This document shows positions 1 through 64,000 of a stretch of DNA of 64,000 nucleotides, piece by piece. The notes beneath the pieces are model-generated. The model had not been told where the DNA came from. It did not search any database and worked only from the letters and a program-made list of their open reading frames with translations. Made by a program: the position numbers and the translations under genes. Location: sequence record ON529857.1. One strand, written 5' to 3'. Numbering within the stretch: the stretch's first letter is position 1; each line of letters opens with the position of its first letter.

Positions 1-240
1 CAGGATCGGCAGATCACGATGCGTGTCCCGCACCGGGTGCTGCATCTGGGCTTCCGCCACCAACCACTCCGCCTTCGCCGCCAGTTCGGTGTTATAGAAC
101 CACGGCTTAGGGTGGTGTTTCACCAGATCACCCAGTTTCACCGTCGGGTGAAAATAGGCGGAAAAGATCGTCGCCTTCTCCCCTTCGGTGAAGTCCAGGT
201 CGTAAAGATAAAGCTCACGCCAGTCAGCGACGACGACCAT
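1..240 (-). CDS. Hypothetical protein, partial (runs off the left edge)
   Basis: Not in the ORF track. Hand translation from ATG at 240 is open to base 1 (MVVVADWRELYLYDLDFTEGEKATIFSAYFHPTVKLGDLVKHHPKPW...). It overlaps the stop of the upstream gene. Confidence 0.6.
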   Translation of the reverse strand, partial: MVVVADWRELYLYDLDFTEGEKATIFSAYFHPTVKLGDLVKHHPKPWFYNTELAAKAEWLVAEAQMQHPVRDTHRDLPIL

Positions 241-490
241 TGCGAAACGCCCTTTCATTGATATCCGCCATGATCTCCAGGTCTCGCATGATCAGGGTCG
301 GATGATGGTGCGCCAGATAGGCGCGCATCGCGCCGTAGAGGTCGGCCAGCTCCACCAGGGCCATCACACGGCAGTCCTGGGCGCAGGCGTCTATGAACTC
401 GGCGCACTCTTCAGCGATCTTGGACGGTTGACCCAATTCGCCTTTGACGATGGGGGTCAGGTGATAGCCGGGGAGGAGTTCCGTATCCAT
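224..490 (-). CDS. Small MazG/NTP-pyrophosphohydrolase-like protein
   Basis: GGAGGAG precedes ATG at 490, so the start is moved from 517. The KIAEECAEF...VELADL acidic helical pattern resembles the all-alpha NTP-PPase fold. Confidence 0.5.
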   Translation of the reverse strand: MDTELLPGYHLTPIVKGELGQPSKIAEECAEFIDACAQDCRVMALVELADLYGAMRAYLAHHHPTLIMRDLEIMADINERAFRNGRRR

Positions 491-548
491 ACTCCTCCCT
501 AACCATTTCAATATCATCCGTCAATAATCCCAACGCACTTTGTTGGGA

Positions 549-1631
549 TTACTGGGTGACCTTCCACCCAAACTCAGCGGCGTTGACTTCCGCGATCGTC
601 CAGTTGCCGCCGCCAGGGCGCGGCACGATGGACTGCTCGGCCCGGTAAGCCGTCGTCATATCGATCATGACCGCTCGGGGCGTGCCGTCCGCTTCCGTGC
701 CCGACAGGCGTGCGACAGGCGCCACCTTGCGCGGCGACATGCCGGTGGTCTTCATCGTCGTCACCGCGACAACCGCATGCACCGTCGCTGACGTGGCCGT
801 CGAATCCGCGAAGACATAGGTGTCCTTATTGCCCACCGTGTTGATCGCCGTATAGGAGGTGTTACCGTTCGGGGCGACTTCCGACACCGCCTGCCAGGGC
901 GTCGCCGCCCCCGTCGCGGTCGACTGCGTCGTGGTGCCCGGCCCGGTCGGCCGCAGGGTCTCCATCACGATGTCGCCCAGGAAACCGTTCATCGTCGATC
1001 CCGATGAATCCAGAATCAGGAAGTCATCCAGCCGCCAGTGCGTGCTGGTGTGATACCCTACAGTATAGACTGTCTTGGCTCCCGCCGTATAAAGGTCACC
1101 CGTGAAACTGATCACGGTTTCGCCATTGACGCGGATTTCCGCCGTCGCTCCGACATCGTCAATGTTCGCGACACGCATCTCAATCCGCTTCCACTCCGTC
1201 AAGGGCAGCGGCGTGGTGGCGGTCGCCATAAGGGTGCCGGTTCGATAAAGAGAGATGCAGTTGTTCGTGTCGATCGATGCGGTGATCCACGTCTCCGTCG
1301 CCACCGCCCAGGGACCACTACCCGAAGTCGGCGCTTGAGGTCCGATATTGTAGACGCTCATCACAGGCCGTACAACAGCTGGAGTATTATCCAGGTAGAC
1401 GCTCACGCTACAGATCACAGCGTCCTGCCCCACCCCCGCCAAGGGCGTCGGAAGCATCTTGGACAACATCCCCTGGTTCGAGCTCGTGCGGTTGATGCAG
1501 GGTCCACCCAGCCTTCCACCGGTCGCAAGAATCGCCATGTAACTGGAGCTAGACGTATAGGCGTCCCAGCGGTAAGTCAGGTCCGCAATAGCGGTGACAG
1601 AATCCATAGGGTCGCTAAAAATATGAGCCAT
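549..1631 (-). CDS. Virion/tail-associated protein, beta-rich (lectin-like)
   Basis: True start is MAHIFSD at 1631 (TAATG overlap with the upstream stop). Thr/Gly/Val-rich beta composition; last gene of the tail-fibre cluster. Confidence 0.65.
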   Translation of the reverse strand: MAHIFSDPMDSVTAIADLTYRWDAYTSSSSYMAILATGGRLGGPCINRTSSNQGMLSKMLPTPLAGVGQDAVICSVSVYLDNTPAVVRPVMSVYNIGPQAPTSGSGPWAVATETWITASIDTNNCISLYRTGTLMATATTPLPLTEWKRIEMRVANIDDVGATAEIRVNGETVISFTGDLYTAGAKTVYTVGYHTSTHWRLDDFLILDSSGSTMNGFLGDIVMETLRPTGPGTTTQSTATGAATPWQAVSEVAPNGNTSYTAINTVGNKDTYVFADSTATSATVHAVVAVTTMKTTGMSPRKVAPVARLSGTEADGTPRAVMIDMTTAYRAEQSIVPRPGGGNWTIAEVNAAEFGWKVTQ

Positions 1632-2704
1632 TAAGTTGGACTCCGAATGATAGTGATGTCTTGATGTGACGTTAGGACGGAATCCGCCAATCGATACTGC
1701 ACACAACTGATGTTAAAATGTGTAACCCTGGCCGCAGCCGCAGCGCGTTGCGCGATGACGTTGACGTATTCCTGGGTCAATCGAATGGGCTGAGGATCAT
1801 CCGGGTAAGCGTGAATCACCAAAGCGCCCGGATATCCCGCAACCCCACGCGCCCCGCCATAGCCGATAGAATTTCCAGGGTAGTCTGAATCAGTAATATT
1901 GGCAGGCACCGTTGTGACATCATCGCTGGCGAACTTGGGCGGCTGATGGAACGCGTCCGAAGGGACGATGTAGGATGACCCTCCACCGCCATGCCCCGTA
2001 TAGAGGCTATCCTGAAAATAGGCGCCGCCCCCGCCGTAGTAACCGCCGCCGCCCCCGCCGCCCGCGCGATTTTCGACTGTATCGATCGCATTGGCGTAAC
2101 CTCTCCCTCCTTGCAGAAATCCACCGCGTCCCGCCGGATTCTCGATGAGCGCCGCTTCAGGCAGCGGCACGCCTCCGGATGTCGGACTGCCTCCCGTCGC
2201 CTGGGCGGAACTTCCTCCGAAAGATGCGTTCAATCCGCCCGCAATCCCGCCCCGTCCTGCACCCGCAAGATACAAGCCCCCGCCGCCGCCGCCCGCCGCA
2301 ACCAAGGACAGGACGCCGGACTTCCAGAACATGGTGGAGCCGCCGCCGCCGCTTGCGATCGAACCTCGACCGCGACCCCCATTCCCGCCATCGGGCCAGC
2401 CGCCATATCCCCCGCGCCCGGTCACGCCCAACTCACCGCCGTTACCGACTTGGATCGCGACAACCTCCCCAGGCGTGACTTCGAACATATGGTTCACATA
2501 TCCGCCTGCCCCGCCGGCGCCCCATAGATCGGTGCGCGCCGGTCCTGCCCCGCCGGCGCCCCAGGCTTTGATTTCAATCAGTCGGCATCCTTCTGGAATG
2601 CGGCGAAGTTCCCGCAACCGCGTAAAGGTGAACAAGGTCATCCCCATCGCCAGCACAGGCGCCAGCGCAGATCGAGCCGCTGCGTAAAATCCTGGGATAA
2701 TCAT
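1631..2704 (-). CDS. Glycine-rich domain tail-fibre-associated protein
   Basis: IKAWGAGGAG...GGWPDGG...GGGGGGYYGGGG glycine-rich domain; coupled to the tail fibre by a TGATG overlap. Confidence 0.8.
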   Translation of the reverse strand: MIIPGFYAAARSALAPVLAMGMTLFTFTRLRELRRIPEGCRLIEIKAWGAGGAGPARTDLWGAGGAGGYVNHMFEVTPGEVVAIQVGNGGELGVTGRGGYGGWPDGGNGGRGRGSIASGGGGSTMFWKSGVLSLVAAGGGGGGLYLAGAGRGGIAGGLNASFGGSSAQATGGSPTSGGVPLPEAALIENPAGRGGFLQGGRGYANAIDTVENRAGGGGGGGYYGGGGAYFQDSLYTGHGGGGSSYIVPSDAFHQPPKFASDDVTTVPANITDSDYPGNSIGYGGARGVAGYPGALVIHAYPDDPQPIRLTQEYVNVIAQRAAAAARVTHFNISCVQYRLADSVLTSHQDITIIRSPT

Positions 2705-5700
2705 CAGACAGGCTCCAGATCACCGAAGAGAGACCAGACGTTCGTCGCGATTTGCACCAGAGACGCGACGGAGTTCTGCCGGCGCAACCTCGGCTGCATG
2801 TCATCGGGATATTCCAGCGCGACCCCGCTTCCAGCCAAGATCGTGACCCGTCCAATCCCACCACGCTGCAACGAGAACGAAGCGCCGATCGGGAAGGGCA
2901 CGTCGCTATTAGGTGGGATGGTGACGGTCTTGTCCGCCGACGACGTGATCTTCCGATATGCCCGCCGATCTTGAGCCGTGAGCAAATAATCCGGATCACC
3001 ATCGCCTTGAAGCGTGACCTTCAGGAGGTCCATCAGGGCGAGCGCATCCACGTCATCGGACGTCGCCAGGCGCCTCCAACCTTGCACATAAGGCGGCGCC
3101 AACACCACGATCAGACCGTCGCCGCCGTTAGGCGCAGGTCCCGTCACGTTTTCAGTGGGATAGCCCACGCCGACATTGACTTGGTAGTGTTCGTCCGCCG
3201 TGTGCGGCGGTACGAGCCGATCCCCCGCCTCCGTGACGCCGGTGGCGCCTGCGGCCAGGTTCAAATATCCCGAGCCGCCGCCTCCGGGTTGCCCATCACC
3301 GCCGCCGCCGCCGCCGCCATAATACCCGCCGCCGCCGCCGCCGCCGTCATCCGTCGAGCTCGTAAAGCGATCCACAGCGGCGGTGCCTTGCCCGCCTTGC
3401 AGATAGCCGCCGCGCTTCGGAGCACTCGCGGAATCATTTCCGTCATAGCCCCCCGCAGTCTGCGTGCCTCCAGTCCCGCCGTTCGACGTCGAACTCGATT
3501 GCCCCGTATCGCCGCCGCCTGCGCCCGCGTTCGTGGCTGTATATCCGGAGCCGCCGCCGCCGCCGCCGGCAACCGCCATGAGCACGCCATTGCGCCACAC
3601 ACGCGCCGATCCACCGCCGCCGCCGCCGGCCGTATCGCCCAATCCCCCGAAGCCGCCATCGGGCCAGCCGCCAGCGCCGCCGTAGTTCGAGCGATATCCG
3701 CCCTGGCCGCCTGACGGCACATCCAGTTCGATCAGGTCTCCCTCATTGACTGCAAAGGTAACTTGCGTGAAACCGCCCGCTGCCGGATTGCCGCCCGTGG
3801 AATAACGACCCGTGCCGCCGCCGCCACCCCACAGCTTGAACGTCAAGGAGCTGACCTGGGGGCCGACAACGAACGATTGCCGGGTGCCGGTCGCCGTATA
3901 ATACGTCGGCGCCGTCGATCCCGCCGGCACCAGGGTCGAGACCCAAGCGTTGCCCGCGCTATCGCGTTGTTGATAGACCTTGCCCAAGGGCGCCGTCGCC
4001 GTGGGCTCGCCCGTCCCCGAGAACTCCCCTTCGGCAGCCTCAGGAGACCACGCCCCATCGCGATAGGTCAGCACCTGACCGTTACCGGGAGCTGTCGACG
4101 TGACGTCAGTCAGGTCGTCCAGCGCAATGTTGCCGGTATACGGCCGCCAACCCTCCTCAAAGGTCGCCGGGCCGTTGTCCAGCAGGATCGTCACATAGCC
4201 CGCTTCGGACGCCCCCGTAAAGGTCGCCTTAGGGGCAATCGACGTTCCAGCCGCCGCCGCCGCACTCGTTGCGACGTAGACGCGGTTTCCGCCTCCCGTC
4301 GGCGCCACGCCGGACGACAACGTCGTCCACGGCGCGTCCGGCGTCAATGTCGAGGAATTCGGCCGGGTCACATAGAGACCCAGTCCCAAGCCGTCATGCA
4401 GGGCGCGCGCCGTCAGAGGCGCGCGCGCCATTCCGGAAGCCGCCGAGGAATAGGAGGTGTCATCCTCCCACACGACGCCCTGGAAGCTCTCGGACCAGGT
4501 CGACATACCGGCGATCTCATAAATCACCATGGCCCCGGCGCCGATTTGACCGCCGCCCGACACAAACGGCGTTTGAGCCGCCGGTTCCGCGCTCACCGCT
4601 TGCTTATAGGCCACGGAGGGGCGCACACGGGTCGAGCCGGAGACCGGCGACCCAGGCAGCAACGTCCACCCAGACCCCGCCGTCGCGAGGGTCTGGTCGC
4701 ACAACAGCGCCACGAGCCAATTCCCCGCCGTAGGGGCAGCGGGCAAGGTCGCCGTAATCGGCTGCGCCGACGTCGCCGAGTTGTACGCATCCGACAGGAT
4801 ATGCTGAACAACCGTCGGCGCGGGGGCGACAGTGGGAACATCCTTCAGGCTCTGCGAAATTTGGCCGGTGACTTCGTCGATATAAAGCGACCCAGACGGA
4901 CGTGGCGTAGTCGGCCCGCCTTGTCCCGAGCCGATCATGGCGTTGTCGAGAAACAGTCCATCCGCCGAACCCGCCGGCAACGGGCGCCACTTGCCCGCCT
5001 GATAACGCAGGACATCGTTTTCACCCGGCCCGCCGACCGGCATCTCGACATCGCCGATATCCGCCATATAGACGGTGCCGCCGGACGACGCCGGAAGCTC
5101 CTTCGCACGCCACACGCCATTATCGTAGGTCAGGACATAGTCTTGAACCGGCGTGCCCAGGGTGACGTCAGACAGATCGTCGAGCGCTTCCGGGGGATTG
5201 ATGGCGTAGTCGCTCTCAATCACCTCCAGCTCGGCCCAACTACGGGCCAGGATGGAGTTGACTCCTGCGATATTGCTGTTGGCGCGAATCTCGAAATAAT
5301 CGCCAGGCACGACGCTGATCACAGGCGTCGAAACGGTCATTTCGTTGTTGATGTAGCCATTCAGTGACGAGTTTCGGGCCGTCGTCCGAGTCACTTTGAG
5401 GGCCACACCATTACGGTAAATGTCCGCGTAATTGGAGCCGGCACCGGCGACGCTGGTGAAGGCGACAAACGCCGTCACCCGCACCTTAGTGATGCCGGAC
5501 GGAATCGTCAGGCGGGTCGGCGCGGAGGTCGTAAAGAACCCATCCGTATCGGACGTTTCAGCTTGCCATGGTACGGTGGTCGGGAAGGTGACGCTGGTCA
5601 GATCGGTGGTGCGCTCAACCAGAGCGCCGCGCCACGGCGCCGTCCAGTTGCTGGTGTTCTCCGCCCCCGTCGTCGGCGGGGCAGATCGCCATTGCCCTCC

Positions 5701-8700
5701 CACACGCGTGAGCACTTCACCGTCCGAAGGTGCGGTGGGGAAGCTGACGTCCGTCAGGTCGCCGAGGGAGTCATGGCCGAACTCCATGCCGGACTCATCG
5801 GACTTGACCCGAACAGGTTTACCTGCCTGCCCGATATAGGAAGGCGGCGCATCCGCCAGATCGGTGAAGAAGAGGTCCATCGGAGCGTGGAACTGGCGCG
5901 TCTGGTTGGGCGCCCAGCCCGTTTGTCCCGTCACCGTCCAAGCGGTCGTCCAGGTCGACCCATCATCCGACCATTGAACCTTGAAGGCGCGCGGAGACCG
6001 GGTCGGATAGTCCTGCGACCCCTTGAGGTCCAGATAACGCACCTCCACCGGAGCCGGGAAGGCGTAGGCGATCCACTGACCCACCGGATTGCCGGCGGCC
6101 GAGAACCAGGCGCCGCCCGTCACGCCGTCAAACGCCCCTTCTGGACCCTGACTTGAAGACTGCGAAGACGAGGCGGTCGCGGTTCCACCCGTCGCCAGCT
6201 GCGGCCCCGTCTTGGTCTGACGGAACCAGATGTCCTGGATACCGACCTGGCTGGCGTCGCCATCTGTTTGATCAATCAGCAAGCGCCAGTGAGCGTGCGA
6301 CCCATTGGAAGGAACACCCGTGCCCTGGGGACTTTCATTGATCCACTGCCCAGCGCGGTAGACCAGAATCTGACCGGCGGCCGGCGTCGTCAGGGTGACG
6401 TCGGTCAGTGCATCGAGATTCCCCGCTGACGGGGTTTCGTTCATCCAGACGCCGCCCAGATAGGTCAACACCTGGCCCGCGACGGGCGCCGTCGTCCAAG
6501 GCCCGACATCGGGCAAATCGCTCAAAGCGGGATGAGCCGAAGCGATCTTGATCAACCCGGAGAAGGCGTCAAACGCGCCGTAGTTCATCGTGCCGGTTCG
6601 CGTCGAGCGCACCACCAGGCGCACAGAGCGCGTCAGAGGCGGCAGAGCATGATGCACGCTACCCAGCTGCCACGTCGTCGTCGTGGTGTAGGCAGGCGAC
6701 GCGCTGCTGGTGATCAGCGTTCCAGTCTCATTCAACGCTTCCAGCGTAACGAGCGCGGTCGATCCGTCCGTGTTGACCCGACCATAACGGAACGCAACAT
6801 CGACCGAGCCGCGCCCGATGTCGATATAGTCCCACAAAGCGGCGTCAATCGCGATGGTCTGCGCCATCTCACAAGGCGACGTGTTCTGCGTCGCGCGGAA
6901 AATTCGCGTCCCCTCAAACGGCGCGCCCAGCGAACCGGCGGAGGTCTCCGAGGTGAAAGCTCCTGCCGTATTGGTCCACCCGGTCATACCGTCTTCGGCG
7001 CCCGGATTGACGATCAGCAGGGCGATCTGTTGACGATCGGGGTCCAGCCCCGCTCCCTCGACAGCCTCCGCCTTCCAGGAACCGTCCCGATAAACCAGCG
7101 CCTGCCCGTTTTGCGGTGGAACCGTGAGGTCGACGTCGGTCAGTTCGTCAAGGGACTTCGCGCCCCCTTCACCTTCGACAAGGAAACGCGCCCAGCTCGG
7201 CTCCAGGTCATCCCCGTACGACCGGACGGCATCCACATAAAGGACACCATAGGCCCAATGCGACGATCCGGCCGCCACCGTCCCGTTCATCGTCAAGTCT
7301 TGAGTCGGCTCGGTGCCGTAGTTGGTGGCGGCGGCGATCGACAACGTACCGGTAGAATCGGTGACCGGCTCGTTGAAGAACTCGCCGTCCGTCGCGACGG
7401 GCGCAGCGCCGCCCAGCTGGAACATCGCGCCTACCGCGAACGTAAAGGGGGTGGTGGCGGGGGTGGTGTAAGGCGTAGGCGCAAACGACCCCGCCGTGGA
7501 GCCGACGGCCTGGGCGGCCTGATAGAAGTCCGCCCAGTTTTCCCCCAGGCCAGACACCTCGTAAATGGCGTAGGCGTCTTCAGGTCCGCTCTGGGTGGTG
7601 ATATCCAGAGGCCAATCTTCAGCGGCCTGCACCTTACGGTAGGCCACCGTGACCGACAGGTCGGCTCCAACACCCTGGTTGACGGTGGTCCAGCCCGGAG
7701 CCAACGTCACGGCGCCGTTCGAGCCCGAAGCGTAGATGAGGATCAACCAGTTGCCGGCGATGGGGTTTTCAGCATAGCCCCAGGAGACCGCGCCGGCGTT
7801 CTCAACGATGCGTCCGTATTCTTGCACCACACGCGGCGCCAAGCGCGGCGTCGCACGCGACACCATCAAATCACCGGGGTCATGACGCATATAGAGCGAC
7901 CCGGAAGGCATGGGCCAGGTCGGCGCGCCTTCACCGGACTCAATCCAGCGATCGTCAGTGATGCTGATCGGATATTCAGTACCGGGGCCGCCGCCATTTT
8001 CCGGCGTCCGCGCTTCCCAACGTCCGCTTCCTTCAACACCCGTGTCCACCCACGTCAGGACTTGCCCATTGACGGGGTCATAGGGGACATGAACATCCGA
8101 CAGCATGTCCAAGTGGAGCAAGCCAGGGCGCCAGACGCCCGGAAGGTCGATCTGGGGATAATAGATCAGGACGCTGTCGGCGCCCGGCGGCGTCGTGACG
8201 ACGTCCACGTCGCCCAAGTCGCCCAGGTCTTCCGGCACAACGGGCTTGTCGACGAATTCCAGCCCGCTTTCATCCGTCTTGACGTGGACCAGCTTTCCGG
8301 CCTGCCCGACATAGGTGTCGGGGGTATCGACATCGTCCAAGAAGCGGGTCGTCAGTCCCGGCCGCGTGTAGACGCGCGTCTGCGACGCGGCCCAGGCGGT
8401 CTGACCCGTCACGGACCAGGCGGTGTACCAGGCCACGCCGTCGTCAGAGTATTGAACCCGAAAGGCTTCCGGTGAATAGTTCGGCGCCCAGCCGGCGACG
8501 CTCGAAGCCGTCAGCGCCACTTCCTGGAGAGAAACCGGCGCAGCAAAGTGGTAGCCGATCCAGGCGTCCGGCAGGTAAGCGGTCCAAGCGTCTCCCACGG
8601 TGCCGTCGAAGGCTCCGTTGATGTTGCCCCCAGTGCCAATCGCAGTGCCGCCTGTCGCGCGTTGAGGGCCTCCCGGCACATCACGCATGACGACTTCAGC

Positions 8701-11400
8701 CACCACCACAGTGGTGGTTCCCGGATAAGCGGCGGTATCGTCGACCACCACGCGCCAATAGGCGTGGCGCCCATAGTCGATCGGGGAGGTCAATGAAACC
8801 CAGCGACCAGCTCGCCGTCCCAAGAGGTCGCCCTCTTGCTGCCCGGCCGTATCGACATCGGTCAGGTCGTTCAGCGCCATTTCCGGAATGACAGAAGTGG
8901 CGGGGTCCTTCGGCTGCCAGATTCCATCCTTGAACGTCAGAACCTGATCTTCTTCAGGCGGCGCCGTGAATTGAACGTCGGTCAGTTCTTCCAGCGACGT
9001 CGCCGGGATCGGCAGCTCGACATATTCCAGGCGAACGCCGTCTTCATCGACGCGAACGAACTTTCCGGGATGCGCCGACATGGCGCCCGGTGAATCCGAC
9101 AGCATGGCGAACGCCAACTTGGCGCGGGCCGGTTCCGTGTCGACCGTTTCACCCGCGTTCCAACCGAAGGCGCGCGTCTCGCTCCAGGCGGTGATCCAGG
9201 TCAGACCGCCGTCGTCGGAGAATTGCATCGCCCAGGTGATCGGCAGCTGGCGAACCGCGCCGAAGGTCAGGGAGACGGCGTTGACCTCTTGCGGCTCAGC
9301 GAAGGTGTATCGCAGCCAGGTTTGGTCCGCACCATCGGCGCCGCTGCGCCAGAAAGTTGCGGGGTCGCCGTCGAAAGCCAGCGCGGATTCGAACCCGACT
9401 CCGGCGTCCGCGTTGGCGGAAGGCGTGCCGCCGACAGCCAGCTGCGGCAAACCAGAACCAGCACGCAGAACGAACTCAGCGATTTCCAGCGGGGGCGTAT
9501 CCGCCGTGCGGAAGAACAACCGCCAGTCGCGGTGTTCGCCGAACCTCAAACCGTCTCCCGACGGAACCTGAACGGGCGCGTGAATCCACTTCCCATCCCA
9601 ATAGGTCAGGACTTCTCCGTTCGTCAGCGCGCCTTCGGACAGGTCAACGTCCGTCAGATCATCCAACGCCTGAGGGATGGGCGTCGCGTTCGCCGGCTTG
9701 GCGACCCAGAAGCCGCTCTCGAACGTGAGGACGTCGCCTTCTTCCGGCGCCTTGATCGTGAAATTGACATCCGTCAGCTCGCTCAACGCCGTGACGCCGA
9801 TGACGCCGCCCGTCGGCGTTTCAGGACGCCACCAACCGTCACGGAACGTCAGAACCTGACCAGCGGCGGGGTCCGGTGCATCCACGTCCGTGATCTGATC
9901 CAGGCTATAGGGGCCGCCGCCTCCGCCGCCACCCGTAGGCGGCGGCACGAAGACCAGCCCCGTGCCCTGGGCGTTGACCGCCACGAACTTGTTCTGGGAG
10001 CCGCTGTAGTTGACCGGCGTGTCGCTCAAGCCGATGAACGCCATGTCCATGGCGTTAATCGCGAAGTCCAGGCCGGTCTCGCTGTCGTTGACGCGAACGA
10101 ACTTTCCGCCCTGACCCGCAAAGCTGGGAACGCCCGACAGCTCGGACAGAGCCGGCTTGACGTATTCCAGGCCCGTGTTGGTCGCATTGACGCGCACATA
10201 AAGGCCGCGCTGAGCCGCCGCCATAGGACCGGGACCGTCCGACAGTTCTTCGACCTTCAGCGTACCGAAAACAACGCCGCTTTGCGTCGCGTTGACTTTC
10301 AGAATCTTGTGGGCAGCATCCGTGTAGTTGTTCGGAGTGTCCGACAGCTCCGTCAGCTTCAACTCGGAGAAGATCAGCTGATCTTCATCCTGGCCGACCC
10401 GGACCAGCTTGCCCTTGTGACCCGTGAAGTTGGACGGCGTGTCGTGCAGCTCGGTGAAGTTGACCGGACCGCCGGTGCCGGTGACGTATTCCCAGCCAGT
10501 GCCGGCCGCATTAACGCGAACGTAAAGCAGCGCTTCGTTGATCGTGGGCGCGCCGGGACCATCCATCAGGTCCGCCACAGCCGGATTGCCGAACTCTACA
10601 GCGTCCGCAGCGGCGTTCACCCGCAAAAACTTACGCGCGTGCGTGTTGTAGGAGCTCGGGAAGTCCGAATTCTCACGCAGGTAAGGCCGCGCGAACGTCA
10701 GGGCCGTTCCGGACGCATTGACCACGACGTGACGATTGGCAGCCGAGGCGTAAGAGTTCGGCGTATCGTCCAGGTCGACGAAGGAATTGATGTTGGCGGC
10801 CGAAGTGATGAACTCCAACCGGTTGCCGGCGGCGTTCACCGCGACGAGCTTTCCAGCGCTGCCGCCCAGCGACGAGGGCGTGTCGCTCAGTTGCGTAAAG
10901 GCGGCCGTCCAGGTCCAGGGCTTCCACTGCGCCGTTGAAGCGTCATATCGCAGCAACTGCCCATCGGTCGGAAGCCCGTCGACGTCAGACAGATCGCGAA
11001 GCAGTCCCATACCGGAAATCGGGTCTGGAACCACGAAACGAATGTTGGACCCATCAGCGACCACCAAGCCGATCCGATTGGCGGGAAGCTCCACCGTCAA
11101 GCCCGAGGCGCCGGCGACCTTGAACACAATCGGAGCCGTCCCCCGATTCTCGACAGCGAACCAACGCGGCGTCGCCGGAATCGTGACCTGGCGCGCAACC
11201 GTATGGCCGGTGAACTGATGCAGGAAGTATTTGGTGAACTGATCCGTGTTCAGCGTCACGTCGCCGGCCGCCAGAGACAGCACCAGCGTATCGTTCGCCG
11301 ACGCCTCCAGGATCGCGATCGCAGTATTGATCGTGGCTTCCTTCTGCTCCTGGTTGGACCCGACCTGGGGCAGGTGAAGGATGGAGGTGTAATCAGTCAT
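2704..11400 (-). CDS. Long modular tail fibre / receptor-binding protein (2898 aa)
   Basis: DUF2793-like N-terminus (ILHLPQVGSNQEQKEATINTAIAIL), many L-x-D-L-x-D-V spacer repeats, three discoidin/F5-8-like modules (HxxWR...WSDDG), one Gly-rich domain and a fibre-type C-terminus (VPFPIG...LFGDL). Confidence 0.9.
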   Translation of the reverse strand: MTDYTSILHLPQVGSNQEQKEATINTAIAILEASANDTLVLSLAAGDVTLNTDQFTKYFLHQFTGHTVARQVTIPATPRWFAVENRGTAPIVFKVAGASGLTVELPANRIGLVVADGSNIRFVVPDPISGMGLLRDLSDVDGLPTDGQLLRYDASTAQWKPWTWTAAFTQLSDTPSSLGGSAGKLVAVNAAGNRLEFITSAANINSFVDLDDTPNSYASAANRHVVVNASGTALTFARPYLRENSDFPSSYNTHARKFLRVNAAADAVEFGNPAVADLMDGPGAPTINEALLYVRVNAAGTGWEYVTGTGGPVNFTELHDTPSNFTGHKGKLVRVGQDEDQLIFSELKLTELSDTPNNYTDAAHKILKVNATQSGVVFGTLKVEELSDGPGPMAAAQRGLYVRVNATNTGLEYVKPALSELSGVPSFAGQGGKFVRVNDSETGLDFAINAMDMAFIGLSDTPVNYSGSQNKFVAVNAQGTGLVFVPPPTGGGGGGGPYSLDQITDVDAPDPAAGQVLTFRDGWWRPETPTGGVIGVTALSELTDVNFTIKAPEEGDVLTFESGFWVAKPANATPIPQALDDLTDVDLSEGALTNGEVLTYWDGKWIHAPVQVPSGDGLRFGEHRDWRLFFRTADTPPLEIAEFVLRAGSGLPQLAVGGTPSANADAGVGFESALAFDGDPATFWRSGADGADQTWLRYTFAEPQEVNAVSLTFGAVRQLPITWAMQFSDDGGLTWITAWSETRAFGWNAGETVDTEPARAKLAFAMLSDSPGAMSAHPGKFVRVDEDGVRLEYVELPIPATSLEELTDVQFTAPPEEDQVLTFKDGIWQPKDPATSVIPEMALNDLTDVDTAGQQEGDLLGRRAGRWVSLTSPIDYGRHAYWRVVVDDTAAYPGTTTVVVAEVVMRDVPGGPQRATGGTAIGTGGNINGAFDGTVGDAWTAYLPDAWIGYHFAAPVSLQEVALTASSVAGWAPNYSPEAFRVQYSDDGVAWYTAWSVTGQTAWAASQTRVYTRPGLTTRFLDDVDTPDTYVGQAGKLVHVKTDESGLEFVDKPVVPEDLGDLGDVDVVTTPPGADSVLIYYPQIDLPGVWRPGLLHLDMLSDVHVPYDPVNGQVLTWVDTGVEGSGRWEARTPENGGGPGTEYPISITDDRWIESGEGAPTWPMPSGSLYMRHDPGDLMVSRATPRLAPRVVQEYGRIVENAGAVSWGYAENPIAGNWLILIYASGSNGAVTLAPGWTTVNQGVGADLSVTVAYRKVQAAEDWPLDITTQSGPEDAYAIYEVSGLGENWADFYQAAQAVGSTAGSFAPTPYTTPATTPFTFAVGAMFQLGGAAPVATDGEFFNEPVTDSTGTLSIAAATNYGTEPTQDLTMNGTVAAGSSHWAYGVLYVDAVRSYGDDLEPSWARFLVEGEGGAKSLDELTDVDLTVPPQNGQALVYRDGSWKAEAVEGAGLDPDRQQIALLIVNPGAEDGMTGWTNTAGAFTSETSAGSLGAPFEGTRIFRATQNTSPCEMAQTIAIDAALWDYIDIGRGSVDVAFRYGRVNTDGSTALVTLEALNETGTLITSSASPAYTTTTTWQLGSVHHALPPLTRSVRLVVRSTRTGTMNYGAFDAFSGLIKIASAHPALSDLPDVGPWTTAPVAGQVLTYLGGVWMNETPSAGNLDALTDVTLTTPAAGQILVYRAGQWINESPQGTGVPSNGSHAHWRLLIDQTDGDASQVGIQDIWFRQTKTGPQLATGGTATASSSQSSSQGPEGAFDGVTGGAWFSAAGNPVGQWIAYAFPAPVEVRYLDLKGSQDYPTRSPRAFKVQWSDDGSTWTTAWTVTGQTGWAPNQTRQFHAPMDLFFTDLADAPPSYIGQAGKPVRVKSDESGMEFGHDSLGDLTDVSFPTAPSDGEVLTRVGGQWRSAPPTTGAENTSNWTAPWRGALVERTTDLTSVTFPTTVPWQAETSDTDGFFTTSAPTRLTIPSGITKVRVTAFVAFTSVAGAGSNYADIYRNGVALKVTRTTARNSSLNGYINNEMTVSTPVISVVPGDYFEIRANSNIAGVNSILARSWAELEVIESDYAINPPEALDDLSDVTLGTPVQDYVLTYDNGVWRAKELPASSGGTVYMADIGDVEMPVGGPGENDVLRYQAGKWRPLPAGSADGLFLDNAMIGSGQGGPTTPRPSGSLYIDEVTGQISQSLKDVPTVAPAPTVVQHILSDAYNSATSAQPITATLPAAPTAGNWLVALLCDQTLATAGSGWTLLPGSPVSGSTRVRPSVAYKQAVSAEPAAQTPFVSGGGQIGAGAMVIYEIAGMSTWSESFQGVVWEDDTSYSSAASGMARAPLTARALHDGLGLGLYVTRPNSSTLTPDAPWTTLSSGVAPTGGGNRVYVATSAAAAAGTSIAPKATFTGASEAGYVTILLDNGPATFEEGWRPYTGNIALDDLTDVTSTAPGNGQVLTYRDGAWSPEAAEGEFSGTGEPTATAPLGKVYQQRDSAGNAWVSTLVPAGSTAPTYYTATGTRQSFVVGPQVSSLTFKLWGGGGGTGRYSTGGNPAAGGFTQVTFAVNEGDLIELDVPSGGQGGYRSNYGGAGGWPDGGFGGLGDTAGGGGGGSARVWRNGVLMAVAGGGGGGSGYTATNAGAGGGDTGQSSSTSNGGTGGTQTAGGYDGNDSASAPKRGGYLQGGQGTAAVDRFTSSTDDGGGGGGGYYGGGGGGGDGQPGGGGSGYLNLAAGATGVTEAGDRLVPPHTADEHYQVNVGVGYPTENVTGPAPNGGDGLIVVLAPPYVQGWRRLATSDDVDALALMDLLKVTLQGDGDPDYLLTAQDRRAYRKITSSADKTVTIPPNSDVPFPIGASFSLQRGGIGRVTILAGSGVALEYPDDMQPRLRRQNSVASLVQIATNVWSLFGDLEPV

Positions 11401-11430
11401 GCAGGGGCGCCAAAATCAGGGGCGTGAAGA

Positions 11431-11799
11431 TCAAGCGGTCAGGAAAAAGACGTCGGCGCCGTCACTGAGCACCAACCGGCGGTCTCCCGCCGCCAGGACG
11501 ACGGTCGCGCCCGTCGGGGAGCTACGCAGCGTCAGATTCGCCGAGCCCTCATTCGAAGCGGCGAAAAATCGTGCGGTCGTCGGCAAGGTGATCACAGCGG
11601 CGGCGGGCTGACCGCTGAACCGCAGATGAAACGCTCGCGTGAACTGCGCCTTCGTCAGCGTTCTGTCGCCGGTCAGCGCAATCGCGAAGGACGTGTTCGT
11701 CGCCTGTTCCAGAATCGAGATCGCCGTGTTGATCGTCGTTTCTTTCTGGTTCTGATTGGGGCTGACCTGGGGGATGTCCAGGATCGGGGTATTCGCCAT
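11431..11799 (-). CDS. Tail-fibre anchor protein, paralog of the fibre N-terminus (DUF2793-like)
   Basis: ILDIPQVSPNQNQKETTINTAISILE aligns with the first ~120 aa of the 2898-aa fibre. Confidence 0.8.
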   Translation of the reverse strand: MANTPILDIPQVSPNQNQKETTINTAISILEQATNTSFAIALTGDRTLTKAQFTRAFHLRFSGQPAAAVITLPTTARFFAASNEGSANLTLRSSPTGATVVLAAGDRRLVLSDGADVFFLTA

Positions 11800-11866
11800 C
11801 GTTTAACCATGGCGCAGCCAGCCGTCCGCATGGGACGGCCTTTAGCGCGTCGTTCAAAGGGGAGTT

Positions 11867-14800
11867 TTAGAAGTCCTGCCAGGACTCGATCGAGCGCACG
11901 GCCGGGAAGCCGCGACCAACCGCCGTGGAATGTTGATAAATCAGAACATGGAGGGTGTCAAGATTTACATCGAAAGGCGCCGTGAATTCCGTCGTTTCCA
12001 ACGTGATCTCGGATTGTGCGGTTTCGAGCCGGAAAAGGACATTGCTGTCAATCGGCGCGTCATCGCTGCGAGACAGATCGCCCAGGAATGGCGTCTTGAG
12101 AATGTAGACCTCATACCATTCACGCCCTTCGTTCAGCGGCACAGAACCTGTGCCGTCCTGCATGTTCCCACCCATCCGCGTTCGCCGCTTCCAAGACAGG
12201 TTGATGGCGGAGCCGGCGACGCTGCGTCGAATGTCCTTCGGCGCGTAGGGCATGAGGTCGCGTGGCTCGTAGAAGATTTGGGTCGCGGGCGAAAGATCAG
12301 GGCTGATTCCGTCCGCCACGGAACGGAACCAACGCGAACGACCGCGTTGATCCAGCGCCTCTGCGTCCCCCTCAAAGGTCGAGGACGACAGATAGACGAA
12401 CATCTCTCCGGTCCGGTGAGCCGTGCAAGCGTATTCGGTCCCGCGCCGGCCGCGAAGCAGATTCCAGATCGTCCACGATCCATCCAGGTTTTGCACGCAA
12501 TCGCGGAATTGGATCAGCTCGTCGCCGACCGCACACAGGTTCTGGCCCGCCCAGAGTTCGTCATCGGTGATCGATTCCAGCTCGAACCAGTCAATCACCG
12601 GCCACACGGTGATTCGAGTTTCCCAGTCAAGGCCGAAGGCGCCATGACGCGGAGGCGGCGTCACGCCGGCCACGGTCGCCCATTCGACGGATTGATCCGT
12701 GACGTAGAGCATCTCGTAGAAGGCGTTGTCGGTGGAGCGATACATCGACGCGCCGTCAAACGGCACCAGGCCGCCATGGGCGACGCCGGTGTAGTAGAGC
12801 GAATAGGCTCCGCCCGTATCGTCCTGGTCCCGCAGCAGCGGCGTGTTCAGCACGACGGCCTTGGCGGCGCGCGGCGGGATATAGGGCAACTGCGGCGGTC
12901 CGCCCGTTCCCCCGTCCGCTTTTGCATCGCTTTCATAGGCGATCGAATCCTGGGTGATGCTCTCCAGGCGCAACGCCCAGTTCGCCCCGAACTCCATTTC
13001 CTGCAAGCGCTCGCGATAGCGTCGGCCGTCATCGAACTGGACATCGACAATGTCCGCCGGGTCCAGATCGATGTAGGCCCACGGAACGGCCGTCTCGTGT
13101 TCGGTCCGCTCCGCCCACTGAGACCACAGGATTTTATTGACCTGATCCTTGGCTTCCTTCGGCGTCATCACCACGCCGATCTCCATGGAGACCTGTTGGA
13201 AAGAGAACATGGTCGGAGACGGCGACGTGATCCGCTTGGTCAAGGCGGTCGAGGTTTCGAAGTCCCGCTCCCAGTTCATGTAGGAAAGCGCCACGCGGCG
13301 CGGCAGGTCGGCGTCCTGGATGCGGCTTTCCTTCCAGAAGTCCGTGCCCCCGCCGTCGCCGGTGGAGCCCAGCAGCCGACTGGTGATCCGCCGCACCGGT
13401 TGCCCGGTCCGGTCCTCGTTGGACCCCGTAGCCCGCATCACGCCCACCAGCCGCCCGTCACGCTCGATCAGGTCAAACATGAAGAGCATCCGCAGCTGCG
13501 CCAGGATACCGCGCAGGTCGGAGAAGTTGGCCCAACCATAGCCGCGAATGGGCTGGACCTTGAGCGCGGTCACATCATAGTCCTGCGGCCCAAGCCCCGC
13601 CCGCGACAGAAGCAAGGACACCAGGCCCGCCAAAGTGGTGGATTCGTCCTTGACCATGATGGCGCGGCGCACAACGCGAAACCCACCGCCGGTGCCCGTG
13701 CCGTAAAGGATGATCTGCTCATTGGCGGGGTCGATGTGCTGTTGCGTCGAAGCGGTGAACCCGGTCACCGGCTTGTTGTCCTGATCGTAAAGCACTTCGC
13801 CCGTATAGGGCGCGTTGGCGACAGCGGAATCGATCACCGACTGAGGCACGCTGTCCGTATCCAGCAGGCCCATGAAGGGATCGAACGTGTCGCGCAGGTA
13901 TTCTCCGGTCGCCGCGTTCATCCGCCAGAGGCGGTTGTTGGCGACCCACCAGAATTCTCCGCGCGTCAGCACCGTCGAGTTCACATAGGCGACCGCCGGC
14001 GTGAAACCCGACCGGCGCCAGGCCCACCGCGACTCCGCCGGGCGATACTTACCCATATGACGGGTGCTGTTGTCGCGCCAGACCAACAATAGACCCTGAT
14101 CAGTTGGATCATAGTGGCATTGCTCGACTTCAAATCCGGCACGGTTTTCCGTGTTGGGAATAGTCATGATCGTCGAGGGCGACCAGACCGAGCCCGCGCC
14201 TTCAACCCGGCGCAGCTGCAAGGCCGAGACAACGCCGCCGGACATATCCCCGCCCTCGAACACGTAGAAGGTCGGCTTCTCCAGTCCGGACACGCCGATA
14301 TAGGCGGAACTGCCGTAGTATCCGTTGGGGCGCGATCCCGCTGAGGCCAACCCGCCCATGCCGAACGCCGTGGTCTGGAACGCGTGGTGTGTACCGAACA
14401 GAGAAGTGTAGAAGCACCATTCCGTCCCGGAGCGATCGACACAGAACGCGCCTTCGCGGGCCATGGAAGGATATTCGCCGTCGGGGTCGGCTACCCGGCC
14501 GAAGCTCCCCACAACGCTCCAATTCACCGGCTCGTACAGGTAAAAGCTGCTGGAGCCCGTATAGAGCCCGTGGGATTGAACCACGATGTTGCCGGTCGTA
14601 GGCGAGATGCCCAGAACCGCCTGGAATTCCTTCTTGGTGTGGCCGCTGCGATTTTCCTCCTTACCGCTGGACGGGCGCAGCACCGCCATGCCGCTGTAGG
14701 TCAATCCTGCGACGACCATATCCAGGTCCCCGTTATAGACGACCTCATCCGTCTGATAGCTGGTCGCCTGTCGGAAATCCATCCGCGTCACGCGACCAAT

Positions 14801-15358
14801 AGAGGACCCTTCCCCGTCTCCGACCGCATAGAGTTCGACGCTGATCTGCGGGATCGAGTTGCCGAAGTCTTCCAACGGCATGTCTTCGAACAACAGATAA
14901 GACAAACCACGATAAGCAGGCGTGTTGCCTTCCCCCACGATTTTCTCAATCGTCGGATCGGGCTGTTGGTCTTCGTCGCCCTTGTAAATCTTGATGTTGA
15001 ACTTTTTCTTGATCGCCAAGGTTCCAGTTCCCGTGGCGTCATAGATCAGCTTGTGGTTGGCCCAGATTTTCCGCACATTGGCGATAGGGCCTCGGCACAT
15101 CGCCATAGCGAATGTGCCCGTGTAAAGATAATACTTATAGCGCTTCAGACCGACGCGCTTTTTCTTCTTATGCTCCCTGATCTTGTCGGTCCAGATCATG
15201 TTCGCAGCGACACGAACCACGCCATAGGCGTTAGGGATCGCCGCCCCATACGTCGAGGCGGCAACCTTCAAATCCTTCAGGCGAGGGCCTTCGGCCGGGA
15301 AAAGGAACCCGATGCCGATCTGCGCCACCGTCATGATGGCGAACGAAAACGGGTCCAT
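11867..15358 (-). CDS. Tail-tip/central-fibre protein (GTA-like host-specificity J/Tal family), copy 1
   Basis: GPRLKDLKVAASTYGAAIP, PAYRGLSYLLFEDMPLEDFGNSIPQ and LLRGRRGTE motifs typical of GTA-type tail proteins. Confidence 0.9.
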   Translation of the reverse strand: MDPFSFAIMTVAQIGIGFLFPAEGPRLKDLKVAASTYGAAIPNAYGVVRVAANMIWTDKIREHKKKKRVGLKRYKYYLYTGTFAMAMCRGPIANVRKIWANHKLIYDATGTGTLAIKKKFNIKIYKGDEDQQPDPTIEKIVGEGNTPAYRGLSYLLFEDMPLEDFGNSIPQISVELYAVGDGEGSSIGRVTRMDFRQATSYQTDEVVYNGDLDMVVAGLTYSGMAVLRPSSGKEENRSGHTKKEFQAVLGISPTTGNIVVQSHGLYTGSSSFYLYEPVNWSVVGSFGRVADPDGEYPSMAREGAFCVDRSGTEWCFYTSLFGTHHAFQTTAFGMGGLASAGSRPNGYYGSSAYIGVSGLEKPTFYVFEGGDMSGGVVSALQLRRVEGAGSVWSPSTIMTIPNTENRAGFEVEQCHYDPTDQGLLLVWRDNSTRHMGKYRPAESRWAWRRSGFTPAVAYVNSTVLTRGEFWWVANNRLWRMNAATGEYLRDTFDPFMGLLDTDSVPQSVIDSAVANAPYTGEVLYDQDNKPVTGFTASTQQHIDPANEQIILYGTGTGGGFRVVRRAIMVKDESTTLAGLVSLLLSRAGLGPQDYDVTALKVQPIRGYGWANFSDLRGILAQLRMLFMFDLIERDGRLVGVMRATGSNEDRTGQPVRRITSRLLGSTGDGGGTDFWKESRIQDADLPRRVALSYMNWERDFETSTALTKRITSPSPTMFSFQQVSMEIGVVMTPKEAKDQVNKILWSQWAERTEHETAVPWAYIDLDPADIVDVQFDDGRRYRERLQEMEFGANWALRLESITQDSIAYESDAKADGGTGGPPQLPYIPPRAAKAVVLNTPLLRDQDDTGGAYSLYYTGVAHGGLVPFDGASMYRSTDNAFYEMLYVTDQSVEWATVAGVTPPPRHGAFGLDWETRITVWPVIDWFELESITDDELWAGQNLCAVGDELIQFRDCVQNLDGSWTIWNLLRGRRGTEYACTAHRTGEMFVYLSSSTFEGDAEALDQRGRSRWFRSVADGISPDLSPATQIFYEPRDLMPYAPKDIRRSVAGSAINLSWKRRTRMGGNMQDGTGSVPLNEGREWYEVYILKTPFLGDLSRSDDAPIDSNVLFRLETAQSEITLETTEFTAPFDVNLDTLHVLIYQHSTAVGRGFPAVRSIESWQDF

Positions 15359-18300
15359 TAGAACACCTCGTCCGGTTCGATGGAGCGCGGCGCCGGGAAC
15401 CCCCGTCCAACGGCGTCCGACAGCTGATAGATCACCAGATGAAGCGGCTGGGTCGCCAGGTCGACCCCGTCAGCGGCCTGGTCCGCAGCCGTGTAGAGGA
15501 ACTCCGGCGCGGTCAGCTCGAACTTGCGGAGATAGATGTCTGGACCACGACCACGCGAAAGGTCGCCGGAGAAGGGTGCGTCCAGCACATAAGCTTCGTA
15601 GCGTTCGGCGCGCTCGCCCAAGGGCACGACGGCGGTGCCGTCCTGCATGTTCCCTCCGAAACGCACGCAACGCTGCCACGTCACCTTAGCGTCTTCGGCC
15701 ACCTTTTCACGCCGGATGTCCGACGGTGCGTAAGGCATCAGATCACGCGGCTCGTAGGCGATCGTCAGCACAGGCTGGGTCGCCAGAGACGTGCCAGTTG
15801 CGGCCGCCTTGAAGAAACGCGCCTGACCCCGAGCGCTGGTCTGATCCACAGCGAACCCGACCGTGGCGGAAGACAGAAAGACGAACCGCTCCCCCGCGCC
15901 ATGCGAGGCGCAGGCGTATTGCGTCCCGCGACGCGCGCGAAGAAGATTCCAGATCGTCCACGTTCCGTCCGGGTTCTGCGCGCAATCCCGGAACTGGATG
16001 ATCTCCTCACCAATCAGCGCCAAATTACCGCCGGCCCACAGCTCGTCATCCGTGATGGATTCGATCTCGAACCAATCCACGGCCGGACGGATCGTGACCT
16101 GAGACGTCCAGTCCAAAGAAAAGGCGCCGAAGGGGGGCGGAGGCAGCACGTCGCCCACAATCGTTCCCCATTCCAGGTCCTCATCCAGTGCGGGGATCAC
16201 CTCATAGTCGAGGTTGTTGGTCGAGCGGAACAGAGCGCCGCCGCCCCAAGCCTGGTCTTCCATCCCGTTCCCCAGGCCGACATAATAGATGCTGACGGCG
16301 CCGCCCTGGTCATCCATGTCGCGCATCAAGGGCGTGTTGAACACGAAAGGCACCGCCAGACCTGGCGGCAGAATGCCCGACGATCCGCCGGAACCCGCTC
16401 CGCCGTCGGCCGGCAAGTCGTCCCAGCCTTCATAGGCTCCGGAATCCTGCGAATAGGACTCGGTCGCCATGACGAAGTCGGCGCCGATTTCCGTGCGATG
16501 GAGACGATCTTCGTAAAGCCGTCCGTCCTTCATGGCGACGTTGACCGTATCGCCGGGATCAAGCGCCAGATACGCCCAAGGCAGGCGCGTGTTGTGGCGC
16601 GTGCGTTCGGTCCACTGCGAATAGAGCATCTTGTGAACCTGCGCCTTGGCTTCCTGCGCCGTCATCACAATGTTGATTTCCATGCTCACCTGCTGCCGCG
16701 AGAACATGGTCGGAACCGGATTGGTGATCCGCGCCGAACGCGCAGTCGACGTTTCGAAATCACGGTCGACGTTCATGTAGGAGAAAGTCACACGCGCCGG
16801 CAGGTCCATCTCCTGCAACCGCGTCTCGCTCCAGTAGTCGGTGGCGTCAGGAGACGACGACCCCAAGGCGTCCTGGGGGATCACCTCCACAGGCATGCCC
16901 AGGCCGTTGGTATCGTCGCCGCGCATCACAGCCACCAGCAACCCGTCCCGTTCAACGAGATCGAACAGGAACACCCGCCGGAGCTCGTCGAACACGCCTT
17001 TGATGTCGGTCGCGGACGCCCAGCCATAACCGCGAATTGGAATCTGGTAGAGCGCGGACAGATCGGTGCGCATCAGCGGCATGCCGCCTTCTTCCAGCAG
17101 CCGCGCCACAATGGTCCCGACGCTGACGCCCGTCGCGATATTGGTCGCCTTGACCACACCATCAATACCATCCAGGCCGATCAGAAGCCCGCGCGCCGCA
17201 TCGATCGCCTGCAAGCCGGCCGCTCCGCCTACATAGGGCTCCTTCAACGGAATGCCGGCGCCGACCGTGCTTTGGATATAGGTCAAGGTGCGCCCTTCCG
17301 ACGCGCCGTTGGTCATGTAGTCGTACTGAGCATAGGCCTCCGGACTATCCGCATAAGCCCAGCCGCCGTTATAATAGTCCGCCAACACCTGAGGATACCG
17401 CTGGAGGTAATCTGCCCAGTCAACCTGACCGACGGTCGTCCCAGGGTCTTCCCCATCCAGAGAAGCTCCGGTTGCTGCGTCCAACAAATAGACCCGGCCG
17501 CCGTGCAGCCACCCTACCTGGGATTCCAGCGTCCGGCTCTCCGGGGCGATTTCGTCCGGGTATCCCGTAATGGCCTTGGTCCAGCCGATATCAGCCGTAT
17601 CTTCGTTCCACTTCACCAGTCGGGACTGCCCCGCCTGACGCACGAACGCCAGGACGCCCGCCATGCCGGCGTCCCACAGAACCGGTCCGATCTGATCACC
17701 GGCGATCTGACCCACGTCCTCCATCCCCGCCTGGGTGAGGCGCGAAACCGTCAGCTGGCCTCCGCCGGGCCGAACCACGTAGAAGATCGGGGGCGCTTCC
17801 AGATCGGTGGGGTCCCGACCGACCGCCCGAGCGCCGGCTCCCAACGCACCGCTCCACAGCAGTTCGAGCGAGACGCCGTCGTAAAGACGCGCTTGGCCGT
17901 CCGCCGCGATCGCCAAGAACTGGGTGGTCGAGCCGCTGGACGCGGCGCTGGCGCCGCGAATGAAGGCGGGCGTATCTTCGACCTTGGCGACGGCTTGCAA
18001 TGAATAGGGGTCCAGCCGAGCCAGATTGCTGGCGCCGCCCGACGGTCCATAGAGGACGTAAACCGCTCCGTTCGGACTACCACACAGCAGCCGCTTCAAG
18101 GGGGCCTCGTCGGTGAACCCCAGGGTCTTGTTCTCGTAAACCACACGCGCGACGCCGTCGCGCAGGCTGACCGACTTGATCGCCGTGTCGTAGCGCAGAT
18201 AGAAAATCGCGCGCGCGAAGTCGAACACCGCCTCGCCGGCGGCGCGATCCCGCGACAGTTCCGTCGTCCCGTCCTGCTCCCGCAGCGGCGTGACCGCAAC

Positions 18301-18912
18301 CTCGGTGGTCTGTTCCCCCACCATCACTTCGGCGGTGATCTGCGGAATGCGGTTGCCGAAATCCTCAAGAGGCATGTCGTCGAACAGAATGTAGGCCAGC
18401 CCCCGGAACGCCGGAGCATTACCTTCGCCAAGCTGCTGCTCGATCGCGGAATCCGGCAACTGCTCTTCGTCGCCCATGTAGAAGCGCATCCGATATTTGG
18501 ACTGACCCTGACGGTCGAAATGCCCCGTCACGAACTGCTTCATGGACTGCGGCTGGGTCGCCTGGCTGGGGCTGATGCCGCCCGTAGCGTCATAGATCAG
18601 CTTGTTGTCAGCCCAGATGCGGCGGATGTCCCGGACCGTACCCGCGCACAGTCCCATCGCGAAGGTGCAGAAATAGGTATACTGGTTGTAAGACCCGCCC
18701 TTGCCCGACTTCTTCTTCTTCTTTTCCCGCATCTCTGCGGACCAGATCATGTTTCCGGGGACGCGCGTCAGCCCGAACACCCAAGGGATGGCGGCGCCGT
18801 ATGTCGAGGCGCTGATCTTGAGGTCTTTCAGGCGCGGACCTTCGGACGGGAACAGATAACTGATCCCAACCTGCGCCACCGCCATCATCGCCATGCTGAA
18901 CGGATCAGCCAT
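15358..18912 (-). CDS. Tail-tip/central-fibre protein (GTA-like J/Tal family), copy 2
   Basis: Start moved to MADPFSMAMM at 18912 by homology with copy 1; same conserved motifs. Confidence 0.9.
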   Translation of the reverse strand: MADPFSMAMMAVAQVGISYLFPSEGPRLKDLKISASTYGAAIPWVFGLTRVPGNMIWSAEMREKKKKKSGKGGSYNQYTYFCTFAMGLCAGTVRDIRRIWADNKLIYDATGGISPSQATQPQSMKQFVTGHFDRQGQSKYRMRFYMGDEEQLPDSAIEQQLGEGNAPAFRGLAYILFDDMPLEDFGNRIPQITAEVMVGEQTTEVAVTPLREQDGTTELSRDRAAGEAVFDFARAIFYLRYDTAIKSVSLRDGVARVVYENKTLGFTDEAPLKRLLCGSPNGAVYVLYGPSGGASNLARLDPYSLQAVAKVEDTPAFIRGASAASSGSTTQFLAIAADGQARLYDGVSLELLWSGALGAGARAVGRDPTDLEAPPIFYVVRPGGGQLTVSRLTQAGMEDVGQIAGDQIGPVLWDAGMAGVLAFVRQAGQSRLVKWNEDTADIGWTKAITGYPDEIAPESRTLESQVGWLHGGRVYLLDAATGASLDGEDPGTTVGQVDWADYLQRYPQVLADYYNGGWAYADSPEAYAQYDYMTNGASEGRTLTYIQSTVGAGIPLKEPYVGGAAGLQAIDAARGLLIGLDGIDGVVKATNIATGVSVGTIVARLLEEGGMPLMRTDLSALYQIPIRGYGWASATDIKGVFDELRRVFLFDLVERDGLLVAVMRGDDTNGLGMPVEVIPQDALGSSSPDATDYWSETRLQEMDLPARVTFSYMNVDRDFETSTARSARITNPVPTMFSRQQVSMEINIVMTAQEAKAQVHKMLYSQWTERTRHNTRLPWAYLALDPGDTVNVAMKDGRLYEDRLHRTEIGADFVMATESYSQDSGAYEGWDDLPADGGAGSGGSSGILPPGLAVPFVFNTPLMRDMDDQGGAVSIYYVGLGNGMEDQAWGGGALFRSTNNLDYEVIPALDEDLEWGTIVGDVLPPPPFGAFSLDWTSQVTIRPAVDWFEIESITDDELWAGGNLALIGEEIIQFRDCAQNPDGTWTIWNLLRARRGTQYACASHGAGERFVFLSSATVGFAVDQTSARGQARFFKAAATGTSLATQPVLTIAYEPRDLMPYAPSDIRREKVAEDAKVTWQRCVRFGGNMQDGTAVVPLGERAERYEAYVLDAPFSGDLSRGRGPDIYLRKFELTAPEFLYTAADQAADGVDLATQPLHLVIYQLSDAVGRGFPAPRSIEPDEVF

Positions 18913-18914
18913 TC

Positions 18915-19331
18915 TTAGTCCTCCACGCCGGGAAAATCGAGCACACAGCGCAGGCGGGTCGACCAGTAGCCGTCCCATTCCTCTTCCACGACGGCGCGCT
19001 TGGCGAGCGACGCATGGAGCAGGTAGAATCGATCGTATTTTTGAGAAATGAAGCCGATGTGACACGGCTGGTGTTGATCGCGCAGAATCACGACCGCTCC
19101 GGGAGCCACAACCTGAGGGTCCCGATAGACCAGGAATTTCTTGACGTGATCTACGAAGCGACCGTCAGGATTCCGAGAATAGCCTTCGATGTCCTCGTAG
19201 GGGATCGAAAAGGCGTCCCCCACCAGGCAGACCAGGCCAATGCAGTCCACCCCCATGGGCGACCGCCCGCGATGACGCCAGGGTTTTCCCAGGTGCCGAC
19301 GCGCTTCAGTGATGATCTCTTGACGCAGCAT
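18915..19331 (-). CDS. NlpC/P60 family tail-associated peptidase
   Basis: GRSPMGVDCIGLV catalytic Cys, CHIGF and LLHAS His motifs; expected position in a GTA-like tail-tip module. Confidence 0.9.
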   Translation of the reverse strand: MLRQEIITEARRHLGKPWRHRGRSPMGVDCIGLVCLVGDAFSIPYEDIEGYSRNPDGRFVDHVKKFLVYRDPQVVAPGAVVILRDQHQPCHIGFISQKYDRFYLLHASLAKRAVVEEEWDGYWSTRLRCVLDFPGVED

Positions 19332-19333
19332 GG

Positions 19334-21007
19334 TTACATCGCCGGGGCGTTCGGGGTCTGGTAGTATTTATCCTGTCCAGGCACGTCCGGCTCGCCTCGG
19401 AAATTCAGGATGTTGGCGAACTTTTCCTTGCAGGTCGCGCGGGTTTTGTCGCAGCCGGGGTGGATGACAAACCGATCGCCGCTTTGAGGGACGTGATAGG
19501 GCCGCTGGAACAACGTCACGGAATTCGCTCCGGAGACTTTGATCTCCTGAGCGCGGCCGGCATTCTTGCCCGTCTCCCAAACCAACAGCCCGCCGTCATA
19601 GTATCCGCCGGCTTCTCCCGTCGTCGTCACCATCACGGTGCGGCCTCGGTCGGAGGTTCCCAGCACAGTGACCGCCTTCTTGTAAGATTTGATCGCCTTC
19701 CAGGTGACGCCGCCGTCCGTCACGGTGTCCCCGATCATGTTCGACCAGGCCGGTTCGCTTGAACCCGAGACGCCGGCCGCGATGCACTGGAACGCCACAT
19801 CGCCGTATTGATCCGCCGATCCCAGCGTGCCGTTCGGGAAGTTGATCGCCGCCGTCACCGTATCGAATGCCGCCCCTTCAGAATAGCGATACCGCTTGTG
19901 TGCGAACAGGTCGATCCGCAGATGCCGTGTGCCGGCCGGAATCAGCACGTCGCGCACCGTCTCCTGGAACCAGCGGTCTTCCGCCGTCTTCTTCAGGCCG
20001 GTGTCATAGATGGCGGAGGCGCCGATCTGCGCCCGATTGACATCCAGGGCGTAGACCCGGAAACGGGCGCCGGCTTCCTTGCTGTTGACGCAGGCGAACC
20101 ACACCGTCGAAAACAGGCGGCAAAGTCCGGTATCAAGTTGCTCTGGGTCGCCGCCTTGGGCGAGAATGTCGACATCCTGATACATGCCGATATCGGCGAC
20201 CGTGTGCCCGCCGCCGTCGTTGTTCGTCTCGTCCGATTGGGTCCATCCATCATCGGTGCCGAACGCCGCGTAGGAATCCTTGCCGCCCAGGCCGAAGAAC
20301 GGGGTCTGCCTCACCGTCCAACGCCCGCGCGGGTCCCCGTAAGACGTCCAGCCCTCGATATCCCGCACCGTCGTCGGCAAGGTGGCGGCGTTCTGATCGA
20401 ACGACGGGTTGACCAAGGAGAGGTTCATGTAACCGGTGGCGACGTTGATGACGCCCCGCACGACGTCACCACGCCGGTAATAGGCCCCCTGACGCCAGTC
20501 CGACGGGCTGATGGCGACGCGGCAGCGGCGATCGCCCAGGTCCGCACGACATTCAGGCGCATAGCCTTCACCGATCCGGTAGGTATAGACCTGCGTCAAG
20601 CCACGCAGCTCGGCGACGAAGGTGGAATCCTCATTCATCGTCACCTCGCCCAGCCATCCGGTGCGAAGCGTGGTGGAGCCGGATTCCGGGTCCATCCAGT
20701 TGACGATGAAGACCCGCACCTCAGCGAAGTCGAACAGGCCGCTGGCGACATCACCGCGAGAGATGTGCTTCGAATTCAAAATGCCGCGCACTTCCATCTG
20801 ATCGACCTCCAGCTCAACGCCGGTGGTGATGGAGGAGCGTGCGAAAGAGGAATACGGAATGTATTCGGCCGAACCAATCCGCAGCGGCTGGTCATGATCG
20901 GTGAAGCGATACGACAAGCCGTCCCGCCGGGTGATCTCCAGGCAGGAGCACAGGGTGGTGACGCCCTGACGAATATGGCTTTTCAGTTGAGGGGAAAGGT
21001 CTTTCAT
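19334..21007 (-). CDS. Baseplate hub protein (DUF2163/BR0599-like) with inserted domains
   Basis: LEITRRDGLSYRFTDHD N-terminus, CRADLGDRRC and GCDKTRATCKEKFANILNFRGEP Cys motifs. Confidence 0.9.
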   Translation of the reverse strand: MKDLSPQLKSHIRQGVTTLCSCLEITRRDGLSYRFTDHDQPLRIGSAEYIPYSSFARSSITTGVELEVDQMEVRGILNSKHISRGDVASGLFDFAEVRVFIVNWMDPESGSTTLRTGWLGEVTMNEDSTFVAELRGLTQVYTYRIGEGYAPECRADLGDRRCRVAISPSDWRQGAYYRRGDVVRGVINVATGYMNLSLVNPSFDQNAATLPTTVRDIEGWTSYGDPRGRWTVRQTPFFGLGGKDSYAAFGTDDGWTQSDETNNDGGGHTVADIGMYQDVDILAQGGDPEQLDTGLCRLFSTVWFACVNSKEAGARFRVYALDVNRAQIGASAIYDTGLKKTAEDRWFQETVRDVLIPAGTRHLRIDLFAHKRYRYSEGAAFDTVTAAINFPNGTLGSADQYGDVAFQCIAAGVSGSSEPAWSNMIGDTVTDGGVTWKAIKSYKKAVTVLGTSDRGRTVMVTTTGEAGGYYDGGLLVWETGKNAGRAQEIKVSGANSVTLFQRPYHVPQSGDRFVIHPGCDKTRATCKEKFANILNFRGEPDVPGQDKYYQTPNAPAM

Positions 21008-21010
21008 CGG

Positions 21011-21661
21011 TCAGCCCTGGAACAGATCGTTCCAGTCGCGAACTTCAACCAGAGGGATCGAAGACCAGGACTGGGTGTTCCAAAATTCATGGGTAGCGTC
21101 CAGGTGATCGGTGTCGAACCGCACCGGGACGTGGAATTCCGCCGCCCCGATCATGATCGCGGCGGTATTGAGCGGCGGGACGGCGAAAGTCAGCTTGCCC
21201 GTCTCATGATCGACCTCATAATCGACGCCCTGGACCTGCACGGCGGCGCCCATCTTGACGCCGGCGACCGTACCCCAGGCGATCTTGTAGATGCGCCGCT
21301 GGTAGGTATAGGACTGCCCGGAAGAGACGTTTTGGTCGGTATAGCTCTTCACGATCGGAAATTCGGTCGTCGTGCCGTCGCCGATCGCGATGATCTGCTG
21401 CTTCAGGCGGAAATCGTTGAAATCCTTGAACCGGAATCCGAAGGCGCGGCCACGGCGCGCGTAGAAGAAGGCGGTCAGTTCATCCATCTGCGCCTGGGAC
21501 TTGATGCCGTGACTGACGTCATACTCCGCCCGCGTCATCGACCAGTCGATGTTGCGCTGCTCATAACCGGAATCAGCCGTGAAGATGGTGGTCTTGAATT
21601 TTGGGCCGCCCGAACTTCCGTAGGAAATCTCTTCTGGGAACAGCACTTCGTGGAAAGCCAT
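21011..21661 (-). CDS. Distal tail protein (DUF2460/TIGR02217-like), short copy
   Basis: FPEEISYGSSGGPKFKTTIF, RRGRAFGFRFKD and VPVRFDTD...SIPLVEVR motifs. Confidence 0.9.
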   Translation of the reverse strand: MAFHEVLFPEEISYGSSGGPKFKTTIFTADSGYEQRNIDWSMTRAEYDVSHGIKSQAQMDELTAFFYARRGRAFGFRFKDFNDFRLKQQIIAIGDGTTTEFPIVKSYTDQNVSSGQSYTYQRRIYKIAWGTVAGVKMGAAVQVQGVDYEVDHETGKLTFAVPPLNTAAIMIGAAEFHVPVRFDTDHLDATHEFWNTQSWSSIPLVEVRDWNDLFQG

Positions 21662-21662
21662 G

Positions 21663-23459
21663 TCAATCTAGGTCCAGATCGGTCCAGTCACGCACTTCGA
21701 CCAACGGGATGGATTCCCAGGATCGATAGGTCCAGAACTCGTGTTTCATATTGAGGTGATCCGTGTCGAAACGGACACCAACGTGGTATTCTACGCTCGC
21801 AAGCGTCAGTTTTTCAGGAGGGGTGTAAGCGACATTATTCAATTCAGTCGAGAATACCGCAGGGGGGTTGATGTAAGAGTTGCCCCCGAGACCGCCAATG
21901 ATCTTTCTCTGCGGATCATAAACCTGATATTCGTTGGTATAAGGTGCGGCACGAGATTCTAGTTCGCCTGTGGCAGTGTCCATTCTCCACAACCTCGACC
22001 CGAATCCCTGGGTGTCGCGAATCCAGAACAACTCGCCATCCAGGACCGTCTGACAATTCGACAACACCTTGATGCTCTGGAAATTCGGCGGCATACGCCT
22101 CTGCCAGGCCCATCGTCCCTCGTCAGGCAGGTACAAGCCCGCCCAGTTGTCGTAGCCGTCGTAGACGTATGCCGGGGATCGCTCCTCCCCACGCCAGAAG
22201 ACGAGAACGCCGCCGGTCTTCTTATCTCCATAGACCGCCGTCGGTCGGGCGGTGGGAGCGCCCCAGGTTTCCGCAACCCAGCTGGCGCCCGCCACCCAAA
22301 TCCGCAGACCACAGCCATGAATCAAGCCGCCCGAAGGCCGCTCATACACAAAGGCGAAACCGGCTTCACCGTATGGCGTAGCGGCGATATACTGTTGCGA
22401 CGTGATTCCGCCGAAACGACCCAGCCGCGCCACCCGCACCATGGTGTCGGTAGAGTGAATATCGATGTAGCCCCACAGGTCGGGCCACAGAAGGTACTGC
22501 TCGTTCGCCGAGACGCACCCTGGCGACCAAGGCGCGCCCACCCCCTTCTCATCACCAGGCCAGATCGATTCTTCTCCCCAACTGGACACGTACTGCAACG
22601 TGACCCCATCCACCTTGTGCATCTTGGTGGTGTTGGACGTGTAGTTTGTGCAGTAGATCATGCCGCTCGGACTGACAGCTCCGATGTAATCTAGGCCATC
22701 CCCATTCGGCAAAGACATCATCGCCGGCGAAACCTTCGCGTCAACTTTGGCGGTCGGCAAGTCGATGCGCATCAACCCCGGCGCACCCAAGGAGGCGAAA
22801 AAACCTCCTTTGACATAGGCCTTTCCGATGGCTGAAGCGTAGAAAATCACCGAGCGTGTCACCGACCCCTGGGTGTAGGAATCGTAATCTGGCGTGAATT
22901 CGCCTGAACGCCAGTTGATCCGCGTCGACGGCGTCGTCCCCGCGTAGCGCCCTCCCCACATGGGCGTGTTCAGCGTCAGCTTGCCCGTGGAATAGCCCAG
23001 GCTGTAATAGCGCGCCGACGACACGGATTTGGTGATGGTCGCGCCATCAATCTGAACGCCCTTTTCGGAACCCCACTCGATTTTGTCGAGAAGCCGGCGG
23101 GTGACGTAGGTCTCTCCGTTGGGACCGATCGACGTATAGTCTTTGCTTAGCTGGAAAACACTGGTGGCGTAGTCCCCGGCACCCAGCGTCTGGTTCTCCA
23201 GCTTGTAGTCGTTGAAGTCCTTAAAGCGGAACCCAAAGGCCCGTCCACGCCGATTCATAAAGAACGCGGTCAGCGCTTCAGCTTGCGCCTCAGACTTCAC
23301 ACCGTGACTGACATCATACTCAGCGCGGGTCTTCGGCCAATGCGACACCCGCGCCTCAAAACCCGAGTCCGCCGTCCAGATAGACGTCTTGAACTTCGGC
23401 CCGCCGGACGAACCATAAGAAATGTCAGGCGGAAAAAGGACGTCGTGAAAATCGGACAT
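21663..23459 (-). CDS. Distal tail protein (DUF2460-like), long copy with ~390-aa insertion
   Basis: Same N- and C-terminal motifs as 21011..21661, separated by a beta-propeller-like insert. Confidence 0.88.
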   Translation of the reverse strand: MSDFHDVLFPPDISYGSSGGPKFKTSIWTADSGFEARVSHWPKTRAEYDVSHGVKSEAQAEALTAFFMNRRGRAFGFRFKDFNDYKLENQTLGAGDYATSVFQLSKDYTSIGPNGETYVTRRLLDKIEWGSEKGVQIDGATITKSVSSARYYSLGYSTGKLTLNTPMWGGRYAGTTPSTRINWRSGEFTPDYDSYTQGSVTRSVIFYASAIGKAYVKGGFFASLGAPGLMRIDLPTAKVDAKVSPAMMSLPNGDGLDYIGAVSPSGMIYCTNYTSNTTKMHKVDGVTLQYVSSWGEESIWPGDEKGVGAPWSPGCVSANEQYLLWPDLWGYIDIHSTDTMVRVARLGRFGGITSQQYIAATPYGEAGFAFVYERPSGGLIHGCGLRIWVAGASWVAETWGAPTARPTAVYGDKKTGGVLVFWRGEERSPAYVYDGYDNWAGLYLPDEGRWAWQRRMPPNFQSIKVLSNCQTVLDGELFWIRDTQGFGSRLWRMDTATGELESRAAPYTNEYQVYDPQRKIIGGLGGNSYINPPAVFSTELNNVAYTPPEKLTLASVEYHVGVRFDTDHLNMKHEFWTYRSWESIPLVEVRDWTDLDLD

Positions 23460-23556
23460 GATTCAAGGCATGCGGGGAGAACGGCTTTCATGCCATGAAG
23501 GCGGCCTTCCGTCAAGTTTTACGGCAGTGGGCGTCGTCATTGACGACGCCCTTCCG

Positions 23557-26500
23557 TTAGTTGAGGTTGCGGGTCGAAGCCCGCTTCATGTCGCGGTTCT
23601 GCTGACGCTGGATGGAACCTTGCGACTTGCGGAACGCGTCCGGGTTCGGCGCGATGACGGTGATGTTCGACGTCACCTGGGTCATGCCGCCGCCCGTCTC
23701 CATGCCCGACATGTCGACCGGAACCTTGCGGCCGCCCGACAGCGGGATGATGGCTTCGTTCGGGTGAACAACCGCCGGCATGCCGCCCGAGGTGTTCGGC
23801 GTGCCTTCCGCGTAATGCGGCAGGCTGGCCCAGTTGACCGCGCCGGCGCCGCCGCTGGAGACATAACCGCCGTCCGCAAAAGCGTTGTCGATCATGTTGT
23901 AGGCGCCCGCCGCCATCTCACGCCAGGTGGCGACCTTGTTCCAGGTCCCTCCGGTCAGCATGTTCATGCCGATGTTGATGACGTCCGCCCAGGGATTGGA
24001 GCGGGCCGCGACTTGCGTGGCGTCCACCGTGACGGCGCGGTGTTCGCCGATCACGCCCTTGACCGGGTCCGGCAGCTTTTCAGGCGTCTCAGGCTTCTTG
24101 AACATGTCGATCAGATTCCCGATCAACGCCATGCCCTGCATGCCGGCGCCCATACGGTCTTCGAGCGAATTGCCCTTGCCGAACAGCTGCCCAAACCAGG
24201 ACATCGGTCCGTCGTACTTGCCGTTCTTACCCTTGCCGAAGATTCCGCTCAGCGAAGCCTTGCCCATGTCGCCGAACGACATGCCGGCGCCGCCTTCACC
24301 GAACAGCTTATTCTTGATCGAACCAGAGCCGAACGACTTGAACATGTCGCCGAGGCCCGAGAAGAAGCCGCCGCCCGCAAAGCCCGGAAGGCCGTTGACC
24401 AACCCGCCGGCCGCATAGCCGCGCCCGCCGTTGATGGTTTCCAACAGCCCGCGATTTTGCGCCGTCGCCGCCGCATTCACGACGAACTCGCCGTTGGACA
24501 GACGTGCGTTGATCGAATCCGTGCGCGGGCCTCCGGGACCAGAGACGAAACCACCCGACGCGAAGGCGCTGAACGGCAGGGCCGGAAGGGTCGAGCCCTC
24601 ACCGCCCGTCACCAAGCGTTCAACCGCCGCCTCAAAGCGCGACACCGCAGAGCCCATCGCTTCAGCCTCGCCGCGACGCTCATCCAGCATGGCAGCGACC
24701 AAGGCAGTCGCGTCGACGTTCGGCCGTTCGGCCAACATTTGATTGATCCGCGCCGTCGCATCGGTCGATGCACGCGCCATCATGGACTCGTCGCCCGCAT
24801 CGGCGCGAATGCCGCTGACATTAGGCTCCGCCAGGCCCAGGCTGCGGAAGATTCCGCCCACCAGGTTCTGCACGTAGTCCATCGGCGACGCCGGCTCGGC
24901 AGCCCGACGGGTCAAGAGCGACGGGTTGGCGATCGGTGCGCCCGAAGACGTGTAACCGCCGCCGGACTCCAGCGCCATAGCCTGCTCACGCAGGTTCATC
25001 TCGGACGTTTCGAACGCTTGGCGGACAACGCCCCCGGACAGTCCGTCAGCGATCTTCTTCAGTGAATCCGCCGCAATCCGCAGCGCCCCAACCTGGTCCT
25101 TGACCAGTTGCAGTTGCTCGTTGCGCGAGGCAGTTTCAGCCGCGATTGCGTCTTCGCGGCCCGCCAGCAGTTCGACGAGTCGATCGCCATCGGCCTTCAG
25201 CATGGCGCGCAGGTCATCACGTTGACCTTCCATCGCCGTCACCAACGCCTGGGATTCGGGCGACAGGCCAGAATTGCCCCGCTTGATGCCCATGAAGCCC
25301 ATGAGATCGCCGATGGCGTTATCAACCGACGCCTTCGTCATCTCCCGACGAATCTGCTTCCAGATCGAGCTCCAGTCGACATCGTCGCCCATCAGCTCGC
25401 CGGTGATGCCTTCCGACAGACCGTCCAGGAACTGACCCTTGATCGACTGCATCCGCTGTTCAAGCGGCTCCAGGGCGTTGACCCAACGCTGGAAGCCCGG
25501 AGGATTTTCCAGCTCCTCACGCAGCTTGGCGTATTGCGTCGCCAAGCGGTCCGTCGTCGTATCTCCAGCCTTGTTGAGCGCCTCCGTGATTTCTGCCAGA
25601 GAGGCGTTCGCCATTCCGGTCATCGACCGGAGGATATCCATATAGGTCTGATCGAACGCCTGCTTGGTGGCGCTCATACCCGCGCGACGAATGGAATCCG
25701 ACGCTTCAGCAATCATCCCTTGAAGGGATTCGATCTTATCCGCGCGGAACTGGACATCGGCCGTCAGTTCCAAAGTGCCGAGCCGTTCGGGCGACAACGC
25801 CGCCCGCTTCTGCTCCAGCGTGCCGCCTTCCTGCGTCTGATTGATGAGATCGTTGAGATAAGTATCCCGGCGCGACGCCGTGGGCGCAGCTCCGCGAAGG
25901 CGGGCCTCGTTGATCGTCTGCATCAGGCGCAGTTCGTCTTGCAGCAGCAGGCCGCGCTCGCGCTGAATTTCCCATTCCTTGCGCGAGGTTTCGAGACTTT
26001 CGACACGCAAGAACTGGTTGGTCTTCCGCAGATCGTTGACGTGTTCTTCCCACTTCGCCGTGTCTTGCATCATGGCGAGGTATTCCTCACCATACTGCTC
26101 ACGCAGCCCGTTCAGCTTCTCCTGCCACTCCGCTTCCTTGGACTTGCCTTGGATGACCATGCCCAGGATTTGGTTCTGATCACGAAGTTCCCGATTTCCT
26201 TTGGCGATGGGGTTCATGGCGTCGGCGGCTTCACGCGCCAACGTCTTGAACTTCTTCTCCAGCATGTCCATCATCGCCTCGGTGACGAAGACGGCGTCGG
26301 CTCCCCACTTCTTGACGCGCTCTTCCTCGTTGCCGAAGATTTCCTCAGCCTGGGCGGCGACCTGGCCGACTTGGAAGAGCGCTTGGGACGCCGGATCAGC
26401 AGCCGTGATGAGGCTCATCATCGACTTCCAGTCCGAGGCGCGCGACGTCAAGTCGCCCTTCTTCTCTTCTTCGGCCGCTTGTTCGATCGCGCCGGCCGCC

Positions 26501-29500
26501 GTGGTCGGCACATCCTTGCCGCCGATCATCACGCCGCCGCGAATGATCGCAGCTTCCTGCATGCGGCGGTTACGGTTGACGCCGTTGTTGTGACCCGCAA
26601 GGCCTTCAACCAGGCGCGCGATCGCCTCGGGCGAGTTGGCGCCACCGCGAATATCGTCAGCGATACCGGCGCCACGGCCGTTGCGACGATCCAGAGTGCC
26701 GTAGTTATAGATGACCGAGGTCAGGGCGGCTTGAGCCGCCGCCGTGAGGCCATCCCAGTTCTGCTGACCGATTTCACCAGCGGCTTGCGCCTGGAACGCC
26801 ATCGTGCGCCGACGCAGGTCCGCCTCAGCGTCTTCCACCGTCACGGTGGTTCCGGCCTGAACGCGCGTAACCTGACCCGTGCGGGCATCCGTCTTGGTGT
26901 CCGAGCCATAGCCGACACGTTGGTGGTTCACATCCCACTGTGCGCGAAGAATCAACCCTTCACGCTCGCGCAGCAGTTGCATCGCTTGCGTCAGACCTGA
27001 ACCACGTTCAGAATCCCGTCGATCCAGCTCCTGCTTGGCCGCCGAAGACGCCAGCTCACGCGCGCGCGTTTCCGGGGAGCGCTCAACACCACCAGGAGCC
27101 AAGCGATCAGCATAGCTGTTCGCGGCGCCGTTGATCTGACGACCGAAACCAGGGACGAACAATCCAGCCAGTCCGCCCAAAGTGCGCAGCATGCCTGCCT
27201 GATCCGCACGGCGCTGCTGCTCAGGATTCGCCGTGTCCGAGGCTCGGATGGCGGCGGTCAGCACACGCGTCAGCTCTTCCTGCGTGTTGGCGGTGTATTC
27301 CTTGCCGCCGTAGGTTTGGCGGTAGATCAGACCAGAACCGACGTCAGTCGTGGCGGGCCGGGCCGCCGCTGAGGCGCTTGGGAGGTTCACCGCCGTCTGG
27401 GCGTTGGCTGCGGCGCGCTGTTCAGCGGTCTGGCTTGGGTTGGCGGCAGCGTAGGCGCCGCTGGCGAGACGCCGGCCGCGTTCCAGCACTTCGTTCACCG
27501 AAGGCGCCTTGAGCTGCTTCGTCATCTCCGAAGCAGCCTCTTTCTGCATTTGCGCCGCCTTCAACTGATCGGCGGCCGCCTGCTGCTGCGCCAGGGCGGC
27601 GGCGGCGCCGCGCGTGCGCGCCTCGGCAGCGGCATTGGCGTACTCCCGCTCCCGCCGCTCATTGGAGGCCTCCAGGGCTGACAGGAAAGATTCCTGCTTG
27701 CGCTGCGCCACGACGTTGGCGTCGAAAATGTTGTTGTCGGACCAGTCCTGCCCGATACGACCGATCGAGCGGCCAGCGCCCGTCAAATCGCCGGACAGTG
27801 CCTTGATCAGCGCGTCACCGAAATGGATGACGACGCCAACCGTGTCTCCGATGACTTCACCGAACCAGATCAAGGCGTCGACAGTGGCCTTAATCACATC
27901 CCCCGTGCGATTCAACGCTTCTTGCGCGTCCGCGCCGTCAGAGATGAAGTCCGCGAACCACTTGGACAGGCGGCGCCCGATCATGTCGAGCGCGCCTGAG
28001 GTGATGTCTTCAAAGCGCATGTCGACGCCTTGAACCTTGGTCATCTTGTCCGACAGGATGGTCAGGGCGGTGCCCACGCCCACGGCAGCGATGCCCAGCA
28101 CGCCCAACGACGTCGCCAGGGTCTTGCCCACCACGGCCAGACCCTTCAAGGCGGCGCTGGCCGCCGAAGGTGCGACCGCCATTGCGGTCGAACCGGCGCT
28201 CGCGATCGAGCCGCCCAGGCGCGCCATGAACGGCTGGCGCGTGAGATCACCCCGCTGCGCCAATACGGCAGCGGTGGCTCCTGACGTGCGCTGCGGGTTG
28301 AAGGGTCGCGGGGGCTCTTGCCGGCGGCCGAACGAAGCGATCGACGGCGGCATGGCGACCGGCGCTTGAGGACGCTGGTCATAGCCCGGCGCGAACCCGT
28401 TGGAATTGCGCCAGACCTGGATGGAGCGCATGTCGGCGCCCGTAACCGCAACAGAACCGGCCGTCGCGGCGGCACGCGCCGCCTGGGACGACGAAGCCGA
28501 CTGCGCCGTCTTGGCGACCGCTCCGCGCAAGTCGGAAGACGCCACGGCGTCTTGGGCGATCTTCAGGCCGAAGAGCGCCTTGGTCAGGCTTTGGATCGAA
28601 GATGCGGTGTTGAACGCCGCCTGTCCCCAGGACAGGAAAGTCCTAGCGATAAACAGGGTCGCAACCGTCTTGGCGGCGAACACCACCTTATCGAAGTTTT
28701 CCACCAGCCAGACGAGCATATCGCCGGCCGTTCGCATCGCGTCCGCCAGGTTGCGGCCCAGCTTGTTCGCCATGTCCTGGAACTTCGGAGTCAGCTTGAA
28801 GACGCCATTTTCCGTATAGCCGATCAAGTCGGCCAGGCGCGAAAACTGGATACCGATTTCCTGGACGAACTGATTCTTGCCGACCGCCACACGGAACATG
28901 GTCAATGCCGTGCTCACGCGGTTGATCGCCACGTCGGGACGGTCACGGACCATGACCATCAGGTCGCCGAACATGGCGTCCAGCTCAGCCGCCCAGAGCT
29001 TGGTGAACTGAGAAGATTCAAGAGTTCCAGAAGCCATCTTCTTAAAGAACTGCTGCATCGTGACGGCTTGACCCGTCATCTTCTCAAGAGCGCGGCGGCC
29101 TGCTTCGGCGTTACCTGGAATTTGCTCCCCGATTTGTCTATTGAATTCTTCGGAGCTGACCTTTCCTTTTTGAATCATCTGGGTAAGGCCGTACATGGCA
29201 TACCCGGTTTGTTCAGCGGACGCGCCCACGACTTGCAGCGTCTGAGTAACCGACTTGAAGATCGCGGACGAGTCAGCCGCGCTCATGCCGGCAGCGCCTG
29301 CTGAAATGGTGAAGCGGCCAAACGGCTCCGCCACCTGGTTCAGCGCCAAGCCCATATCGAAGACGGTTGCGATGAATTCAGCAGACGCGCGCTTGGAGCC
29401 CTCAAACGACTTGGTCGAGAACAGCATAGCCTTGTCCAGCTTCAGCATCTCGACCGAGGCGTCGTAAACGCTCTTGATCATCCCGCCGATCGTGAACGAC

Positions 29501-30579
29501 GAGAACAGCAGGCTGAAAGCGGTGCCGGCCTGGTAAGCCAGGTCGAAGCGGTGATTCAGACCGCGCAGACGTTCGCCCAGCGTATAGGTCCGCTTCCCAA
29601 CGGATTCGGCTTGATTCCCGAAGCTATTGAACGCCTTTCCAGCGGAATCCGCCCCGGAGGCGGTTTCACGCATCATCCGCCCCATGCCGCCTCCGGTGCC
29701 TCCCATGGAGGCGCGCAAGCGCATCGGCAGCCGATCCAGCGCATGAGACGCGCGGCCTGCGGCGGCCGCCACCATGTCGAGGTCGCGAGCGATCTGAACC
29801 GCGCTAGGGATGCGCTTGGCGTTCGCCAGAACCTGGAACAGCTTGTCCAGGCGCTCGATCGACGCCTTTCCAGGCGCCTTCAGTCCCGTAAGCGAATCGC
29901 CGAACGCCCGCAGGGCCTGTGCGACCTGCGGGTTGAACTTGAGGTTTTGGACGCGCGCGGCGACCGTGATGAAATCAACCCAGGACTTCAGCTTGGCCTG
30001 AGGAATGGCGCGGGCGCGCGAGGCGTTGTCCATCGCCTGGGCGAACATGTTCATGCCCACCATGGCCTGGGCGCCGCCGCCGCGCAGATGCGACGCACGC
30101 GTCGCCAGCTCGATGAACTTCACCCAGGAGCCCATCTTGGACACCGAGATGTCGCGGGCCTTGGACGCGCGGTCCATGGCGCTGACGAATTGCAGCAGTG
30201 CCGCCGAGGAAGCGGGGTCCATACGAAGGCGCGACGTCAAGGCGCCCATTTCGATGAACTTTCGCCAGCTGTTCAGCTTGGCGTTTTCAATCTCCTTGGC
30301 GCGCGACGCCGCATTCATGGCGCGCACGAAATCGTTGACGCCCTTGACGCTGTCGCCGTTGACCTTGACCTTGTTGATCAGACCAGCCGTCTGGGCGAAG
30401 CGCTCCATGGTCGACATGGAGCCCTTAATCGCCCGGTCGGCTCCCGCCATGCCGGACGTCAGGCCGGCAGACATCCGCCCCGCCGCCGCCCCAGCCGAAT
30501 CCAGAGCGCGAGCCAGCGCCGCCAGGTCAGCTTGCGCCTGGCCGGAATCGATCTTGAGTTTAAGCGGTTGAGTATCCAT
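23557..30579 (-). CDS. Tape measure protein with internal lysozyme domain
   Basis: 2340 aa, Ala-rich helical. Tape-measure core (GQMIQKGKVSSEEFNRQIGEQIPG-like), a GH24-like motif EGLILRAQWDVNHQRVGYG, and C-terminal FASGG/FADGG motifs. Confidence 0.95.
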   Translation of the reverse strand: MDTQPLKLKIDSGQAQADLAALARALDSAGAAAGRMSAGLTSGMAGADRAIKGSMSTMERFAQTAGLINKVKVNGDSVKGVNDFVRAMNAASRAKEIENAKLNSWRKFIEMGALTSRLRMDPASSAALLQFVSAMDRASKARDISVSKMGSWVKFIELATRASHLRGGGAQAMVGMNMFAQAMDNASRARAIPQAKLKSWVDFITVAARVQNLKFNPQVAQALRAFGDSLTGLKAPGKASIERLDKLFQVLANAKRIPSAVQIARDLDMVAAAAGRASHALDRLPMRLRASMGGTGGGMGRMMRETASGADSAGKAFNSFGNQAESVGKRTYTLGERLRGLNHRFDLAYQAGTAFSLLFSSFTIGGMIKSVYDASVEMLKLDKAMLFSTKSFEGSKRASAEFIATVFDMGLALNQVAEPFGRFTISAGAAGMSAADSSAIFKSVTQTLQVVGASAEQTGYAMYGLTQMIQKGKVSSEEFNRQIGEQIPGNAEAGRRALEKMTGQAVTMQQFFKKMASGTLESSQFTKLWAAELDAMFGDLMVMVRDRPDVAINRVSTALTMFRVAVGKNQFVQEIGIQFSRLADLIGYTENGVFKLTPKFQDMANKLGRNLADAMRTAGDMLVWLVENFDKVVFAAKTVATLFIARTFLSWGQAAFNTASSIQSLTKALFGLKIAQDAVASSDLRGAVAKTAQSASSSQAARAAATAGSVAVTGADMRSIQVWRNSNGFAPGYDQRPQAPVAMPPSIASFGRRQEPPRPFNPQRTSGATAAVLAQRGDLTRQPFMARLGGSIASAGSTAMAVAPSAASAALKGLAVVGKTLATSLGVLGIAAVGVGTALTILSDKMTKVQGVDMRFEDITSGALDMIGRRLSKWFADFISDGADAQEALNRTGDVIKATVDALIWFGEVIGDTVGVVIHFGDALIKALSGDLTGAGRSIGRIGQDWSDNNIFDANVVAQRKQESFLSALEASNERREREYANAAAEARTRGAAAALAQQQAAADQLKAAQMQKEAASEMTKQLKAPSVNEVLERGRRLASGAYAAANPSQTAEQRAAANAQTAVNLPSASAAARPATTDVGSGLIYRQTYGGKEYTANTQEELTRVLTAAIRASDTANPEQQRRADQAGMLRTLGGLAGLFVPGFGRQINGAANSYADRLAPGGVERSPETRARELASSAAKQELDRRDSERGSGLTQAMQLLREREGLILRAQWDVNHQRVGYGSDTKTDARTGQVTRVQAGTTVTVEDAEADLRRRTMAFQAQAAGEIGQQNWDGLTAAAQAALTSVIYNYGTLDRRNGRGAGIADDIRGGANSPEAIARLVEGLAGHNNGVNRNRRMQEAAIIRGGVMIGGKDVPTTAAGAIEQAAEEEKKGDLTSRASDWKSMMSLITAADPASQALFQVGQVAAQAEEIFGNEEERVKKWGADAVFVTEAMMDMLEKKFKTLAREAADAMNPIAKGNRELRDQNQILGMVIQGKSKEAEWQEKLNGLREQYGEEYLAMMQDTAKWEEHVNDLRKTNQFLRVESLETSRKEWEIQRERGLLLQDELRLMQTINEARLRGAAPTASRRDTYLNDLINQTQEGGTLEQKRAALSPERLGTLELTADVQFRADKIESLQGMIAEASDSIRRAGMSATKQAFDQTYMDILRSMTGMANASLAEITEALNKAGDTTTDRLATQYAKLREELENPPGFQRWVNALEPLEQRMQSIKGQFLDGLSEGITGELMGDDVDWSSIWKQIRREMTKASVDNAIGDLMGFMGIKRGNSGLSPESQALVTAMEGQRDDLRAMLKADGDRLVELLAGREDAIAAETASRNEQLQLVKDQVGALRIAADSLKKIADGLSGGVVRQAFETSEMNLREQAMALESGGGYTSSGAPIANPSLLTRRAAEPASPMDYVQNLVGGIFRSLGLAEPNVSGIRADAGDESMMARASTDATARINQMLAERPNVDATALVAAMLDERRGEAEAMGSAVSRFEAAVERLVTGGEGSTLPALPFSAFASGGFVSGPGGPRTDSINARLSNGEFVVNAAATAQNRGLLETINGGRGYAAGGLVNGLPGFAGGGFFSGLGDMFKSFGSGSIKNKLFGEGGAGMSFGDMGKASLSGIFGKGKNGKYDGPMSWFGQLFGKGNSLEDRMGAGMQGMALIGNLIDMFKKPETPEKLPDPVKGVIGEHRAVTVDATQVAARSNPWADVINIGMNMLTGGTWNKVATWREMAAGAYNMIDNAFADGGYVSSGGAGAVNWASLPHYAEGTPNTSGGMPAVVHPNEAIIPLSGGRKVPVDMSGMETGGGMTQVTSNITVIAPNPDAFRKSQGSIQRQQNRDMKRASTRNLN

Positions 30580-30596
30580 CGACCTGACTGGGGGCT

Positions 30597-30983
30597 TTAT
30601 TTCTTAGGCGGAGAAGTTCCTGCCTTCTTTGCGGCTTCCTTTTCTTGTGCTTCCTTGACGAAGGCCATGTAGGCCTCATCGAGTCTTTCGACGTAGAAGA
30701 GGAAATCTTGCGTCATTCCGAAATCGAGGCCGCGCAATCGGCAGTAGGCATCGATTTCGGAAAGAGGGATTCGCTGCGGGCCGGCAAAGCCGATGGGGCG
30801 CGTATTCGACAAGCGCCAGAACCCGTCCATCGCCCAACGGAGATCGGTGAAGACCTCCTCTGGAGGGGGTCCGTCCGGAACCAGGGGCTCCAGCCCCATG
30901 TCCGCACGGACCTTGTTCTTCCACTCCAGCTGGGGATCAGGCGGATTCTTCAGCGCCTGATCGAGTACGCTTAGGAGTTTCCC
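30597..30983 (-). CDS. Tail assembly chaperone, -1 frame extension (lambda gpGT-like)
   Basis: The frame is open from the slippery site at 30983 into the annotated ORF 30597..30899 (GKLLSVLDQALKNPPDPQLEWKNKVRADMGLEP...). Confidence 0.85.
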   Translation of the reverse strand, partial: GKLLSVLDQALKNPPDPQLEWKNKVRADMGLEPLVPDGPPPEEVFTDLRWAMDGFWRLSNTRPIGFAGPQRIPLSEIDAYCRLRGLDFGMTQDFLFYVERLDEAYMAFVKEAQEKEAAKKAGTSPPKK

Positions 30984-31387
30984 ACCCCAGCCTGACGCGC
31001 TTCATCGCGGTAGTTCTGGCTGTCGGTGGAGTATTGCACGATGAAGGACGCCAGCTTCGGCAGCGCCTTCAGGATTTTGTAGGCTTCGTCCGCCGAGTAG
31101 GGGACCACCTCTCCAGCTTCGTTCGCCACGCCGCGCCAGTCAGCGATGACGCCGCCGGCGATCACGCGCAGACCGATTTCCTCATTCTTGTCGTCGGTCA
31201 GCTTGCCGCCCACGCGGATCAGGGTCTGGTGCGGACGCATCAGGTCGTCGCGCAGGTCGATCACCGCCTTGGCGCCGAAGGCGCGCAGCTTGAAGGCGGT
31301 GTTGTCGTCCAGTTCGAACCAACGGCCGTTTTCTTCCGACTCCTTGTTGGACGAAAACATGTCGAAGAGATTCAGAGCATTGCTCAT
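30971..31387 (-). CDS. Tail assembly chaperone (lambda gpG-like)
   Basis: Lies between tail tube and tape measure; ends G GGA AAC TCC TAA. Confidence 0.88.
   Translation of the reverse strand: MSNALNLFDMFSSNKESEENGRWFELDDNTAFKLRAFGAKAVIDLRDDLMRPHQTLIRVGGKLTDDKNEEIGLRVIAGGVIADWRGVANEAGEVVPYSADEAYKILKALPKLASFIVQYSTDSQNYRDEARQAGVGNS
30977..30983 (-). promoter_or_regulatory. Programmed -1 ribosomal frameshift heptamer GGGAAAC
   Basis: X XXY YYZ heptamer in the correct frame, two codons before the chaperone stop. Confidence 0.88.
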
Positions 31388-31590
31388 CGGGGTATCCTAG
31401 TATCAGGGAGAGAGGATGAGCGCCCCTTGGATACAGCGGGCAGCCGGGGCGCGGAACTGGCCGTGAAACTTGTCGAGCGACCCTTCGGGGGAAGGGTGGA
31501 CCAGCGAGGCCCCGATTCCTCGCTGGTCCGGCTCACGCGTGAGACTTTCGAAGCCCAAAGGGCATCTGGGTCTATCGGGGAGAAGGGGAA

Positions 31591-31625
31591 GTTCAGTCAC
31601 GTTATTTCGGAAAACGTGACTGAAC
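31591..31625. repeat. 13-bp perfect inverted repeat directly after the tail tube stop codon
   Basis: GTTCAGTCACGTT-N9-AACGTGACTGAAC; a related copy is at 35594..35620. Confidence 0.8.
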
Positions 31626-31627
31626 GA

Positions 31628-33475
31628 TTAAGCGGTGGTGGCGAAGACCGAGGAGTAGCGATCGATCTGGATGGAGCAGCCGGTGATCGGGTCGCGCTTG
31701 GCGCCGTATTCCATCGTCTCCATCACGTCCTGGTTGCCACCCGGAGGGTTCACCGTGTCGGTGGTGAAGTTCACCGCCGGGATGGTGTATTCGTAGTGGT
31801 TGCCCAGAACGTCCTCGATCGAGAACTCGACCGAGACGGTCTCGTGCTCAATGAACTTGTCCCACAGCGAACCGTCCGCGAAGTAGGCGACCAGGTTGCC
31901 GGTGATCTCCATACGACCGGCACCGATGCCGGCGGGGAACTTGTGCGAGACGGCGTTCTGGTCACGCAGGTTGTTGTTGCCGTTCAGGGTGATCGACTGG
32001 ATGGCGGTGGTCAGCTGCTCGCCGTTGATGACGATGGCGCCCACGTTCACGGTCGCGTTGGCGACCGGCGTAGCGGTCGTCTCCAGGACGGTGTAGGGGG
32101 CACGACCCAGCTTCGAGACGCCCTGGCGCTTGGTGGCGCGGCCGTTGAAGCTGAACGAACCGGTCAGGATCGAGTTCGACGCGATGTTGTACGAGAAGGC
32201 GCCGACCCGCAGGCCGTCGGTCATCCAGTATTGGTCAACGTCTTCGAAGCCCGTTTCCAGGGTGTAGGATTGCGGCGTGATGTCGTCGGCGTCCGACGGG
32301 TTGCGCAGCATCGAGCCCTTGAACGTCACACCGGCGGCGCCGGCGTTGGCGAACGTCGCCGGAGCCGGGCTGACCGTCAGCTTGTCGTCGGTCATGGCTT
32401 CGATCTTGAACACGCCGTGCAGCGTGGCGTCGCCGCCCGCGAAGTCGACGACCGTCAGGGCGCCGCCCGCATCGTCCGTCTCCAGGATGGAGCCGCCGGT
32501 GCGCAGCAGGTTCTTGATCGTGACCGTGTCGGTGACCGCATCCAACGTCGCCGAAACAGCGAGCTCGCCGCGCACGCGCTTCTTGTTCAGCTCATCTGCG
32601 AAGTTGGCCGAGGTGGCGGCCGCATCGACGCCCAGCTCGACGCCTTCCGCCGACGGCGGAACCGAGCCGCCGAACTGGAAGACCAGGGTCTTGTCGCCGT
32701 CCGAAACGGTGACCTTGGAGCCGGCCGTCGGGTTGGCGGTGAACTCGACCGTGCCGGTCTCGATGCCCAGTCCGTCAACGAACAGCTTTTGACCAACCGC
32801 CAGCTGACCAGCCGCGATCGCAGCGGCGAAGGCGTTGGTGCCGTTCGAATCGAAGGCCGATTCACCGGCGGTGCCGGCCCGGATCGACGTGTTGCGCAGG
32901 ATGATGACGTCGTTGGCGTCAGCCATGCCCGTGTAGTTCGAGCCAGCCTCGGCGACAGCCGTGGTGGCGGTCATCAGGATTTCGGTGCGGTTGGCGCCGG
33001 CGTTCCAGGTGATCGTGTCGATCTGCCAGTAGGCGTTGTTCTCAGCCTTCAGGAAGCCCGAAGTCTTGACGCGACGGCCCGCGAAGAAATAGTTGGTGAC
33101 GTCAATGCCCTTGACGTACAGGGTGCCGGCGGTCGCGGACCACTCCAGGGCCTTGCCCTTGACGGAGTCGAAGGTCATCGGCCGCGTCCAGGCGCCGTAG
33201 ACGAACGACTCCATGAAGTCGTCGTGCGAGCCAGCGGAATATTCGATGTTGACGTCACCGTTCGAGCGAGCGCCCGTTTCGATGTAGTCGGCCACCATCC
33301 GGTCGGCGCGGATTTCTTCCGACGTCGCCGTTTCCTTGTTGGCGTTGATCGTCGAGCCGGTGTAGCGCAGCTCACGCGTGCGGCCGCTCGAAGGGGTGGT
33401 GCCCCAGGCGTTCTCGTCTTCCTTGATGTAACGGAGACGCGCCCGGTTGGAGTCGGCGAAAATCTGAAGGGCCAT
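31628..33475 (-). CDS. Major tail tube protein with inserted domain
   Basis: DSNRARLRYIKE...ELRYTGSTI...SEEIRADRM N-terminus typical of siphovirus/GTA tubes; position upstream of the chaperones. Confidence 0.9.
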   Translation of the reverse strand: MALQIFADSNRARLRYIKEDENAWGTTPSSGRTRELRYTGSTINANKETATSEEIRADRMVADYIETGARSNGDVNIEYSAGSHDDFMESFVYGAWTRPMTFDSVKGKALEWSATAGTLYVKGIDVTNYFFAGRRVKTSGFLKAENNAYWQIDTITWNAGANRTEILMTATTAVAEAGSNYTGMADANDVIILRNTSIRAGTAGESAFDSNGTNAFAAAIAAGQLAVGQKLFVDGLGIETGTVEFTANPTAGSKVTVSDGDKTLVFQFGGSVPPSAEGVELGVDAAATSANFADELNKKRVRGELAVSATLDAVTDTVTIKNLLRTGGSILETDDAGGALTVVDFAGGDATLHGVFKIEAMTDDKLTVSPAPATFANAGAAGVTFKGSMLRNPSDADDITPQSYTLETGFEDVDQYWMTDGLRVGAFSYNIASNSILTGSFSFNGRATKRQGVSKLGRAPYTVLETTATPVANATVNVGAIVINGEQLTTAIQSITLNGNNNLRDQNAVSHKFPAGIGAGRMEITGNLVAYFADGSLWDKFIEHETVSVEFSIEDVLGNHYEYTIPAVNFTTDTVNPPGGNQDVMETMEYGAKRDPITGCSIQIDRYSSVFATTA

Positions 33476-33549
33476 TAGTCGGCTGGTTCCACGAGGTTTT
33501 TGAACAGGGACTGGCAGCGACCGCCCCGGTCCGCGCGCCGATGTCGTGG

Positions 33550-33578
33550 ACCCTACTCGATTAAGCCGTAAATGTCAA
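33550..33578 (-). promoter_or_regulatory. Sigma70-type promoter upstream of the tail tube
   Basis: TTGACA-N17-TAGGGT. Confidence 0.6.
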
Positions 33579-33619
33579 GAATCCCAAACCTTATAGGTGA
33601 GTTTTCTGACAGTCAACCC

Positions 33620-34078
33620 TTAATCGCGGAAATCATCCGCGTTCGGGTCCCTGTAGTAATAGTGGAACGTGCCGTCGACGATGATGCGCCAATAGCCGTT
33701 TTGAGCTCCGTCGAAGGGCGTCTTAACATTGGACACCAGCATCTTCAGATAGCCGTCCGGCTCGACCATCCACTCGCGACGATTGAACCGGGCGCGCAGA
33801 TAGTCGGCAGCGCGAAGTCCAGGACCGTCTCCGGTCTTTTCCGGCACAAGGATGTCGAACTGATAGATGCCGACCGTCAGCTCGAACCCGCGCCGTCCGC
33901 CCAACTCCGCCTGGCGAGACCCTCCCGTCTTATACCAGAAGGAGGCGTACATCTCCTTGTTGGGCGGCTTCTTGAACTCGGAGTTCGGCATCTCAATGCG
34001 CCCGGCCAGGCCGGCAGCGTTTGCGGCCGCCAGGGCTTTGGACGTCAGGACGCGGCGAAGACTGTCAAACGGGTTCAT
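33620..34078 (-). CDS. Tail terminator-like protein
   Basis: Position in the neck/tail-completion block; GIYQFDILVPEKTGDGPG motif. Confidence 0.7.
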   Translation of the reverse strand: MNPFDSLRRVLTSKALAAANAAGLAGRIEMPNSEFKKPPNKEMYASFWYKTGGSRQAELGGRRGFELTVGIYQFDILVPEKTGDGPGLRAADYLRARFNRREWMVEPDGYLKMLVSNVKTPFDGAQNGYWRIIVDGTFHYYYRDPNADDFRD

Positions 34079-34150
34079 CAACCGCTCCTTGTAGAAGCGA
34101 CGCCATAACCCAAAGCGGCGTCAGCGGGAATAGGTGAAAAGCGAAGAAAA

Positions 34151-34648
34151 TCAAAGAATGCCGGCCTGGACCTCGGCCACCGCAAGGCGCACGATCCCCT
34201 TGGAAGAGTTGACACGCGACGATTGCGGGGTCGGCAGTTTTCCGTATTCAAGCGCAACCGCCGAATCGGACGTGTTGGTCAGGAAGATGTCCTGAGGCTT
34301 CTTGGCCCGCAAAGCGCCCGCCAGCGACCGGCGCGGCCGCTCCTCGTTGATCTTGCGGCGCGGTTCGGCGCCCAGGGGCATCGTGCTCGTCGGACCGGGA
34401 TCAATACCCTGACCGCGCGGCTCTTCATGCCGGGTGTCGGGCGATCGCGTCGACCAGCGCCAGTTCAGGATGGTGTCGCCCTCCCACACCGGCGTATTGG
34501 CGAGAATCTTCTCGTTCAGCGCGATGAGGATTTCGTTGGACTTGTTGCCGAAGGCGTCCTCAGCCTGGGCGAAGAAGTTCTCGAACGCCTGCTTGAAGGG
34601 ATTGTTGATCTGGATCGACAGCTTGGAGCCGGAGCGCGAGAACGCCAT
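34151..34648 (-). CDS. Neck/tail completion protein (HK97 gp10-like position)
   Basis: TPVWEGDTILNWRWS and LEYG motifs; gene order. Confidence 0.65.
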   Translation of the reverse strand: MAFSRSGSKLSIQINNPFKQAFENFFAQAEDAFGNKSNEILIALNEKILANTPVWEGDTILNWRWSTRSPDTRHEEPRGQGIDPGPTSTMPLGAEPRRKINEERPRRSLAGALRAKKPQDIFLTNTSDSAVALEYGKLPTPQSSRVNSSKGIVRLAVAEVQAGIL

Positions 34649-34651
34649 GGT

Positions 34652-35020
34652 TCACGACAGGCGGCACTGAAGCATGCCCAGCTGCTCGCTGGGCTCGCCC
34701 AGGACGCGCACGATTTCCCATTCGCGCCCCTTGTTGTCGATGACGGTGTCGTCTTCCGAGGGCTCTCGACCCAGGTCTTCCATGGGGAAGAGCACCTTGA
34801 CGTCCTTGGCGGCGATCTTGGGATCGCGGTCCATTTCCTTGACGGTGAAACGGGTGAAGGCCACCAGCGGCAGATCAATCAGCTGCGCCGGAGTCGACGA
34901 AGTGCCCGTCTCGGGATCGTAGACCGAATCGCTCGTCTTGACCTTGTATGTCGCCTTGACTGGAATGTCGCCCAGCGCCAGGAAGGCCTGGCGGATCGCG
35001 CGACGAAGGATCGCCCGCAT
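34652..35020 (-). CDS. Head closure / head-tail joining protein
   Basis: SVYDPETGT motif, ~120-aa beta protein, gene order. Confidence 0.65.
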   Translation of the reverse strand: MRAILRRAIRQAFLALGDIPVKATYKVKTSDSVYDPETGTSSTPAQLIDLPLVAFTRFTVKEMDRDPKIAAKDVKVLFPMEDLGREPSEDDTVIDNKGREWEIVRVLGEPSEQLGMLQCRLS

Positions 35021-35026
35021 GTGTCG

Positions 35027-35569
35027 TTACGTCCGGATGATGCGCTTGAACCCAGGCCGACGTCCCGATTGCACGTCCCCCAGATCGCCCAGCATCGCCA
35101 TGATGTATTCCGGCATGACCCCGCCGGAGGAAGACAGCTGGGCGTCGTCTTTGAACTTGACCTCGATCACATCGACCTTGATCTCACTGATCTCTCCCGA
35201 ACCGCCGGCCCCGCCGCCGGGCTGGGTCCAATCGGCGCGCATCAGATAGACGGCGAACTCAGCCGTCGCTTCTTGCAGGATACGCGGGATGACGTTGTCC
35301 GGGATGGGCGCGCCGTCCAGATAGACGCCAGCGCGGGGCCAGGCGAGACCGGAATCGTGATGGGTGCGAGTCCCATACCACTTGAAACGAACGTCGAGGA
35401 CCTTGGAAGCCCGAGCCAGCAGTCGCTGCTTATCCTCCTCCTCCTGATCCAGCCATTCCGCAGAGGCGTGCGTGTTCGCTTCGATGTAGTCGTCAGCGAA
35501 CGCGATCGTCGTATAGGAATTGGCGTCGGGACGGCCCAGACCGTCCTCGACCACAAAGGTGAAGGCCAT
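35027..35569 (-). CDS. Head-tail adaptor (DnaT_2-like)
   Basis: MAFTFVVEDGLGRPDANSY and LAWPRAG motifs. Confidence 0.8.
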   Translation of the reverse strand: MAFTFVVEDGLGRPDANSYTTIAFADDYIEANTHASAEWLDQEEEDKQRLLARASKVLDVRFKWYGTRTHHDSGLAWPRAGVYLDGAPIPDNVIPRILQEATAEFAVYLMRADWTQPGGGAGGSGEISEIKVDVIEVKFKDDAQLSSSGGVMPEYIMAMLGDLGDVQSGRRPGFKRIIRT

Positions 35570-35593
35570 TTCGGCTCAGGCTCCAGGTCTTTT

Positions 35594-35620
35594 AGTCACA
35601 TTTTCCCAGGAAACGTGACT
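35594..35620. repeat. Imperfect 27-bp palindrome AGTCAC-N15-GTGACT after the phoH stop
   Basis: Same half-sites and spacing as the core of 31591..31625. Confidence 0.7.
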
Positions 35621-36438
35621 CACCGCTTATGCACGAAAGACGGCAGAGTGTCAACAATTCCGTCGGTGTCTGCCGCTGCCTGGCGAGCGCGCTTGTGCTT
35701 CGCCAGGGCGATGACCCACTTCTTCGCCAGCGGCGAACGCACGACGTCTTCTTCGGAGAATTCGATGACATCCATGATGTCTTCATCTTCCGCGATGGAA
35801 ACGAAGGTCTCCAGACCCGAGTTGGGGATGTCGACCTGGGTGTGGTCGCCGGCGATGATCATCTGCGTGCCGTTGCCGGTTCGCGTCACCAGCAGCTCCA
35901 GGTCGGAGAAGGTGGCGTTCTGCGCTTCATCCAGGATCACGGCGCACTTCTCGAAGGTGCGGCCGCGCATGTATTCGAAGGGGACGATCTCGAACTTGTT
36001 CTCGGAACGCCAGAGGTCCAGTTGGGCTGCCGACACTTCGGCCCGCAGCCCTTCCAGGACAGGAATCATCCACGGCTTCATCTTAGCGTCAATGTTGCCG
36101 GGCAGGAAGCCGATCGCGTGTTCCTTCTTCGAGGCGGTCACGCGGCTGACGACGATTTTCTCGATGTCGCCCTTGATCAGACGCTGCGCGGCGATACGGG
36201 CGGCGATGTAGGTCTTACCCGTACCCGCCGGTCCGATCGCGAAGGTCGAATCACCCTCACGCAGAATGTCGATATAATCCGCCTGGGTGGCGTTCTTCGG
36301 TTCCAGAGGCTTAGCCGATTGCCGCTGATTCTTGGCCGCCTTTTCCTGCCGGCGCTGGGCGCGGGCGGCGGCCTTGGTGATCAGGGGCGGACGCTCAAAA
36401 ACGGTGCTTTCGTGCGGTTGGGTCGCGAGATCGGTCAA
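35620..36438 (-). CDS. phoH: PhoH-family ATPase
   Basis: Walker A GPAGTGKT, GFLPG, MRGRTF, ILDEAQN and GDHTQVD motifs; TTG start. Confidence 0.95.
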   Translation of the reverse strand: MTDLATQPHESTVFERPPLITKAAARAQRRQEKAAKNQRQSAKPLEPKNATQADYIDILREGDSTFAIGPAGTGKTYIAARIAAQRLIKGDIEKIVVSRVTASKKEHAIGFLPGNIDAKMKPWMIPVLEGLRAEVSAAQLDLWRSENKFEIVPFEYMRGRTFEKCAVILDEAQNATFSDLELLVTRTGNGTQMIIAGDHTQVDIPNSGLETFVSIAEDEDIMDVIEFSEEDVVRSPLAKKWVIALAKHKRARQAAADTDGIVDTLPSFVHKR

Positions 36439-36461
36439 ACGCCTATCCGAAGTTGCGGCTG

Positions 36462-36713
36462 TTACTCAGCCTGGGCGCCTCCGTCGATGAAGACGTTGGC
36501 CTGATACTGGACCAGATCGACGCGGAACTGTTCGACCAGGTCCTGGAGAACCGCGATGTTCTGGGGGGTCAAATCCTCCAGAACGACGTCGGTGATCGCG
36601 GCGGCGCCGCGAATGAGGGTCTGGTGCCGGGCCGCCTGTTGCGGGCTCTGCGACGTAGCGGCCGCAGGAATCACGAAGGCGGGCGGAACCGAATGGGCGA
36701 GCGCAGTGTTCAT
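36462..36713 (-). CDS. Hypothetical protein
   Basis: GGAGGGG before ATG; fits the strand and gene packing. Confidence 0.6.
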   Translation of the reverse strand: MNTALAHSVPPAFVIPAAATSQSPQQAARHQTLIRGAAAITDVVLEDLTPQNIAVLQDLVEQFRVDLVQYQANVFIDGGAQAE

Positions 36714-36821
36714 GGGGTGACCCCTCCAAAGGTCAGGCGTGACGCGATGGAGAGAGGCTAACCCGACACTGCTGTTCGGGCAAGACGTTCTGCGAGCTTT
36801 TTCACCCGCAGCGTGTGCCGT

Positions 36822-37244
36822 TTAACGTGCTCCTGAGATCATGGTGACGATGGCGCCCACAACAGCGGCCAGAAGCGCTGATCCGCCGGCCGTCAAGGGG
36901 CCGATGATGATTTCCATGCGGGTGAGGCGTTTTTCCAACGCCAGCTTGTTCGCCGTGAAGTCACGCTCGACGCGATCCAGCTCATCGGCGGCGTCTTTTT
37001 CGACTCGCGCCAAACGTGTATTGGCGTCTTTCAGGTCGCCTTCCAGCTTCGCCAGCTTGTTGGGCTGATCCTGGGCTTCGATACGAGCCAGGCGGTCGCG
37101 CACGTCGGTGAGGTCGTCGCGGAACGAATCAAACCGCGTATCGACCTTGTCGACCAGGCGATCCATCTTGTCGTTGAGGGAGGTGAAGAGGCGCTCGACC
37201 GTATCGCGGAAACGGTCTTCAGGCGTCAGGCCGGGGCTAAGCAT
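36822..37244 (-). CDS. Coiled-coil protein with a single C-terminal TM helix (holin/XhlA-like architecture)
   Basis: Heptad-like charged region followed by hydrophobic IIIGPLTAGGSALLAAVVGAIVTMI. Confidence 0.7.
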   Translation of the reverse strand: MLSPGLTPEDRFRDTVERLFTSLNDKMDRLVDKVDTRFDSFRDDLTDVRDRLARIEAQDQPNKLAKLEGDLKDANTRLARVEKDAADELDRVERDFTANKLALEKRLTRMEIIIGPLTAGGSALLAAVVGAIVTMISGAR

Positions 37245-37737
37245 CGAGACGCACCTCGGTGATATGGGCCAGGCCGCACACCGCGACCGCTTCGCCGTTG
37301 ACCATCAAGGGCCACTTCCAACCGTAGAAAACCAGCTCCACGCCCAGCTTGTCCGGATGGGGGACAGCGCCCTGGATCGACAGGGTGCGGCGTTCAATCA
37401 CACAGGCGAGGTCTTCAGCCTCGAACGCGCCGGCGTCCCCGGTTTCCCACAGGTCGGCGTCGGGCCGCATGACATAGTCGATAGCGCGGATGCCCGTCGC
37501 ACGGGCGTAGGGGCGATTGACGTGAACCATGGCGAACGTGCCGTCGGGTCGGATCGCTTTGATCCAGGCCGGGATAGGCAGGTGTTCGAAAAAGCCCGTC
37601 AGCAGCAGGCAAGGGTCCTCGGACCGGCAATCAGCGGACGCTTCTCGCAGCGTTTCCAGGAGGTTCTGAATATCCTGGCGCGGTTTGAGCGGGATGCCCA
37701 ATCCGGCGTCGGAAGGGCGGTGGTCGATGTTCGACAC
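37237..37737 (-). CDS. Stand-alone PAS-domain protein
   Basis: FFEHLPIPAWIK...FAMVHVNRPYARATG...DADLW...AFEAED...KWPL...VAVCG matches the PAS_4-type pattern; GTG start. Confidence 0.75.
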   Translation of the reverse strand: MSNIDHRPSDAGLGIPLKPRQDIQNLLETLREASADCRSEDPCLLLTGFFEHLPIPAWIKAIRPDGTFAMVHVNRPYARATGIRAIDYVMRPDADLWETGDAGAFEAEDLACVIERRTLSIQGAVPHPDKLGVELVFYGWKWPLMVNGEAVAVCGLAHITEVRLDA

Positions 37738-37778
37738 GGCCTTCGTCCCCGACGTTTAGCACGTTGATAATGGCCGGG

Positions 37779-37807
37779 AGGCTAAGCAATTTTTGGCTGA
37801 ATGTCAA
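37779..37807 (-). promoter_or_regulatory. Sigma70-type promoter for the PAS/TM genes
   Basis: TTGACA-N17-TAGCCT. Confidence 0.55.
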
Positions 37808-38006
37808 GGATTTCGTCAACGATTGACAGCCAAAATATTTCTTGACGAGGTCAAAAACACATCCCGACCGGGCGGGGTCCGGTCGAGACATGCCGACGAT
37901 AGATAAGGAGGACTCCAAGGTCACGGAATAGAACCCCGCCGCGACAATGACGTCTTTCTCCACCTAGCAGGTTACTCTTCCGACTGTCAACACATTACGT
38001 CAAAAA

Positions 38007-38089
38007 TGGCGACGCGCCCCGGACTCGAACCGGGCCTCTCAACCTTCGGAGGGTTGCGCCTGACGATGATCCTGCTCGGCCTGCGCGTC
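38007..38089 (-). tRNA. tRNA-Arg(CCG), enlarged D-loop
   Basis: Acceptor GACGCGC/GCGCGTC, loop CTCCGAA, T-loop TTCGAGT, CCA; 17-nt D-loop. Confidence 0.8.
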
Positions 38090-38109
38090 ATGTTTGACAG
38101 AAAAGGTGG

Positions 38110-38192
38110 TGGCGCCCTGGGTCTGATTCGAACAGACCTTCTCAACTCCTGCTACGGCTACTGGTTTCGTAGACCAGCCCGGTTACCAGGGC
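38110..38192 (-). tRNA. Atypical tRNA-Arg(ACG), D-arm nearly absent, long variable region
   Basis: Acceptor GCCCTGG/CCAGGGC, anticodon arm CTGGT-CTACGAA-ACCAG, T-arm and CCA intact; only 8 nt between acceptor and anticodon stems. Confidence 0.65.
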
Positions 38193-38222
38193 GTGTTGAC
38201 GATCACACTTCGTCAGTATAAA

Positions 38223-38306
38223 TGGCTCTTGCGGTAGGACTCGAACCTACAAGCCTTTCGGCGCTCGCTTAACAGGCGAGTGCGGCTACCATTTCGCCAC
38301 GCAAGA
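38223..38306 (-). tRNA. tRNA-Asn(GTT) with class II-type variable arm
   Basis: Loop CTGTTAA; variable arm CGCCGAAAGGCTT; CCA encoded. Confidence 0.8.
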
Positions 38307-38318
38307 TCAAAGAACAGT

Positions 38319-38392
38319 TGGTTCAGGGGGAAGGAATCGAACCCTCATTTGCCGGACCAAAACCGGACGTAATACCGTTATACCACCCCTGA
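38319..38392 (-). tRNA. tRNA-Gln(TTG)
   Basis: U1-A72 pair, loop TTTTGGT, CCA. Confidence 0.88.
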
Positions 38393-38399
38393 ACAATAG

Positions 38400-38474
38400 T
38401 GGTAGCGGGTGAAGGAATCGAACCTTCGCGTATCGGCGTGTGATACCGATGCCTTACCACTTGGCGAACCCGCT
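38400..38474 (-). tRNA. tRNA-Val(CAC)
   Basis: Full cloverleaf, loop ATCACAC, A73, CCA. Confidence 0.8.
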
Positions 38475-38556
38475 ATGCTGAAAGGCGAATCTCCACCTCT
38501 CAGGTCGTCTATGCGCTGGATCACATAATCCTTCGTTATGCGCTCTACAGCATAAA

Positions 38557-38631
38557 TGGTCCTCGAACTTGGAATCGAACCAAGATCATCCGATTATCGG
38601 TCGGGTGCACTAGCCGTTGTGCTATTCGAGG
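38557..38631 (-). tRNA. tRNA-Ile(GAT), C33
   Basis: Cloverleaf, loop CCGATAA, CCA. Confidence 0.85.
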
Positions 38632-38633
38632 GC

Positions 38634-38708
38634 TGGTAGCGGATGCAGGAATCGCACCTGCGCATGTCGGCGTGTCATACCGATGCCTTTCTACTTGGCT
38701 AATCCGCC
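38634..38708 (-). tRNA. tRNA-Val(GAC)
   Basis: Loop ATGACAC, variant T-loop TGCGATT, CCA. Confidence 0.8.
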
Positions 38709-38720
38709 ACACAGTAAAGG

Positions 38721-38795
38721 TGGCCCACTCGGGAGCGCTCGCATCTCCGTCTCGGGGATTTCACTCCCGCGCTACTCTGTCTCAGCTACGAGTGG
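38721..38795 (-). tRNA. tRNA-Phe(GAA), degenerate T-arm
   Basis: Acceptor CCACTCG/CGAGTGG, loop GTGAAAT, T-loop TGCGAGC, CCA; stem mismatches. Confidence 0.6.
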
Positions 38796-38796
38796 A

Positions 38797-38879
38797 TGGT
38801 GGGTGGTTGAGGCATCGAACCTCTCCCGTTAGGCGCGGTGTTACAGACCGCTGTCGGAGCCAACCGACTTTAACCACCC
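38797..38879 (-). tRNA. tRNA-Tyr(GTA)
   Basis: Loop CTGTAAC, ~10-nt variable arm, CCA. Confidence 0.85.
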
Positions 38880-38929
38880 GAATATTTAAATCAGTCTCCG
38901 CCGGTCATGGCGTTCTCCTGGGACATGGT

Positions 38930-38966
38930 AAAAGAAAAGGCCCGCCTGGGTTTCCAGGCGGGCCTT
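38930..38966 (-). terminator. Intrinsic terminator (attenuator) ahead of tRNA operon 1
   Basis: 13-bp stem AAGGCCCGCCTGG-AAAC-CCAGGCGGGCCTT followed by TTCTTTT. Confidence 0.9.
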
Positions 38967-38993
38967 CGAAGCTTGTTGCTGACTGTCTGGGGA

Positions 38994-39089
38994 CTATCCG
39001 CCCACCAAACCATCGCACATGCACGAACGGCCCGCCCGGTAAAACCGGACGACGCGAATGTTCTGCACGTTTTGGCGATAGGTCATCAT
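38994..39089 (-). CDS. Leader peptide 1 (31 aa, leaderless): MMTYRQNVQNIRVVRFYRAGRSCMCDGLVGG
   Basis: Not in the ORF track. ATG lies 7 nt after the -10 element; residues 4-18 use only amino acids of the downstream tRNAs. Confidence 0.85.
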   Translation of the reverse strand: MMTYRQNVQNIRVVRFYRAGRSCMCDGLVGG

Positions 39090-39096
39090 GGATTTG

Positions 39097-39125
39097 CTTT
39101 TACGCGATCTCTTTTATCGTGTCAA
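39097..39125 (-). promoter_or_regulatory. Sigma70-type promoter of tRNA operon 1
   Basis: TTGACA-N17-TAAAAG. Confidence 0.75.
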
Positions 39126-39320
39126 CTATTTCTTGGCGTGAACCCAAGATTTTTCCAGCGCGGGCTCCCAAACGCCCCAATTCCCAACAGTCGGATAGTC
39201 CCGGTAACGCCATCCGCCGCAGTGCCGGCACATCGCTTCCAACTGGCGGCGCTCTTCGGGAAAGGGCTCACAGTTGCCCCAAACGTCGCACGCGGGATCA
39301 CCTTCTTCACCATCCGTCAT
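39126..39320 (-). CDS. Small Cys/Trp-rich hypothetical protein (possible metal binding)
   Basis: C-x5-C and CRHC motifs; ATGA overlap with def. Confidence 0.6.
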   Translation of the reverse strand: MTDGEEGDPACDVWGNCEPFPEERRQLEAMCRHCGGWRYRDYPTVGNWGVWEPALEKSWVHAKK

Positions 39321-39859
39321 CCGTGACGGACACTCCGACGATGCGCCGCGAACTTCTTCAAAAGCATGGTGCGCTTCAACGCGGAGACCCGATCGATGTT
39401 GCGAATTCCGTCAAGGTGGTCCAGCTCATGCTGAATGCAGATCGCCTTGTAGCCGGACCCGTAAAGGGTCTGGCGCTCACCCTGGACGTCGCTGTATTCG
39501 ACCGTCACCTCGCGGTGGCGGCTAACGTCGAAGAAGACGCCCGGCATGGACAGACAGCCCTCCGGAAGCGTCACCATATCGTCCGACCTGTCGATGATGA
39601 CGGGATTGATCAACACCAACTTGGCGAGGCCCGGCAACATGCTTTGGGTCGGCAGCGGGCCATTGGGGAGATCAAGCATGGTGAACATCCGCACCGGAAC
39701 ACCCACCTGGACCGCTGCCAGGCCTGCGCCGTCCGCCGTCAGCATGGTGTGCAGCATGTCATGCGCCAGCGTGAGGAGGTCTTCATCGATCTCGGTGATT
39801 TCGGTCGAGACCTGTCGCATCAACGGATCGGTGCACGGTAGAATTTGTCGAAGCGCCAT
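39317..39859 (-). CDS. def: Peptide deformylase
   Basis: GAGLAAVQVG, EGCLS and QHELDHLDG motifs; start moved to MALRQIL at 39859 (TGATG overlap). Confidence 0.95.
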   Translation of the reverse strand: MALRQILPCTDPLMRQVSTEITEIDEDLLTLAHDMLHTMLTADGAGLAAVQVGVPVRMFTMLDLPNGPLPTQSMLPGLAKLVLINPVIIDRSDDMVTLPEGCLSMPGVFFDVSRHREVTVEYSDVQGERQTLYGSGYKAICIQHELDHLDGIRNIDRVSALKRTMLLKKFAAHRRSVRHG

Positions 39860-40098
39860 CAGGGCAAGCTCCCCAGACCGCCGGCGGCGGTGCTGCGGCC
39901 ATCGCGCCAACGGCCCACCAAACTGACCAGATGATCCGCGCGCGACTCCAGCTCCTCCAGGACGTCAATCATCTGCATCAAGGCCACGCACGCGTCCTCC
40001 AGACAGATGTCCTGGAGCTGGACGAGACGGCCCCCGACCATGACCTGATAGCCATGATACGGGGGCGTGCCGGCCGATGCGTTATCGGCGTGGGGCAT
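39859..40098 (-). CDS. Hypothetical protein
   Basis: Coupled by overlaps on both sides. Confidence 0.65.
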   Translation of the reverse strand: MPHADNASAGTPPYHGYQVMVGGRLVQLQDICLEDACVALMQMIDVLEELESRADHLVSLVGRWRDGRSTAAGGLGSLP

Positions 40099-40388
40099 CA
40101 GATTTCGCCGAGCGCCGACATATACAGGTCCAGGATGGCGTCTTCCTCCTGGCGCTTGGCCTTGTCCTGCTTGCGCAGGCGAATGACCTTGCGCAGAATT
40201 TTGACGTCGTAGCCTTCGCCCTTGGCCTCAGCGAAGACCTCCTTCATGTCCGCCATGACGGCCTGTTTGTCCTCTTCGAGGCGCTCCAGGCGTTCGATGA
40301 TGGAGCGCAGTCGACCCTGGGCCGAAGCGGTCAGGGCGTCGGAGTCGGCGAAGGTGGTGTCGCCGTCGGTCGTGGTGGGGTGAATCAT
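40098..40388 (-). CDS. gapR: GapR / DUF2312 nucleoid-associated protein homolog
   Basis: LRSIIERLERLEEDK...KEVFAEAKGEGYDVKILRKVIRLRK...ILDLYMSALG is the DUF2312 signature. Confidence 0.9.
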   Translation of the reverse strand: MIHPTTTDGDTTFADSDALTASAQGRLRSIIERLERLEEDKQAVMADMKEVFAEAKGEGYDVKILRKVIRLRKQDKAKRQEEDAILDLYMSALGEI

Positions 40389-40409
40389 TCTGTTCTCACA
40401 GGCGTTGCG

Positions 40410-40634
40410 TCACTGAGTGACAAGGAAATGAAGAATCGCCAGAAGATCGCGATCGACACGCGGGTCCTGCGCCTTCTGTTCGATGATGCGCAGGGCGGCC
40501 TTTCGTCGCGCGACCTGCCGGCCCACGACAATATTGCCATGCTGTTCTATGGCGTTTTCCAACTCTTCCGGATCGACATAGGTGGAAATCGGGTCGCCAT
40601 ATTTGCGGGCGCCGGGAAAACGAAACTCAGTCAT
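40410..40634 (-). CDS. Hypothetical protein
   Basis: GGAGGAGG 9 nt before ATG at 40634 (MTEFRFPG). Confidence 0.6.
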   Translation of the reverse strand: MTEFRFPGARKYGDPISTYVDPEELENAIEQHGNIVVGRQVARRKAALRIIEQKAQDPRVDRDLLAILHFLVTQ

Positions 40635-40772
40635 CCGTCCCATCCTCCTCCGCCACAAATCGTCCGTCGACGAAGGCGCCCACACGGGTGACGCCGTTCA
40701 GACGTTGAACCAGCTGTCCCTCCTCAATCCAGTAGTAGGGGATGCCCCACTCCTCATGGAAGAGAACGTCGG

Positions 40773-41075
40773 TCACGCTTCACCGGGGTGTGCGGCGTAA
40801 GGTGCGAAGGTGAAGTGATCGGGCGCCGCGACCGGCGGCAGATCATCAGCCGTGATCGGGCGGATGAAAAAGCGCATCAGCGCATTGTCGACGTTTTGCC
40901 AGGACGCCGCCTTCCATTCATCGCGCGCCGCCTCCCAGGTGGGAAAGACGCCCCGCACCACGACGGCCTCCGGATTACGAAACGCCGCATGGAACGTCGC
41001 CTTGTCTCTGGCGGGGTCCGTGACGGCCAAGTCCGCCATCTCTCCGCCGTAGACGGAATAACCGCAGACGCACAT
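40773..41075 (-). CDS. DUF4170-like protein
   Basis: VYGGE...GVFPTWEAARDEWKAASWQNVDNALMRFFI resembles the alphaproteobacterial DUF4170 family. Confidence 0.7.
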   Translation of the reverse strand: MCVCGYSVYGGEMADLAVTDPARDKATFHAAFRNPEAVVVRGVFPTWEAARDEWKAASWQNVDNALMRFFIRPITADDLPPVAAPDHFTFAPYAAHPGEA

Positions 41076-41839
41076 CAGCCGATCTCCACGATCAAATTGG
41101 GGTCGAAGTTAGGGTTCAACTCGTGCCCGATATAGCCGCGCGGATTGGTCAACACGCGCGTCTTGCCGATCTGGTAGTCGCTGGAATCGTGCATGTGACC
41201 GTGAACCCACAGGTCCGGCTCATACTCCAGGATCAGCGGCTCCAGGCGGGACGCATAACAGGGATTGAGCTCACTGCCGCGATAACGGGGATGGCTGGAC
41301 TGCTCCGAGGGCGCATGGTGGGTCACCACCACGGTCGGCCCATCATGCGCCAGGCGCAGCTGCTCCCGCAGAAAGAAAACGCTGCGCGTATGGAGGGATA
41401 GCACCGCCTCAGGCGTCAGGAGACGCATGGGCTCCGTTTCGATCTGTCGGTAGTCCGTCATGCCGCGCCGGGCCGCCATCATCGACAGATGTTGCGTGCC
41501 GTAGAGGTTGAAATCCGTCCACAGGGTCGCGCCCAGGAACCGCACGCCGTCGATCACGAGCGCCTCGTCATCCAGAACGTGCACCGAAGACCCCAGCTCG
41601 ACCGCCTTGGCCTTCATCTTCTCGATGTGGCGCTTAATTCGACGCTTGCCGTAGAACTCGTGATTGCCGGGGACGTAGACGACCGGGACGCCGGGAAAAT
41701 GACGATCCGCCCAGATCACGCCCACAACACCCGTGGCGGCGTCGCCGGCCAGGACCAGCACATCGCAAGGCGCCGGCGTGTAGTCGCGACCCATGCCGCC
41801 GAACTCCAGGTGCAGGTCGCTCAGAATGTTGATGCGCAC
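41075..41839 (-). CDS. Calcineurin-like metallophosphoesterase
   Basis: SDLHLE, AGD, PGNHE, VVTHHAP and WVHGHMH motifs. Confidence 0.92.
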   Translation of the reverse strand: MRINILSDLHLEFGGMGRDYTPAPCDVLVLAGDAATGVVGVIWADRHFPGVPVVYVPGNHEFYGKRRIKRHIEKMKAKAVELGSSVHVLDDEALVIDGVRFLGATLWTDFNLYGTQHLSMMAARRGMTDYRQIETEPMRLLTPEAVLSLHTRSVFFLREQLRLAHDGPTVVVTHHAPSEQSSHPRYRGSELNPCYASRLEPLILEYEPDLWVHGHMHDSSDYQIGKTRVLTNPRGYIGHELNPNFDPNLIVEIG

Positions 41840-41856
41840 GCGTATCCCCGTAAAAC

Positions 41857-41975
41857 TGGAGCGGGTGGGAAGACTTGAACTTCCGCCTCCGGGTTAGCGA
41901 CCCGGCACTCCTGATCTCGGCCGAGACCCGCAACCCGGTTCGGCCGAACCTGCTGCGCCCTAGAGCTTCACCCGC
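41857..41975 (-). ncRNA. tRNA-like element (GCT loop, Gly-type acceptor) with ~50-nt D-loop insertion
   Basis: Acceptor GCGGGTG/CACCCGC, U73, CCA, T-arm and anticodon arm CCGGG-TCGCTAA-CCCGG; the D-stem encloses two palindromic hairpins. Confidence 0.7.
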
Positions 41976-41979
41976 ATAA

Positions 41980-42395
41980 GGCGGCAGGAGTTTTAGAGGT
42001 GATGCGTCACCGGGCAAGCCCCCTGCCAGAAACCCCGTCTCCGCTTTTGTTAGGTCCAGAGACGAACGACCCTTCAAAGGCTCACATGGCACGACGTCGT
42101 CTCACGCGCTTCAGGCGTAGTCGCCCGAAACCGCAAGCCCGAGAGGTGGTGCACGATGGTATCGCCTTCCCGTGGCGACGTCTCGCGACGCCGCGATGTC
42201 TTACGACGCCTCTTCCCGGCCGCGTTCCGGAAAGAGGCGTCTAGCTGTTTGCGTGGAAACCGGACAAGCTCGCCCTACTCCCTAAGCAGTCCACGCTCCT
42301 CTGCTCGCGTCGTCCGGTCTGACGCTTCGCTCATCCAAGGCCTGGGTCTTTCGACCGGAACGTGCGCTACGTCAGGCCGCCGGGGATGTCTGTGT
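41980..42395 (-). ncRNA. Putative large structured ncRNA (~420 nt)
   Basis: No credible ORF. 15-bp hairpin at 42205..42241, GNRA-capped hairpins (GGTC-GAAA-GACC, CGTC-GCGA-GACG) and further helices; promoter-like TTGACG at 42424..42429. Confidence 0.55.
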
Positions 42396-42429
42396 GGGGA
42401 TTACTGGCACTGTTCGACACCGACGTCAA

Positions 42430-42465
42430 CAAAGAAAAACGCCCCGGCGTTTCGGCCGGGGCGTT
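42430..42465 (-). terminator. Intrinsic terminator ending tRNA operon 2
   Basis: AACGCCCCGG-N8-CCGGGGCGTT followed by TTTCTTT. Confidence 0.85.
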
Positions 42466-42467
42466 CT

Positions 42468-42782
42468 TCAGAGGTTCATCATCCACTGCTTGCGGTGGCG
42501 CGTGAAATCCTTCCAGGATTTGCCGGCGCGACGGGACGCCATGATGTCGTCCCAGGAGGACGGCAGGTGCTTCCGGCGCCCACGCACGGGGACGACGCGA
42601 TCATGAACGTCGCCCGCGTTTCGGCGGCGCTCCTGCATGGTGCGCGGATGCCGGAAATACTGCCGCCAGCGATGGCGAAAGCGCCGGCAGGGGTAGGGGT
42701 CGCCGGGCTCCGCATGGTAGATCGTCCAAGGCCCGACGAAATAGTATCCGGTATGGGTGATGCGTTGGAATTGGGGCTTCAA
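42468..42782 (-). CDS. Basic hypothetical protein (104 aa)
   Basis: GGAGG before the TTG start; C-terminal HLPSSWDDI...SWK...KQW motif; followed by a terminator. Confidence 0.7.
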   Translation of the reverse strand: MKPQFQRITHTGYYFVGPWTIYHAEPGDPYPCRRFRHRWRQYFRHPRTMQERRRNAGDVHDRVVPVRGRRKHLPSSWDDIMASRRAGKSWKDFTRHRKQWMMNL

Positions 42783-42885
42783 AACAGCCTCCTGTCAGGT
42801 TGATTACCTAACGGGTGCTGTGCTCCAGGTAGAACTTGATCATCATGGCCCCATGATACGGCAAGCTGGGCCGTTGGTCCAGAAT

Positions 42886-42974
42886 TGGTGGATGGAGCAG
42901 GGATCGAACCTGCGTAACGCTCTCGCGTGTCGACCGCTTAGCAAGCGGCTGCCTTACCTCTCGGCCACCCATCC
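42886..42974 (-). tRNA. tRNA-Ser(GCT)
   Basis: Loop TTGCTAA, long variable arm, CCA. Confidence 0.88.
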
Positions 42975-42981
42975 GGGGTGG

Positions 42982-43066
42982 TGGCGGTGCGCCAGGGAAT
43001 CGAACCCTCGACCTTGCGGTCGGCTACGGTTTTCAAGGCCGCTTGTCCCCATGGACGCTGCACACC
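42982..43066 (-). tRNA. tRNA-Ser(TGA)
   Basis: Loop CTTGAAA, long variable arm, G73, CCA. Confidence 0.82.
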
Positions 43067-43071
43067 AATGA

Positions 43072-43161
43072 TGGCGGACGGCGAGGGATTTGAACCCCCG
43101 GACCCTTGCGGGCCGCCTGCTTTCCGGGCAGGTGCCTTAAGCCGGACTCAGCCAGCCGTCC
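43072..43161 (-). tRNA. tRNA-Ser(GGA), C33
   Basis: Loop CCGGAAA, long variable arm, G73, CCA. Confidence 0.88.
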
Positions 43162-43166
43162 GTTGT

Positions 43167-43384
43167 TGGTGGAGGCGAGGGGATTCGAACCCCCGTAGAC
43201 GCCGAACCCCCGCATTACCAGGGGCCGATCTTCGGTTTAGAACGCGTGTGCCGCCCTGACCATCTTCCGCAGGCCAGGAGGTCTATCGTAACGACCCCGT
43301 CGATCGGTTGCCTCTGCGCCCCGGTTTTACCCGGACCGTTATTCTGTTCCACGGTGCTCATGCCGAAACCCGAGCGACGCCCCC
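43167..43384 (-). ncRNA. ssrA: Short one-piece tmRNA-like gene (218 nt)
   Basis: Ala-type acceptor GGGGGCG/CGCCTCC with G3-U70, A73 and CCA; T-arm GGGGG-TTCGAAT-CCCCT; stemless D-loop ending GGTTTCGGC; no anticodon arm. Confidence 0.65.
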
Positions 43385-43393
43385 GTGAAGAAA

Positions 43394-43481
43394 TGGAGGA
43401 TGGTGTGGGATTCGAACCCACGGAACCTTGCGGTCCTCCGGCTTTCGAAACCGGTGCGATCGGCCACTCCGCCAACCATCC
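43394..43481 (-). tRNA. tRNA-Ser(CGA)
   Basis: Loop TTCGAAA, long variable arm, CCA (U73). Confidence 0.88.
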
Positions 43482-43488
43482 ATATCAG

Positions 43489-43674
43489 TCAGACGGTCGC
43501 CGGACTGTAGTTGTCGATGTCGTCGACCCGGATCGCCGTTCCCGCCGCGATCTGGCGGTCGGCGCTCAACAGGTCGGCGACCAGGGCCTCCGCCGAGACG
43601 TCGCCTCCGGTGGTGGCGAACTTGACGTTCACCATTCCGTTGTCGTACATCTCGGCGATCGCTGAGCGATCCAT
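43489..43674 (-). CDS. Small hypothetical protein inside tRNA operon 2
   Basis: AAAGG before MDRSAIAE; natural amino-acid composition. Confidence 0.55.
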   Translation of the reverse strand: MDRSAIAEMYDNGMVNVKFATTGGDVSAEALVADLLSADRQIAAGTAIRVDDIDNYSPATV

Positions 43675-43707
43675 GGCAGGCCTTTCTGCCGGCATCACCG
43701 GCGGTTA

Positions 43708-43783
43708 TGGTGGAGATGAGGGGAGTCGAACCCCTGACATCCTGCTTGCAAGGCAGGTGCTCTACCAACTGAGCTACATCCCC
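43708..43783 (-). tRNA. tRNA-Ala(TGC)
   Basis: Canonical; G3-U70, loop CTTGCAA, CCA. Confidence 0.95.
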
Positions 43784-43813
43784 AAGATGGGTGTCAGTTT
43801 TCCTGACGAATGT

Positions 43814-43889
43814 TGGGCCTGGCACTCGGATTCGAACCGAGCCGTGCGGTTCCACAAACCGCCGCCTCCACCGCAGAGGCTTTACCAGG
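43814..43889 (-). tRNA. tRNA-His(GTG)
   Basis: Loop TTGTGGA, C73, CCA. Confidence 0.85.
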
Positions 43890-43892
43890 ATT

Positions 43893-43980
43893 TGGTCGCA
43901 GCGACAGGGATCGAACCTGCCCGGCCTTTCGGCCACCAGCCTCTCATGCTGGCGCGTCTACCAGACTCCGCCACGCTGCG
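43893..43980 (-). tRNA. tRNA-Leu(GAG)
   Basis: Loop ATGAGAG, class II arm, CCA. Confidence 0.9.
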
Positions 43981-43989
43981 ATCAAGTTT

Positions 43990-44075
43990 TGGTGCCGGTG
44001 GTGGGATTCGCACCCACCCGCCACTAAGGACACCAGTTTCTGAAACTGGCGCGTCTACTGCTTCGCCACACCGGC
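43990..44075 (-). tRNA. tRNA-Leu(CAG), copy with variant T-loop TGCGAAT
   Basis: Loop TTCAGAA, class II arm, CCA. Confidence 0.85.
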
Positions 44076-44085
44076 AATGATGTGT

Positions 44086-44171
44086 TGGTGCCCGCCCCCG
44101 GACTCGAACCGGGACGCCACAAGGGCCACGCCTTTTGAGGACGCTGCGTCTACCTTTCCGTCCAGACGGGC
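44086..44171 (-). tRNA. tRNA-Leu(CAA)
   Basis: Loop CTCAAAA, class II arm, CCA. Confidence 0.88.
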
Positions 44172-44181
44172 TTGAGAAAGA

Positions 44182-44267
44182 TGGTGCGGGCGAGAGGATT
44201 CGAACCTCCCCGGCACAAGGCCACGGGCATCTGAAGCCCGCGCGGCTACCAGCTTCGCCACGCCCGC
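44182..44267 (-). tRNA. tRNA-Leu(CAG)
   Basis: Loop TTCAGAT, class II arm, CCA. Confidence 0.9.
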
Positions 44268-44271
44268 ACTT

Positions 44272-44353
44272 TGGAGAACCACGGTGGAGTCGAACCACTT
44301 GCGCCTGGATTAAAAGTCCAATCCCGGCCACCCGGATTTAACGCTCGTGGTCC
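44272..44353 (-). tRNA. tRNA-Lys(TTT), enlarged D region
   Basis: Loop CTTTTAA, T-arm, CCA; ~25 nt between acceptor and anticodon stems. Confidence 0.75.
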
Positions 44354-44368
44354 TTGATTCTCAAATAT

Positions 44369-44455
44369 TGGAGGATATGGTGGGACTCGAACCCACGATG
44401 GACTTTCGTCAGAGGATTAAGAGCCCTCCCCTCTCGCCGCTGAGGTGACATATCC
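44369..44455 (-). tRNA. tRNA-Lys(CTT) with long variable arm
   Basis: Loop CTCTTAA; variable arm TGACGAAAGTCCATC; CCA. Confidence 0.8.
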
Positions 44456-44494
44456 GCTTAAACTGTATAGCGTCTCCATGAAGACTGTTGTTGA

Positions 44495-44565
44495 TGGTGC
44501 CAGCGGAGCGGGATCGCACCCTCCTCCAACCACTACGAAAGGCTGGTCCTCCTAGAGGCGCCGGC
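44495..44565 (-). tRNA. Atypical tRNA-Thr(CGT), minimal D-arm
   Basis: Acceptor GCCGGCG/CGCTGGC, D-arm CCTC-TAG-GAGG, loop centred on CGT, variant T-loop, CCA. Confidence 0.6.
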
Positions 44566-44573
44566 GTTGTTTT

Positions 44574-44644
44574 TGGTGCCAAGAGTGGGAGTCAAACCCA
44601 CCCTGAACCCCTACCACGGGCTCGTCCGGTCACCCGGCCTTGGC
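44574..44644 (-). tRNA. Atypical tRNA-Thr(GGT), minimal D-arm
   Basis: Acceptor GCCAAGG/TCTTGGC, arm AGCCC-GTGGTAG-GGGTT, T-loop TTTGACT, CCA. Confidence 0.62.
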
Positions 44645-44651
44645 GTTATCC

Positions 44652-44726
44652 TGGTCAGAGCGGGAGGGATTGAACCTCCGACCCCTGCCTTCCCGAGACA
44701 GTGCGCTACCCCTGCGCTACGCTCTG
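44652..44726 (-). tRNA. tRNA-Pro(GGG), C33
   Basis: C1-G72 pair, loop TCGGGAA, CCA. Confidence 0.85.
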
Positions 44727-44729
44727 ATC

Positions 44730-44804
44730 TGGTCTGGGCCGAGGGGATCGAACCCCCGTCCTCCGGCTCCCAAAGCCGGCGCCTAACCGCTCGGCCAGAC
44801 CCAG
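44730..44804 (-). tRNA. tRNA-Pro(TGG)
   Basis: Loop TTTGGGA, CCA. Confidence 0.88.
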
Positions 44805-44823
44805 ACTGTTGTTAAGGAATGAA

Positions 44824-44901
44824 TGGTCTGCGTATCAGGATTTGAACCTGAGACCCCCGCGCTCCGAAGGCGGTACTCTGACCAGGCTGAGCTATACGCA
44901 G
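44824..44901 (-). tRNA. tRNA-Pro(CGG)
   Basis: Loop TTCGGAG, CCA. Confidence 0.88.
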
Positions 44902-44906
44902 ATGTG

Positions 44907-44945
44907 AAAAACGAAAAGGCCCCAAAGGCGATGCGCCTGGGGCCT
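44907..44945 (-). terminator. Intrinsic terminator (attenuator) ahead of tRNA operon 2
   Basis: AGGCCCCA-GGCG-CAT-CGCC-TT-TGGGGCCT followed by TTTCGTTTTT; ends 5 nt before tRNA-Pro. Confidence 0.88.
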
Positions 44946-45015
44946 AAAACAGCTGCTGATTTGGGAGTTCAGCAGGTGATCGGCCCCTCGGGCGCCTCAC
45001 CTGCTGCGAGAGACC

Positions 45016-45153
45016 TTAGATGGTCTCCGTTGCAGAGGTGACGCCACCGGTGGTGGGGGATTTCGGCGACAGCGTGGCCGGCGCATGGGCGAGCGTCGAC
45101 AGCGCCGTAGCGGCGGTCGAATGAAGGCTCAGCTTGTGCGACAACTTGGTCAC
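45016..45153 (-). CDS. Leader peptide 2 (45 aa): MTKLSHKLSLHSTAATALSTLAHAPATLSPKSPTTGGVTSATETI
   Basis: Not in the ORF track. AAGGA 8 nt before GTG; residues 2-35 use only T, K, L, S, H, A and P. Confidence 0.88.
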   Translation of the reverse strand: MTKLSHKLSLHSTAATALSTLAHAPATLSPKSPTTGGVTSATETI

Positions 45154-45201
45154 GAGAGAAATCCTTAGAAGGAAGGGCGCCGAAACGCGATTGAAGTCTC
45201 A

Positions 45202-45230
45202 CCTTTACAGCAAGCTTTTCCGCTTGTCAA
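45202..45230 (-). promoter_or_regulatory. Sigma70-type promoter of tRNA operon 2
   Basis: TTGACA-N17-TAAAGG. Confidence 0.75.
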
Positions 45231-45305
45231 GCAAAGATCGAATTTTATTTCGAGGGCCGCCCCTCACGACGGTTTATGTCAGAGTTCCCGACACACGTCA
45301 ATCTG

Positions 45306-45353
45306 AAAAAGAGATGCGCGCGGCCTCGGGGGAGCGGGAAGGCCGCGCGCATC
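45306..45353 (-). terminator. Intrinsic terminator insulating the operon 2 promoter
   Basis: 14-bp stem GATGCGCGCGGCCT/AGGCCGCGCGCATC followed by TCTTTTT. Confidence 0.85.
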
Positions 45354-45356
45354 GGG

Positions 45357-45644
45357 TCACACCGGCCTCGGGGACGGGGCGGCCGGATCGGGAACATCGC
45401 GGTGTTCGGGGAGGCCACGATGATTCTTCTGGAGCAGCTCACGCAGAGGCGGGACCGGAACCGGCCCATAGATCACCTCGACGACACGGCGCCGGATTTT
45501 TCGGGTAGTCGGGAGGGGGACGCCGCGCCGAATCAATTCAGCGCCGGCCGCCGAACTCGACAGCGATCCTGACAGATAGATGTCCAGAAGCGCCGATGTC
45601 GGCATGGCGCACATGCGTTGCGCGCGACGGGGATTATGGCCCAT
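45357..45644 (-). CDS. Basic hypothetical protein
   Basis: GGAGA before MGHNPRR; followed by a terminator. Confidence 0.5.
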   Translation of the reverse strand: MGHNPRRAQRMCAMPTSALLDIYLSGSLSSSAAGAELIRRGVPLPTTRKIRRRVVEVIYGPVPVPPLRELLQKNHRGLPEHRDVPDPAAPSPRPV

Positions 45645-45743
45645 AGGGTCTCTCCAAGCTGGGTTAGCCCAGGCGGAGGACACGCCTAATGGTTCAGACG
45701 CTGTGTGGCGTCCATCCGCCTGGGTTCATCAGCGGGAGAGGAA

Positions 45744-45938
45744 TCAGGGGGTGTCGGGTTTGGTCGGCGAGAACACCGAAACAACCGCGTCGAGCGCCCG
45801 CTTGAGGCGATTGGGACGCTGGGTCAGCGCCGAGGCGCAAACCTTCTTGATCTCGTCATGGGTCAAAGAGCCGGGGTCGCGCAATCCGCGCGCGGCGATC
45901 GACGCTACAGGGGCGGAGGTGACTTCCTGGCGAGACAT
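45744..45938 (-). CDS. Hypothetical protein (64 aa)
   Basis: Follows tRNA-Asp; AAGGA upstream. Confidence 0.55.
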   Translation of the reverse strand: MSRQEVTSAPVASIAARGLRDPGSLTHDEIKKVCASALTQRPNRLKRALDAVVSVFSPTKPDTP

Positions 45939-45954
45939 GACGTAAAGAAATCCT

Positions 45955-46029
45955 TGGCGAGCCTAACGGGAGTTGAACCCGTCTTTCCAGCGTGACAGGC
46001 TGGTGTCCTAACCGATAGACGATAGGCCC
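45955..46029 (-). tRNA. tRNA-Asp(GTC)
   Basis: Loop CTGTCAC, G73, CCA. Confidence 0.93.
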
Positions 46030-46057
46030 TTTCCAGGGATGACGGTCTAGGAGGTGT

Positions 46058-46135
46058 TGGCACAGCCGACGGGGGTCGAACCCGCATTATCCTGCTTGAA
46101 AGGCAGGTTTCCTAGTCCATTTAGAAGACGGCTGC
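46058..46135 (-). tRNA. tRNA-Glu(TTC)
   Basis: Loop CTTTCAA, G73, CCA. Confidence 0.9.
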
Positions 46136-46169
46136 ACAGAACACGAGCCGACCTCTACGAGTACCGCTT

Positions 46170-46235
46170 TTAGGCGGTGCGCGTATCTCGGCCCGTGAAG
46201 GCCTCTCGCTCTCGAATGGACGTCAGGTAGGTCAT
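46170..46235 (-). CDS. Candidate leader peptide 3 (21 aa, leaderless): MTYLTSIREREAFTGRDTRTA
   Basis: ATG 7 nt after the -10 element, the same geometry as leader 1; ends ~35 nt before tRNA-Glu. Confidence 0.55.
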   Translation of the reverse strand: MTYLTSIREREAFTGRDTRTA

Positions 46236-46242
46236 AACGGGA

Positions 46243-46271
46243 CTATTAACAGAATCGCTTTTCGGTGTCAA
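46243..46271 (-). promoter_or_regulatory. Sigma70-type promoter of the Glu/Asp tRNA unit
   Basis: TTGACA-N17-TAATAG. Confidence 0.7.
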
Positions 46272-46441
46272 GAACGACGTCGATCTTTTCGTCGTTTTTC
46301 TTCGGGGACGTCTTCACCAGGCTCTTCCCTAGCATCCCACGCCATCATCAAGGCGACGGCGAAGGCTGGACCCATATCCGCTTCCAGACGGCGCAAAGCC
46401 CGGTCGTTGGCTTGCATGAAGGTCTCGCTGTATTCGAGCAT
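46268..46441 (-). CDS. Small hypothetical protein
   Basis: GAGG before MLEYSETF; start moved from 46579. Confidence 0.45.
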   Translation of the reverse strand: MLEYSETFMQANDRALRRLEADMGPAFAVALMMAWDAREEPGEDVPEEKRRKDRRRS

Positions 46442-46579
46442 GTCGTCCTCGGATGAACAGGGGCCGACTTCAGCGCTCACCGTTTGCCGGGTTGCGCCTG
46501 GGCGGAAGCAGCGCACCAATCCTGCTCGACTGGCCCGGCCCCTCCATCCCTTTCTGTCAGGTTTGACGACAATCGTCAA

Positions 46580-46889
46580 TGTGGAAATGCGGCGGTTACA
46601 GCTTCAACCAGCCCATGAGGGCCTGTGGGTCTTTCGGGCGTCCTGCCCCGCCGCGCCTACTACGACGCCTTTTTCGGCCCCGGAGAACCGGAGAGGGTAA
46701 AATCGACGGGTGACCGCTACCGGCCTCGCCTGCTGGCCCGTCCCAGCGCCCAACCTCTCCGCGCAGCGCCCCTGTGGGCATATGGCCTTCCCGTCCGAAG
46801 ACAGACGCCATGCGGTGGTGGCAGGGCCGCTTGCCCATACACCCGCACGGCCTGGGCGGGGAGAGAAGCAGAGGCGAACCCCGGAAGGA
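46580..46889 (-). ncRNA. Possible structured ncRNA (~310 nt) directly after tRNA-Gly
   Basis: No convincing ORF; nested helices CGGAGAGG/CCTCTCCG and GACGGG/CCCGTC, and CCCCGCC/GGCGGGG closing the domain. Confidence 0.4.
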
Positions 46890-46964
46890 TGGAGCGACCG
46901 GCGGGGATCGAACCCGCGCATGTCAGGGTGGAAACCTGATGCCTTTCCGCTTGGCTACGGTCGC
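46890..46964 (-). tRNA. tRNA-Gly(TCC)
   Basis: Loop TTTCCAC, U73, CCA. Confidence 0.9.
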
Positions 46965-46974
46965 GAAAATAAAA

Positions 46975-47050
46975 TGGAGCGTCCAGTGAGAATCGAACTC
47001 ACCCCTACGCGTTGGCAACGCGCTGTACCCACCAATAATACGTTGGACGC
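46975..47050 (-). tRNA. tRNA-Gly(GCC)
   Basis: Loop TTGCCAA, U73, CCA. Confidence 0.88.
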
Positions 47051-47060
47051 AAAGTAAAGA

Positions 47061-47136
47061 TGGCGCCGGACAAGGGACTCGAACCCTTCACACACAGTTT
47101 TGGAGACCGCTGCTCTACCCCATGAGCTAGACCGAC
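47061..47136 (-). tRNA. tRNA-Trp(CCA)
   Basis: Loop CTCCAAA, G73, CCA. Confidence 0.9.
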
Positions 47137-47144
47137 AGGTATCT

Positions 47145-47696
47145 TTACTTAAATCTTTTAGCCAGAAACTCCATCACACGTTGCGGTGTAGTTTCGTCAG
47201 CTTTTACGCGAAAGTCAATACGCCCTTCCAACAATTCCAACAACTGTAGATCGATTTCCCTGGCTTCGGCCTCATTGTGATGCCGGCCATAGGTCTGATA
47301 GGCGCCGTCTGGGCGCTCCAACCAGATGTTGACGTTGTCGTAGAGATCAAACCGCTCAAACACCTCCCGATGGAAGGCATCCGTTCGATAAGGCCCGGAG
47401 CTGTAGATGCAACTCAGCAGCAGCGGACTATCGGTGACGATCCAATCGACCTGGCCCAGCATGCGACGCTGTCGCCGTTCTTGTTCCTCCAGCACCTTGC
47501 GCTGGTTCGACAAGGAATCGAAATCCCGGTCGAACGAACACTCAGTCGCGTATTCTTCGATCTGGGCCGCCCTGGCCCCATTGATCTTCAGATGAAAGAA
47601 GGTTCCTGCCTTGACGGTAGATTTACCCGAGCACGGCCCTCCCCAAAAGTTCAACACGCGCGTAGGTGTAGACGAGCCCATGCGAAGGACTTTCAT
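47145..47696 (-). CDS. P-loop nucleotide kinase (AAA_28/NadR-like)
   Basis: NFWGGPCSGKST Walker A, IEEYA and VTDSPLLL motifs. Confidence 0.8.
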   Translation of the reverse strand: MKVLRMGSSTPTRVLNFWGGPCSGKSTVKAGTFFHLKINGARAAQIEEYATECSFDRDFDSLSNQRKVLEEQERRQRRMLGQVDWIVTDSPLLLSCIYSSGPYRTDAFHREVFERFDLYDNVNIWLERPDGAYQTYGRHHNEAEAREIDLQLLELLEGRIDFRVKADETTPQRVMEFLAKRFK

Positions 47697-47739
47697 CAAA
47701 GACAGATTTTACAGATAGGCGCGCGACCGCGCCGTGCGG

Positions 47740-48012
47740 TCAGCTACGCCAGGGCGCGTCGTCGTCATCCGAGACAGTGTCTTCGGATGCGCGACGCCGA
47801 CGACCTCGCCCTCGGGCGGGTTCCGGCTCCAGCGCTTCGATCTCCGTCGGCTCTTCATCGGTCGGATCGACCGTTTCCACCGTCGGGGTGACTTCCACGC
47901 GAGTCCACGGCGTGCGCGACCAGCCTTGCTCCAGGACAAGCTTCTGCGCCTTCGACGGAGTAACGTCGAAGGGCTCGCAAAGGTCAGGAGAATAGACGCG
48001 TTCGGTAGCCAT
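47740..48012 (-). CDS. Small acidic hypothetical protein
   Basis: Own promoter directly upstream; VYSP...LV...GWS N-terminus resembles 62548..63012. Confidence 0.7.
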   Translation of the reverse strand: MATERVYSPDLCEPFDVTPSKAQKLVLEQGWSRTPWTRVEVTPTVETVDPTDEEPTEIEALEPEPARGRGRRRRASEDTVSDDDDAPWRS

Positions 48013-48020
48013 GATCGAGC

Positions 48021-48049
48021 ACTTTATACGAAGACTTGGCCTTCGTCAA
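48021..48049 (-). promoter_or_regulatory. Sigma70-type promoter
   Basis: TTGACG-N17-TAAAGT. Confidence 0.65.
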
Positions 48050-48057
48050 GAATTACG

Positions 48058-48855
48058 TCATTCAATAGGCGTCGACCATCGCATCAACGTGACGCGGGTG
48101 GATACGGGTGAAGATTCAAAATCGGACTGAACGGACAAATTCTGAAAATTGATCCCACCCGGTTCGTCCAAAGCGCCCGCGCGTTTTCTCGCTTCGAATT
48201 GGAGCGCGCCGTTCCCCGCGAGATAGGCTCCCGCCTGCACGCGCACGGCGTTCACCGTCGCGTAGGTCATGGCGGAGGCTCCCCACGTCACCCCATAGTA
48301 GAATCCCCGCGTCAAGGTGAACCCCACAGAGACGCTGTTGAAGGCGTTCATCAAAGGCTGCTCAATCCGCACCTGAATCACCGAACGCAGGTCGGCGTCA
48401 AAAATCCCCAGGATCATCGGACCCGCAACGCCTTGATCGCGCACGAAGGCGCCGATCCGGTCCATCAACACCCGTTCACTGGCGATGAAAAACCGCTCGG
48501 CCAAGACCGTCCCTGGCGTATAGGTCACGTCGGACCCGGCGCCCAGAATGCGCACGCCGGGCGCGCCGGCTGCATTCTGCCCCGTGGGATGATCCACATC
48601 CACCCGACCCTTGACGACCGACGACGGCGTCAGCTTCGGCTGCCATTTCGGCCCTTCCGCCGTTCTCACCAGAGGCGCGCCCGAAAAGGCGCCATCGGCA
48701 GGGGCGGCGGCCCGCCATTGCGCCAGATGAATCGATTGGACCCGTCCTTCAGCGCGGAAATAGAAAAGCTCGTCGGCGGCGTTCACCGCCACCGCACCGG
48801 GCACCAGATTCGGTGTCGCGCCGGGCGTATCGGAGTGTTTGTTTTGCAAGCCCAT
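48058..48855 (-). CDS. Fibre-associated protein with Mtd_N-like N-terminus
   Basis: TPNLVPGAVAVNAADELFYF motif; the C-terminal half resembles the end of the 2380-aa protein. Confidence 0.7.
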   Translation of the reverse strand: MGLQNKHSDTPGATPNLVPGAVAVNAADELFYFRAEGRVQSIHLAQWRAAAPADGAFSGAPLVRTAEGPKWQPKLTPSSVVKGRVDVDHPTGQNAAGAPGVRILGAGSDVTYTPGTVLAERFFIASERVLMDRIGAFVRDQGVAGPMILGIFDADLRSVIQVRIEQPLMNAFNSVSVGFTLTRGFYYGVTWGASAMTYATVNAVRVQAGAYLAGNGALQFEARKRAGALDEPGGINFQNLSVQSDFESSPVSTRVTLMRWSTPIE

Positions 48856-49460
48856 CAGATGATCCCGAACAAGATAGGATAGGCGACCTCACCGGCGGTC
48901 CAATCGACGTAACCGGACAAGGTTTCCAACGTCATGGCGGGCGCAGTCACCTCCAAGCGGTAATGACCCGGATCGAGCGTCAAAATCACGGGAACCGCAA
49001 CGGCGCCAACCAGGGGGATGTAGATCGTGCGGCTGTAGAAGATGTCCTCACCACGATAGATGTCGACCTTGACGTCACCGACGCCGGCGAGACTGCGCGC
49101 CCTCAACTGGGTGACGTCGAGGACCTCATTCACCAGCAAGGGAGCCACGAACGGCGTATCGAGGATACGAGAAGAGACCGAGACCGGGGTCAGCCCAGGC
49201 ACGCGCCACGGAGCCGGATCGCGTTCTACGCCGCCCGACCCGCCTTCCAGGTAGCCGATCTCAGCGATGCCCGTCTCCTGATACAAATAGACTTCGCTGG
49301 ACGCATTCTCCTTTCGAGGCGCCAGGGCCACCCGATCCAATGGCACCGAGACGCGACCGCGCAAAGTCACCATCTCCAGCACCCCGTCCGAGCCGATCGC
49401 CAGCTCTCCCGGCGCGAGGTCCGGAGCGCTGATAGGCTTGTGTTTAACGATCGGTCGCAT
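48855..49460 (-). CDS. Fibre-associated protein with Mtd_N-like N-terminus
   Basis: APDLAPGELAIGSDGVL motif; TGATG coupling on both sides. Confidence 0.7.
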   Translation of the reverse strand: MRPIVKHKPISAPDLAPGELAIGSDGVLEMVTLRGRVSVPLDRVALAPRKENASSEVYLYQETGIAEIGYLEGGSGGVERDPAPWRVPGLTPVSVSSRILDTPFVAPLLVNEVLDVTQLRARSLAGVGDVKVDIYRGEDIFYSRTIYIPLVGAVAVPVILTLDPGHYRLEVTAPAMTLETLSGYVDWTAGEVAYPILFGII

Positions 49461-52400
49461 CAGGAAACCCTTGCGGTGATGAAGGCGTGGTTGGAGGCGG
49501 CGCGCGCCATAGGCTGAATCAGCGTCGCCAGGTCTCCCTCAAGCGGGCAGGCCAGGGCGCCGATGGGCTGGAACGTGTTCACATCCACCTGAGACGCCAC
49601 ACGCACACCGCTCAGTTGGGCCGAAGCCGTCATGCCCAACACCGCCACATACCACCCCGTGCGCAGCATGAGATCGACCGGCAAGCTCTTCAAGCCGCCG
49701 CTCGCCAGAGAGACAGCCCCGGTCGCCAGATAACCTTCGGTCCGTCCGGTCAAAGACCAGCGCGCCAGGCCAAGGTGAGCCTGTCCGGCCGCCGGAGTGA
49801 CGACAGTGATCGACAGTTCACTGATCCTGGTCGGACGTGGGATGAAGAAGGGCTGGAACGTGACCTCCCCTCCCATAGGCGAAGCCGATTCCCGTTGCAG
49901 CACATCCTCCGCCAAGAAAATCCTGGCCTCAGCCGGAGGTTCGAGACGAATCGCATCGTCATAAAGAGGCAGCATCAACCCCCACACGCCATCCCCGCGC
50001 AGCATGTCGCCCTCTTCACCCGCGTCCGGGACACTGGCGCCCCGGCTGATCGCCGCCAGCGCCGTCGGGCGAACATCGCCTTGCGCGTCACGCGTGAACA
50101 ACACGCCGTCCGCTTCGTTCAAGGCGATCTCACGCTCTTCAAGTTCGGCGGGAGCCCGCGTGGGAACGCTTGATCTCCAGTATCGCAGTGGGGCGAAACC
50201 AGGCGTGTCGCTGTCGACATAGGCGTGAGGCTCTCCGACACGGATGACCGGGAACTCTTCACCCGCTCCCAAACCGTCGATCTCCAATCCGCCCAGGCCC
50301 GCAGGGGATCGCAGTTCAATCACGGCGGGCAGAATGGACGCCAGGATGGTGGCCGCGTATTCCGTCATGCCTTCGATCGGGTTGACCCGCACCGCAATGG
50401 TCTCTTCCGGCGTATGGAAATCGACCTCGCCCGTCACCTCAGCTTGAATCGTCGGAAGCATCTGAACCAAGGCCAAATATGGCTGAGACGAAGGCTTATC
50501 CGGATAGGCGTTGGCGTTGCCGACCGCCGTTGCTTCCACAAACATCGTCAGATTGATGTCGGGCAGAGACTCGGCGAAAGCGTCGACGCCTTCCATCGCA
50601 AAACCGTCAATCTGCGACACCGTGATCGGACCAGGCAGATCAACAATCGTATCCATATCCGCCGATCGAACAAAGCCTTCGACCGGAGAGGTCCGCACCA
50701 AGCCATAATAGGCATTCGGCGGTTCCCCGAAATGAGGCGGCGTGAAGTTCGCTCCGGCGCTCACCGCCGGCTCCGGCGTTTCCATCAGGATCGGCCCAGG
50801 GAACACCAACTCGAACAAGGTGCCTTGATCAGCGATCGCTTCTGGGGCCGTCAACACAAGATCATGTTCGAACGGCTCGATCGTCGTATAGCCGTTGATC
50901 GACGCGCGCGGCGCGGTGGTCCGAATCAGGCCGGGGAAAGGCGTGATGATGTTGATGCTGCCCGCGCCGATCCCTTCCGGCGGGGTGAGGACCAGGTTGT
51001 AATCCACCAGTGGCACCTGGATAAGGGCTTCCGTCGTCGGACCCGCCACCAGGTTCATCTCCATGAGAATCGTACCGATCTCACCTTGAGCGTTTCCGTT
51101 CATCATCGCGTCCGGGAGAACCGGCTCGACGATGATGGGGGGCAGCGCTTCACCCGTCGGGGGTCCGGCCACGACGACGCCGCCTTGAGTGGACGTCAGC
51201 AGGATCGGCCCAGGTAGGGGCTTCTGGACATCATGCGCGCCGACGGCCGTGCCCTGGGGCGGCGCAAGCGCCACTTCACCCACGACACCATAGGCTTCCC
51301 CAGGGATGGAGATAGCGCCGGCGGTATAGGTCAAAACAGCCAAGCCTGGCCCACCGACCTGAGTCTCGGTGTTCACGGTCGTCAGACCTACAACCCCTTC
51401 AGCAACGCCCGGCAGGTAGTCGTTGTTCGACGCCTCTGGCGCAATCCGGGTGGCCGAAGTGACGTAGGTGCCCTGGATGACATTGGGGTCCAAATAGCCC
51501 GAACCGCCCCCGGCTCCGGATGCGTTCGCCGTGGCGCCGGCTCCGCCCGCCCCGCCATAATAGCCACCGCCGCCACCAGAGCCTGATGCAGCTGCCCCCG
51601 CCATGGTCCACGGCAGGACAGGATCGTGACCATCTCCGCCCAGGAACGCATCCCCATTGCGATAGGGAGAGTTGTTAAAACCGACGCCGCCCGCCGTCTG
51701 TGAGCCTCCCAACCCTCTATAGGTATTCGAACCCGCGCCATCGCCACCACTCAACCCGCCGCCGAATCCGCCCTGACGCGTCGTCCCCGCGCCCGATCCA
51801 CCGCCGCCACCTGCAATAGCGACGAGATGATTATTGACGTACAGACGCGTCGAACCGCCGCCGCCGCCGCAAGCGTTCGGGCTGATGAAGCCGCCATGAC
51901 CTCCATCAGGCCAACCACCTTCCCCGCCCATTGTCGCTTGAGGGGCTCCGCCACCTTCGCCCACCGCTACGCGGATGACCGAGCCGGCCGTAAACGAATA
52001 AATACCGGTGGTGTAGCCGCCTGGCCCCGAATAGGCTGGGTCAAGTCCGAGAGTGGTGTTGATTGTCTGCGGAGCGCCGGCTCCACCCCACAATTTGAAG
52101 GCGATAGACCCGTCTTCAGCAGCAACGAAATCGTAGGAACGCGCCTGATCCGCTTCGAAAACCGTCTTACCCAATTCCAGCGGAGCCAAATCGGCCCCCT
52201 GCAAAAATTCAACCACGACACAACCGTCTCCGCCCGACTGAACAGTCGTCGGCGACCCTTGTGCGCCGCCCACTGCCGCCCCTGCCGGATAGTCCGGATC
52301 ATTTGAGGCGGGCGGCGTTTTACCGTCGGCGGGCAACATCCGCAGATTCGCAATCAGCGTCGATGCGTAACTGGTGCCGCCGCCCGCGCCGCCGGCCGAG

Positions 52401-55400
52401 GTCGTAGCCAAGCCAGAGCCAGCTCCGCCGCCATAATAGCCGCCGCCACCGCCTGGACCCGCAGCGGTCCCATCGGCGGTGTCCGGAGTCGTGCTGTAAC
52501 CGGCACCGCCCTTCAGATAGGCTCCGGAGGTGTTTGGGTTGGTGCTCCGTTGGCGGCAAATACCGCCGCCGCGATCTGCGCCTCCGGTGCCCACATAGCT
52601 ATTATGGCCTGAACCCGCCTGACCGCGTCGCACGCCGCCGGCTCCGCCATCACCGGTCACGGTCGTGCTATACCACGAACAACTACCGCCACCAGCGCCC
52701 ACAACCCCGACCAAGACCCCATTCAGATAGAGGCGCGTCGACCCTCCGCCAGAGCCCGCCAGGTTGGTTCCGGCGGCCTCGTATTTACCCCCTTGACCGC
52801 CATCAGGCCACCCCCCGGCTCCAGCCACGGTCGCGGTCGTTGAAGCGGCTTGTCCGCCGCCGCCAACTTCAATCGACACAGTATCGCCGGCCTTGACCCG
52901 AAGTTGTCCCGACATGAACGCGCCTGCGCCGCCGTAAGCCGGAGTCGAGGGCGCGCGTCGGGCTCCGCCGCCGCCGCCCGCCCAAGCCTTGAAGGTCAGC
53001 AACCCTGCGGCCGGGACCTTGTAAATTTCAGCCAGTTGCGTCGGGCGCAGAACATCCTTCTGCCCATCCACCAGCGTTCGTGGGACGATGAATTGGATGA
53101 CGGCCAGTCCGTCACCACCCGAGGTAGCAGCCGCTACCGTTGCGCCTCCAGCGGACCCCACGCCGACAGGCGTGACGTAGCCAGGCACGCCCGTGCCGCT
53201 CAAACCAATCGTGGAGGACCCGCCGGCAGGAACCAGGTGCGATCCGCCGCCGCCGCCGCCGGCGAGCTGTGCCGTCGTGCCGCCCATGCCGGCGCCGCCG
53301 CCGTAGTAGCCGCCGCCGCCGCCTGGCCCTGTATTGACCCCAACGCCGTCTAGGCCGGTGCACAGTGAATCCGACCCGGTCTGGTATCCGTTACCGCCGC
53401 GAGCCGCACTACCATTCAGCTCCGGATCGGACGGGAACCGTGAGTTAGAGCCGCCGGCCGACGACGTCCCGCCCGTGCCCGGATAGAAGAGGTTCGGGTA
53501 GGCGGTAGATGCAGCGTCTTGACCTCCCCCGTGACCGCCCAGAGGCGCCGCCGCACCTTGCGTTCCACCGCCACCGCCGCCACCGCCGCCGGCAACCGCG
53601 TAAAGGACCCCATTCTTCCACAGCCGAGTCGATCCGCCGCCGCCACCCCAGCCCAGGGTCGCGCTGCGACGCCCGCCCGAACCGCCATCCGGCCAGCCGC
53701 CCATACCGCCGGATCGCGCCGTCGCCGCTTGACCGCCCTGACCAACAGCCAGGAGCAAGCGATCGCCAACCTCGACTTCCAACTGGAACGTAACATAGCC
53801 GCCATCACCGCCCTTACGAGGGCCACCCATGGCGGGTCCGCTACCGCCGCCGCCCCACAGGTGGATCATCGCAATCCCTGCCTGGGTCACGACGATCTCG
53901 CGGGTCTTGCGAATGCTCGGATAAATATTGTTGCCCGGAGCCAGCGAGACCTCTTCGGGCGCGCCTTCTACCGGAGGGGCCTCGAATCGCAGCCAAGCAA
54001 AACCATGCTTGCCGACGGAGGTCGGTGCATCGAGCACCGTGCCGATGCCGCCGGGGCGGGCCACGTCGGCCGGCATCCACGGCAAATCAGTCCCGTTCGG
54101 GACCGTTTCAATACCGGCCGCGTTTGTCGCATTCGCCGGAGCATACGAAGAACCGCCGCCGGCGCCGGCAGCCGTAGCGGCGTTACTGTTCGAAGCGGAT
54201 TCAGCACCGCCGGCGCCTCCGTAATAGCCGCCTCCGCCGCCTGGACCAGTGCTTTTCCCGATAAAAGCGGAGTCGTTGACCGCTAGGAATCCGTTACCAC
54301 CCCGCAGATAACCGCCCGACATGCTGGTGTCAGTGGGCGCGAGCGCATTTGTGCCCCCAGCGGTCTGCGAGCCACCCAAACCTGGCACATAAGTCGCAGC
54401 CGTCGACGTGCCGCCGTTGACGCCGTTTTCTCCGCCACCGGCCCCGCCCTTGTTCGCAGACGCGCCGTTACCGCCGCCGCCGCCGCCCGCCGCGACGCCC
54501 AGCAGAACTCCATTCAGGTAAACGCGCGACGAACCGCCGCCGCCGGCCCAGCCTGCCGTTGCGGATGCGCGGGCGCCCGTACCCCCGTCCGGCCATCCCC
54601 CAGGGCCGCCAAAACCAGTCTTCGGCGGCAAGCCGCCTTGGGCGATCTCAAACGTGAAGACATCACCGGCGACGACAGTCCGCGAAAAAGCGATATGCCC
54701 GCCCGAGCCGCCGTGCATCGGCGTCGTCAGGCTAACGGAACCGCCTGAGCCGGCTCCCCATAGATCAATATGGACCTTGCCCGTCCCCGGAGCAGTCCAA
54801 GTCTGAGTCGTGGGGCCGACATAGTTGAACCCCTGCTCCGACACTGAAACATCCGGAGAATCTGCGAACGTCAGAACAACCAAGCCGTCACCGGCCGCGC
54901 GAAGCGGCGCGGAGGTGCTCATCACACCCGGTGTCGCGACACCTGGCACATAGTCGCTATCGGTTTTTTCAGGCGCGTCATCCGGCGCGCTACCGGTGTT
55001 GCCGACGTTGAAGACGTTGGCGACCAGCGGGTAGAGCGTCGACGTATGGTAATAACTGGACCCGCCGCCGGCACCCACGGTTCCGCCGCCGCCGCCATAA
55101 TACCCGCCGCCGCCGCCAGACCCTGGCTGGTTTACAGCAGGCGGTGCACCGGACACCGTGTAGCCGTTACCGCCGCGCAGATACCCACCGGACACTGACG
55201 CATCCGTAGGATAGGAAGGATGCGTTCCGCCGGCGGTCTGGGTTCCTCCGGTCGCCGAAGACGCCGCCATCGACCCCTGGCCGGATGGGTATCCAGCGGA
55301 GCCGCCGGCCCATCCTCCCTGACCGCTGCCGCCGCCGCCGCCCGCGACCGCCATCAAGACACCGTTGATGAAGATACGGCTGGAACCGCCACCGGCGCCG

Positions 55401-56602
55401 CCATGCACGGTAGCCGACACGATCCCGGCTTTACCGCCGTCCGGCCAACCGCCGAGGCCAGGCGCCGTCGGGCTGGTCGTCGGCTGCCCGCCTTGCGCCG
55501 TATCGACGCGCACAATGTCGCCGGTCTGGATAACCCAGGTCCCAGTGACGTAGGCTCCCTTACCTGCGATGGTGTTATAGGGTGAAGTGTTGTATCCCGC
55601 CGCTCCGCCGCCGCCCCACAGTTTAGCGGTCAGATAGCCAGGACGCGTTGCCTTGTAGGACTTGGACTCACCGGTGTAAGAGACCGTGGTCTTGCCTTGC
55701 GGCAAATCAGGCGGGGGCAGAACAGCGGCGATCTCCAGGACCGCAAGGCCATTGCCACCCGGCAACGCCATGACGCCCGTCGATCCTTGGTCACTACCAC
55801 GCGCCACGCCCGCGACATAATCAGGATCATCCGTCTTTGGCGCCGCCTTCCCCACGCCCGCTGTGGTCGAGGCTTTTGCGGCCGTAGGGTGGGTATAGGA
55901 AGACCCACCGCCCGCACCGCTCGACACAGTCGCGCCCCACAGCCCCGCAGAGCCGCCGCCGCCATAATATCCGCCACCGCCACCCGCGCCGTCGTTGGAC
56001 GTGCCCGTGCCTGTGCCCGACGTAATGGCGCCGGAACCACCCTTCAGGTATGCGCCGACCTGAAGCGGGTCGGGCGCTCTGTTGACGATCCGGCCTCCCT
56101 CAGTCTGCGAACCGCCCGACGCATACCAGGAACCCGTACCGGATTGTCCTGTAGCGCCGCCGCCCGCACCGCCATAGCCCAGGCCGTTCGGACCTTCATT
56201 CAGGCATCCGCCGCCGCCAGCGCCGGCCACGGCGATCAAGACGTTATTCACATAGAGGCGCGTTGAACCGCCGCCGCTACCGGCGGAGCGGATCGTAAAC
56301 GCATAACTGCCTGGACCTCCGTCCGGCCAGCCGCCGGTGCCCATTGCGCCGGTCAAGGCGTTGGTGACGCCGCCGCCGCCGACTTCCACCTTGATCGTGT
56401 CGCCGGGTGCAACCGAAAATTCACCGGTAACGAAGCCGCCAGCCCCGCCGTAGCCTTCACGCGGCGTCAGGTTAGAAGCGTTACCCCCAGAACCGCCGCC
56501 GCCCCACAGCTTGAACTTCAGGTCCCCGCCCGTCGCTACTGTAAAGGTCTGGGCCGCGCCGGTGTAGGTGATGGAATTCTTGCCGGACGGAAGATCAGCC
56601 AT
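49460..56602 (-). CDS. Giant adhesin/fibre protein with six tandem glycine-rich domains (2380 aa)
   Basis: Six repeats of (F/A)KLWGG...GGWPDGG...GGGGGYYGG, then a Pro/Glu/Val-rich stalk and an Mtd_N-like motif (LEEREIALNEADGVLF). Confidence 0.88.
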   Translation of the reverse strand: MADLPSGKNSITYTGAAQTFTVATGGDLKFKLWGGGGSGGNASNLTPREGYGGAGGFVTGEFSVAPGDTIKVEVGGGGVTNALTGAMGTGGWPDGGPGSYAFTIRSAGSGGGSTRLYVNNVLIAVAGAGGGGCLNEGPNGLGYGGAGGGATGQSGTGSWYASGGSQTEGGRIVNRAPDPLQVGAYLKGGSGAITSGTGTGTSNDGAGGGGGYYGGGGSAGLWGATVSSGAGGGSSYTHPTAAKASTTAGVGKAAPKTDDPDYVAGVARGSDQGSTGVMALPGGNGLAVLEIAAVLPPPDLPQGKTTVSYTGESKSYKATRPGYLTAKLWGGGGAAGYNTSPYNTIAGKGAYVTGTWVIQTGDIVRVDTAQGGQPTTSPTAPGLGGWPDGGKAGIVSATVHGGAGGGSSRIFINGVLMAVAGGGGGSGQGGWAGGSAGYPSGQGSMAASSATGGTQTAGGTHPSYPTDASVSGGYLRGGNGYTVSGAPPAVNQPGSGGGGGYYGGGGGTVGAGGGSSYYHTSTLYPLVANVFNVGNTGSAPDDAPEKTDSDYVPGVATPGVMSTSAPLRAAGDGLVVLTFADSPDVSVSEQGFNYVGPTTQTWTAPGTGKVHIDLWGAGSGGSVSLTTPMHGGSGGHIAFSRTVVAGDVFTFEIAQGGLPPKTGFGGPGGWPDGGTGARASATAGWAGGGGSSRVYLNGVLLGVAAGGGGGGNGASANKGGAGGGENGVNGGTSTAATYVPGLGGSQTAGGTNALAPTDTSMSGGYLRGGNGFLAVNDSAFIGKSTGPGGGGGYYGGAGGAESASNSNAATAAGAGGGSSYAPANATNAAGIETVPNGTDLPWMPADVARPGGIGTVLDAPTSVGKHGFAWLRFEAPPVEGAPEEVSLAPGNNIYPSIRKTREIVVTQAGIAMIHLWGGGGSGPAMGGPRKGGDGGYVTFQLEVEVGDRLLLAVGQGGQAATARSGGMGGWPDGGSGGRRSATLGWGGGGGSTRLWKNGVLYAVAGGGGGGGGGTQGAAAPLGGHGGGQDAASTAYPNLFYPGTGGTSSAGGSNSRFPSDPELNGSAARGGNGYQTGSDSLCTGLDGVGVNTGPGGGGGYYGGGAGMGGTTAQLAGGGGGGSHLVPAGGSSTIGLSGTGVPGYVTPVGVGSAGGATVAAATSGGDGLAVIQFIVPRTLVDGQKDVLRPTQLAEIYKVPAAGLLTFKAWAGGGGGARRAPSTPAYGGAGAFMSGQLRVKAGDTVSIEVGGGGQAASTTATVAGAGGWPDGGQGGKYEAAGTNLAGSGGGSTRLYLNGVLVGVVGAGGGSCSWYSTTVTGDGGAGGVRRGQAGSGHNSYVGTGGADRGGGICRQRSTNPNTSGAYLKGGAGYSTTPDTADGTAAGPGGGGGYYGGGAGSGLATTSAGGAGGGTSYASTLIANLRMLPADGKTPPASNDPDYPAGAAVGGAQGSPTTVQSGGDGCVVVEFLQGADLAPLELGKTVFEADQARSYDFVAAEDGSIAFKLWGGAGAPQTINTTLGLDPAYSGPGGYTTGIYSFTAGSVIRVAVGEGGGAPQATMGGEGGWPDGGHGGFISPNACGGGGGSTRLYVNNHLVAIAGGGGGSGAGTTRQGGFGGGLSGGDGAGSNTYRGLGGSQTAGGVGFNNSPYRNGDAFLGGDGHDPVLPWTMAGAAASGSGGGGGYYGGAGGAGATANASGAGGGSGYLDPNVIQGTYVTSATRIAPEASNNDYLPGVAEGVVGLTTVNTETQVGGPGLAVLTYTAGAISIPGEAYGVVGEVALAPPQGTAVGAHDVQKPLPGPILLTSTQGGVVVAGPPTGEALPPIIVEPVLPDAMMNGNAQGEIGTILMEMNLVAGPTTEALIQVPLVDYNLVLTPPEGIGAGSINIITPFPGLIRTTAPRASINGYTTIEPFEHDLVLTAPEAIADQGTLFELVFPGPILMETPEPAVSAGANFTPPHFGEPPNAYYGLVRTSPVEGFVRSADMDTIVDLPGPITVSQIDGFAMEGVDAFAESLPDINLTMFVEATAVGNANAYPDKPSSQPYLALVQMLPTIQAEVTGEVDFHTPEETIAVRVNPIEGMTEYAATILASILPAVIELRSPAGLGGLEIDGLGAGEEFPVIRVGEPHAYVDSDTPGFAPLRYWRSSVPTRAPAELEEREIALNEADGVLFTRDAQGDVRPTALAAISRGASVPDAGEEGDMLRGDGVWGLMLPLYDDAIRLEPPAEARIFLAEDVLQRESASPMGGEVTFQPFFIPRPTRISELSITVVTPAAGQAHLGLARWSLTGRTEGYLATGAVSLASGGLKSLPVDLMLRTGWYVAVLGMTASAQLSGVRVASQVDVNTFQPIGALACPLEGDLATLIQPMARAASNHAFITARVS

Positions 56603-56620
56603 CAGCGAGCCTCAAACGTG

Positions 56621-56654
56621 AAAAGACGCCCGGCGAGGCGAGGCGCCGGGCGTT
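56621..56654 (-). terminator. Intrinsic terminator after the 141-aa gene
   Basis: AACGCCCGGCG...CGCCGGGCGTC followed by TTTT. Confidence 0.75.
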
Positions 56655-56755
56655 GATTCAGATACGGAGTGCGGGGAAGGCGCGCCATCATCAACTGAAA
56701 CGGAAATCGAAGCGCATATCTTACCGCATCTTGACGGTATGCGCCAGTATTTACG

Positions 56756-57181
56756 TCAGTTCTGGAAGCGCAGCGCCGAGGAGAAGGTCACGGCGAAAGC
56801 GGCGGCGGTCGAGGAGACGTCTTGACCGAAATCGACGTAAGCCACCAGGGCGTCGTTGGCCGTGGTGCCGGTCGACTTGTAGATGACAGCCGCTCGGGCC
56901 GTAATGGTGGCGTTGGGCCACGTCACGTTGGAGAAGGCGACATCAAGGCGGTGGTTCGTCGTATCGAGCGTGAGCTGAACGGTCGACGCAAGCCCGCCAG
57001 ACGCATAGTTGGACCCCCCGGTGGAAGGCACTTCATTGGTCACGGCGGAACGCTTCTTATGCGCGCCCTTATCCGGCGTATAGCCCGACTGGACCAGCAT
57101 GACCTTGAAGTTGTCGGTGTCGAAATCGATGGCGCCGCGCGCCAGGTCTTCCAACATGGAATCGTAGATCAAAGAGGGCAT
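56756..57181 (-). CDS. Small beta-sandwich fibre/filament subunit (141 aa)
   Basis: IDFDTDNFKVML...NEV...Y..GG...W..ATITARAAVIY...LVAYVDFG pattern seen in phage fibre subunits; strong AGGAG RBS; flanked by a hairpin and a terminator. Confidence 0.75.
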   Translation of the reverse strand: MPSLIYDSMLEDLARGAIDFDTDNFKVMLVQSGYTPDKGAHKKRSAVTNEVPSTGGSNYASGGLASTVQLTLDTTNHRLDVAFSNVTWPNATITARAAVIYKSTGTTANDALVAYVDFGQDVSSTAAAFAVTFSSALRFQN

Positions 57182-57230
57182 GAGTGAATTCTCCTAGAGG
57201 CCCGTTGGGTGTTGACTGACCGGCCCCCGG

Positions 57231-57920
57231 TCAGAATTCTCCGGCATCAATGGTGATGTCGTAGAGGGTGACGTTGCGGATCGTGCCGCCGGTAATGTCG
57301 ACATTGTCCGCGTCTTGAAGCGCCATGGTGCCCAGGTCGCCGCCCGGCCCACCGCCGCCTCCGGTTCCGGTCGCGCCGATGTAACGGTAAAGCTCCAGGT
57401 AGACTCCGTCCGTCGCGACGCTGACCGTTCCGGTTCCGACCGTGGCGGGTTTTCCTGACGGAATCGTTCCCGTGAAGATCAGGACGCCAGCCTGGTAATC
57501 GAACACCCATTCTTCATCGGTGGTGTCCGGGAAGATGCGCGCCGCCGGTCCTGTATTGGGATCGCCGATATAAACCTTAACCGCGTATCCAGAACCGAAC
57601 GTCGGGGCGATGAACCGGGTCAATCGAGTCCCGACGTCATCAAACGTCGCCGTCGCCAACCAGGCCTGATTCACCGGCGAAGTCGGATCGCTCGTGGCGC
57701 GGATGCGTTCGGCGCCGACGTGCGCCGCCACGATCGTCGAAGGCGCCGGGGTCGCCGGGATGGTATCACCGTCGGACCAGACTTGAGACGGCAAAACGGG
57801 CAGGGCGGAGGCGATCGTTTCGTTGGAGCCGAATTTCACCAGCGCCCCGGCCGTCTTCGAGACGCCGAAGATGATTCGCTTCCACAGGAAGTCGAGTTTT
57901 TCACTGTCGAGAATCGCCAT
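57231..57920 (-). CDS. Virion structural protein, paralog of the N-half of 57933..60104
   Basis: Shared start MAILDSEKLDFLWKRI(I/L)FGVSKT and WVFDYQAGVL motif. Confidence 0.75.
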   Translation of the reverse strand: MAILDSEKLDFLWKRIIFGVSKTAGALVKFGSNETIASALPVLPSQVWSDGDTIPATPAPSTIVAAHVGAERIRATSDPTSPVNQAWLATATFDDVGTRLTRFIAPTFGSGYAVKVYIGDPNTGPAARIFPDTTDEEWVFDYQAGVLIFTGTIPSGKPATVGTGTVSVATDGVYLELYRYIGATGTGGGGGPGGDLGTMALQDADNVDITGGTIRNVTLYDITIDAGEF

Positions 57921-57932
57921 CAGCCCGCCGCC

Positions 57933-60104
57933 TTAATTCGAGAAGGACAGGCCCGTGATCGACTGTCCGGCATTGAGCCGGAAGCGCACGAGGATTTCGT
58001 TGCCCGTTGCGTTGGTCGACGACTGGGTGCCGAAGGTGATCTGGAAGGTGCCGGCGGAGCCGGTCATCACCGCGCCCAGGGCGCAACCGGCTTCAGGATC
58101 GCCCGCTTCGCCAGGAACGCCGGCGCCGTCATAGGGCTTGAAGGCGTTCCACCAGCCGCTGGGCGCCATGGGCGCGGTCGCCTCGACCCCAGGCAACTTG
58201 ACCCAGCAACCGGCGTAGGCTCCCGCCACCGTGATCTTGAAGGCCGAGGCCGCCGCACGGTTGAAGCTGAACGTGATGTATTGGGCGCCGTCACGGCCCG
58301 TAGACAGATTCGGCCCTGCCGGCAGATAAGCGGTGTAATCGGTTCGATCATGCTTCAGCACGCCGGCGACAACGGTCGCTTCGTGGACCGCCGGAGCGGC
58401 GGCGGAGTCCCACACAGTCGGTGCGCCAGCAGGAGTGTCGCCGGCGGCCATGCCCTTACGCGTGGCGGGATTAGTGTTTGGGATCGATCCCAGCCCCGAC
58501 ACGGGAACCGAAAGTTCATTCAGGCGTGCGCCGGCGGAGCCACGTTTCACCAAAATCGTCTTGGCTTCCAGCGTCGTCGCCGAGGTCGCGCCGGCGACGT
58601 TCCGGGCCGTAGCCTGGATGACGCCCGAGTTATGCACGTTCGCCCCGTCGATGGCGACGGTCAGCGCCGGCACGGCGTGCTCAGCCACGTCTCCGCGCGT
58701 CAGAGGCGTCGTCAAGCCCAGAGCCGCATAACCGTGATTGTCCGTGGTGATGATGCCGTTGGTGCCGGAGATCGACAGGGGATCAGCGCCGCCATAGTAG
58801 CACTCGCCTGGAACCAGGTTCGCCAAGGTCAGATTGACCGTCAACGAAGCGCCGTCTCCGTAATGAGGCACGCCCGAAGAGTAGGCCAGCGTCCCCGCAG
58901 CCGCTTCGACGACCGACCCCGCCGAAATGACCGGCGATCCGGAACCCGTATCGCGCACGAAGAACAGTTCATTGGTCTGGCCGGCGCCGGAATGCGTCAG
59001 TCGAACCTTGTTCACGCCCACCGGAGCCGCCAAACCCGAAAGGCTGACGTCGATCGATTTCCAGAAACCGGGCGTTGCGGCCGGGAAATCCTTCTGGTCT
59101 GCGATCACCAGGCCGCCGTAGGAACCGTTGTCGGCCGTACCCGTCAGAGTATGGGCGGTCGCTTCAACGCCGTTCAGCAGTGCGGCGATCTTACCCGCGT
59201 CTCCGGGGCCGACGTCTTGCAGGACGTTGGTGCTCACGCCAGCGGCGGAAATGCGCACGACCGTGTCGCCCGCCTGTAGGGTGGACGACGCGTTGTCCGT
59301 CACACCAGTCGCCAGGCGCGGCGAAGAACCGGCGGCGTTGGAGACGCTCAAGGCCCCATTCGGGAAGGCAGGGGGAGGAGTCGGGACCAGCTTGCCGAGA
59401 ACTTCATTGATCTGGTCCATCGCCTCTGAGACCGGAGTCTCATTCGTCAAGGGGACCGCACCATCGGCCCACGAACCATCGCCGTGTTGCGCGATATCAC
59501 CCAACGGAAGTCCGAAACCGTCCTCCGCACCGCCGCCGCCCCCTCCGCGCGCGCCTTGATACTGATAGAGCTCGAAATAGATACCGTCCGTCGCGACGCT
59601 GACCGTGCCGGTGCCGATCGAGGCCGGCTTGTCCGCCGGGATCGCCGAGGCGAACAGCAGGACGCCGGCCTGATAATCGAACACCCATTCCTCACCCGTG
59701 GTGTCGGGGAAGAGACGCGCAGCAGGCCCGGCCTCCGGATCGCCAATGTAGACCTTAACCGCGTAGCTGGAGCCGAACGTCGGCGGGATGAAGTCCACCA
59801 GACGCGTCGTGATATCGCCCTGCACTTCCGTCGCCAGCCACGCCAGATTCGGCGCCGAAGTCGGATCGGTCGTGGCGGCGATTCGCGCTGCGCCCGTCAA
59901 AACCTTCACCTCGGTGGTGTCGGCGACCGGCGCGAAATCCGGGATCGCATCGGCGCCCGCCCAGATGACTTCAGGCAAGACCATCATCGGCGAGGGGATG
60001 ATTTCGTTCGAACCAGCCTTGTCCGCCGTCTTGGCGGTCTTCGAGACGCCAAAGAGGATGCGCTTCCACAGGAAGTCGAGTTTTTCGCTATCGAGAATCG
60101 CCAC
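57933..60104 (-). CDS. Virion structural protein (723 aa)
   Basis: GTG start; N-half like 57231..57920, C-part like 60118..62154. Confidence 0.8.
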   Translation of the reverse strand: MAILDSEKLDFLWKRILFGVSKTAKTADKAGSNEIIPSPMMVLPEVIWAGADAIPDFAPVADTTEVKVLTGAARIAATTDPTSAPNLAWLATEVQGDITTRLVDFIPPTFGSSYAVKVYIGDPEAGPAARLFPDTTGEEWVFDYQAGVLLFASAIPADKPASIGTGTVSVATDGIYFELYQYQGARGGGGGGAEDGFGLPLGDIAQHGDGSWADGAVPLTNETPVSEAMDQINEVLGKLVPTPPPAFPNGALSVSNAAGSSPRLATGVTDNASSTLQAGDTVVRISAAGVSTNVLQDVGPGDAGKIAALLNGVEATAHTLTGTADNGSYGGLVIADQKDFPAATPGFWKSIDVSLSGLAAPVGVNKVRLTHSGAGQTNELFFVRDTGSGSPVISAGSVVEAAAGTLAYSSGVPHYGDGASLTVNLTLANLVPGECYYGGADPLSISGTNGIITTDNHGYAALGLTTPLTRGDVAEHAVPALTVAIDGANVHNSGVIQATARNVAGATSATTLEAKTILVKRGSAGARLNELSVPVSGLGSIPNTNPATRKGMAAGDTPAGAPTVWDSAAAPAVHEATVVAGVLKHDRTDYTAYLPAGPNLSTGRDGAQYITFSFNRAAASAFKITVAGAYAGCWVKLPGVEATAPMAPSGWWNAFKPYDGAGVPGEAGDPEAGCALGAVMTGSAGTFQITFGTQSSTNATGNEILVRFRLNAGQSITGLSFSN

Positions 60105-60117
60105 GGTGTGAGCCGCC

Positions 60118-62154
60118 TTAGTTCGTAAAGGATAGTGCGGAGATCGTCTGACCGGGATTCAGGCGGAAACGCACGAAAATGAGGTTGTCGGTGGAGTTGG
60201 TCGACGACTGGGTGCCGAAGGTGATCTGGAAGGCGCCGGACCCGCCCGTCATGACGGAGCCGGACGCGCAACCCGCCAGGACGTCGCCAGCTTCACCAGG
60301 AACACCCGCGCCGTCATAGGGCGCGAATCCATTCCACCACCCACCTGGAGCGTTGGGCTGTTGATCCGAAACGCCCGGCAGCTTGACCCAGCAACCGGCA
60401 TAGGAGCCGGTGACGTTAATGCGGAAGGCGGAACGCGATGCGCGGCGGAATCCGAACACCACATATTGAGCACCGTCGCGACCGATCGACAGGTCTGGAC
60501 CCGAAGGAAGGTAGGCGGTGTAGTTGGTGCGGTTGTGGCCCAGGACTCCGCCAACGACCGCCGCCTCATGCGCCGGGAGAACCGCAGCCGAATCCCACGC
60601 CGCGCCATTGCCGGCTGGTGTATCGCCGGGCGAAAAAGCAAATCGCCGCGCGTTGTCATTGACCGGAAGCGCGCCCAGGCCGCTGACCGTGACGTTCATC
60701 TCGTCGATACGGGTGCCGGCTCCGCCGCGCTTGATCAGGATGGTCGGGCCACCCAAGTCGGCCGTGTCAACACCGTTGACATTACGCGCGACGCCGCTGA
60801 TCTTACCCGACAAGTGTCCCGTCCCGTCGATCGTGATCGTCTGCGGAATGACCGCCTGGGGCGTCAAGGTGTTGCTCTGGAGCGGCGCGTCGATGCCGCT
60901 GGCGGGAACATAGCCAAACGTCTTGGTGGCGATCACCGGCCCGGTAAACTGGATCGGATCAGAGCCGCCGTAGTAGGTCTCTCCCGCCAGGTTGGCGATA
61001 GACATCCCTACCGTCACGCGCCCGCCCTGATCGTAGTGAGGAACACTCGACGAATAGGCGGGCGTGCCCCGATCCGCCTCCACCAAGGAGACCGCCGAAA
61101 TGATCGGCGCAGCGATCAGGGAATCGCGAATGAAGTTGACGGTATTGGTCTGACCGGCGTCGGAGTGTGCGATGTAAAGGCTGTTGTGCCCGACCGGAAC
61201 CGAGCGCTGATTCAGGCGAACATCGATCGACTTCCAAAAGCCCGGCGTCTCCACCGGATAATCCTTCTGATCGGAAATCTCCAGGCCAGCATAGACGCCG
61301 TTGTCCCCGGTCCCCGTAAGGGTATGGGTCGCTACGACGGCGCCGTTCAAGGAGACGGACACAGTGCCGCTGTCGCCTGGACCGGAATCCTGTAGGACGC
61401 TTGACGTCACCTGCGAAGCCGTAACGCGTGTGACCGCCGTGCCGGGCGACAGGGTAGCGCCGCTATTGTTGGTGTAGCCGACCGCCAGGCGCGGCGACGC
61501 CCCGGCGACGTTCGTCAAGGCCAGGGCGCCGTTAGGGAAAGACGGTGGTTGCGTCGGGATCAGCTTGCCGAGCACTTCGTTCAAACGATCAACCGCCTCC
61601 GAAACCGGCGTGGCGTCTTCCAACGGCACAGCGCCGGGTTGCCACGAGCCGTCTCCATGCGCTTCGACGTCGCCCAGGATGATGTGGAAGCCGTCCAGGT
61701 TATCGACCTTGTCGGCCGCATCCTTCAGACGGATATTGATCTTGGACACCGCTTCAGAAACGGTGTCGTCCTCGGTCAACGGAACCGCGCCGTCGTCCCA
61801 CAGGCTTTCGCCGTTCGGGCCTGGCTTGTCCCCCAGAGGAATGTTCGTGCCGACGGGCGCGAAGTTCGCCATGGCGCAGTTGAGGCGCGCCAGCGCTTCA
61901 GCGACATTGTCGACCGGTTCCAGAACCACCAGGCCGCACGACCAATCGACCTTGTCGCCCAGTCGGATTTGATCTGCGTCACGCGCCTCGGCGATGACGA
62001 CGTCTACCGAACCCTCAGCACCATACTCGCCCGCGAACAGAACGCCGCAGGTGTACCCCTCGTCTTCGGGAGGGGACTTGATGAAGATGGGAAACGCCTC
62101 GTGGGTTTCGACGTCAACTGCGACATCGCCCGTGACGTCGATAAACGCGGCCAT
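60118..62154 (-). CDS. Virion structural protein (678 aa)
   Basis: Repeated W..GAVPL....VSEA motifs; the C-terminal ~450 aa parallel the 723-aa protein. Confidence 0.8.
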   Translation of the reverse strand: MAAFIDVTGDVAVDVETHEAFPIFIKSPPEDEGYTCGVLFAGEYGAEGSVDVVIAEARDADQIRLGDKVDWSCGLVVLEPVDNVAEALARLNCAMANFAPVGTNIPLGDKPGPNGESLWDDGAVPLTEDDTVSEAVSKINIRLKDAADKVDNLDGFHIILGDVEAHGDGSWQPGAVPLEDATPVSEAVDRLNEVLGKLIPTQPPSFPNGALALTNVAGASPRLAVGYTNNSGATLSPGTAVTRVTASQVTSSVLQDSGPGDSGTVSVSLNGAVVATHTLTGTGDNGVYAGLEISDQKDYPVETPGFWKSIDVRLNQRSVPVGHNSLYIAHSDAGQTNTVNFIRDSLIAAPIISAVSLVEADRGTPAYSSSVPHYDQGGRVTVGMSIANLAGETYYGGSDPIQFTGPVIATKTFGYVPASGIDAPLQSNTLTPQAVIPQTITIDGTGHLSGKISGVARNVNGVDTADLGGPTILIKRGGAGTRIDEMNVTVSGLGALPVNDNARRFAFSPGDTPAGNGAAWDSAAVLPAHEAAVVGGVLGHNRTNYTAYLPSGPDLSIGRDGAQYVVFGFRRASRSAFRINVTGSYAGCWVKLPGVSDQQPNAPGGWWNGFAPYDGAGVPGEAGDVLAGCASGSVMTGGSGAFQITFGTQSSTNSTDNLIFVRFRLNPGQTISALSFTN

Positions 62155-62157
62155 GGG

Positions 62158-62529
62158 TTACCGGAGACGAATCTGGATGTGATCTTGCGGGATGATGATT
62201 CCCTTGCCGGCCTCGCAGGCCCGCGACGTGCGCAGGCGCCCATAGACCATCATGCGGCCCTGGGCGTCGAAGACGGCGAAATAGTTGACCTGCACCCAGT
62301 CATTGAGGGCGGGTCCGAACGCCAAGGGGCCGTTCGAGGTCAGCGACGTGATCCCGGCGGCCTTTGTGGCGCTGAAAGTGATGGGTTGGCGCTCGTAGCC
62401 CAACTCCGCCGCCGGCTCGACGATCTGCGAGCCGTCAGGTTCCGGCGCAGACGCCAGCAATCCGAGGGTCAGGTTCGGCCCCCAGAAAGCGACGATGGCG
62501 TCATGCGACAGATAGGAAAGATTGGGCAC
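62158..62529 (-). CDS. Small beta-sandwich fibre-type protein (123 aa)
   Basis: YERQPITF...LAFGPALNDW..V.YFAVFDA pattern of small phage fibre subunits; GTG start. Confidence 0.65.
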   Translation of the reverse strand: MPNLSYLSHDAIVAFWGPNLTLGLLASAPEPDGSQIVEPAAELGYERQPITFSATKAAGITSLTSNGPLAFGPALNDWVQVNYFAVFDAQGRMMVYGRLRTSRACEAGKGIIIPQDHIQIRLR

Positions 62530-62547
62530 GAGCGCGTTTCCCGAAGA

Positions 62548-63012
62548 TTACTTCTTGGCGCGACCGCGACGGGCCGGGCGAGCCGGTGCGGCGTCGTCTT
62601 CGGCGGCCGGTTCGGCATCAGCCGGATCGTCCAGGTCCGAAGCGTCGACGGCTTCAACCTTCGAATAGTCCACGACCGGAGCAGCCGGAGCGGCGGCTTG
62701 CTGCTGGGCGGCCGCGATCGCGGCCTGCTGCATCGCCAGTTGCTGGGCGACTTGCTGCTGCTGCGCCAGAAGCGCGGCGTTGGCGCCGTCGTTGGTCGAA
62801 GTCTTCTGACCCTGAGCGGCGTCCAGAACCTTCTGCGAAGGCGACGGACCTTCCGGCACATGGGCGGTCGCGAACGGCGCATAATGGTTCGGCGACGCCT
62901 TCACGCCGGGAATCCAGGAATAGCCGCAGCCGTTGACAAGGTCACGGGCGTTGGCGCGGGTGTGCATCTCGGCTTCGCCCGACGGGCTGTAGACGACGAC
63001 GGAGTTCGACAT
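62548..63012 (-). CDS. Hypothetical protein with Ala/Gln/Asp low-complexity tail
   Basis: AGGA RBS; conserved-looking N-terminus VYSPSGEAEMHTRANARDLV. Confidence 0.75.
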   Translation of the reverse strand: MSNSVVVYSPSGEAEMHTRANARDLVNGCGYSWIPGVKASPNHYAPFATAHVPEGPSPSQKVLDAAQGQKTSTNDGANAALLAQQQQVAQQLAMQQAAIAAAQQQAAAPAAPVVDYSKVEAVDASDLDDPADAEPAAEDDAAPARPARRGRAKK

Positions 63013-63159
63013 AGGTCGGGTGGTCCTGTTTCGGGGGAGTTAGGCGGGGATGAAAAAGAGCGCAGGGGCACCCGCGCGAGCCCAAAACTTGTGACACGAA
63101 TCGTCCTCGAAGTCAAGATTTTCAACTTGACAAGCCAGGATTCACGTCACTGAGAAAAC

Positions 63160-63759
63160 AATCCACAGACGGGCTTATCTGTGGATAACTGACGATGTGT
63201 CGTTGACCCGTCACATCGACCCGGCTACACGTTCGTCATCGCTTCGGTAACGGAGCGGTCGGCGACCGGGCCTCGGCCCCTAGCCGGGGTTTCTCGACTT
63301 TCCTCAACCTTCGGGAAGAGGACGGCGGGAAACTGGAGAACCAACCGGCGGGGTGACCCGCAGGACCTGGCCGTGGACACGAACCTTCAGACTGCCGCAG
63401 TCTTGAGTCGGTCCTCAGGGATTGGACGGTGCCCAGCAAAGCGTCGTCACGATTTTCTCCGCGAGCCGTCCGCAGCAATGCGCCGGTTCGTCCAGAGACC
63501 TACATCGGTCGACTTGCCTCCACGGGTTTTAGCCGGCCGATATGGTAGAGACGGAACACCGGGTCACACCGGACCGCTTACCGCCGGAACGGCTTCACCG
63601 TGGTGACACGGAATGCCCAACCGGACGACCCTTCCGGGAAACCGAGGAGGACCTCGTTCTCTCCCGGCCTAATCGTAAGAGATGGTCGGACAGTTAGGTC
63701 AGCCAGAACCAGATCGTCGGGGAAGCCCGCCTCAATCTTCGGATCGAGGCGGGCTTTTG
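63160..63759 (+). ncRNA. Putative ~600-nt structured ncRNA, opposite to the gene strand
   Basis: Three C(UUCG)G and GNRA-type loops read on the plus strand, TTGACA at 63127..63132 upstream and a U-tailed hairpin at the end; no credible ORF. Confidence 0.5.
63723..63759 (+). terminator. Intrinsic terminator (U-tract on the plus strand)
   Basis: AAGCCCGCCTC-AATCTTCGGATC-GAGGCGGGCTT followed by TTG; may also act on the minus-strand gene. Confidence 0.7.
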
Positions 63760-63762
63760 CAT

Positions 63763-64000
63763 TTAGGCCTCGACGGTGAAAGACAGCTCCACCGGCGGAG
63801 ACGTGCGCGTGCGCGTTTCCGCCTTCAGGGTCACGATGAAATCGCCGCCCGAGAAACCCTTGCGGTAGAACGACAGTCTCTGGATGTTCTGATAGACATA
63901 GCCGTCGGTGGTTCCGTCGGTGATGTCGATCCCTTCCGCCGGATTCTCCAGGTGAACCTTTCCGGCCGCATCCGTGCGCAGCGTCAGGACCAGATCGGAT
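63763..64000 (-). CDS. C-terminal part of a beta-rich (Ig-like) protein, partial
   Basis: Hand translation ...SDLVLTLRTDAAGKVHLENPAEGIDITDGTTDGYVYQNIQRLSFYRKGFSGGDFIVTLKAETRTRTSPPVELSFTVEA*; open to the right edge. Confidence 0.7.
   Translation of the reverse strand, partial: SDLVLTLRTDAAGKVHLENPAEGIDITDGTTDGYVYQNIQRLSFYRKGFSGGDFIVTLKAETRTRTSPPVELSFTVEA

What the first reader, a model, noticed from the sequence alone, without database searches (positions are those of the whole stretch)
43167..43384. Miniature one-piece tmRNA-like gene in an alphaproteobacterial phage
Seen: a perfect Ala acceptor (G3-U70, A73, CCA), T-arm, stemless D-loop with GGTTTC and a plausible P2 (GGC..GAGC / GTTC..GTC) enclose only ~170 nt. 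A candidate tag starts at GCA ACC GAT (43311, with A at -4) and reads ATDRRGRYDRPPGLRKMVRAAHAF-stop (43237). Established: alphaproteobacterial hosts use a permuted two-piece tmRNA with tags ending in AA, and normal tmRNAs are ~350 nt. Inference: a stripped-down phage tmRNA, co-induced with operon 2 tRNAs, could rescue stalled ribosomes while adding a non-canonical, perhaps non-degradative, tag. The resume frame is uncertain.
Basis: partly seen in the sequence, partly recalled or inferred. Interest (0 to 1): 0.75.

Follow-up and report, generated by a model that had tools for sequence, protein, structure and literature searches.

The report
Giant-armed alanine tRNA-like phage RNA

Summary
The window is Brevundimonas phage Kikimora. 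ARAGORN and Rfam at gathering score call nothing; the Rfam tmRNA model scores 32 bits (cut-off 47) on the tRNA-like ends only. The phage already has a normal two-piece tmRNA about 75 kb away, outside the window. I found homologues in six sister phages and six uncultivated phage contigs of 136-608 kb, always inside tRNA arrays. Across clades, 25 of 41 helix positions show compensatory changes. They support a 7-bp acceptor, a real D-stem, an anticodon-like arm with a 9-13-nt purine-rich loop, a GUAAAA hairpin, a ~115-nt domain at the variable-arm position, and a T-arm. The proposed P2 helix and the tag peptide are not conserved, and the overlapping ORF loses its start codon in other clades. G3·U70 stays fixed in six of seven clades while neighbouring pairs covary. 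Most likely this is an alanine-charged, non-decoding tRNA/tmRNA mimic of a new family. Its function is unproven.

The parts
43167..43384 (-). Whole element, 218 nt: tRNA-Ala-like RNA with a giant variable-arm domain
   Evidence: It is 96-100% identical in 7 Brevundimonas phages and ~78% identical in L015. More distant copies are in L038, L042, L047, L141 and L142.
43378..43384 (-). Acceptor stem, 5' strand GGGGGCG (G3 at 43382)
   Evidence: It pairs 7/7 with 43171-43177. Positions 4:69, 5:68 and 6:67 covary across clades, while G3·U70 is fixed in 6 of 7 clades.
43356..43375 (-). D-arm: 4-bp stem GCUC/GAGC with a 12-nt loop GGGUUUCGGCAU
   Evidence: The stem has four versions across clades, and each is self-complementary. 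The loop resembles the tmRNA D-loop consensus only in the Kikimora, L015 and L038 clades.
43335..43355 (-). Anticodon-like arm: stem ACCGU/ACGGU with an 11-nt purine-rich loop (43340-43350)
   Evidence: The stem has five or six versions across clades. The loop is 9-13 nt and never 7, so it is not a decoding anticodon loop.
43321..43334 (-). Hairpin 3: CCGG/CCGG with hexaloop GUAAAA
   Evidence: The stem covaries (CCAG/CUGG, UCGGA/UCCGA, UCAGG/CCUGA). The loop is GUAAAA, GUAAAU or GUAACA in 6 of 7 clades.
43312..43320 (-). Helix A, 5' strand (GGCGC-A-GAG): base of the giant variable-arm domain
   Evidence: It pairs with 43198-43206. Four of five positions show double-compensatory change across clades.
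43198..43206 (-). Helix A, 3' strand (UUC-G-GCGUC), 3 nt upstream of the T stem
43302..43307 (-). Inner helix Pb, 5' strand CCGAUC
   Evidence: It pairs with 43225-43230. All 6 positions show double-compensatory change (UGGAUU/AGUCCA, GGUGUG/CACACC, GGUUGA/UCAACC).
43225..43230 (-). Inner helix Pb, 3' strand GAUCGG
43251..43281 (-). Apical hairpin of the inner domain (CCUCCUGGCC ... GGUCAGGGCGG)
   Evidence: Within the clade, pair 106:131 varies CG/UA/UG, and Gurke breaks two pairs. A hairpin of variable length occupies this place in other clades.
43239..43243 (-). Pseudoknot target GUUCU, which pairs with the anticodon-like loop (AGAAU at 43341-43345 or GGAAC at 43346-43350)
   Evidence: The homologous pairings are AGAACAG/CUGUUCU (L038), AAAGAC/GUCUUU (L042, L047), AGGAA/UUCCU (L141) and AAACG/CGUUU (L142). 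Within-clade changes at loop positions 42-44 are transitions that keep pairing.
43207..43224 (-). Hairpin Hx: CCCCUG / GUAAUG / CGGGGG; the motif GGUAAUGC is invariant in all clades
   Evidence: Within the clade the pairs change C-G to U·G to U-A. Other clades have U·U pairs at the two central positions.
43178..43194 (-). T-arm: GGGGG / UUCGAAU / CCCCU
   Evidence: The stem covaries (GCGGG/CCCGU, GCCGG/CCGGU).
43167..43177 (-). Acceptor 3' strand CGCCUCC (U70 at 43173), discriminator A73 (43170) and encoded CCA (43167-43169)
   Evidence: A73 is present in the six G3·U70 clades. CCA is encoded in the Kikimora, L015 and L038 clades but not in L042, L047 or L141.
43237..43311 (-).

Best explanation
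43167-43384(-) encodes a stable, highly structured RNA of a previously unannotated family. It is an alanine-tRNA-like cloverleaf whose variable region has grown into a multi-helix domain of about 115 nt. Its anticodon loop is replaced by a 9-13-nt purine-rich loop that base-pairs with a conserved strand of that domain, forming a pseudoknot that locks the lower half of the molecule. Shown here: the gene is conserved in the tRNA arrays of 13 large phages; every scaffold helix covaries; the pseudoknot covaries; and G3·U70 and A73 are kept in six of seven clades while neighbouring acceptor pairs change. Inferred: it is co-transcribed with the flanking tRNAs, released by RNase P and 3' tRNA processing, charged with alanine by the host AlaRS, and acts on the translation apparatus as a non-decoding tRNA/tmRNA mimic that does not template a tag. 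One possible mode is occupying or modulating factors or ribosomal sites that accept Ala-tRNA-like ligands, by analogy with the CDS-less tRNA-like-domain-only tmRNA of mycobacteriophage DS6A; a similar TLD-only molecule was reported to inhibit tmRNA. It is not the phage's tmRNA and probably does not encode the proposed tag.
For: Identity and context. Conservation. Family members inside tRNA arrays, none called by ARAGORN. Independent single-sequence folds give the same architecture in all clades. Covariation: 193/196 own-strand pairs against 530/760 cross-clade pairs, and 25 of 41 positions with double-compensatory change. RNAalifold on the MAFFT alignment shows acceptor 5:68 as GC/CG/AU with 3:70 always G·U. 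Pseudoknot: the best complement of the loop lies at the homologous site in every clade; per-clade shuffled-loop p values are 0.013-0.23, which I combined by Fisher's method to about 0.002; in 4 of 5 clades no other window matches as well. The canonical permuted tmRNA is elsewhere in the same genome. The tag is not conserved. No promoter- or terminator-like site flanks the element on its strand, and spacers to neighbouring tRNAs are 5-9 nt. Precedent for CDS-less phage tmRNA-like RNAs that inhibit tmRNA: PMC4131195 and PMC11915505.
Against: No direct evidence of transcription, processing or alanylation. The only RNA-library contigs that cover the element also cover neighbouring genes at similar depth. 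One clade (L142) has an all-Watson-Crick acceptor without G3·U70 and with discriminator G, so alanine charging is not universal in the family. A U[AG]A triplet is kept at one structural position in 6 of 7 clades. The few within-clade substitutions in the frame that ends there are 4 synonymous to 1 non-synonymous by my count, so a short templated peptide is not excluded. The functional step, meaning what the RNA binds and does, is pure inference.
Confidence: 0.55

Rival explanations
1. A genuine stripped-down one-piece tmRNA. It would be charged with alanine, enter stalled ribosomes and switch translation onto an internal frame, either the 24-codon frame from 43311 or a shorter one ending at the same UAA.
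For: G3·U70, A73 and CCA are present. The Rfam tmRNA model is the only family hit, and in L015, L038, L042 and L047 it uses exactly the full-length boundaries. The large domain emerges at the variable-arm position, which is the direction of the tmRNA connector helix (PMC3985003). U[AG]A is kept at one structural site in 6 of 7 clades, preceded by a U-rich single-stranded stretch and a hairpin. Within-clade changes in that frame are 4 synonymous to 1 non-synonymous by my count, roughly p = 0.02-0.06.
Against: All scores are below the gathering threshold (20.9-32 bits against 47), and ARAGORN calls nothing. There is no PK1. A covarying D-stem and an anticodon-like arm occupy the space that SmpB fills in tmRNA. 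Peptides from the equivalent start differ in length, frame and C-terminus, and L038 and L141 have in-frame stops. The inner domain is almost invariant at the nucleotide level between L042 and L047 while the scaffold stems diverge. The 'stop' segment is explained by the pseudoknot. The phage already has a canonical tmRNA.
Confidence: 0.15
2. A tRNA-shaped scaffold that only provides processing signals and stability for an embedded functional RNA domain, such as a protein-binding or anti-defence RNA. Charging would be irrelevant to its function.
For: The inner domain and the loops GGUAAUGC and GUAAAA are the most conserved parts, while the scaffold stems drift by compensation. L142 keeps the domain but has a non-alanine acceptor. 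Relatives carry other large structured RNAs at tRNA loci, for example GOLLD with an embedded tRNA in phiCbK-like phages.
Against: A G·U wobble held at exactly 3:70, with A73, in six clades whose neighbouring pairs all change to Watson-Crick alternatives is hard to explain unless AlaRS recognition is selected.
Confidence: 0.2
3. The region is translated as the overlapping ORF MSTVEQNNGPGK... (ATG at 43361, stop at 43215).
For: The ORF is open in the Kikimora clade.
Against: The ATG is ATA in L015, and the equivalent site in L038 has no ATG. Most within-clade substitutions are non-synonymous in this frame, for example L/H/P at one codon. The frame is broken by indels in other clades. The substitution pattern fits base pairing instead. 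It is not annotated in any of the seven genomes.
Confidence: 0.01
4. A decaying tRNA-Ala duplicate disrupted by an insertion, that is, a pseudogene.
For: The D stem, A26 and the T-arm resemble the phage tRNA-Ala(UGC) 320 nt upstream. Variable-arm expansion is common in this array.
Against: Conservation with compensatory evolution across seven clades, down to ~78% identity or less, together with invariant loops and a covarying pseudoknot, is incompatible with neutral decay.
Confidence: 0.02

Closest known systems
One-piece tmRNA (SsrA; Rfam RF00023)
   Same: Alanine acceptor stem with G3·U70, A73 and CCA; a T-arm; in the Kikimora, L015 and L038 clades a D-loop resembling GG-UUCG-C; a large insert closed by a helix that abuts the T-arm at the variable-arm position; sub-threshold hits to the tmRNA model.
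   Different: About 218 nt instead of about 350. It has a covarying D-stem and an anticodon-like arm. It has no PK1-PK4 and no conserved resume codon or tag. It has a different long-range pseudoknot, between the anticodon-like loop and the inner domain. It scores below the Rfam gathering threshold and is invisible to ARAGORN.
Permuted two-piece tmRNA of Alphaproteobacteria and of phiCbK-like phages (RF04321, RF01849)
   Same: It occurs in the same phage lineage. The acceptor stem and the 3' T-arm/acceptor end are nearly identical to those of the Caulobacter-phage tmRNA (GGGGGCG/CGCCUCC; 28 of 30 nt).
   Different: The gene order is not permuted. There is no canonical tag; the true phage tmRNAs encode ...AREAIAA or ...ERVLLAA. 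Kikimora carries both genes, so the element is an additional RNA and not a replacement.
CDS-less, tRNA-like-domain-only tmRNAs (mycobacteriophage DS6A; some plastid and jakobid mitochondrial forms)
   Same: Phage or organelle tmRNA relatives that keep the alanine tRNA-like domain but lack a tag reading frame. A TLD-only molecule similar to the DS6A form was reported to inhibit tmRNA, perhaps by titrating SmpB (PMC4131195, PMC11915505).
   Different: Those are about 65 nt with little beyond the tRNA-like domain. This element adds a D-stem, an anticodon-like arm and a conserved ~115-nt pseudoknotted domain.
Class II (long-variable-arm) tRNAs and tRNA-Ala
   Same: A full cloverleaf top with an extra arm between the anticodon and T arms. 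The D stem GCUC/GAGC, A26 and the T-arm resemble the phage's own tRNA-Ala. Neighbouring tRNA-Lys and tRNA-Asn also have extra variable-arm hairpins.
   Different: The variable region (hairpin 3 plus the domain closed by helix A) is about 140 nt rather than 13-21 nt. The anticodon loop is 9-13 nt and engaged in a pseudoknot. There is no tRNA model hit.
Large structured phage RNAs at tRNA loci (GOLLD, ROOL) and tRNA-like modules such as YrlA
   Same: Size and structural complexity, occurrence in phages next to or fused with tRNA-like units, and unknown function.
   Different: No sequence or model similarity. Here the tRNA-like part forms the termini of the RNA and carries aminoacylation identity elements.

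Membership tests
tmRNA (SsrA) | tRNA-like domain: 7-bp acceptor with G3·U70, a discriminator, CCA and a T-arm | tested here: met
   It is kept in 6 of 7 clades while neighbouring pairs covary.
tmRNA (SsrA) | Detected by the curated models (Rfam gathering score) or by ARAGORN | tested here: not met
   ARAGORN calls nothing. RF00023 scores 32 bits against a cut-off of 47, and 20.9-31.9 bits for the homologues.
tmRNA (SsrA) | D-loop analogue without a D-stem, and no anticodon arm; that space is taken by SmpB | tested here: not met
   A 4-bp D stem and a 4-5-bp anticodon-like stem both covary across clades.
tmRNA (SsrA) | Connector helix P2 that joins the tRNA-like domain to the rest and abuts the T-arm | tested here: inconclusive
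A covarying helix (43312-43320 / 43198-43206) abuts the T-arm in the variable-arm position.
tmRNA (SsrA) | Pseudoknot PK1 immediately upstream of the resume codon | tested here: not met
   No such compact pseudoknot was found. The only supported pseudoknot joins the anticodon-like loop to a segment about 95 nt downstream.
tmRNA (SsrA) | Conserved tag reading frame with a resume codon and a conserved hydrophobic C-terminus before the stop | tested here: not met
   Frames, lengths and C-termini differ between clades, and L038 and L141 have in-frame stops. A short frame ending at a positionally conserved U[AG]A cannot be excluded.
tmRNA (SsrA) | Alanylation, SmpB and EF-Tu binding, and trans-translation | not testable with these tools
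   These need biochemistry. I did not search the phage genome for an SmpB gene.
Canonical tRNA | Cloverleaf with acceptor, D, anticodon and T arms and a D-loop/T-loop elbow | tested here: met
   All four arms are present and covary. GG is present in the D-loops, and the T-loop is UUCGAAU in five of seven clades including Kikimora (UUCGACU in L142).
Canonical tRNA | A 7-nt anticodon loop that presents an anticodon; detected by tRNA models | tested here: not met
   The loop is 9-13 nt, purine-rich and paired in a pseudoknot. There is no ARAGORN call and no RF00005 hit listed for the element.
CDS-less TLD-only tmRNA (DS6A type) | An alanine tRNA-like domain with essentially nothing else, about 65 nt | tested here: not met
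   The element is 178-240 nt with a conserved inner domain. The resemblance is functional and hypothetical only.

The most novel reading that the evidence does not exclude
An RNA-only relative of tmRNA. It would be an alanine-charged tRNA-like RNA in which a pseudoknotted RNA 'lower half' (the anticodon-like arm locked to the variable-arm domain) does the job that SmpB does for tmRNA, letting it enter ribosomes with an empty A site. It might or might not template a very short peptide ending at the conserved U[AG]A. In evolutionary terms it would have the architecture expected of an intermediate between a long-variable-arm tRNA-Ala and tmRNA.
Probability: 0.12. Interest if true: 0.92.

Novelty: new variant of a known kind. 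Interest (0 to 1): 0.72.

Why it matters
Apart from tRNA-Ala itself, tmRNA is to my knowledge the only known bacterial RNA that keeps the G3·U70 alanine identity. A second, structurally distinct family that keeps it, with a full D-arm, a non-decoding anticodon-like arm and a large pseudoknotted domain at the position of the tmRNA connector helix, would be a new type of tRNA mimic encoded by jumbo phages. It could show a new way for phages to manipulate translation or ribosome rescue, and it bears on how tmRNA arose from tRNA. In practical terms, the standard annotators miss both this RNA and the phage's real two-piece tmRNA, and the genome paper reported that no tmRNA could be detected in these phages.

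Tried and rejected
- **Alternative 5' end at 43298.** The Rfam alignment for Kikimora starts at 43298 (GGGGUCG). I rejected it because it pairs only 6 of 7, the same model uses the full-length boundaries in four other clades, and the upstream 86 nt are conserved and covary.
- **Intron-containing tRNA-Ala.** I found no 7-nt anticodon loop or anticodon stem that survives comparison. The candidate 3' strand (UGCGG) covaries with a different partner. There is no group I intron hit.
Segment 26-29 also covaries with 178-181 between Kikimora and L015, but this alternative is absent in L038 and L042, while the D-stem is universal.
- **Descent from the phage's own tmRNA tag region.** The two share the 10-mer CCUCCUGGCC. 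I judged this to be chance, because the site varies within the clade and differs in other clades.
- **MAFFT plus RNAalifold on all clades.** This misaligned the D and anticodon-like arms, so I did the covariation test helix by helix from single-sequence folds.
- **Homologue searches that gave only chance hits.** These were the 5' 23-mer, the loop motif, the two-motif scans of IMG/VR (two chance hits besides L015) and of the metagenome set, the genome-collection scan, the looser final IMG/VR scan, and a search through the neighbouring 69-aa protein.
- **Expression.** Public runs hold only fragments. One small RNA-virome library has a contig over 43160-43329 at 98.8% identity, but it also has contigs over neighbouring genes, so transcription is not shown.
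- **Not done.** I did not build a covariance model, because a 218-position model was likely to exceed the calibration limit and collections cannot be scanned with one. I did not search for an SmpB gene in the phage.

Full report
**Context.** The window matches Brevundimonas phage vB_BpoS-Kikimora (ON529857.1, 312.6 kb, Dolichocephalovirinae) at 100% identity. The finding lies on the minus strand inside a long tRNA array, in a 232-nt interval between tRNA-Ser(CGA) at 43394-43481 and tRNA-Ser(GGA) at 43072-43161. The interval carries no annotation in any of the seven sequenced relatives: Kikimora, Gurke, Marchewka, Bambus, Papperlapapp, Domovoi and Kabachok. The smaller phage Bajun has the two tRNA-Ser genes next to each other with nothing between them.

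**Checking the observation.** The sequence features are real and sit at the stated coordinates.
- GGGGGCG (43384-43378) pairs 7/7 with CGCCUCC (43177-43171), giving G3·U70. It is followed by A73 and an encoded CCA.
- A standard T-arm precedes the 3' acceptor strand.
- The frame GCA ACC GAU ... UUC UAA (43311-43237) is open.

ARAGORN finds no tmRNA, and Rfam finds nothing at gathering score. A permissive Rfam search of 351 nt gives only the tmRNA model RF00023 at 32 bits against a cut-off of 47. That alignment rests on the acceptor and T-arm and uses a poorer alternative 5' end at 43298. Folding energy alone is unremarkable, with z = -1.75.

**The phage already has a tmRNA.** The last 30 nt of the element match an unannotated site in phiCbK-like Caulobacter phages. 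That site is a permuted two-piece tmRNA: ARAGORN calls it 'tmRNA*' with tag VADNDNDVVAFASAREAIAA, and RF04321 scores 70-72 bits. It lies beside a GOLLD RNA and upstream of two tRNA-Met genes. BLAST with that tmRNA found a second site in the Brevundimonas jumbo phages. In Kikimora it lies at about 154566-154911 of the record, roughly 75 kb from the element and outside this window. It sits between tRNA-Cys and tRNA-Met and scores 57.7 bits on RF04321, above the gathering score of 47. Its tag ends ...NDNFAAGERVLLAA. ARAGORN misses it, and the genome paper states that no tmRNA could be detected (PMC10070969). The element under study is therefore an additional RNA, not the phage's tmRNA.

**A family.** The element is 96-100% identical in the seven Brevundimonas phages. 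Pattern scans of IMG/VR found divergent homologues in six uncultivated phage contigs:

| Locus | Coordinates (strand) | Contig size |
|---|---|---|
| L015 | 3022-3240 (-) | 543 kb, ~78% identical |
| L038 | 9668-9882 (-) | 608 kb |
| L042 | 9570-9757 (-) | 277 kb |
| L047 | 1475-1665 (-) | 436 kb |
| L141 | 121-298 (+) | 455 kb |
| L142 | 7551-7790 (-) | 136 kb |

All lie inside tRNA arrays on the same strand as the tRNAs, 0-24 nt downstream of the preceding tRNA where one lies immediately upstream (L038, L042, L047, L141). ARAGORN calls none of them. In L015, L038, L042 and L047 the Rfam tmRNA model finds them with exactly the full-length boundaries, at 20.9-31.9 bits. A looser final scan added no members. 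The metagenome scan returned only the same 543-kb contig plus chance hits, and the genome scan only chance hits.

**Structure.** Independent minimum-free-energy folds of each clade give one architecture:
- a 7-bp acceptor stem;
- a 4-bp D-stem;
- an anticodon-like arm of 4-5 bp with a 9-13-nt purine-rich loop;
- a small hairpin with loop GUAAAA, GUAAAU or GUAACA (absent in L142);
- a long-range helix A that closes a large domain and ends 2-5 nt before the T stem;
- the T-arm.

Inside the domain are a helix Pb, a U-rich single strand, an apical hairpin of variable length, the conserved segment GUUCUAAACC, and a hairpin whose motif GGUAAUGC is invariant in every clade. I tabulated helices clade by clade. 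Each clade's 5' strands pair with their own 3' strands at 193 of 196 positions (98.5%), against 530 of 760 (69.7%) when strands are swapped between clades. Twenty-five of 41 helix positions show double-compensatory change:

| Helix | Positions with double-compensatory change |
|---|---|
| Acceptor | 5/7 |
| D | 2/4 |
| Anticodon-like | 2/4 |
| Hairpin 3 | 3/4 |
| Helix A | 4/5 |
| Pb | 6/6 |
| T | 2/5 |
| Hx | 1/6 |

On the MAFFT alignment, acceptor pair 5:68 is G-C, C-G or A-U, while 3:70 is always G·U in the ten sequences used. The D-stem occurs as GCUC/GAGC, GCCU/AGGC, GCCA/UGGC and GCCG/CGGC, so the D-loop is not stemless.

**A pseudoknot explains the 'stop codon' segment.** In every clade the best complement to the oversized anticodon-like loop anywhere downstream lies at the same homologous place, immediately 5' of the ...AAACC segment. 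The sequences differ between clades:

| Clade | Loop / target |
|---|---|
| Kikimora | AGAAU or GGAAC / GUUCU |
| Marchewka, L015 | AGAAC / GUUCU |
| L038 | AGAACAG / CUGUUCU |
| L042, L047 | AAAGAC / GUCUUU |
| L141 | AGGAA / UUCCU |
| L142 | AAACG / CGUUU |

The three variable loop positions within the Kikimora clade change only by transitions that keep pairing with U144, U143 and G142. Against composition-preserving shuffles of each loop, the per-clade p values are 0.013-0.23. I combined them by Fisher's method to about 0.002. In four of five clades no other 9-nt window in the molecule matches the loop as well.

**Reading frames.** From the structurally equivalent start, the frames give ATDRRGRYDRPPGLRKMVRAAHAF (Kikimora), a 31-residue peptide ending ...KSSPW that stops in the GGUAAUGC loop (L015), MEAGTFRYSRVLW (L038) and MVWDIFYRLATSL (L042, L047). 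L141 has an in-frame stop at that position. Nothing resembling a conserved tag C-terminus exists.

Some observations keep a short templated peptide from being excluded. A U[AG]A triplet occupies the same structural position in six of seven clades. A short frame (AUG or GCU, then GUN, then codons up to the stop; 8 or 13 codons) recurs. The five within-clade substitutions in the frame ending there are 4 synonymous to 1 non-synonymous by my count. I regard this as weak, because the same sites are also explained by base pairing, and because the inner domain is nearly invariant at the nucleotide level between L042 and L047 while their scaffold stems differ at many positions.

The overlapping MSTVEQ ORF is not a gene. 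Its ATG is ATA in L015 and the equivalent site in L038 has no ATG. Most substitutions are non-synonymous, and no genome annotates it.

**Expression.** No promoter- or terminator-like site flanks the element on its strand, which fits co-transcription with the array. Public runs hold only fragments. One small RNA-virome library has a contig over 43160-43329 at 98.8% identity, but it also has contigs over neighbouring tRNAs and a CDS at similar low depth. DNA carry-over cannot be excluded.

**Interpretation.** The evidence shows a selected, compactly folded RNA gene with the termini and elbow of a tRNA and with alanine identity elements. A wobble pair held at exactly 3:70 while the pairs around it are replaced by other Watson-Crick pairs argues that AlaRS recognition is under selection in six clades. 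L142 is the exception. The anticodon-like loop cannot decode, because it is too long and is used for tertiary pairing.

The large domain leaves the tRNA body at the variable-arm position. That is the direction in which the tmRNA connector helix leaves its tRNA-like domain (PMC3985003). However, the D-stem and the anticodon-like arm occupy the space that SmpB fills in tmRNA.

My best reading, at 0.55 overall, is an alanine-charged tRNA/tmRNA mimic that neither decodes nor templates a tag and that acts on the translation machinery. I am much more confident in the identity than in the function. The nearest precedent in kind is the CDS-less, tRNA-like-domain-only tmRNA of mycobacteriophage DS6A; a similar TLD-only molecule inhibits tmRNA (PMC4131195, PMC11915505).

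The rivals are:
- a true mini-tmRNA (0.15);
- a tRNA-shaped scaffold for an unrelated functional RNA domain (0.20);
- a protein-coding ORF (0.01);
- a pseudogene (0.02).

**Novelty.** No Rfam family covers it, and my literature searches found no description. I did not check it against the tmRNA sequence database itself. It is a new family within the broad kind of tRNA-like or tmRNA-like RNAs. The most novel reading not excluded is an RNA-only tmRNA relative in which an RNA pseudoknot replaces SmpB (about 0.12).

Noticed in passing
Outside the window: ON529857.1 ~154566-154911 (L013:14567-14912, minus strand); also L011:1490-1835 (Gurke) and L012:1490-1745 (Kabachok): A canonical permuted two-piece tmRNA (RF04321, 57.1-57.7 bits; gathering score 47), whose tag in Kikimora and Gurke ends ...NDNFAAGERVLLAA, lies between tRNA-Cys and tRNA-Met. 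It is unannotated, ARAGORN misses it, and the genome paper reported that no tmRNA could be detected.
   Followed up: yes
L009:173-659 and L010:173-659 (Caulobacter phages Magneto and Ccr10), minus strand: A GOLLD RNA (RF02032, 165-169 bits) with an embedded tRNA lies about 500 nt from the permuted tmRNA in phiCbK-like phages. The embedded tRNA is Lys in Magneto and Gly in Ccr10. No GOLLD hit appeared in the syntenic Kikimora region.
   Followed up: partly
window 38005-38090, 38106-38190, 44275-44352 and 42975-43071 (all minus strand); also 41860-41931: Further tRNA-like genes that ARAGORN does not call. They have good acceptor and T arms and plausible anticodon loops (Arg-CCG-like, Arg-ACG-like, Lys-UUU-like and Ser-like) but aberrant or expanded D-arm regions. 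41860-41931 is a weak Rfam tRNA hit (31 bits). The 42975-43071 homologue is annotated as tRNA-Ser only in Domovoi.
   Followed up: partly
window 44369-44455 (tRNA-Lys, 87 nt) and 38223-38306 (tRNA-Asn, 84 nt), minus strand: These normally class I tRNAs carry an extra 3-bp variable-arm hairpin capped by a GAAA tetraloop. Variable-arm expansion seems to be a habit of this phage lineage. tRNA-Cys (87 nt) and tRNA-Met (89 nt) elsewhere in the genome are also over-long.
   Followed up: partly
L013:18364-18462 and 18849-18918, next to the CDS at L013:16927-18297 annotated 'RNA-binding protein'; also L142:6897-7033 and L042:3479-3604: Sub-threshold YrlA (Y RNA-like) hits of 31-39 bits (gathering score 69) lie beside a 456-aa 'RNA-binding protein' gene. 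This may be a Ro60/Y-RNA module in these phages.
   Followed up: no
window 43489-43698, minus strand: A 69-aa ORF between tRNA-Ala and tRNA-Ser is annotated as hypothetical in all seven Brevundimonas phages. No relatives were found in IMG/VR.
   Followed up: partly
L052:~1040-1135, plus strand (IMGVR_UViG_3300029258_002722): A ~92-nt tRNA-like sequence with a G3·U70-type acceptor (GGGAUAG.../...CUAUCUCCACCA) and a long extra arm. It is unrelated in sequence to the element.
   Followed up: no

Follow-up and report, generated by a model that had tools for sequence, protein, structure and literature searches.

A putative ribosome-mediated attenuator upstream of a phage tRNA gene cluster in the Brevundimonas jumbo phage vB_BpoS-Kikimora

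Introduction

How could a phage adjust the expression of its own tRNA genes to the need for them? This question is raised by a short stretch of DNA directly upstream of a tRNA cluster in a Brevundimonas jumbo phage. The current view is that phage tRNAs help to meet codon demand and to counteract host defences that cleave tRNAs. To our knowledge, next to nothing has been described of how phages control the expression of these genes.

The stretch belongs to phage vB_BpoS-Kikimora (ON529857.1; 312.6 kb; Dolichocephalovirinae), of which we analysed 64 kb with 100% identity to the record, hereafter referred to as the window. A preliminary description had proposed that the region upstream of the tRNA cluster is a leader attenuator with a multi-hairpin switch resembling that of the his operon. 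All tests that could be computed agree with this proposal, and relatives with different sequences appear to share the same predicted logic. We therefore regard it as probable that the element is a ribosome-mediated attenuator, which gates a phage tRNA operon by the speed at which the cognate codons are decoded. Statistics, comparative genomics and modelled folding speak for this interpretation; that the leader is translated, that termination takes place, which way the switch works in vivo and what physiological signal it responds to are inferred from them.

Results

A leader unit precedes the largest tRNA sub-cluster

ARAGORN called 24 tRNA genes in the window, arranged in four sub-clusters and every one of them on the minus strand. 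The leader unit is located just upstream of the largest sub-cluster (44901..42886, minus strand), in a region where the GenBank annotation is blank from the preceding gene to tRNA-Pro, the leader ORF included. The features of the unit are listed in Table 1. The preceding gene has its own intrinsic terminator and, as judged from the sequence, this terminator and the promoter-like site of the unit would set the leader apart from upstream transcription. The 5′ UTR of the leader is 42 nt long and includes a Shine-Dalgarno-like sequence. What can be read here is a promoter-proximal short ORF with an apparently usable start signal, consisting of the promoter motif, AAGGA, a GTG start and 45 codons, and homologous ORFs are found in 16 phages. 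At the other end of the unit, the T-tract of the terminator ends at position 44907 and tRNA-Pro starts at 44901; the gap is 5 nt, and there is no room for a promoter between the two. A 77-aa ORF in an alternative frame (45202..44969) was rejected as a gene because it is missing in Bambus and Marchewka.

Table 1. Features of the Kikimora leader units and the regulated tRNA cluster. Positions are those of the window; adding 186000 gives the position in record ON529857.1. Energies are for predicted structures folded in isolation.
Feature	Position	Strand	Basis and remarks
Regulated tRNA cluster	42886..44901	-	ARAGORN plus low-score or hand-parsed genes
Thr-like gene, anticodon GGT	44646..44574	-	predicted cloverleaf, miniature D-arm
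Thr-like gene, anticodon CGT	44565..44492	-	predicted cloverleaf, miniature D-arm
Intrinsic terminator of upstream gene	45306..45353	-	15-bp stem, -31.3 kcal/mol, z = -4.7, followed by UCUCUUUUUC
Promoter-like site TTGACA-N17-TAAAGG	45202..45230	-	motif match; conserved in 7 B. pondensis phages
Shine-Dalgarno-like AAGGA	45162..45166	-	8 nt before GTG start; read from sequence
Leader ORF, GTG start, 45 codons, TAA stop	45016..45153	-	MTKLSHKLSLHSTAATALSTLAHAPATLSPKSPTTGGVTSATETI; homologous ORFs in 16 phages
Control codons 2-35 (T/K/L/S/H/A/P only)	45049..45150	-	composition and codon statistics; 87-89% nucleotide identity to Domovoi/Bambus
Segment -1, small hairpin CCACC-ACC-GGUGG at end of control codons	45044..45056	-	-5.9 kcal/mol; in RNAalifold consensus of 8 phages
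Segment 0, (GGCG)UCACCUCUGC, codons 37-41, partner A	45032..45045 (core UCACCUCUGC 45041..45032)	-	0:A -27.3 kcal/mol
Inner hairpin GGAGACC/GGUCUCU, 7 bp; loop of last sense codon (Ile) and TAA	45009..45028	-	folding
Segment A, GCAGCAGGUGA, partner 0 or B	44997..45007	-	folding
Region 2, GGCGCCCGAGGGGCC; apical part of A:B, or antiterminator with 5′ arm of terminator	44982..44996	-	2:3 structure -35.3 kcal/mol
GGGGCC	44987..44982	-	sequence; pairs with GGCCCC
Segment B, UCACCUGCUG(A), partner A (10 bp) or C (7 bp)	44969..44979 (core 44979..44970)	-	folding
Segment C, UCAGCAG, antiterminator base with B	44953..44959	-	folding
GGCCCC in 5′ arm of terminator	44944..44939	-	sequence
Intrinsic terminator, 12-bp stem with 2-nt bulge, AGGCCCCAGGCG-CAU-CGCC-UU-UGGGGCCU	44907..44945	-	-21.2 kcal/mol
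Leader 1, MMTYRQNVQNIRVVRFYR...	39089..38994	-	precedes Tyr, Val, Ile, Val, Gln, Asn
Leader 3, MTYLTSIREREAFTGRDTRTA	46235..46170	-	precedes Glu, Asp

The leader codons match the downstream tRNA genes

On re-reading the ORF, residues 2-35 had the composition already given in the preliminary description, namely seven Thr, three Lys, six Leu, six Ser, three His, six Ala and three Pro. In the six frames of the window, this 34-residue run is the only in-set run of at least 18 residues. These seven amino acids account for 41% of the residues encoded by the phage. Only 1.3e-7 stretches of 34 residues lying wholly within the set would be expected in the 64 kb. The set of the leader is that of the tRNA cluster (P, T, K, L, H, A, S), and any one set of 7 out of 20 amino acids represents 1 in 77,520. 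The two sets coincide when the low-score and missed genes are counted in, with which 30/34 control codons are covered.

In its order, the cluster begins with Pro CGG, Pro TGG, Pro GGG, [Thr-like GGT, Thr-like CGT], Lys CTT, [Lys TTT] and continues with Leu CAG, CAA, CAG, GAG, His GTG, Ala TGC, Ser CGA, Ser GGA, [Ser TGA], Ser GCT, where square brackets denote low-score or hand-parsed tRNA genes. This amounts to at least 13 tRNA genes (three for Pro, one for Lys, four for Leu, one each for His and Ala, and three for Ser) plus the non-canonical Thr-like ones. Downstream of the leader the genes are exclusively tRNAs until position 43708, and one 69-aa ORF of unknown function is located inside the cluster.

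ARAGORN called 12 distinct anticodons downstream and, if ordinary wobble is allowed, these read 22 of the 34 control codons. Random 34-codon stretches from long ORFs of the phage contained 9.3 ± 2.9 such codons, and none of 200,000 samples reached 23. Conversely, each of the 12 confidently called anticodons has at least one readable codon in the leader (P = 2.4e-4). When low-score and missed tRNA genes are included, the coverage rises to 30/34. The regulatory codons are, in other words, both enriched and cognate to the supply from the operon, with 34/34 in the set, 22-30/34 readable and 12/12 anticodons sampled. The preliminary description had stated that the leader codons correspond to downstream anticodons and that GCC and GCT lack a decoder of their own. 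The first statement holds at 22/34 or 30/34, where the Thr codons ACC/ACG and the Lys codon AAA need genes that the tool had missed. The second holds to the letter: the uncovered codons are three GCC and one GCT, just these four, for which the phage tRNAs include no Watson-Crick or G:U decoder.

Lowering the ARAGORN threshold to 90% added Lys-TTT (44346..44272) and Ser-TGA (43066..42982). Furthermore, a 196-nt gap after the third tRNA-Pro was found to hold two elements of 71-73 nt, both ending in GGCACCA, with GGU and CGU in anticodon loops of 7 or 9 nt. They are positioned as, and can be aligned with, the called tRNA-Thr(GGT) genes of Bajun, BL10 and Rogue and the called tRNA-Thr(CGT) gene of CcrSC. 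In Domovoi and Bambus they are 89% conserved, with one compensatory change in the T-stem. The genes for the Thr decoders, like that for the His decoder of phiCbK, are non-canonical or score low, and they should be read as putative decoders only. The analysis also flags several tRNA genes that standard finders have overlooked. Each tRNA species is sampled by just 1-4 scattered leader codons, and the sensitivity of the leader to the loss of a single tRNA is therefore uncertain.

Two sister leader units precede other tRNA sub-clusters

The motif TTGACA-N17-TAAWAG occurs in three copies in the window, against 0.08 expected, and each copy precedes the short leader ORF of a tRNA sub-cluster. In leader 1, ten of residues 3-18 belong to the set of its own cluster (Y, V, I, Q, N; P = 4e-4). 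This leader has a textbook 1:2/2:3/3:4 layout, in which a segment of the ORF, CCGGGCGGGCC, complements the 5′ arm of the terminator, and its modelled terminator probability drops to 0.1-0.2 solely with the ribosome at codons ~11-15. Leader 3 has a homologue in phiCbK, an ORF overlapping a terminator that is annotated there. In both sister leaders the ATG is located 7 nt past the -10 hexamer, and this suggests that they are carried on leaderless mRNAs.

The codon data bear on what such an attenuator would sense. Conceivably, the same attenuator could respond to amino-acid supply, in the form of tRNA charging, or to global translation capacity, with the control codons being merely common ones. 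We consider this unlikely. It would fit that any delay of the ribosome, even a lack of translation, yields the read-through fold in our models, that the seven amino acids account for as much as 41% of the phage proteome, and that the phage tRNAs match the most-used phage codons (Gill et al., PMC3556154). However, the set in the leader coincides exactly with the tRNA species of this sub-cluster and samples all 12 of the called anticodons with the low probability given above, whereas the leader of another sub-cluster has a different set (Y, V, I, Q, N) that corresponds to its own tRNAs. In addition, a Trp codon in the main body of the leader is confined to the Bertelyvirus lineage, where tRNA-Trp is present within the same cluster; outside this lineage, only Bambus and Marchewka have a Trp codon, and theirs is placed in the distal, structural part of the leader. 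Decoding of the codons cognate to the downstream tRNAs thus remains the signal that we prefer.

Predicted mutually exclusive hairpins and an intrinsic terminator

Segments 0, A, B and C, as well as the GGGGCC and GGCCCC stretches that the preliminary description had delineated, were all recovered base-exact. The hairpin formed by 0 and A encloses a 7-bp inner hairpin around the stop codon. This stop-codon hairpin recurs in the folded relatives with different sequences, the stop codon being placed in the loop, an arm or the base, and it is weakest in phiCbK. Next to the energies of 0:A and the terminator given in Table 1, A:B was predicted at -26.6 kcal/mol. The antiterminator, composed of B:C, GGGGCC:GGCCCC and GCGCC:GGCGC, reached -35.3 kcal/mol. 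It had been proposed earlier that pairing of B with C acts as the antiterminator. B:C and GGGGCC:GGCCCC do fold, but B:C alone leaves the terminator unblocked, and the blocking is done by GGGGCC:GGCCCC together with GCGCC:GGCGC.

Between the leader and the first regulated gene there is an intrinsic terminator with a GC stem and the U-run UUUUCGUUUUU. Its last pair, A44945-U44917, takes the first U of this run. A simple terminator scanner missed the Kikimora site because of the bulge, while the homologous site in phiCbK carries a terminator annotation. In phiCbK the elements have different sequences and are arranged in the same order and with the same logic, A:B being CGGGUGC/GCACCCG and the antiterminator GGAGCCGC:GCGGCUCC. 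Rfam at gathering score returned tRNA hits only, with no leader (His, Thr, Leu, Trp and others), T-box or riboswitch, and a relaxed search gave nothing credible on 44907..45230; a His_leader match with E = 0.86 was located elsewhere, at 42431..42547.

The position of the ribosome is predicted to select between alternative folds

Transcripts were folded as they grow, and the state of the ribosome was modelled by folding only the RNA 3′ of it. An alternative mask that let base pairs span the ribosome produced physically impossible states and was replaced by the 3′-only folding. With segment 0 free (ribosome at codon 32 or before), 0:A was the first structure to form in Kikimora, next came B:C and then the full antiterminator. 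The antiterminated state, at -69.8 kcal/mol, was ~7 kcal/mol better than the best state with A:B plus the terminator (-62.9). When the 5′ end of the folded RNA was set just past the stop codon, A:B formed once B had been made and was part of the minimum until the 5′ arm of the terminator appeared. With segment 0 covered, the terminated state (-47.9) and its alternative (-48.5) were within 0.6 kcal/mol of each other. Since the terminated state is not the equilibrium minimum, the switch in Kikimora must be kinetic. Heuristic direct-path barriers out of A:B plus terminator were 16-28 kcal/mol, and at this height the model leaves no realistic chance of crossing them within the second or so that is available. 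The Kikimora switch as modelled is accordingly thermodynamic toward read-through and kinetic toward termination. The preliminary description had a stalled ribosome giving 0:A and the antiterminator, and translation to the stop giving A:B and the terminator. Both branches are reproduced by the folding, but termination in Kikimora only kinetically, not at equilibrium.

The relatives differ in how sharply the equilibrium model separates the two outcomes. For phiCbK and BL10, the equilibrium terminator probability was ~0 with the ribosome at codons 1-33 and ~1 from codon ~36 to the stop, the flip occurring as the ribosome passes codon ~34. As the ribosome advances, the probability rose from ~0.3 to >0.9 in Domovoi and from ~0.4 to ~0.9 in Colossus. 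Bambus and Bajun behaved like Kikimora, in that the terminator is not the favoured structure at equilibrium when the ribosome is placed at the stop codon. Taken as predicted, the antiterminator and the terminator are mutually exclusive and the choice is made by the position of the ribosome, with the termination branch of Kikimora being kinetic only.

An untranslated leader was predicted to fold into the read-through structure in the local model, both for Kikimora and in the phiCbK profile, and termination would therefore need active and timely translation. A run on the whole leader, which was flawed by pairs spanning the ribosome, favoured the terminator, and the states of the untranslated leader are consequently regarded as close in energy.

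The sequence upstream of the terminator is specifically complementary to its 5′ arm. In a dinucleotide shuffle test, the native upstream sequences of six phages sequestered the terminator more strongly than 94-99% of the shuffles; 2 of 300 shuffles matched the native sequence in Kikimora and 6-17 of 300 in the other five phages. The test was not significant for Colossus and CcrSC, which have weak terminators. In eight phages the minimum free energy of the switch region had z-scores of -3.5 to -6.5. Covariation of the helices had been suggested as a check. For the eight Brevundimonas phages, the RNAalifold consensus consisted of the -1 hairpin, A:B and the terminator. Covariation was nearly absent from it, as the switch block hardly differs between such close relatives. 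Across genera, conservation of the structure is suggested by analogy and not by column-wise alignment.

A different possibility is that translation of the leader matters while the readout is Rho access, RNase processing or the stability of the tRNA precursor, the hairpins being processing signals. This would accommodate the homologues in Colossusvirus and Bertelyvirus, where leader and hairpins are kept although the U-tract is weak or absent, and also leader 3 of Kikimora (Glu/Asp), which has a stop-codon hairpin and no U-tract. Nevertheless, we judge it to be improbable, since textbook GC stems with U-runs are placed directly before tRNA-Pro in Kikimora, the other Brevundimonas phages and the phiCbK/BL10/Rogue lineage, and since the complementarity described above is directed specifically at the 5′ arm of the terminator.

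The leader is conserved in amino-acid set while its sequence drifts

A homologous leader ORF precedes the same cluster in 16 phages from five genera of the Dolichocephalovirinae. Besides Kikimora, these are seven further Brevundimonas phages, phiCbK (gp083), CcrBL10 (gp078) and CcrRogue (gp083), CcrColossus and CcrPW, in both of which the leader is unannotated, and the Bertelyvirus members CcrSC, BL9 and RB23. When IMG/VR was scanned for exact matches to three conserved leader motifs, the hits were chance matches and the known CcrColossus and CcrPW only, with no extra lineage, and a scan anchored on the neighbouring NTPase protein gave no further leader.

Although their sequences change, the leader peptides of the 16 phages remain 84-95% within the set, against a proteome expectation of 41%. 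Between close pairs of leaders, 20 of 22 replacements stay in the set, where random nonsynonymous single-base changes would do so with a frequency of 0.46 (binomial probability about 1e-5). Many of the replacements exchange chemically dissimilar residues (K>T, L>P, H>L, H>K, S>L), a pattern unlike that expected from selection on a folded peptide. Insertions and deletions in the control block comprise whole codons. Kikimora and Domovoi are 87% identical in the control codons and 86% in the block from A to the terminator, as compared to 59% in the 5′ UTR and 51% in codons 36-45 plus the spacer. Conservation is therefore concentrated in two islands, the control codons and the switch block, and the 51% stretch between them still keeps the stop-codon hairpin.

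It could be argued that the ORF encodes a genuine small protein and that the hairpin is merely the terminator of this gene, leaking into the tRNA genes. A hypothetical protein is indeed annotated here in seven phages (phiCbK, BL10, Rogue, CcrSC, BL9, RB23 and Bajun), and gp083 of phiCbK matches phrog_12742, a family of unknown function, with an HMM E-value of 4.8e-28. The leaders of Kikimora, Colossus and CcrSC, however, have no match to any PHROG. Moreover, the replacements are radical and yet restricted to the set defined by the tRNAs, nonsynonymous changes equal or exceed synonymous ones despite high nucleotide identity, and a protein-coding gene ending at the hairpin would leave the tRNA genes without a promoter of their own. 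We therefore regard a small protein as very unlikely. Still less credible is a structured non-coding RNA, be it an sRNA or a ligand-sensing riboswitch, with an incidental ORF, for although the region is very stable (z = -6.5), it matches no Rfam family, its reading frame, its start codon and the whole-codon nature of its indels are maintained in all five genera, and its strongest constraint, membership of the amino-acid set, would be inexplicable for an element acting as RNA only.

Discussion

In the mechanism that we propose, transcription would start from the promoter at 45230..45202, and a ribosome would occupy the leader while the RNA polymerase advances. The 34 control codons would then sample each tRNA species encoded downstream. 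If decoding is fast, the ribosome would reach codons ~36-45 and cover or melt segment 0 before B emerges, so that A:B would form, followed by the terminator, and transcription would stop 5 nt short of tRNA-Pro. If decoding is slow, as when cognate charged tRNA is scarce, or if the leader is not translated, segment 0 would capture A; B:C and the pairing of GGCGCC..GGGGCC with the 5′ arm of the terminator would follow, and the polymerase would proceed into the tRNA genes. The outcome would be a feedback that links decoding capacity and tRNA synthesis.

Several known systems resemble parts of this element. Like the his leader (hisL, RF00514), it combines a short ORF, a cascade of mutually exclusive hairpins and a terminator, between which the position of the ribosome would select. 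However, hisL has a run of seven His codons and controls biosynthetic enzymes, whereas the Kikimora leader spreads seven amino acids over 34 codons, precedes tRNAs and has no Rfam match. Furthermore, an untranslated Kikimora leader is predicted to allow read-through, while untranslated leaders of the his and trp type differ in this respect, the his leader terminating. Interspersed codons for several amino acids are also sensed by the leaders of thr (Thr, Ile), ilvGMEDA and ilvBN (Leu, Val, Ile), but these respond to two or three amino acids of one pathway. In Kikimora the number is seven, as fixed by the tRNA content of the operon, and the choice of codons also samples individual isoacceptors (12-16). 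The pheM leader of pheST and the T-box likewise make the production of translation components depend on the state of their cognate tRNA. Yet pheST encodes a protein enzyme and its leader senses one amino acid, whereas the Kikimora products are the tRNAs themselves. The T-box, in turn, binds uncharged tRNA directly and without a ribosome, and Rfam finds none at the Kikimora locus.

Ribosome-dependent attenuation is known to operate in the Alphaproteobacteria, the class of the host, from trpL of Sinorhizobium meliloti (PMC6614838), which differs from the element described here in sensing a single amino acid, having a biosynthetic target and being chromosomal. In mycobacteria, leaderless polycysteine sORF attenuators serve as codon-specific sensors for downstream genes (bioRxiv 10.1101/834739). 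Leaders 1 and 3 of Kikimora, with an ATG 7 nt after the -10, are reminiscent of these, in another phylum and with another target, whereas the main leader has a 42-nt 5′ UTR.

The classical scope of attenuation comprises genes for biosynthesis or aminoacyl-tRNA synthetases, and the genes regulated here would be tRNAs instead. What would be new compared to the known attenuators is this target, the breadth of the codon set (seven amino acids, 12-16 isoacceptors) and the predicted default of read-through. In the study of Gill et al. (2012; PMC3556154), the terminator was annotated, a leader or attenuation went unmentioned, and Rfam gave no functional RNA besides tRNAs in these phages. The Kikimora paper (PMC10070969) only counted the tRNAs. 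An RNA-seq paper on phiCbK is silent on a leader or attenuator, and its supplement has no entries for gp080 to gp084. Neither a tRNA operon nor phage tRNA genes were described as subject to attenuation in the literature covered by our full-text search, an absence that is not proof of novelty.

If the proposed attenuation is true, it would extend the classical mechanism to a new class of targets and constitute a direct feedback loop, in which a leader reads out the tRNAs under its own control. It would also be a natural reporter of whether tRNAs are sufficient. Some small "hypothetical proteins", gp083 among them, are probably regulatory leaders. Since phiCbK, a phage of the model bacterium Caulobacter crescentus, has the element, the hypothesis can be tested at once by standard genetics.

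A wider reading, which we consider about as likely as not, is that the Dolichocephalovirinae autoregulate their tRNA operons and use the leaders as codon-by-codon probes. The synthesis of tRNAs would then be homeostatic and inducible when tRNAs become limiting, for instance upon host shut-off or cleavage by host anticodon nucleases, with an untranslated leader as the default ON state and efficient decoding as the OFF state. On this reading, the Kikimora element would add tRNA genes to the targets of leader-peptide attenuation for the first time, and its leader, at seven amino acids and 12-16 isoacceptors, would exceed all known multivalent leaders in breadth.

Sister leader units and their tRNA genes

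The second attenuator unit, a sister of the main, proposed leader-peptide attenuator, is followed 3′ of its terminator by tRNA genes in the order Tyr, Val, Ile, Val, Gln and Asn, and its ORF is probably leaderless. The 5′ arm of the terminator proved to be complementary to CCGGGCGGGCC, which is located within this ORF, and our modelling predicted that the probability of terminator formation would fall only when a ribosome is positioned at about codons 11–15. Homologues are carried by phiCbK and BL10. For the third unit, the ORF is likewise probably leaderless, and in Kikimora the unit was found to be without a U-tract. The phiCbK homologue of this ORF is MTHLLTRYEREATGLDTTTA, which is overlapped by an annotated terminator.

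Coordinates of the sister units, tRNA and tRNA-like genes, and annotated ORFs
Feature	Coordinates	Strand	Remarks
Second attenuator unit	38936..39125	−	Promoter motif, ORF and terminator
Second-unit ORF, MMTYRQNVQNIRVVRFYRAGRSCMCDGLVGG	39089..38994	−	
Second-unit terminator	38967..38936	−	Strong
215-aa ORF	42156..42803	+	GenBank annotation, Kikimora
104-aa ORF	42468..42782	− (tRNA strand)	Annotated at the same place in Gurke and other relatives
Ser-TGA tRNA gene	42982..43066	−	Low-scoring; ARAGORN, threshold 90%
tmRNA-model match	43167..43298	−	Between two tRNA-Ser genes
KIKIMORA_03770	43489..43698	−	69-aa ORF
Lys-TTT tRNA gene	44272..44346	−	Low-scoring; ARAGORN, threshold 90%
tRNA-Lys, anticodon CUU	44369..44455	−	87 nt
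Thr tRNA-like genes	44574..44646 and 44492..44565	−	Cloverleaf folds
Third unit	46136..46271	−	ORF and the same promoter motif as the second unit; directly 5′ of tRNA-Glu and tRNA-Asp
Third-unit ORF, MTYLTSIREREAFTGRDTRTA	46235..46170	−	Stop codon in hairpin loop

Other genes in and beside the tRNA cluster

The 104-aa ORF terminates in a strong terminator (42469..42434), and the 215-aa call in Kikimora may be on the wrong strand. Within the tRNA cluster, the conserved ORF KIKIMORA_03770, flanked by genes for tRNA-Ala and tRNA-Ser, is present in all of the Brevundimonas relatives. The tmRNA-model match was weak (32 bits, below the gathering score) and possibly represents another degenerate tRNA-like element.

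Lys and Ser tRNA genes and Thr tRNA-like genes

The tRNA-Lys with anticodon CUU has the class-II architecture of Leu and Ser tRNAs, and its combination of a long variable arm with a discriminator U is unusual compared to bacterial-type tRNA-Lys; homologues were found in phiCbK, Colossus, BL10 and CcrSC. Both low-scoring genes, Lys-TTT and Ser-TGA, gave weak, tRNA-Sec-like Rfam matches and are absent from the annotation of the Kikimora record. In Domovoi and Bambus, Lys-TTT shows 96% conservation. The two Thr tRNA-like genes, which were detected neither by ARAGORN nor by Rfam, have D-stems of 4 bp, D-loops of 3–4 nt and anticodon loops containing the Thr anticodons GGU and CGU. Gurke, Domovoi and Bambus have retained both genes, with a compensatory change in the T-stem. 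The published tRNA counts of these phages are probably too low.
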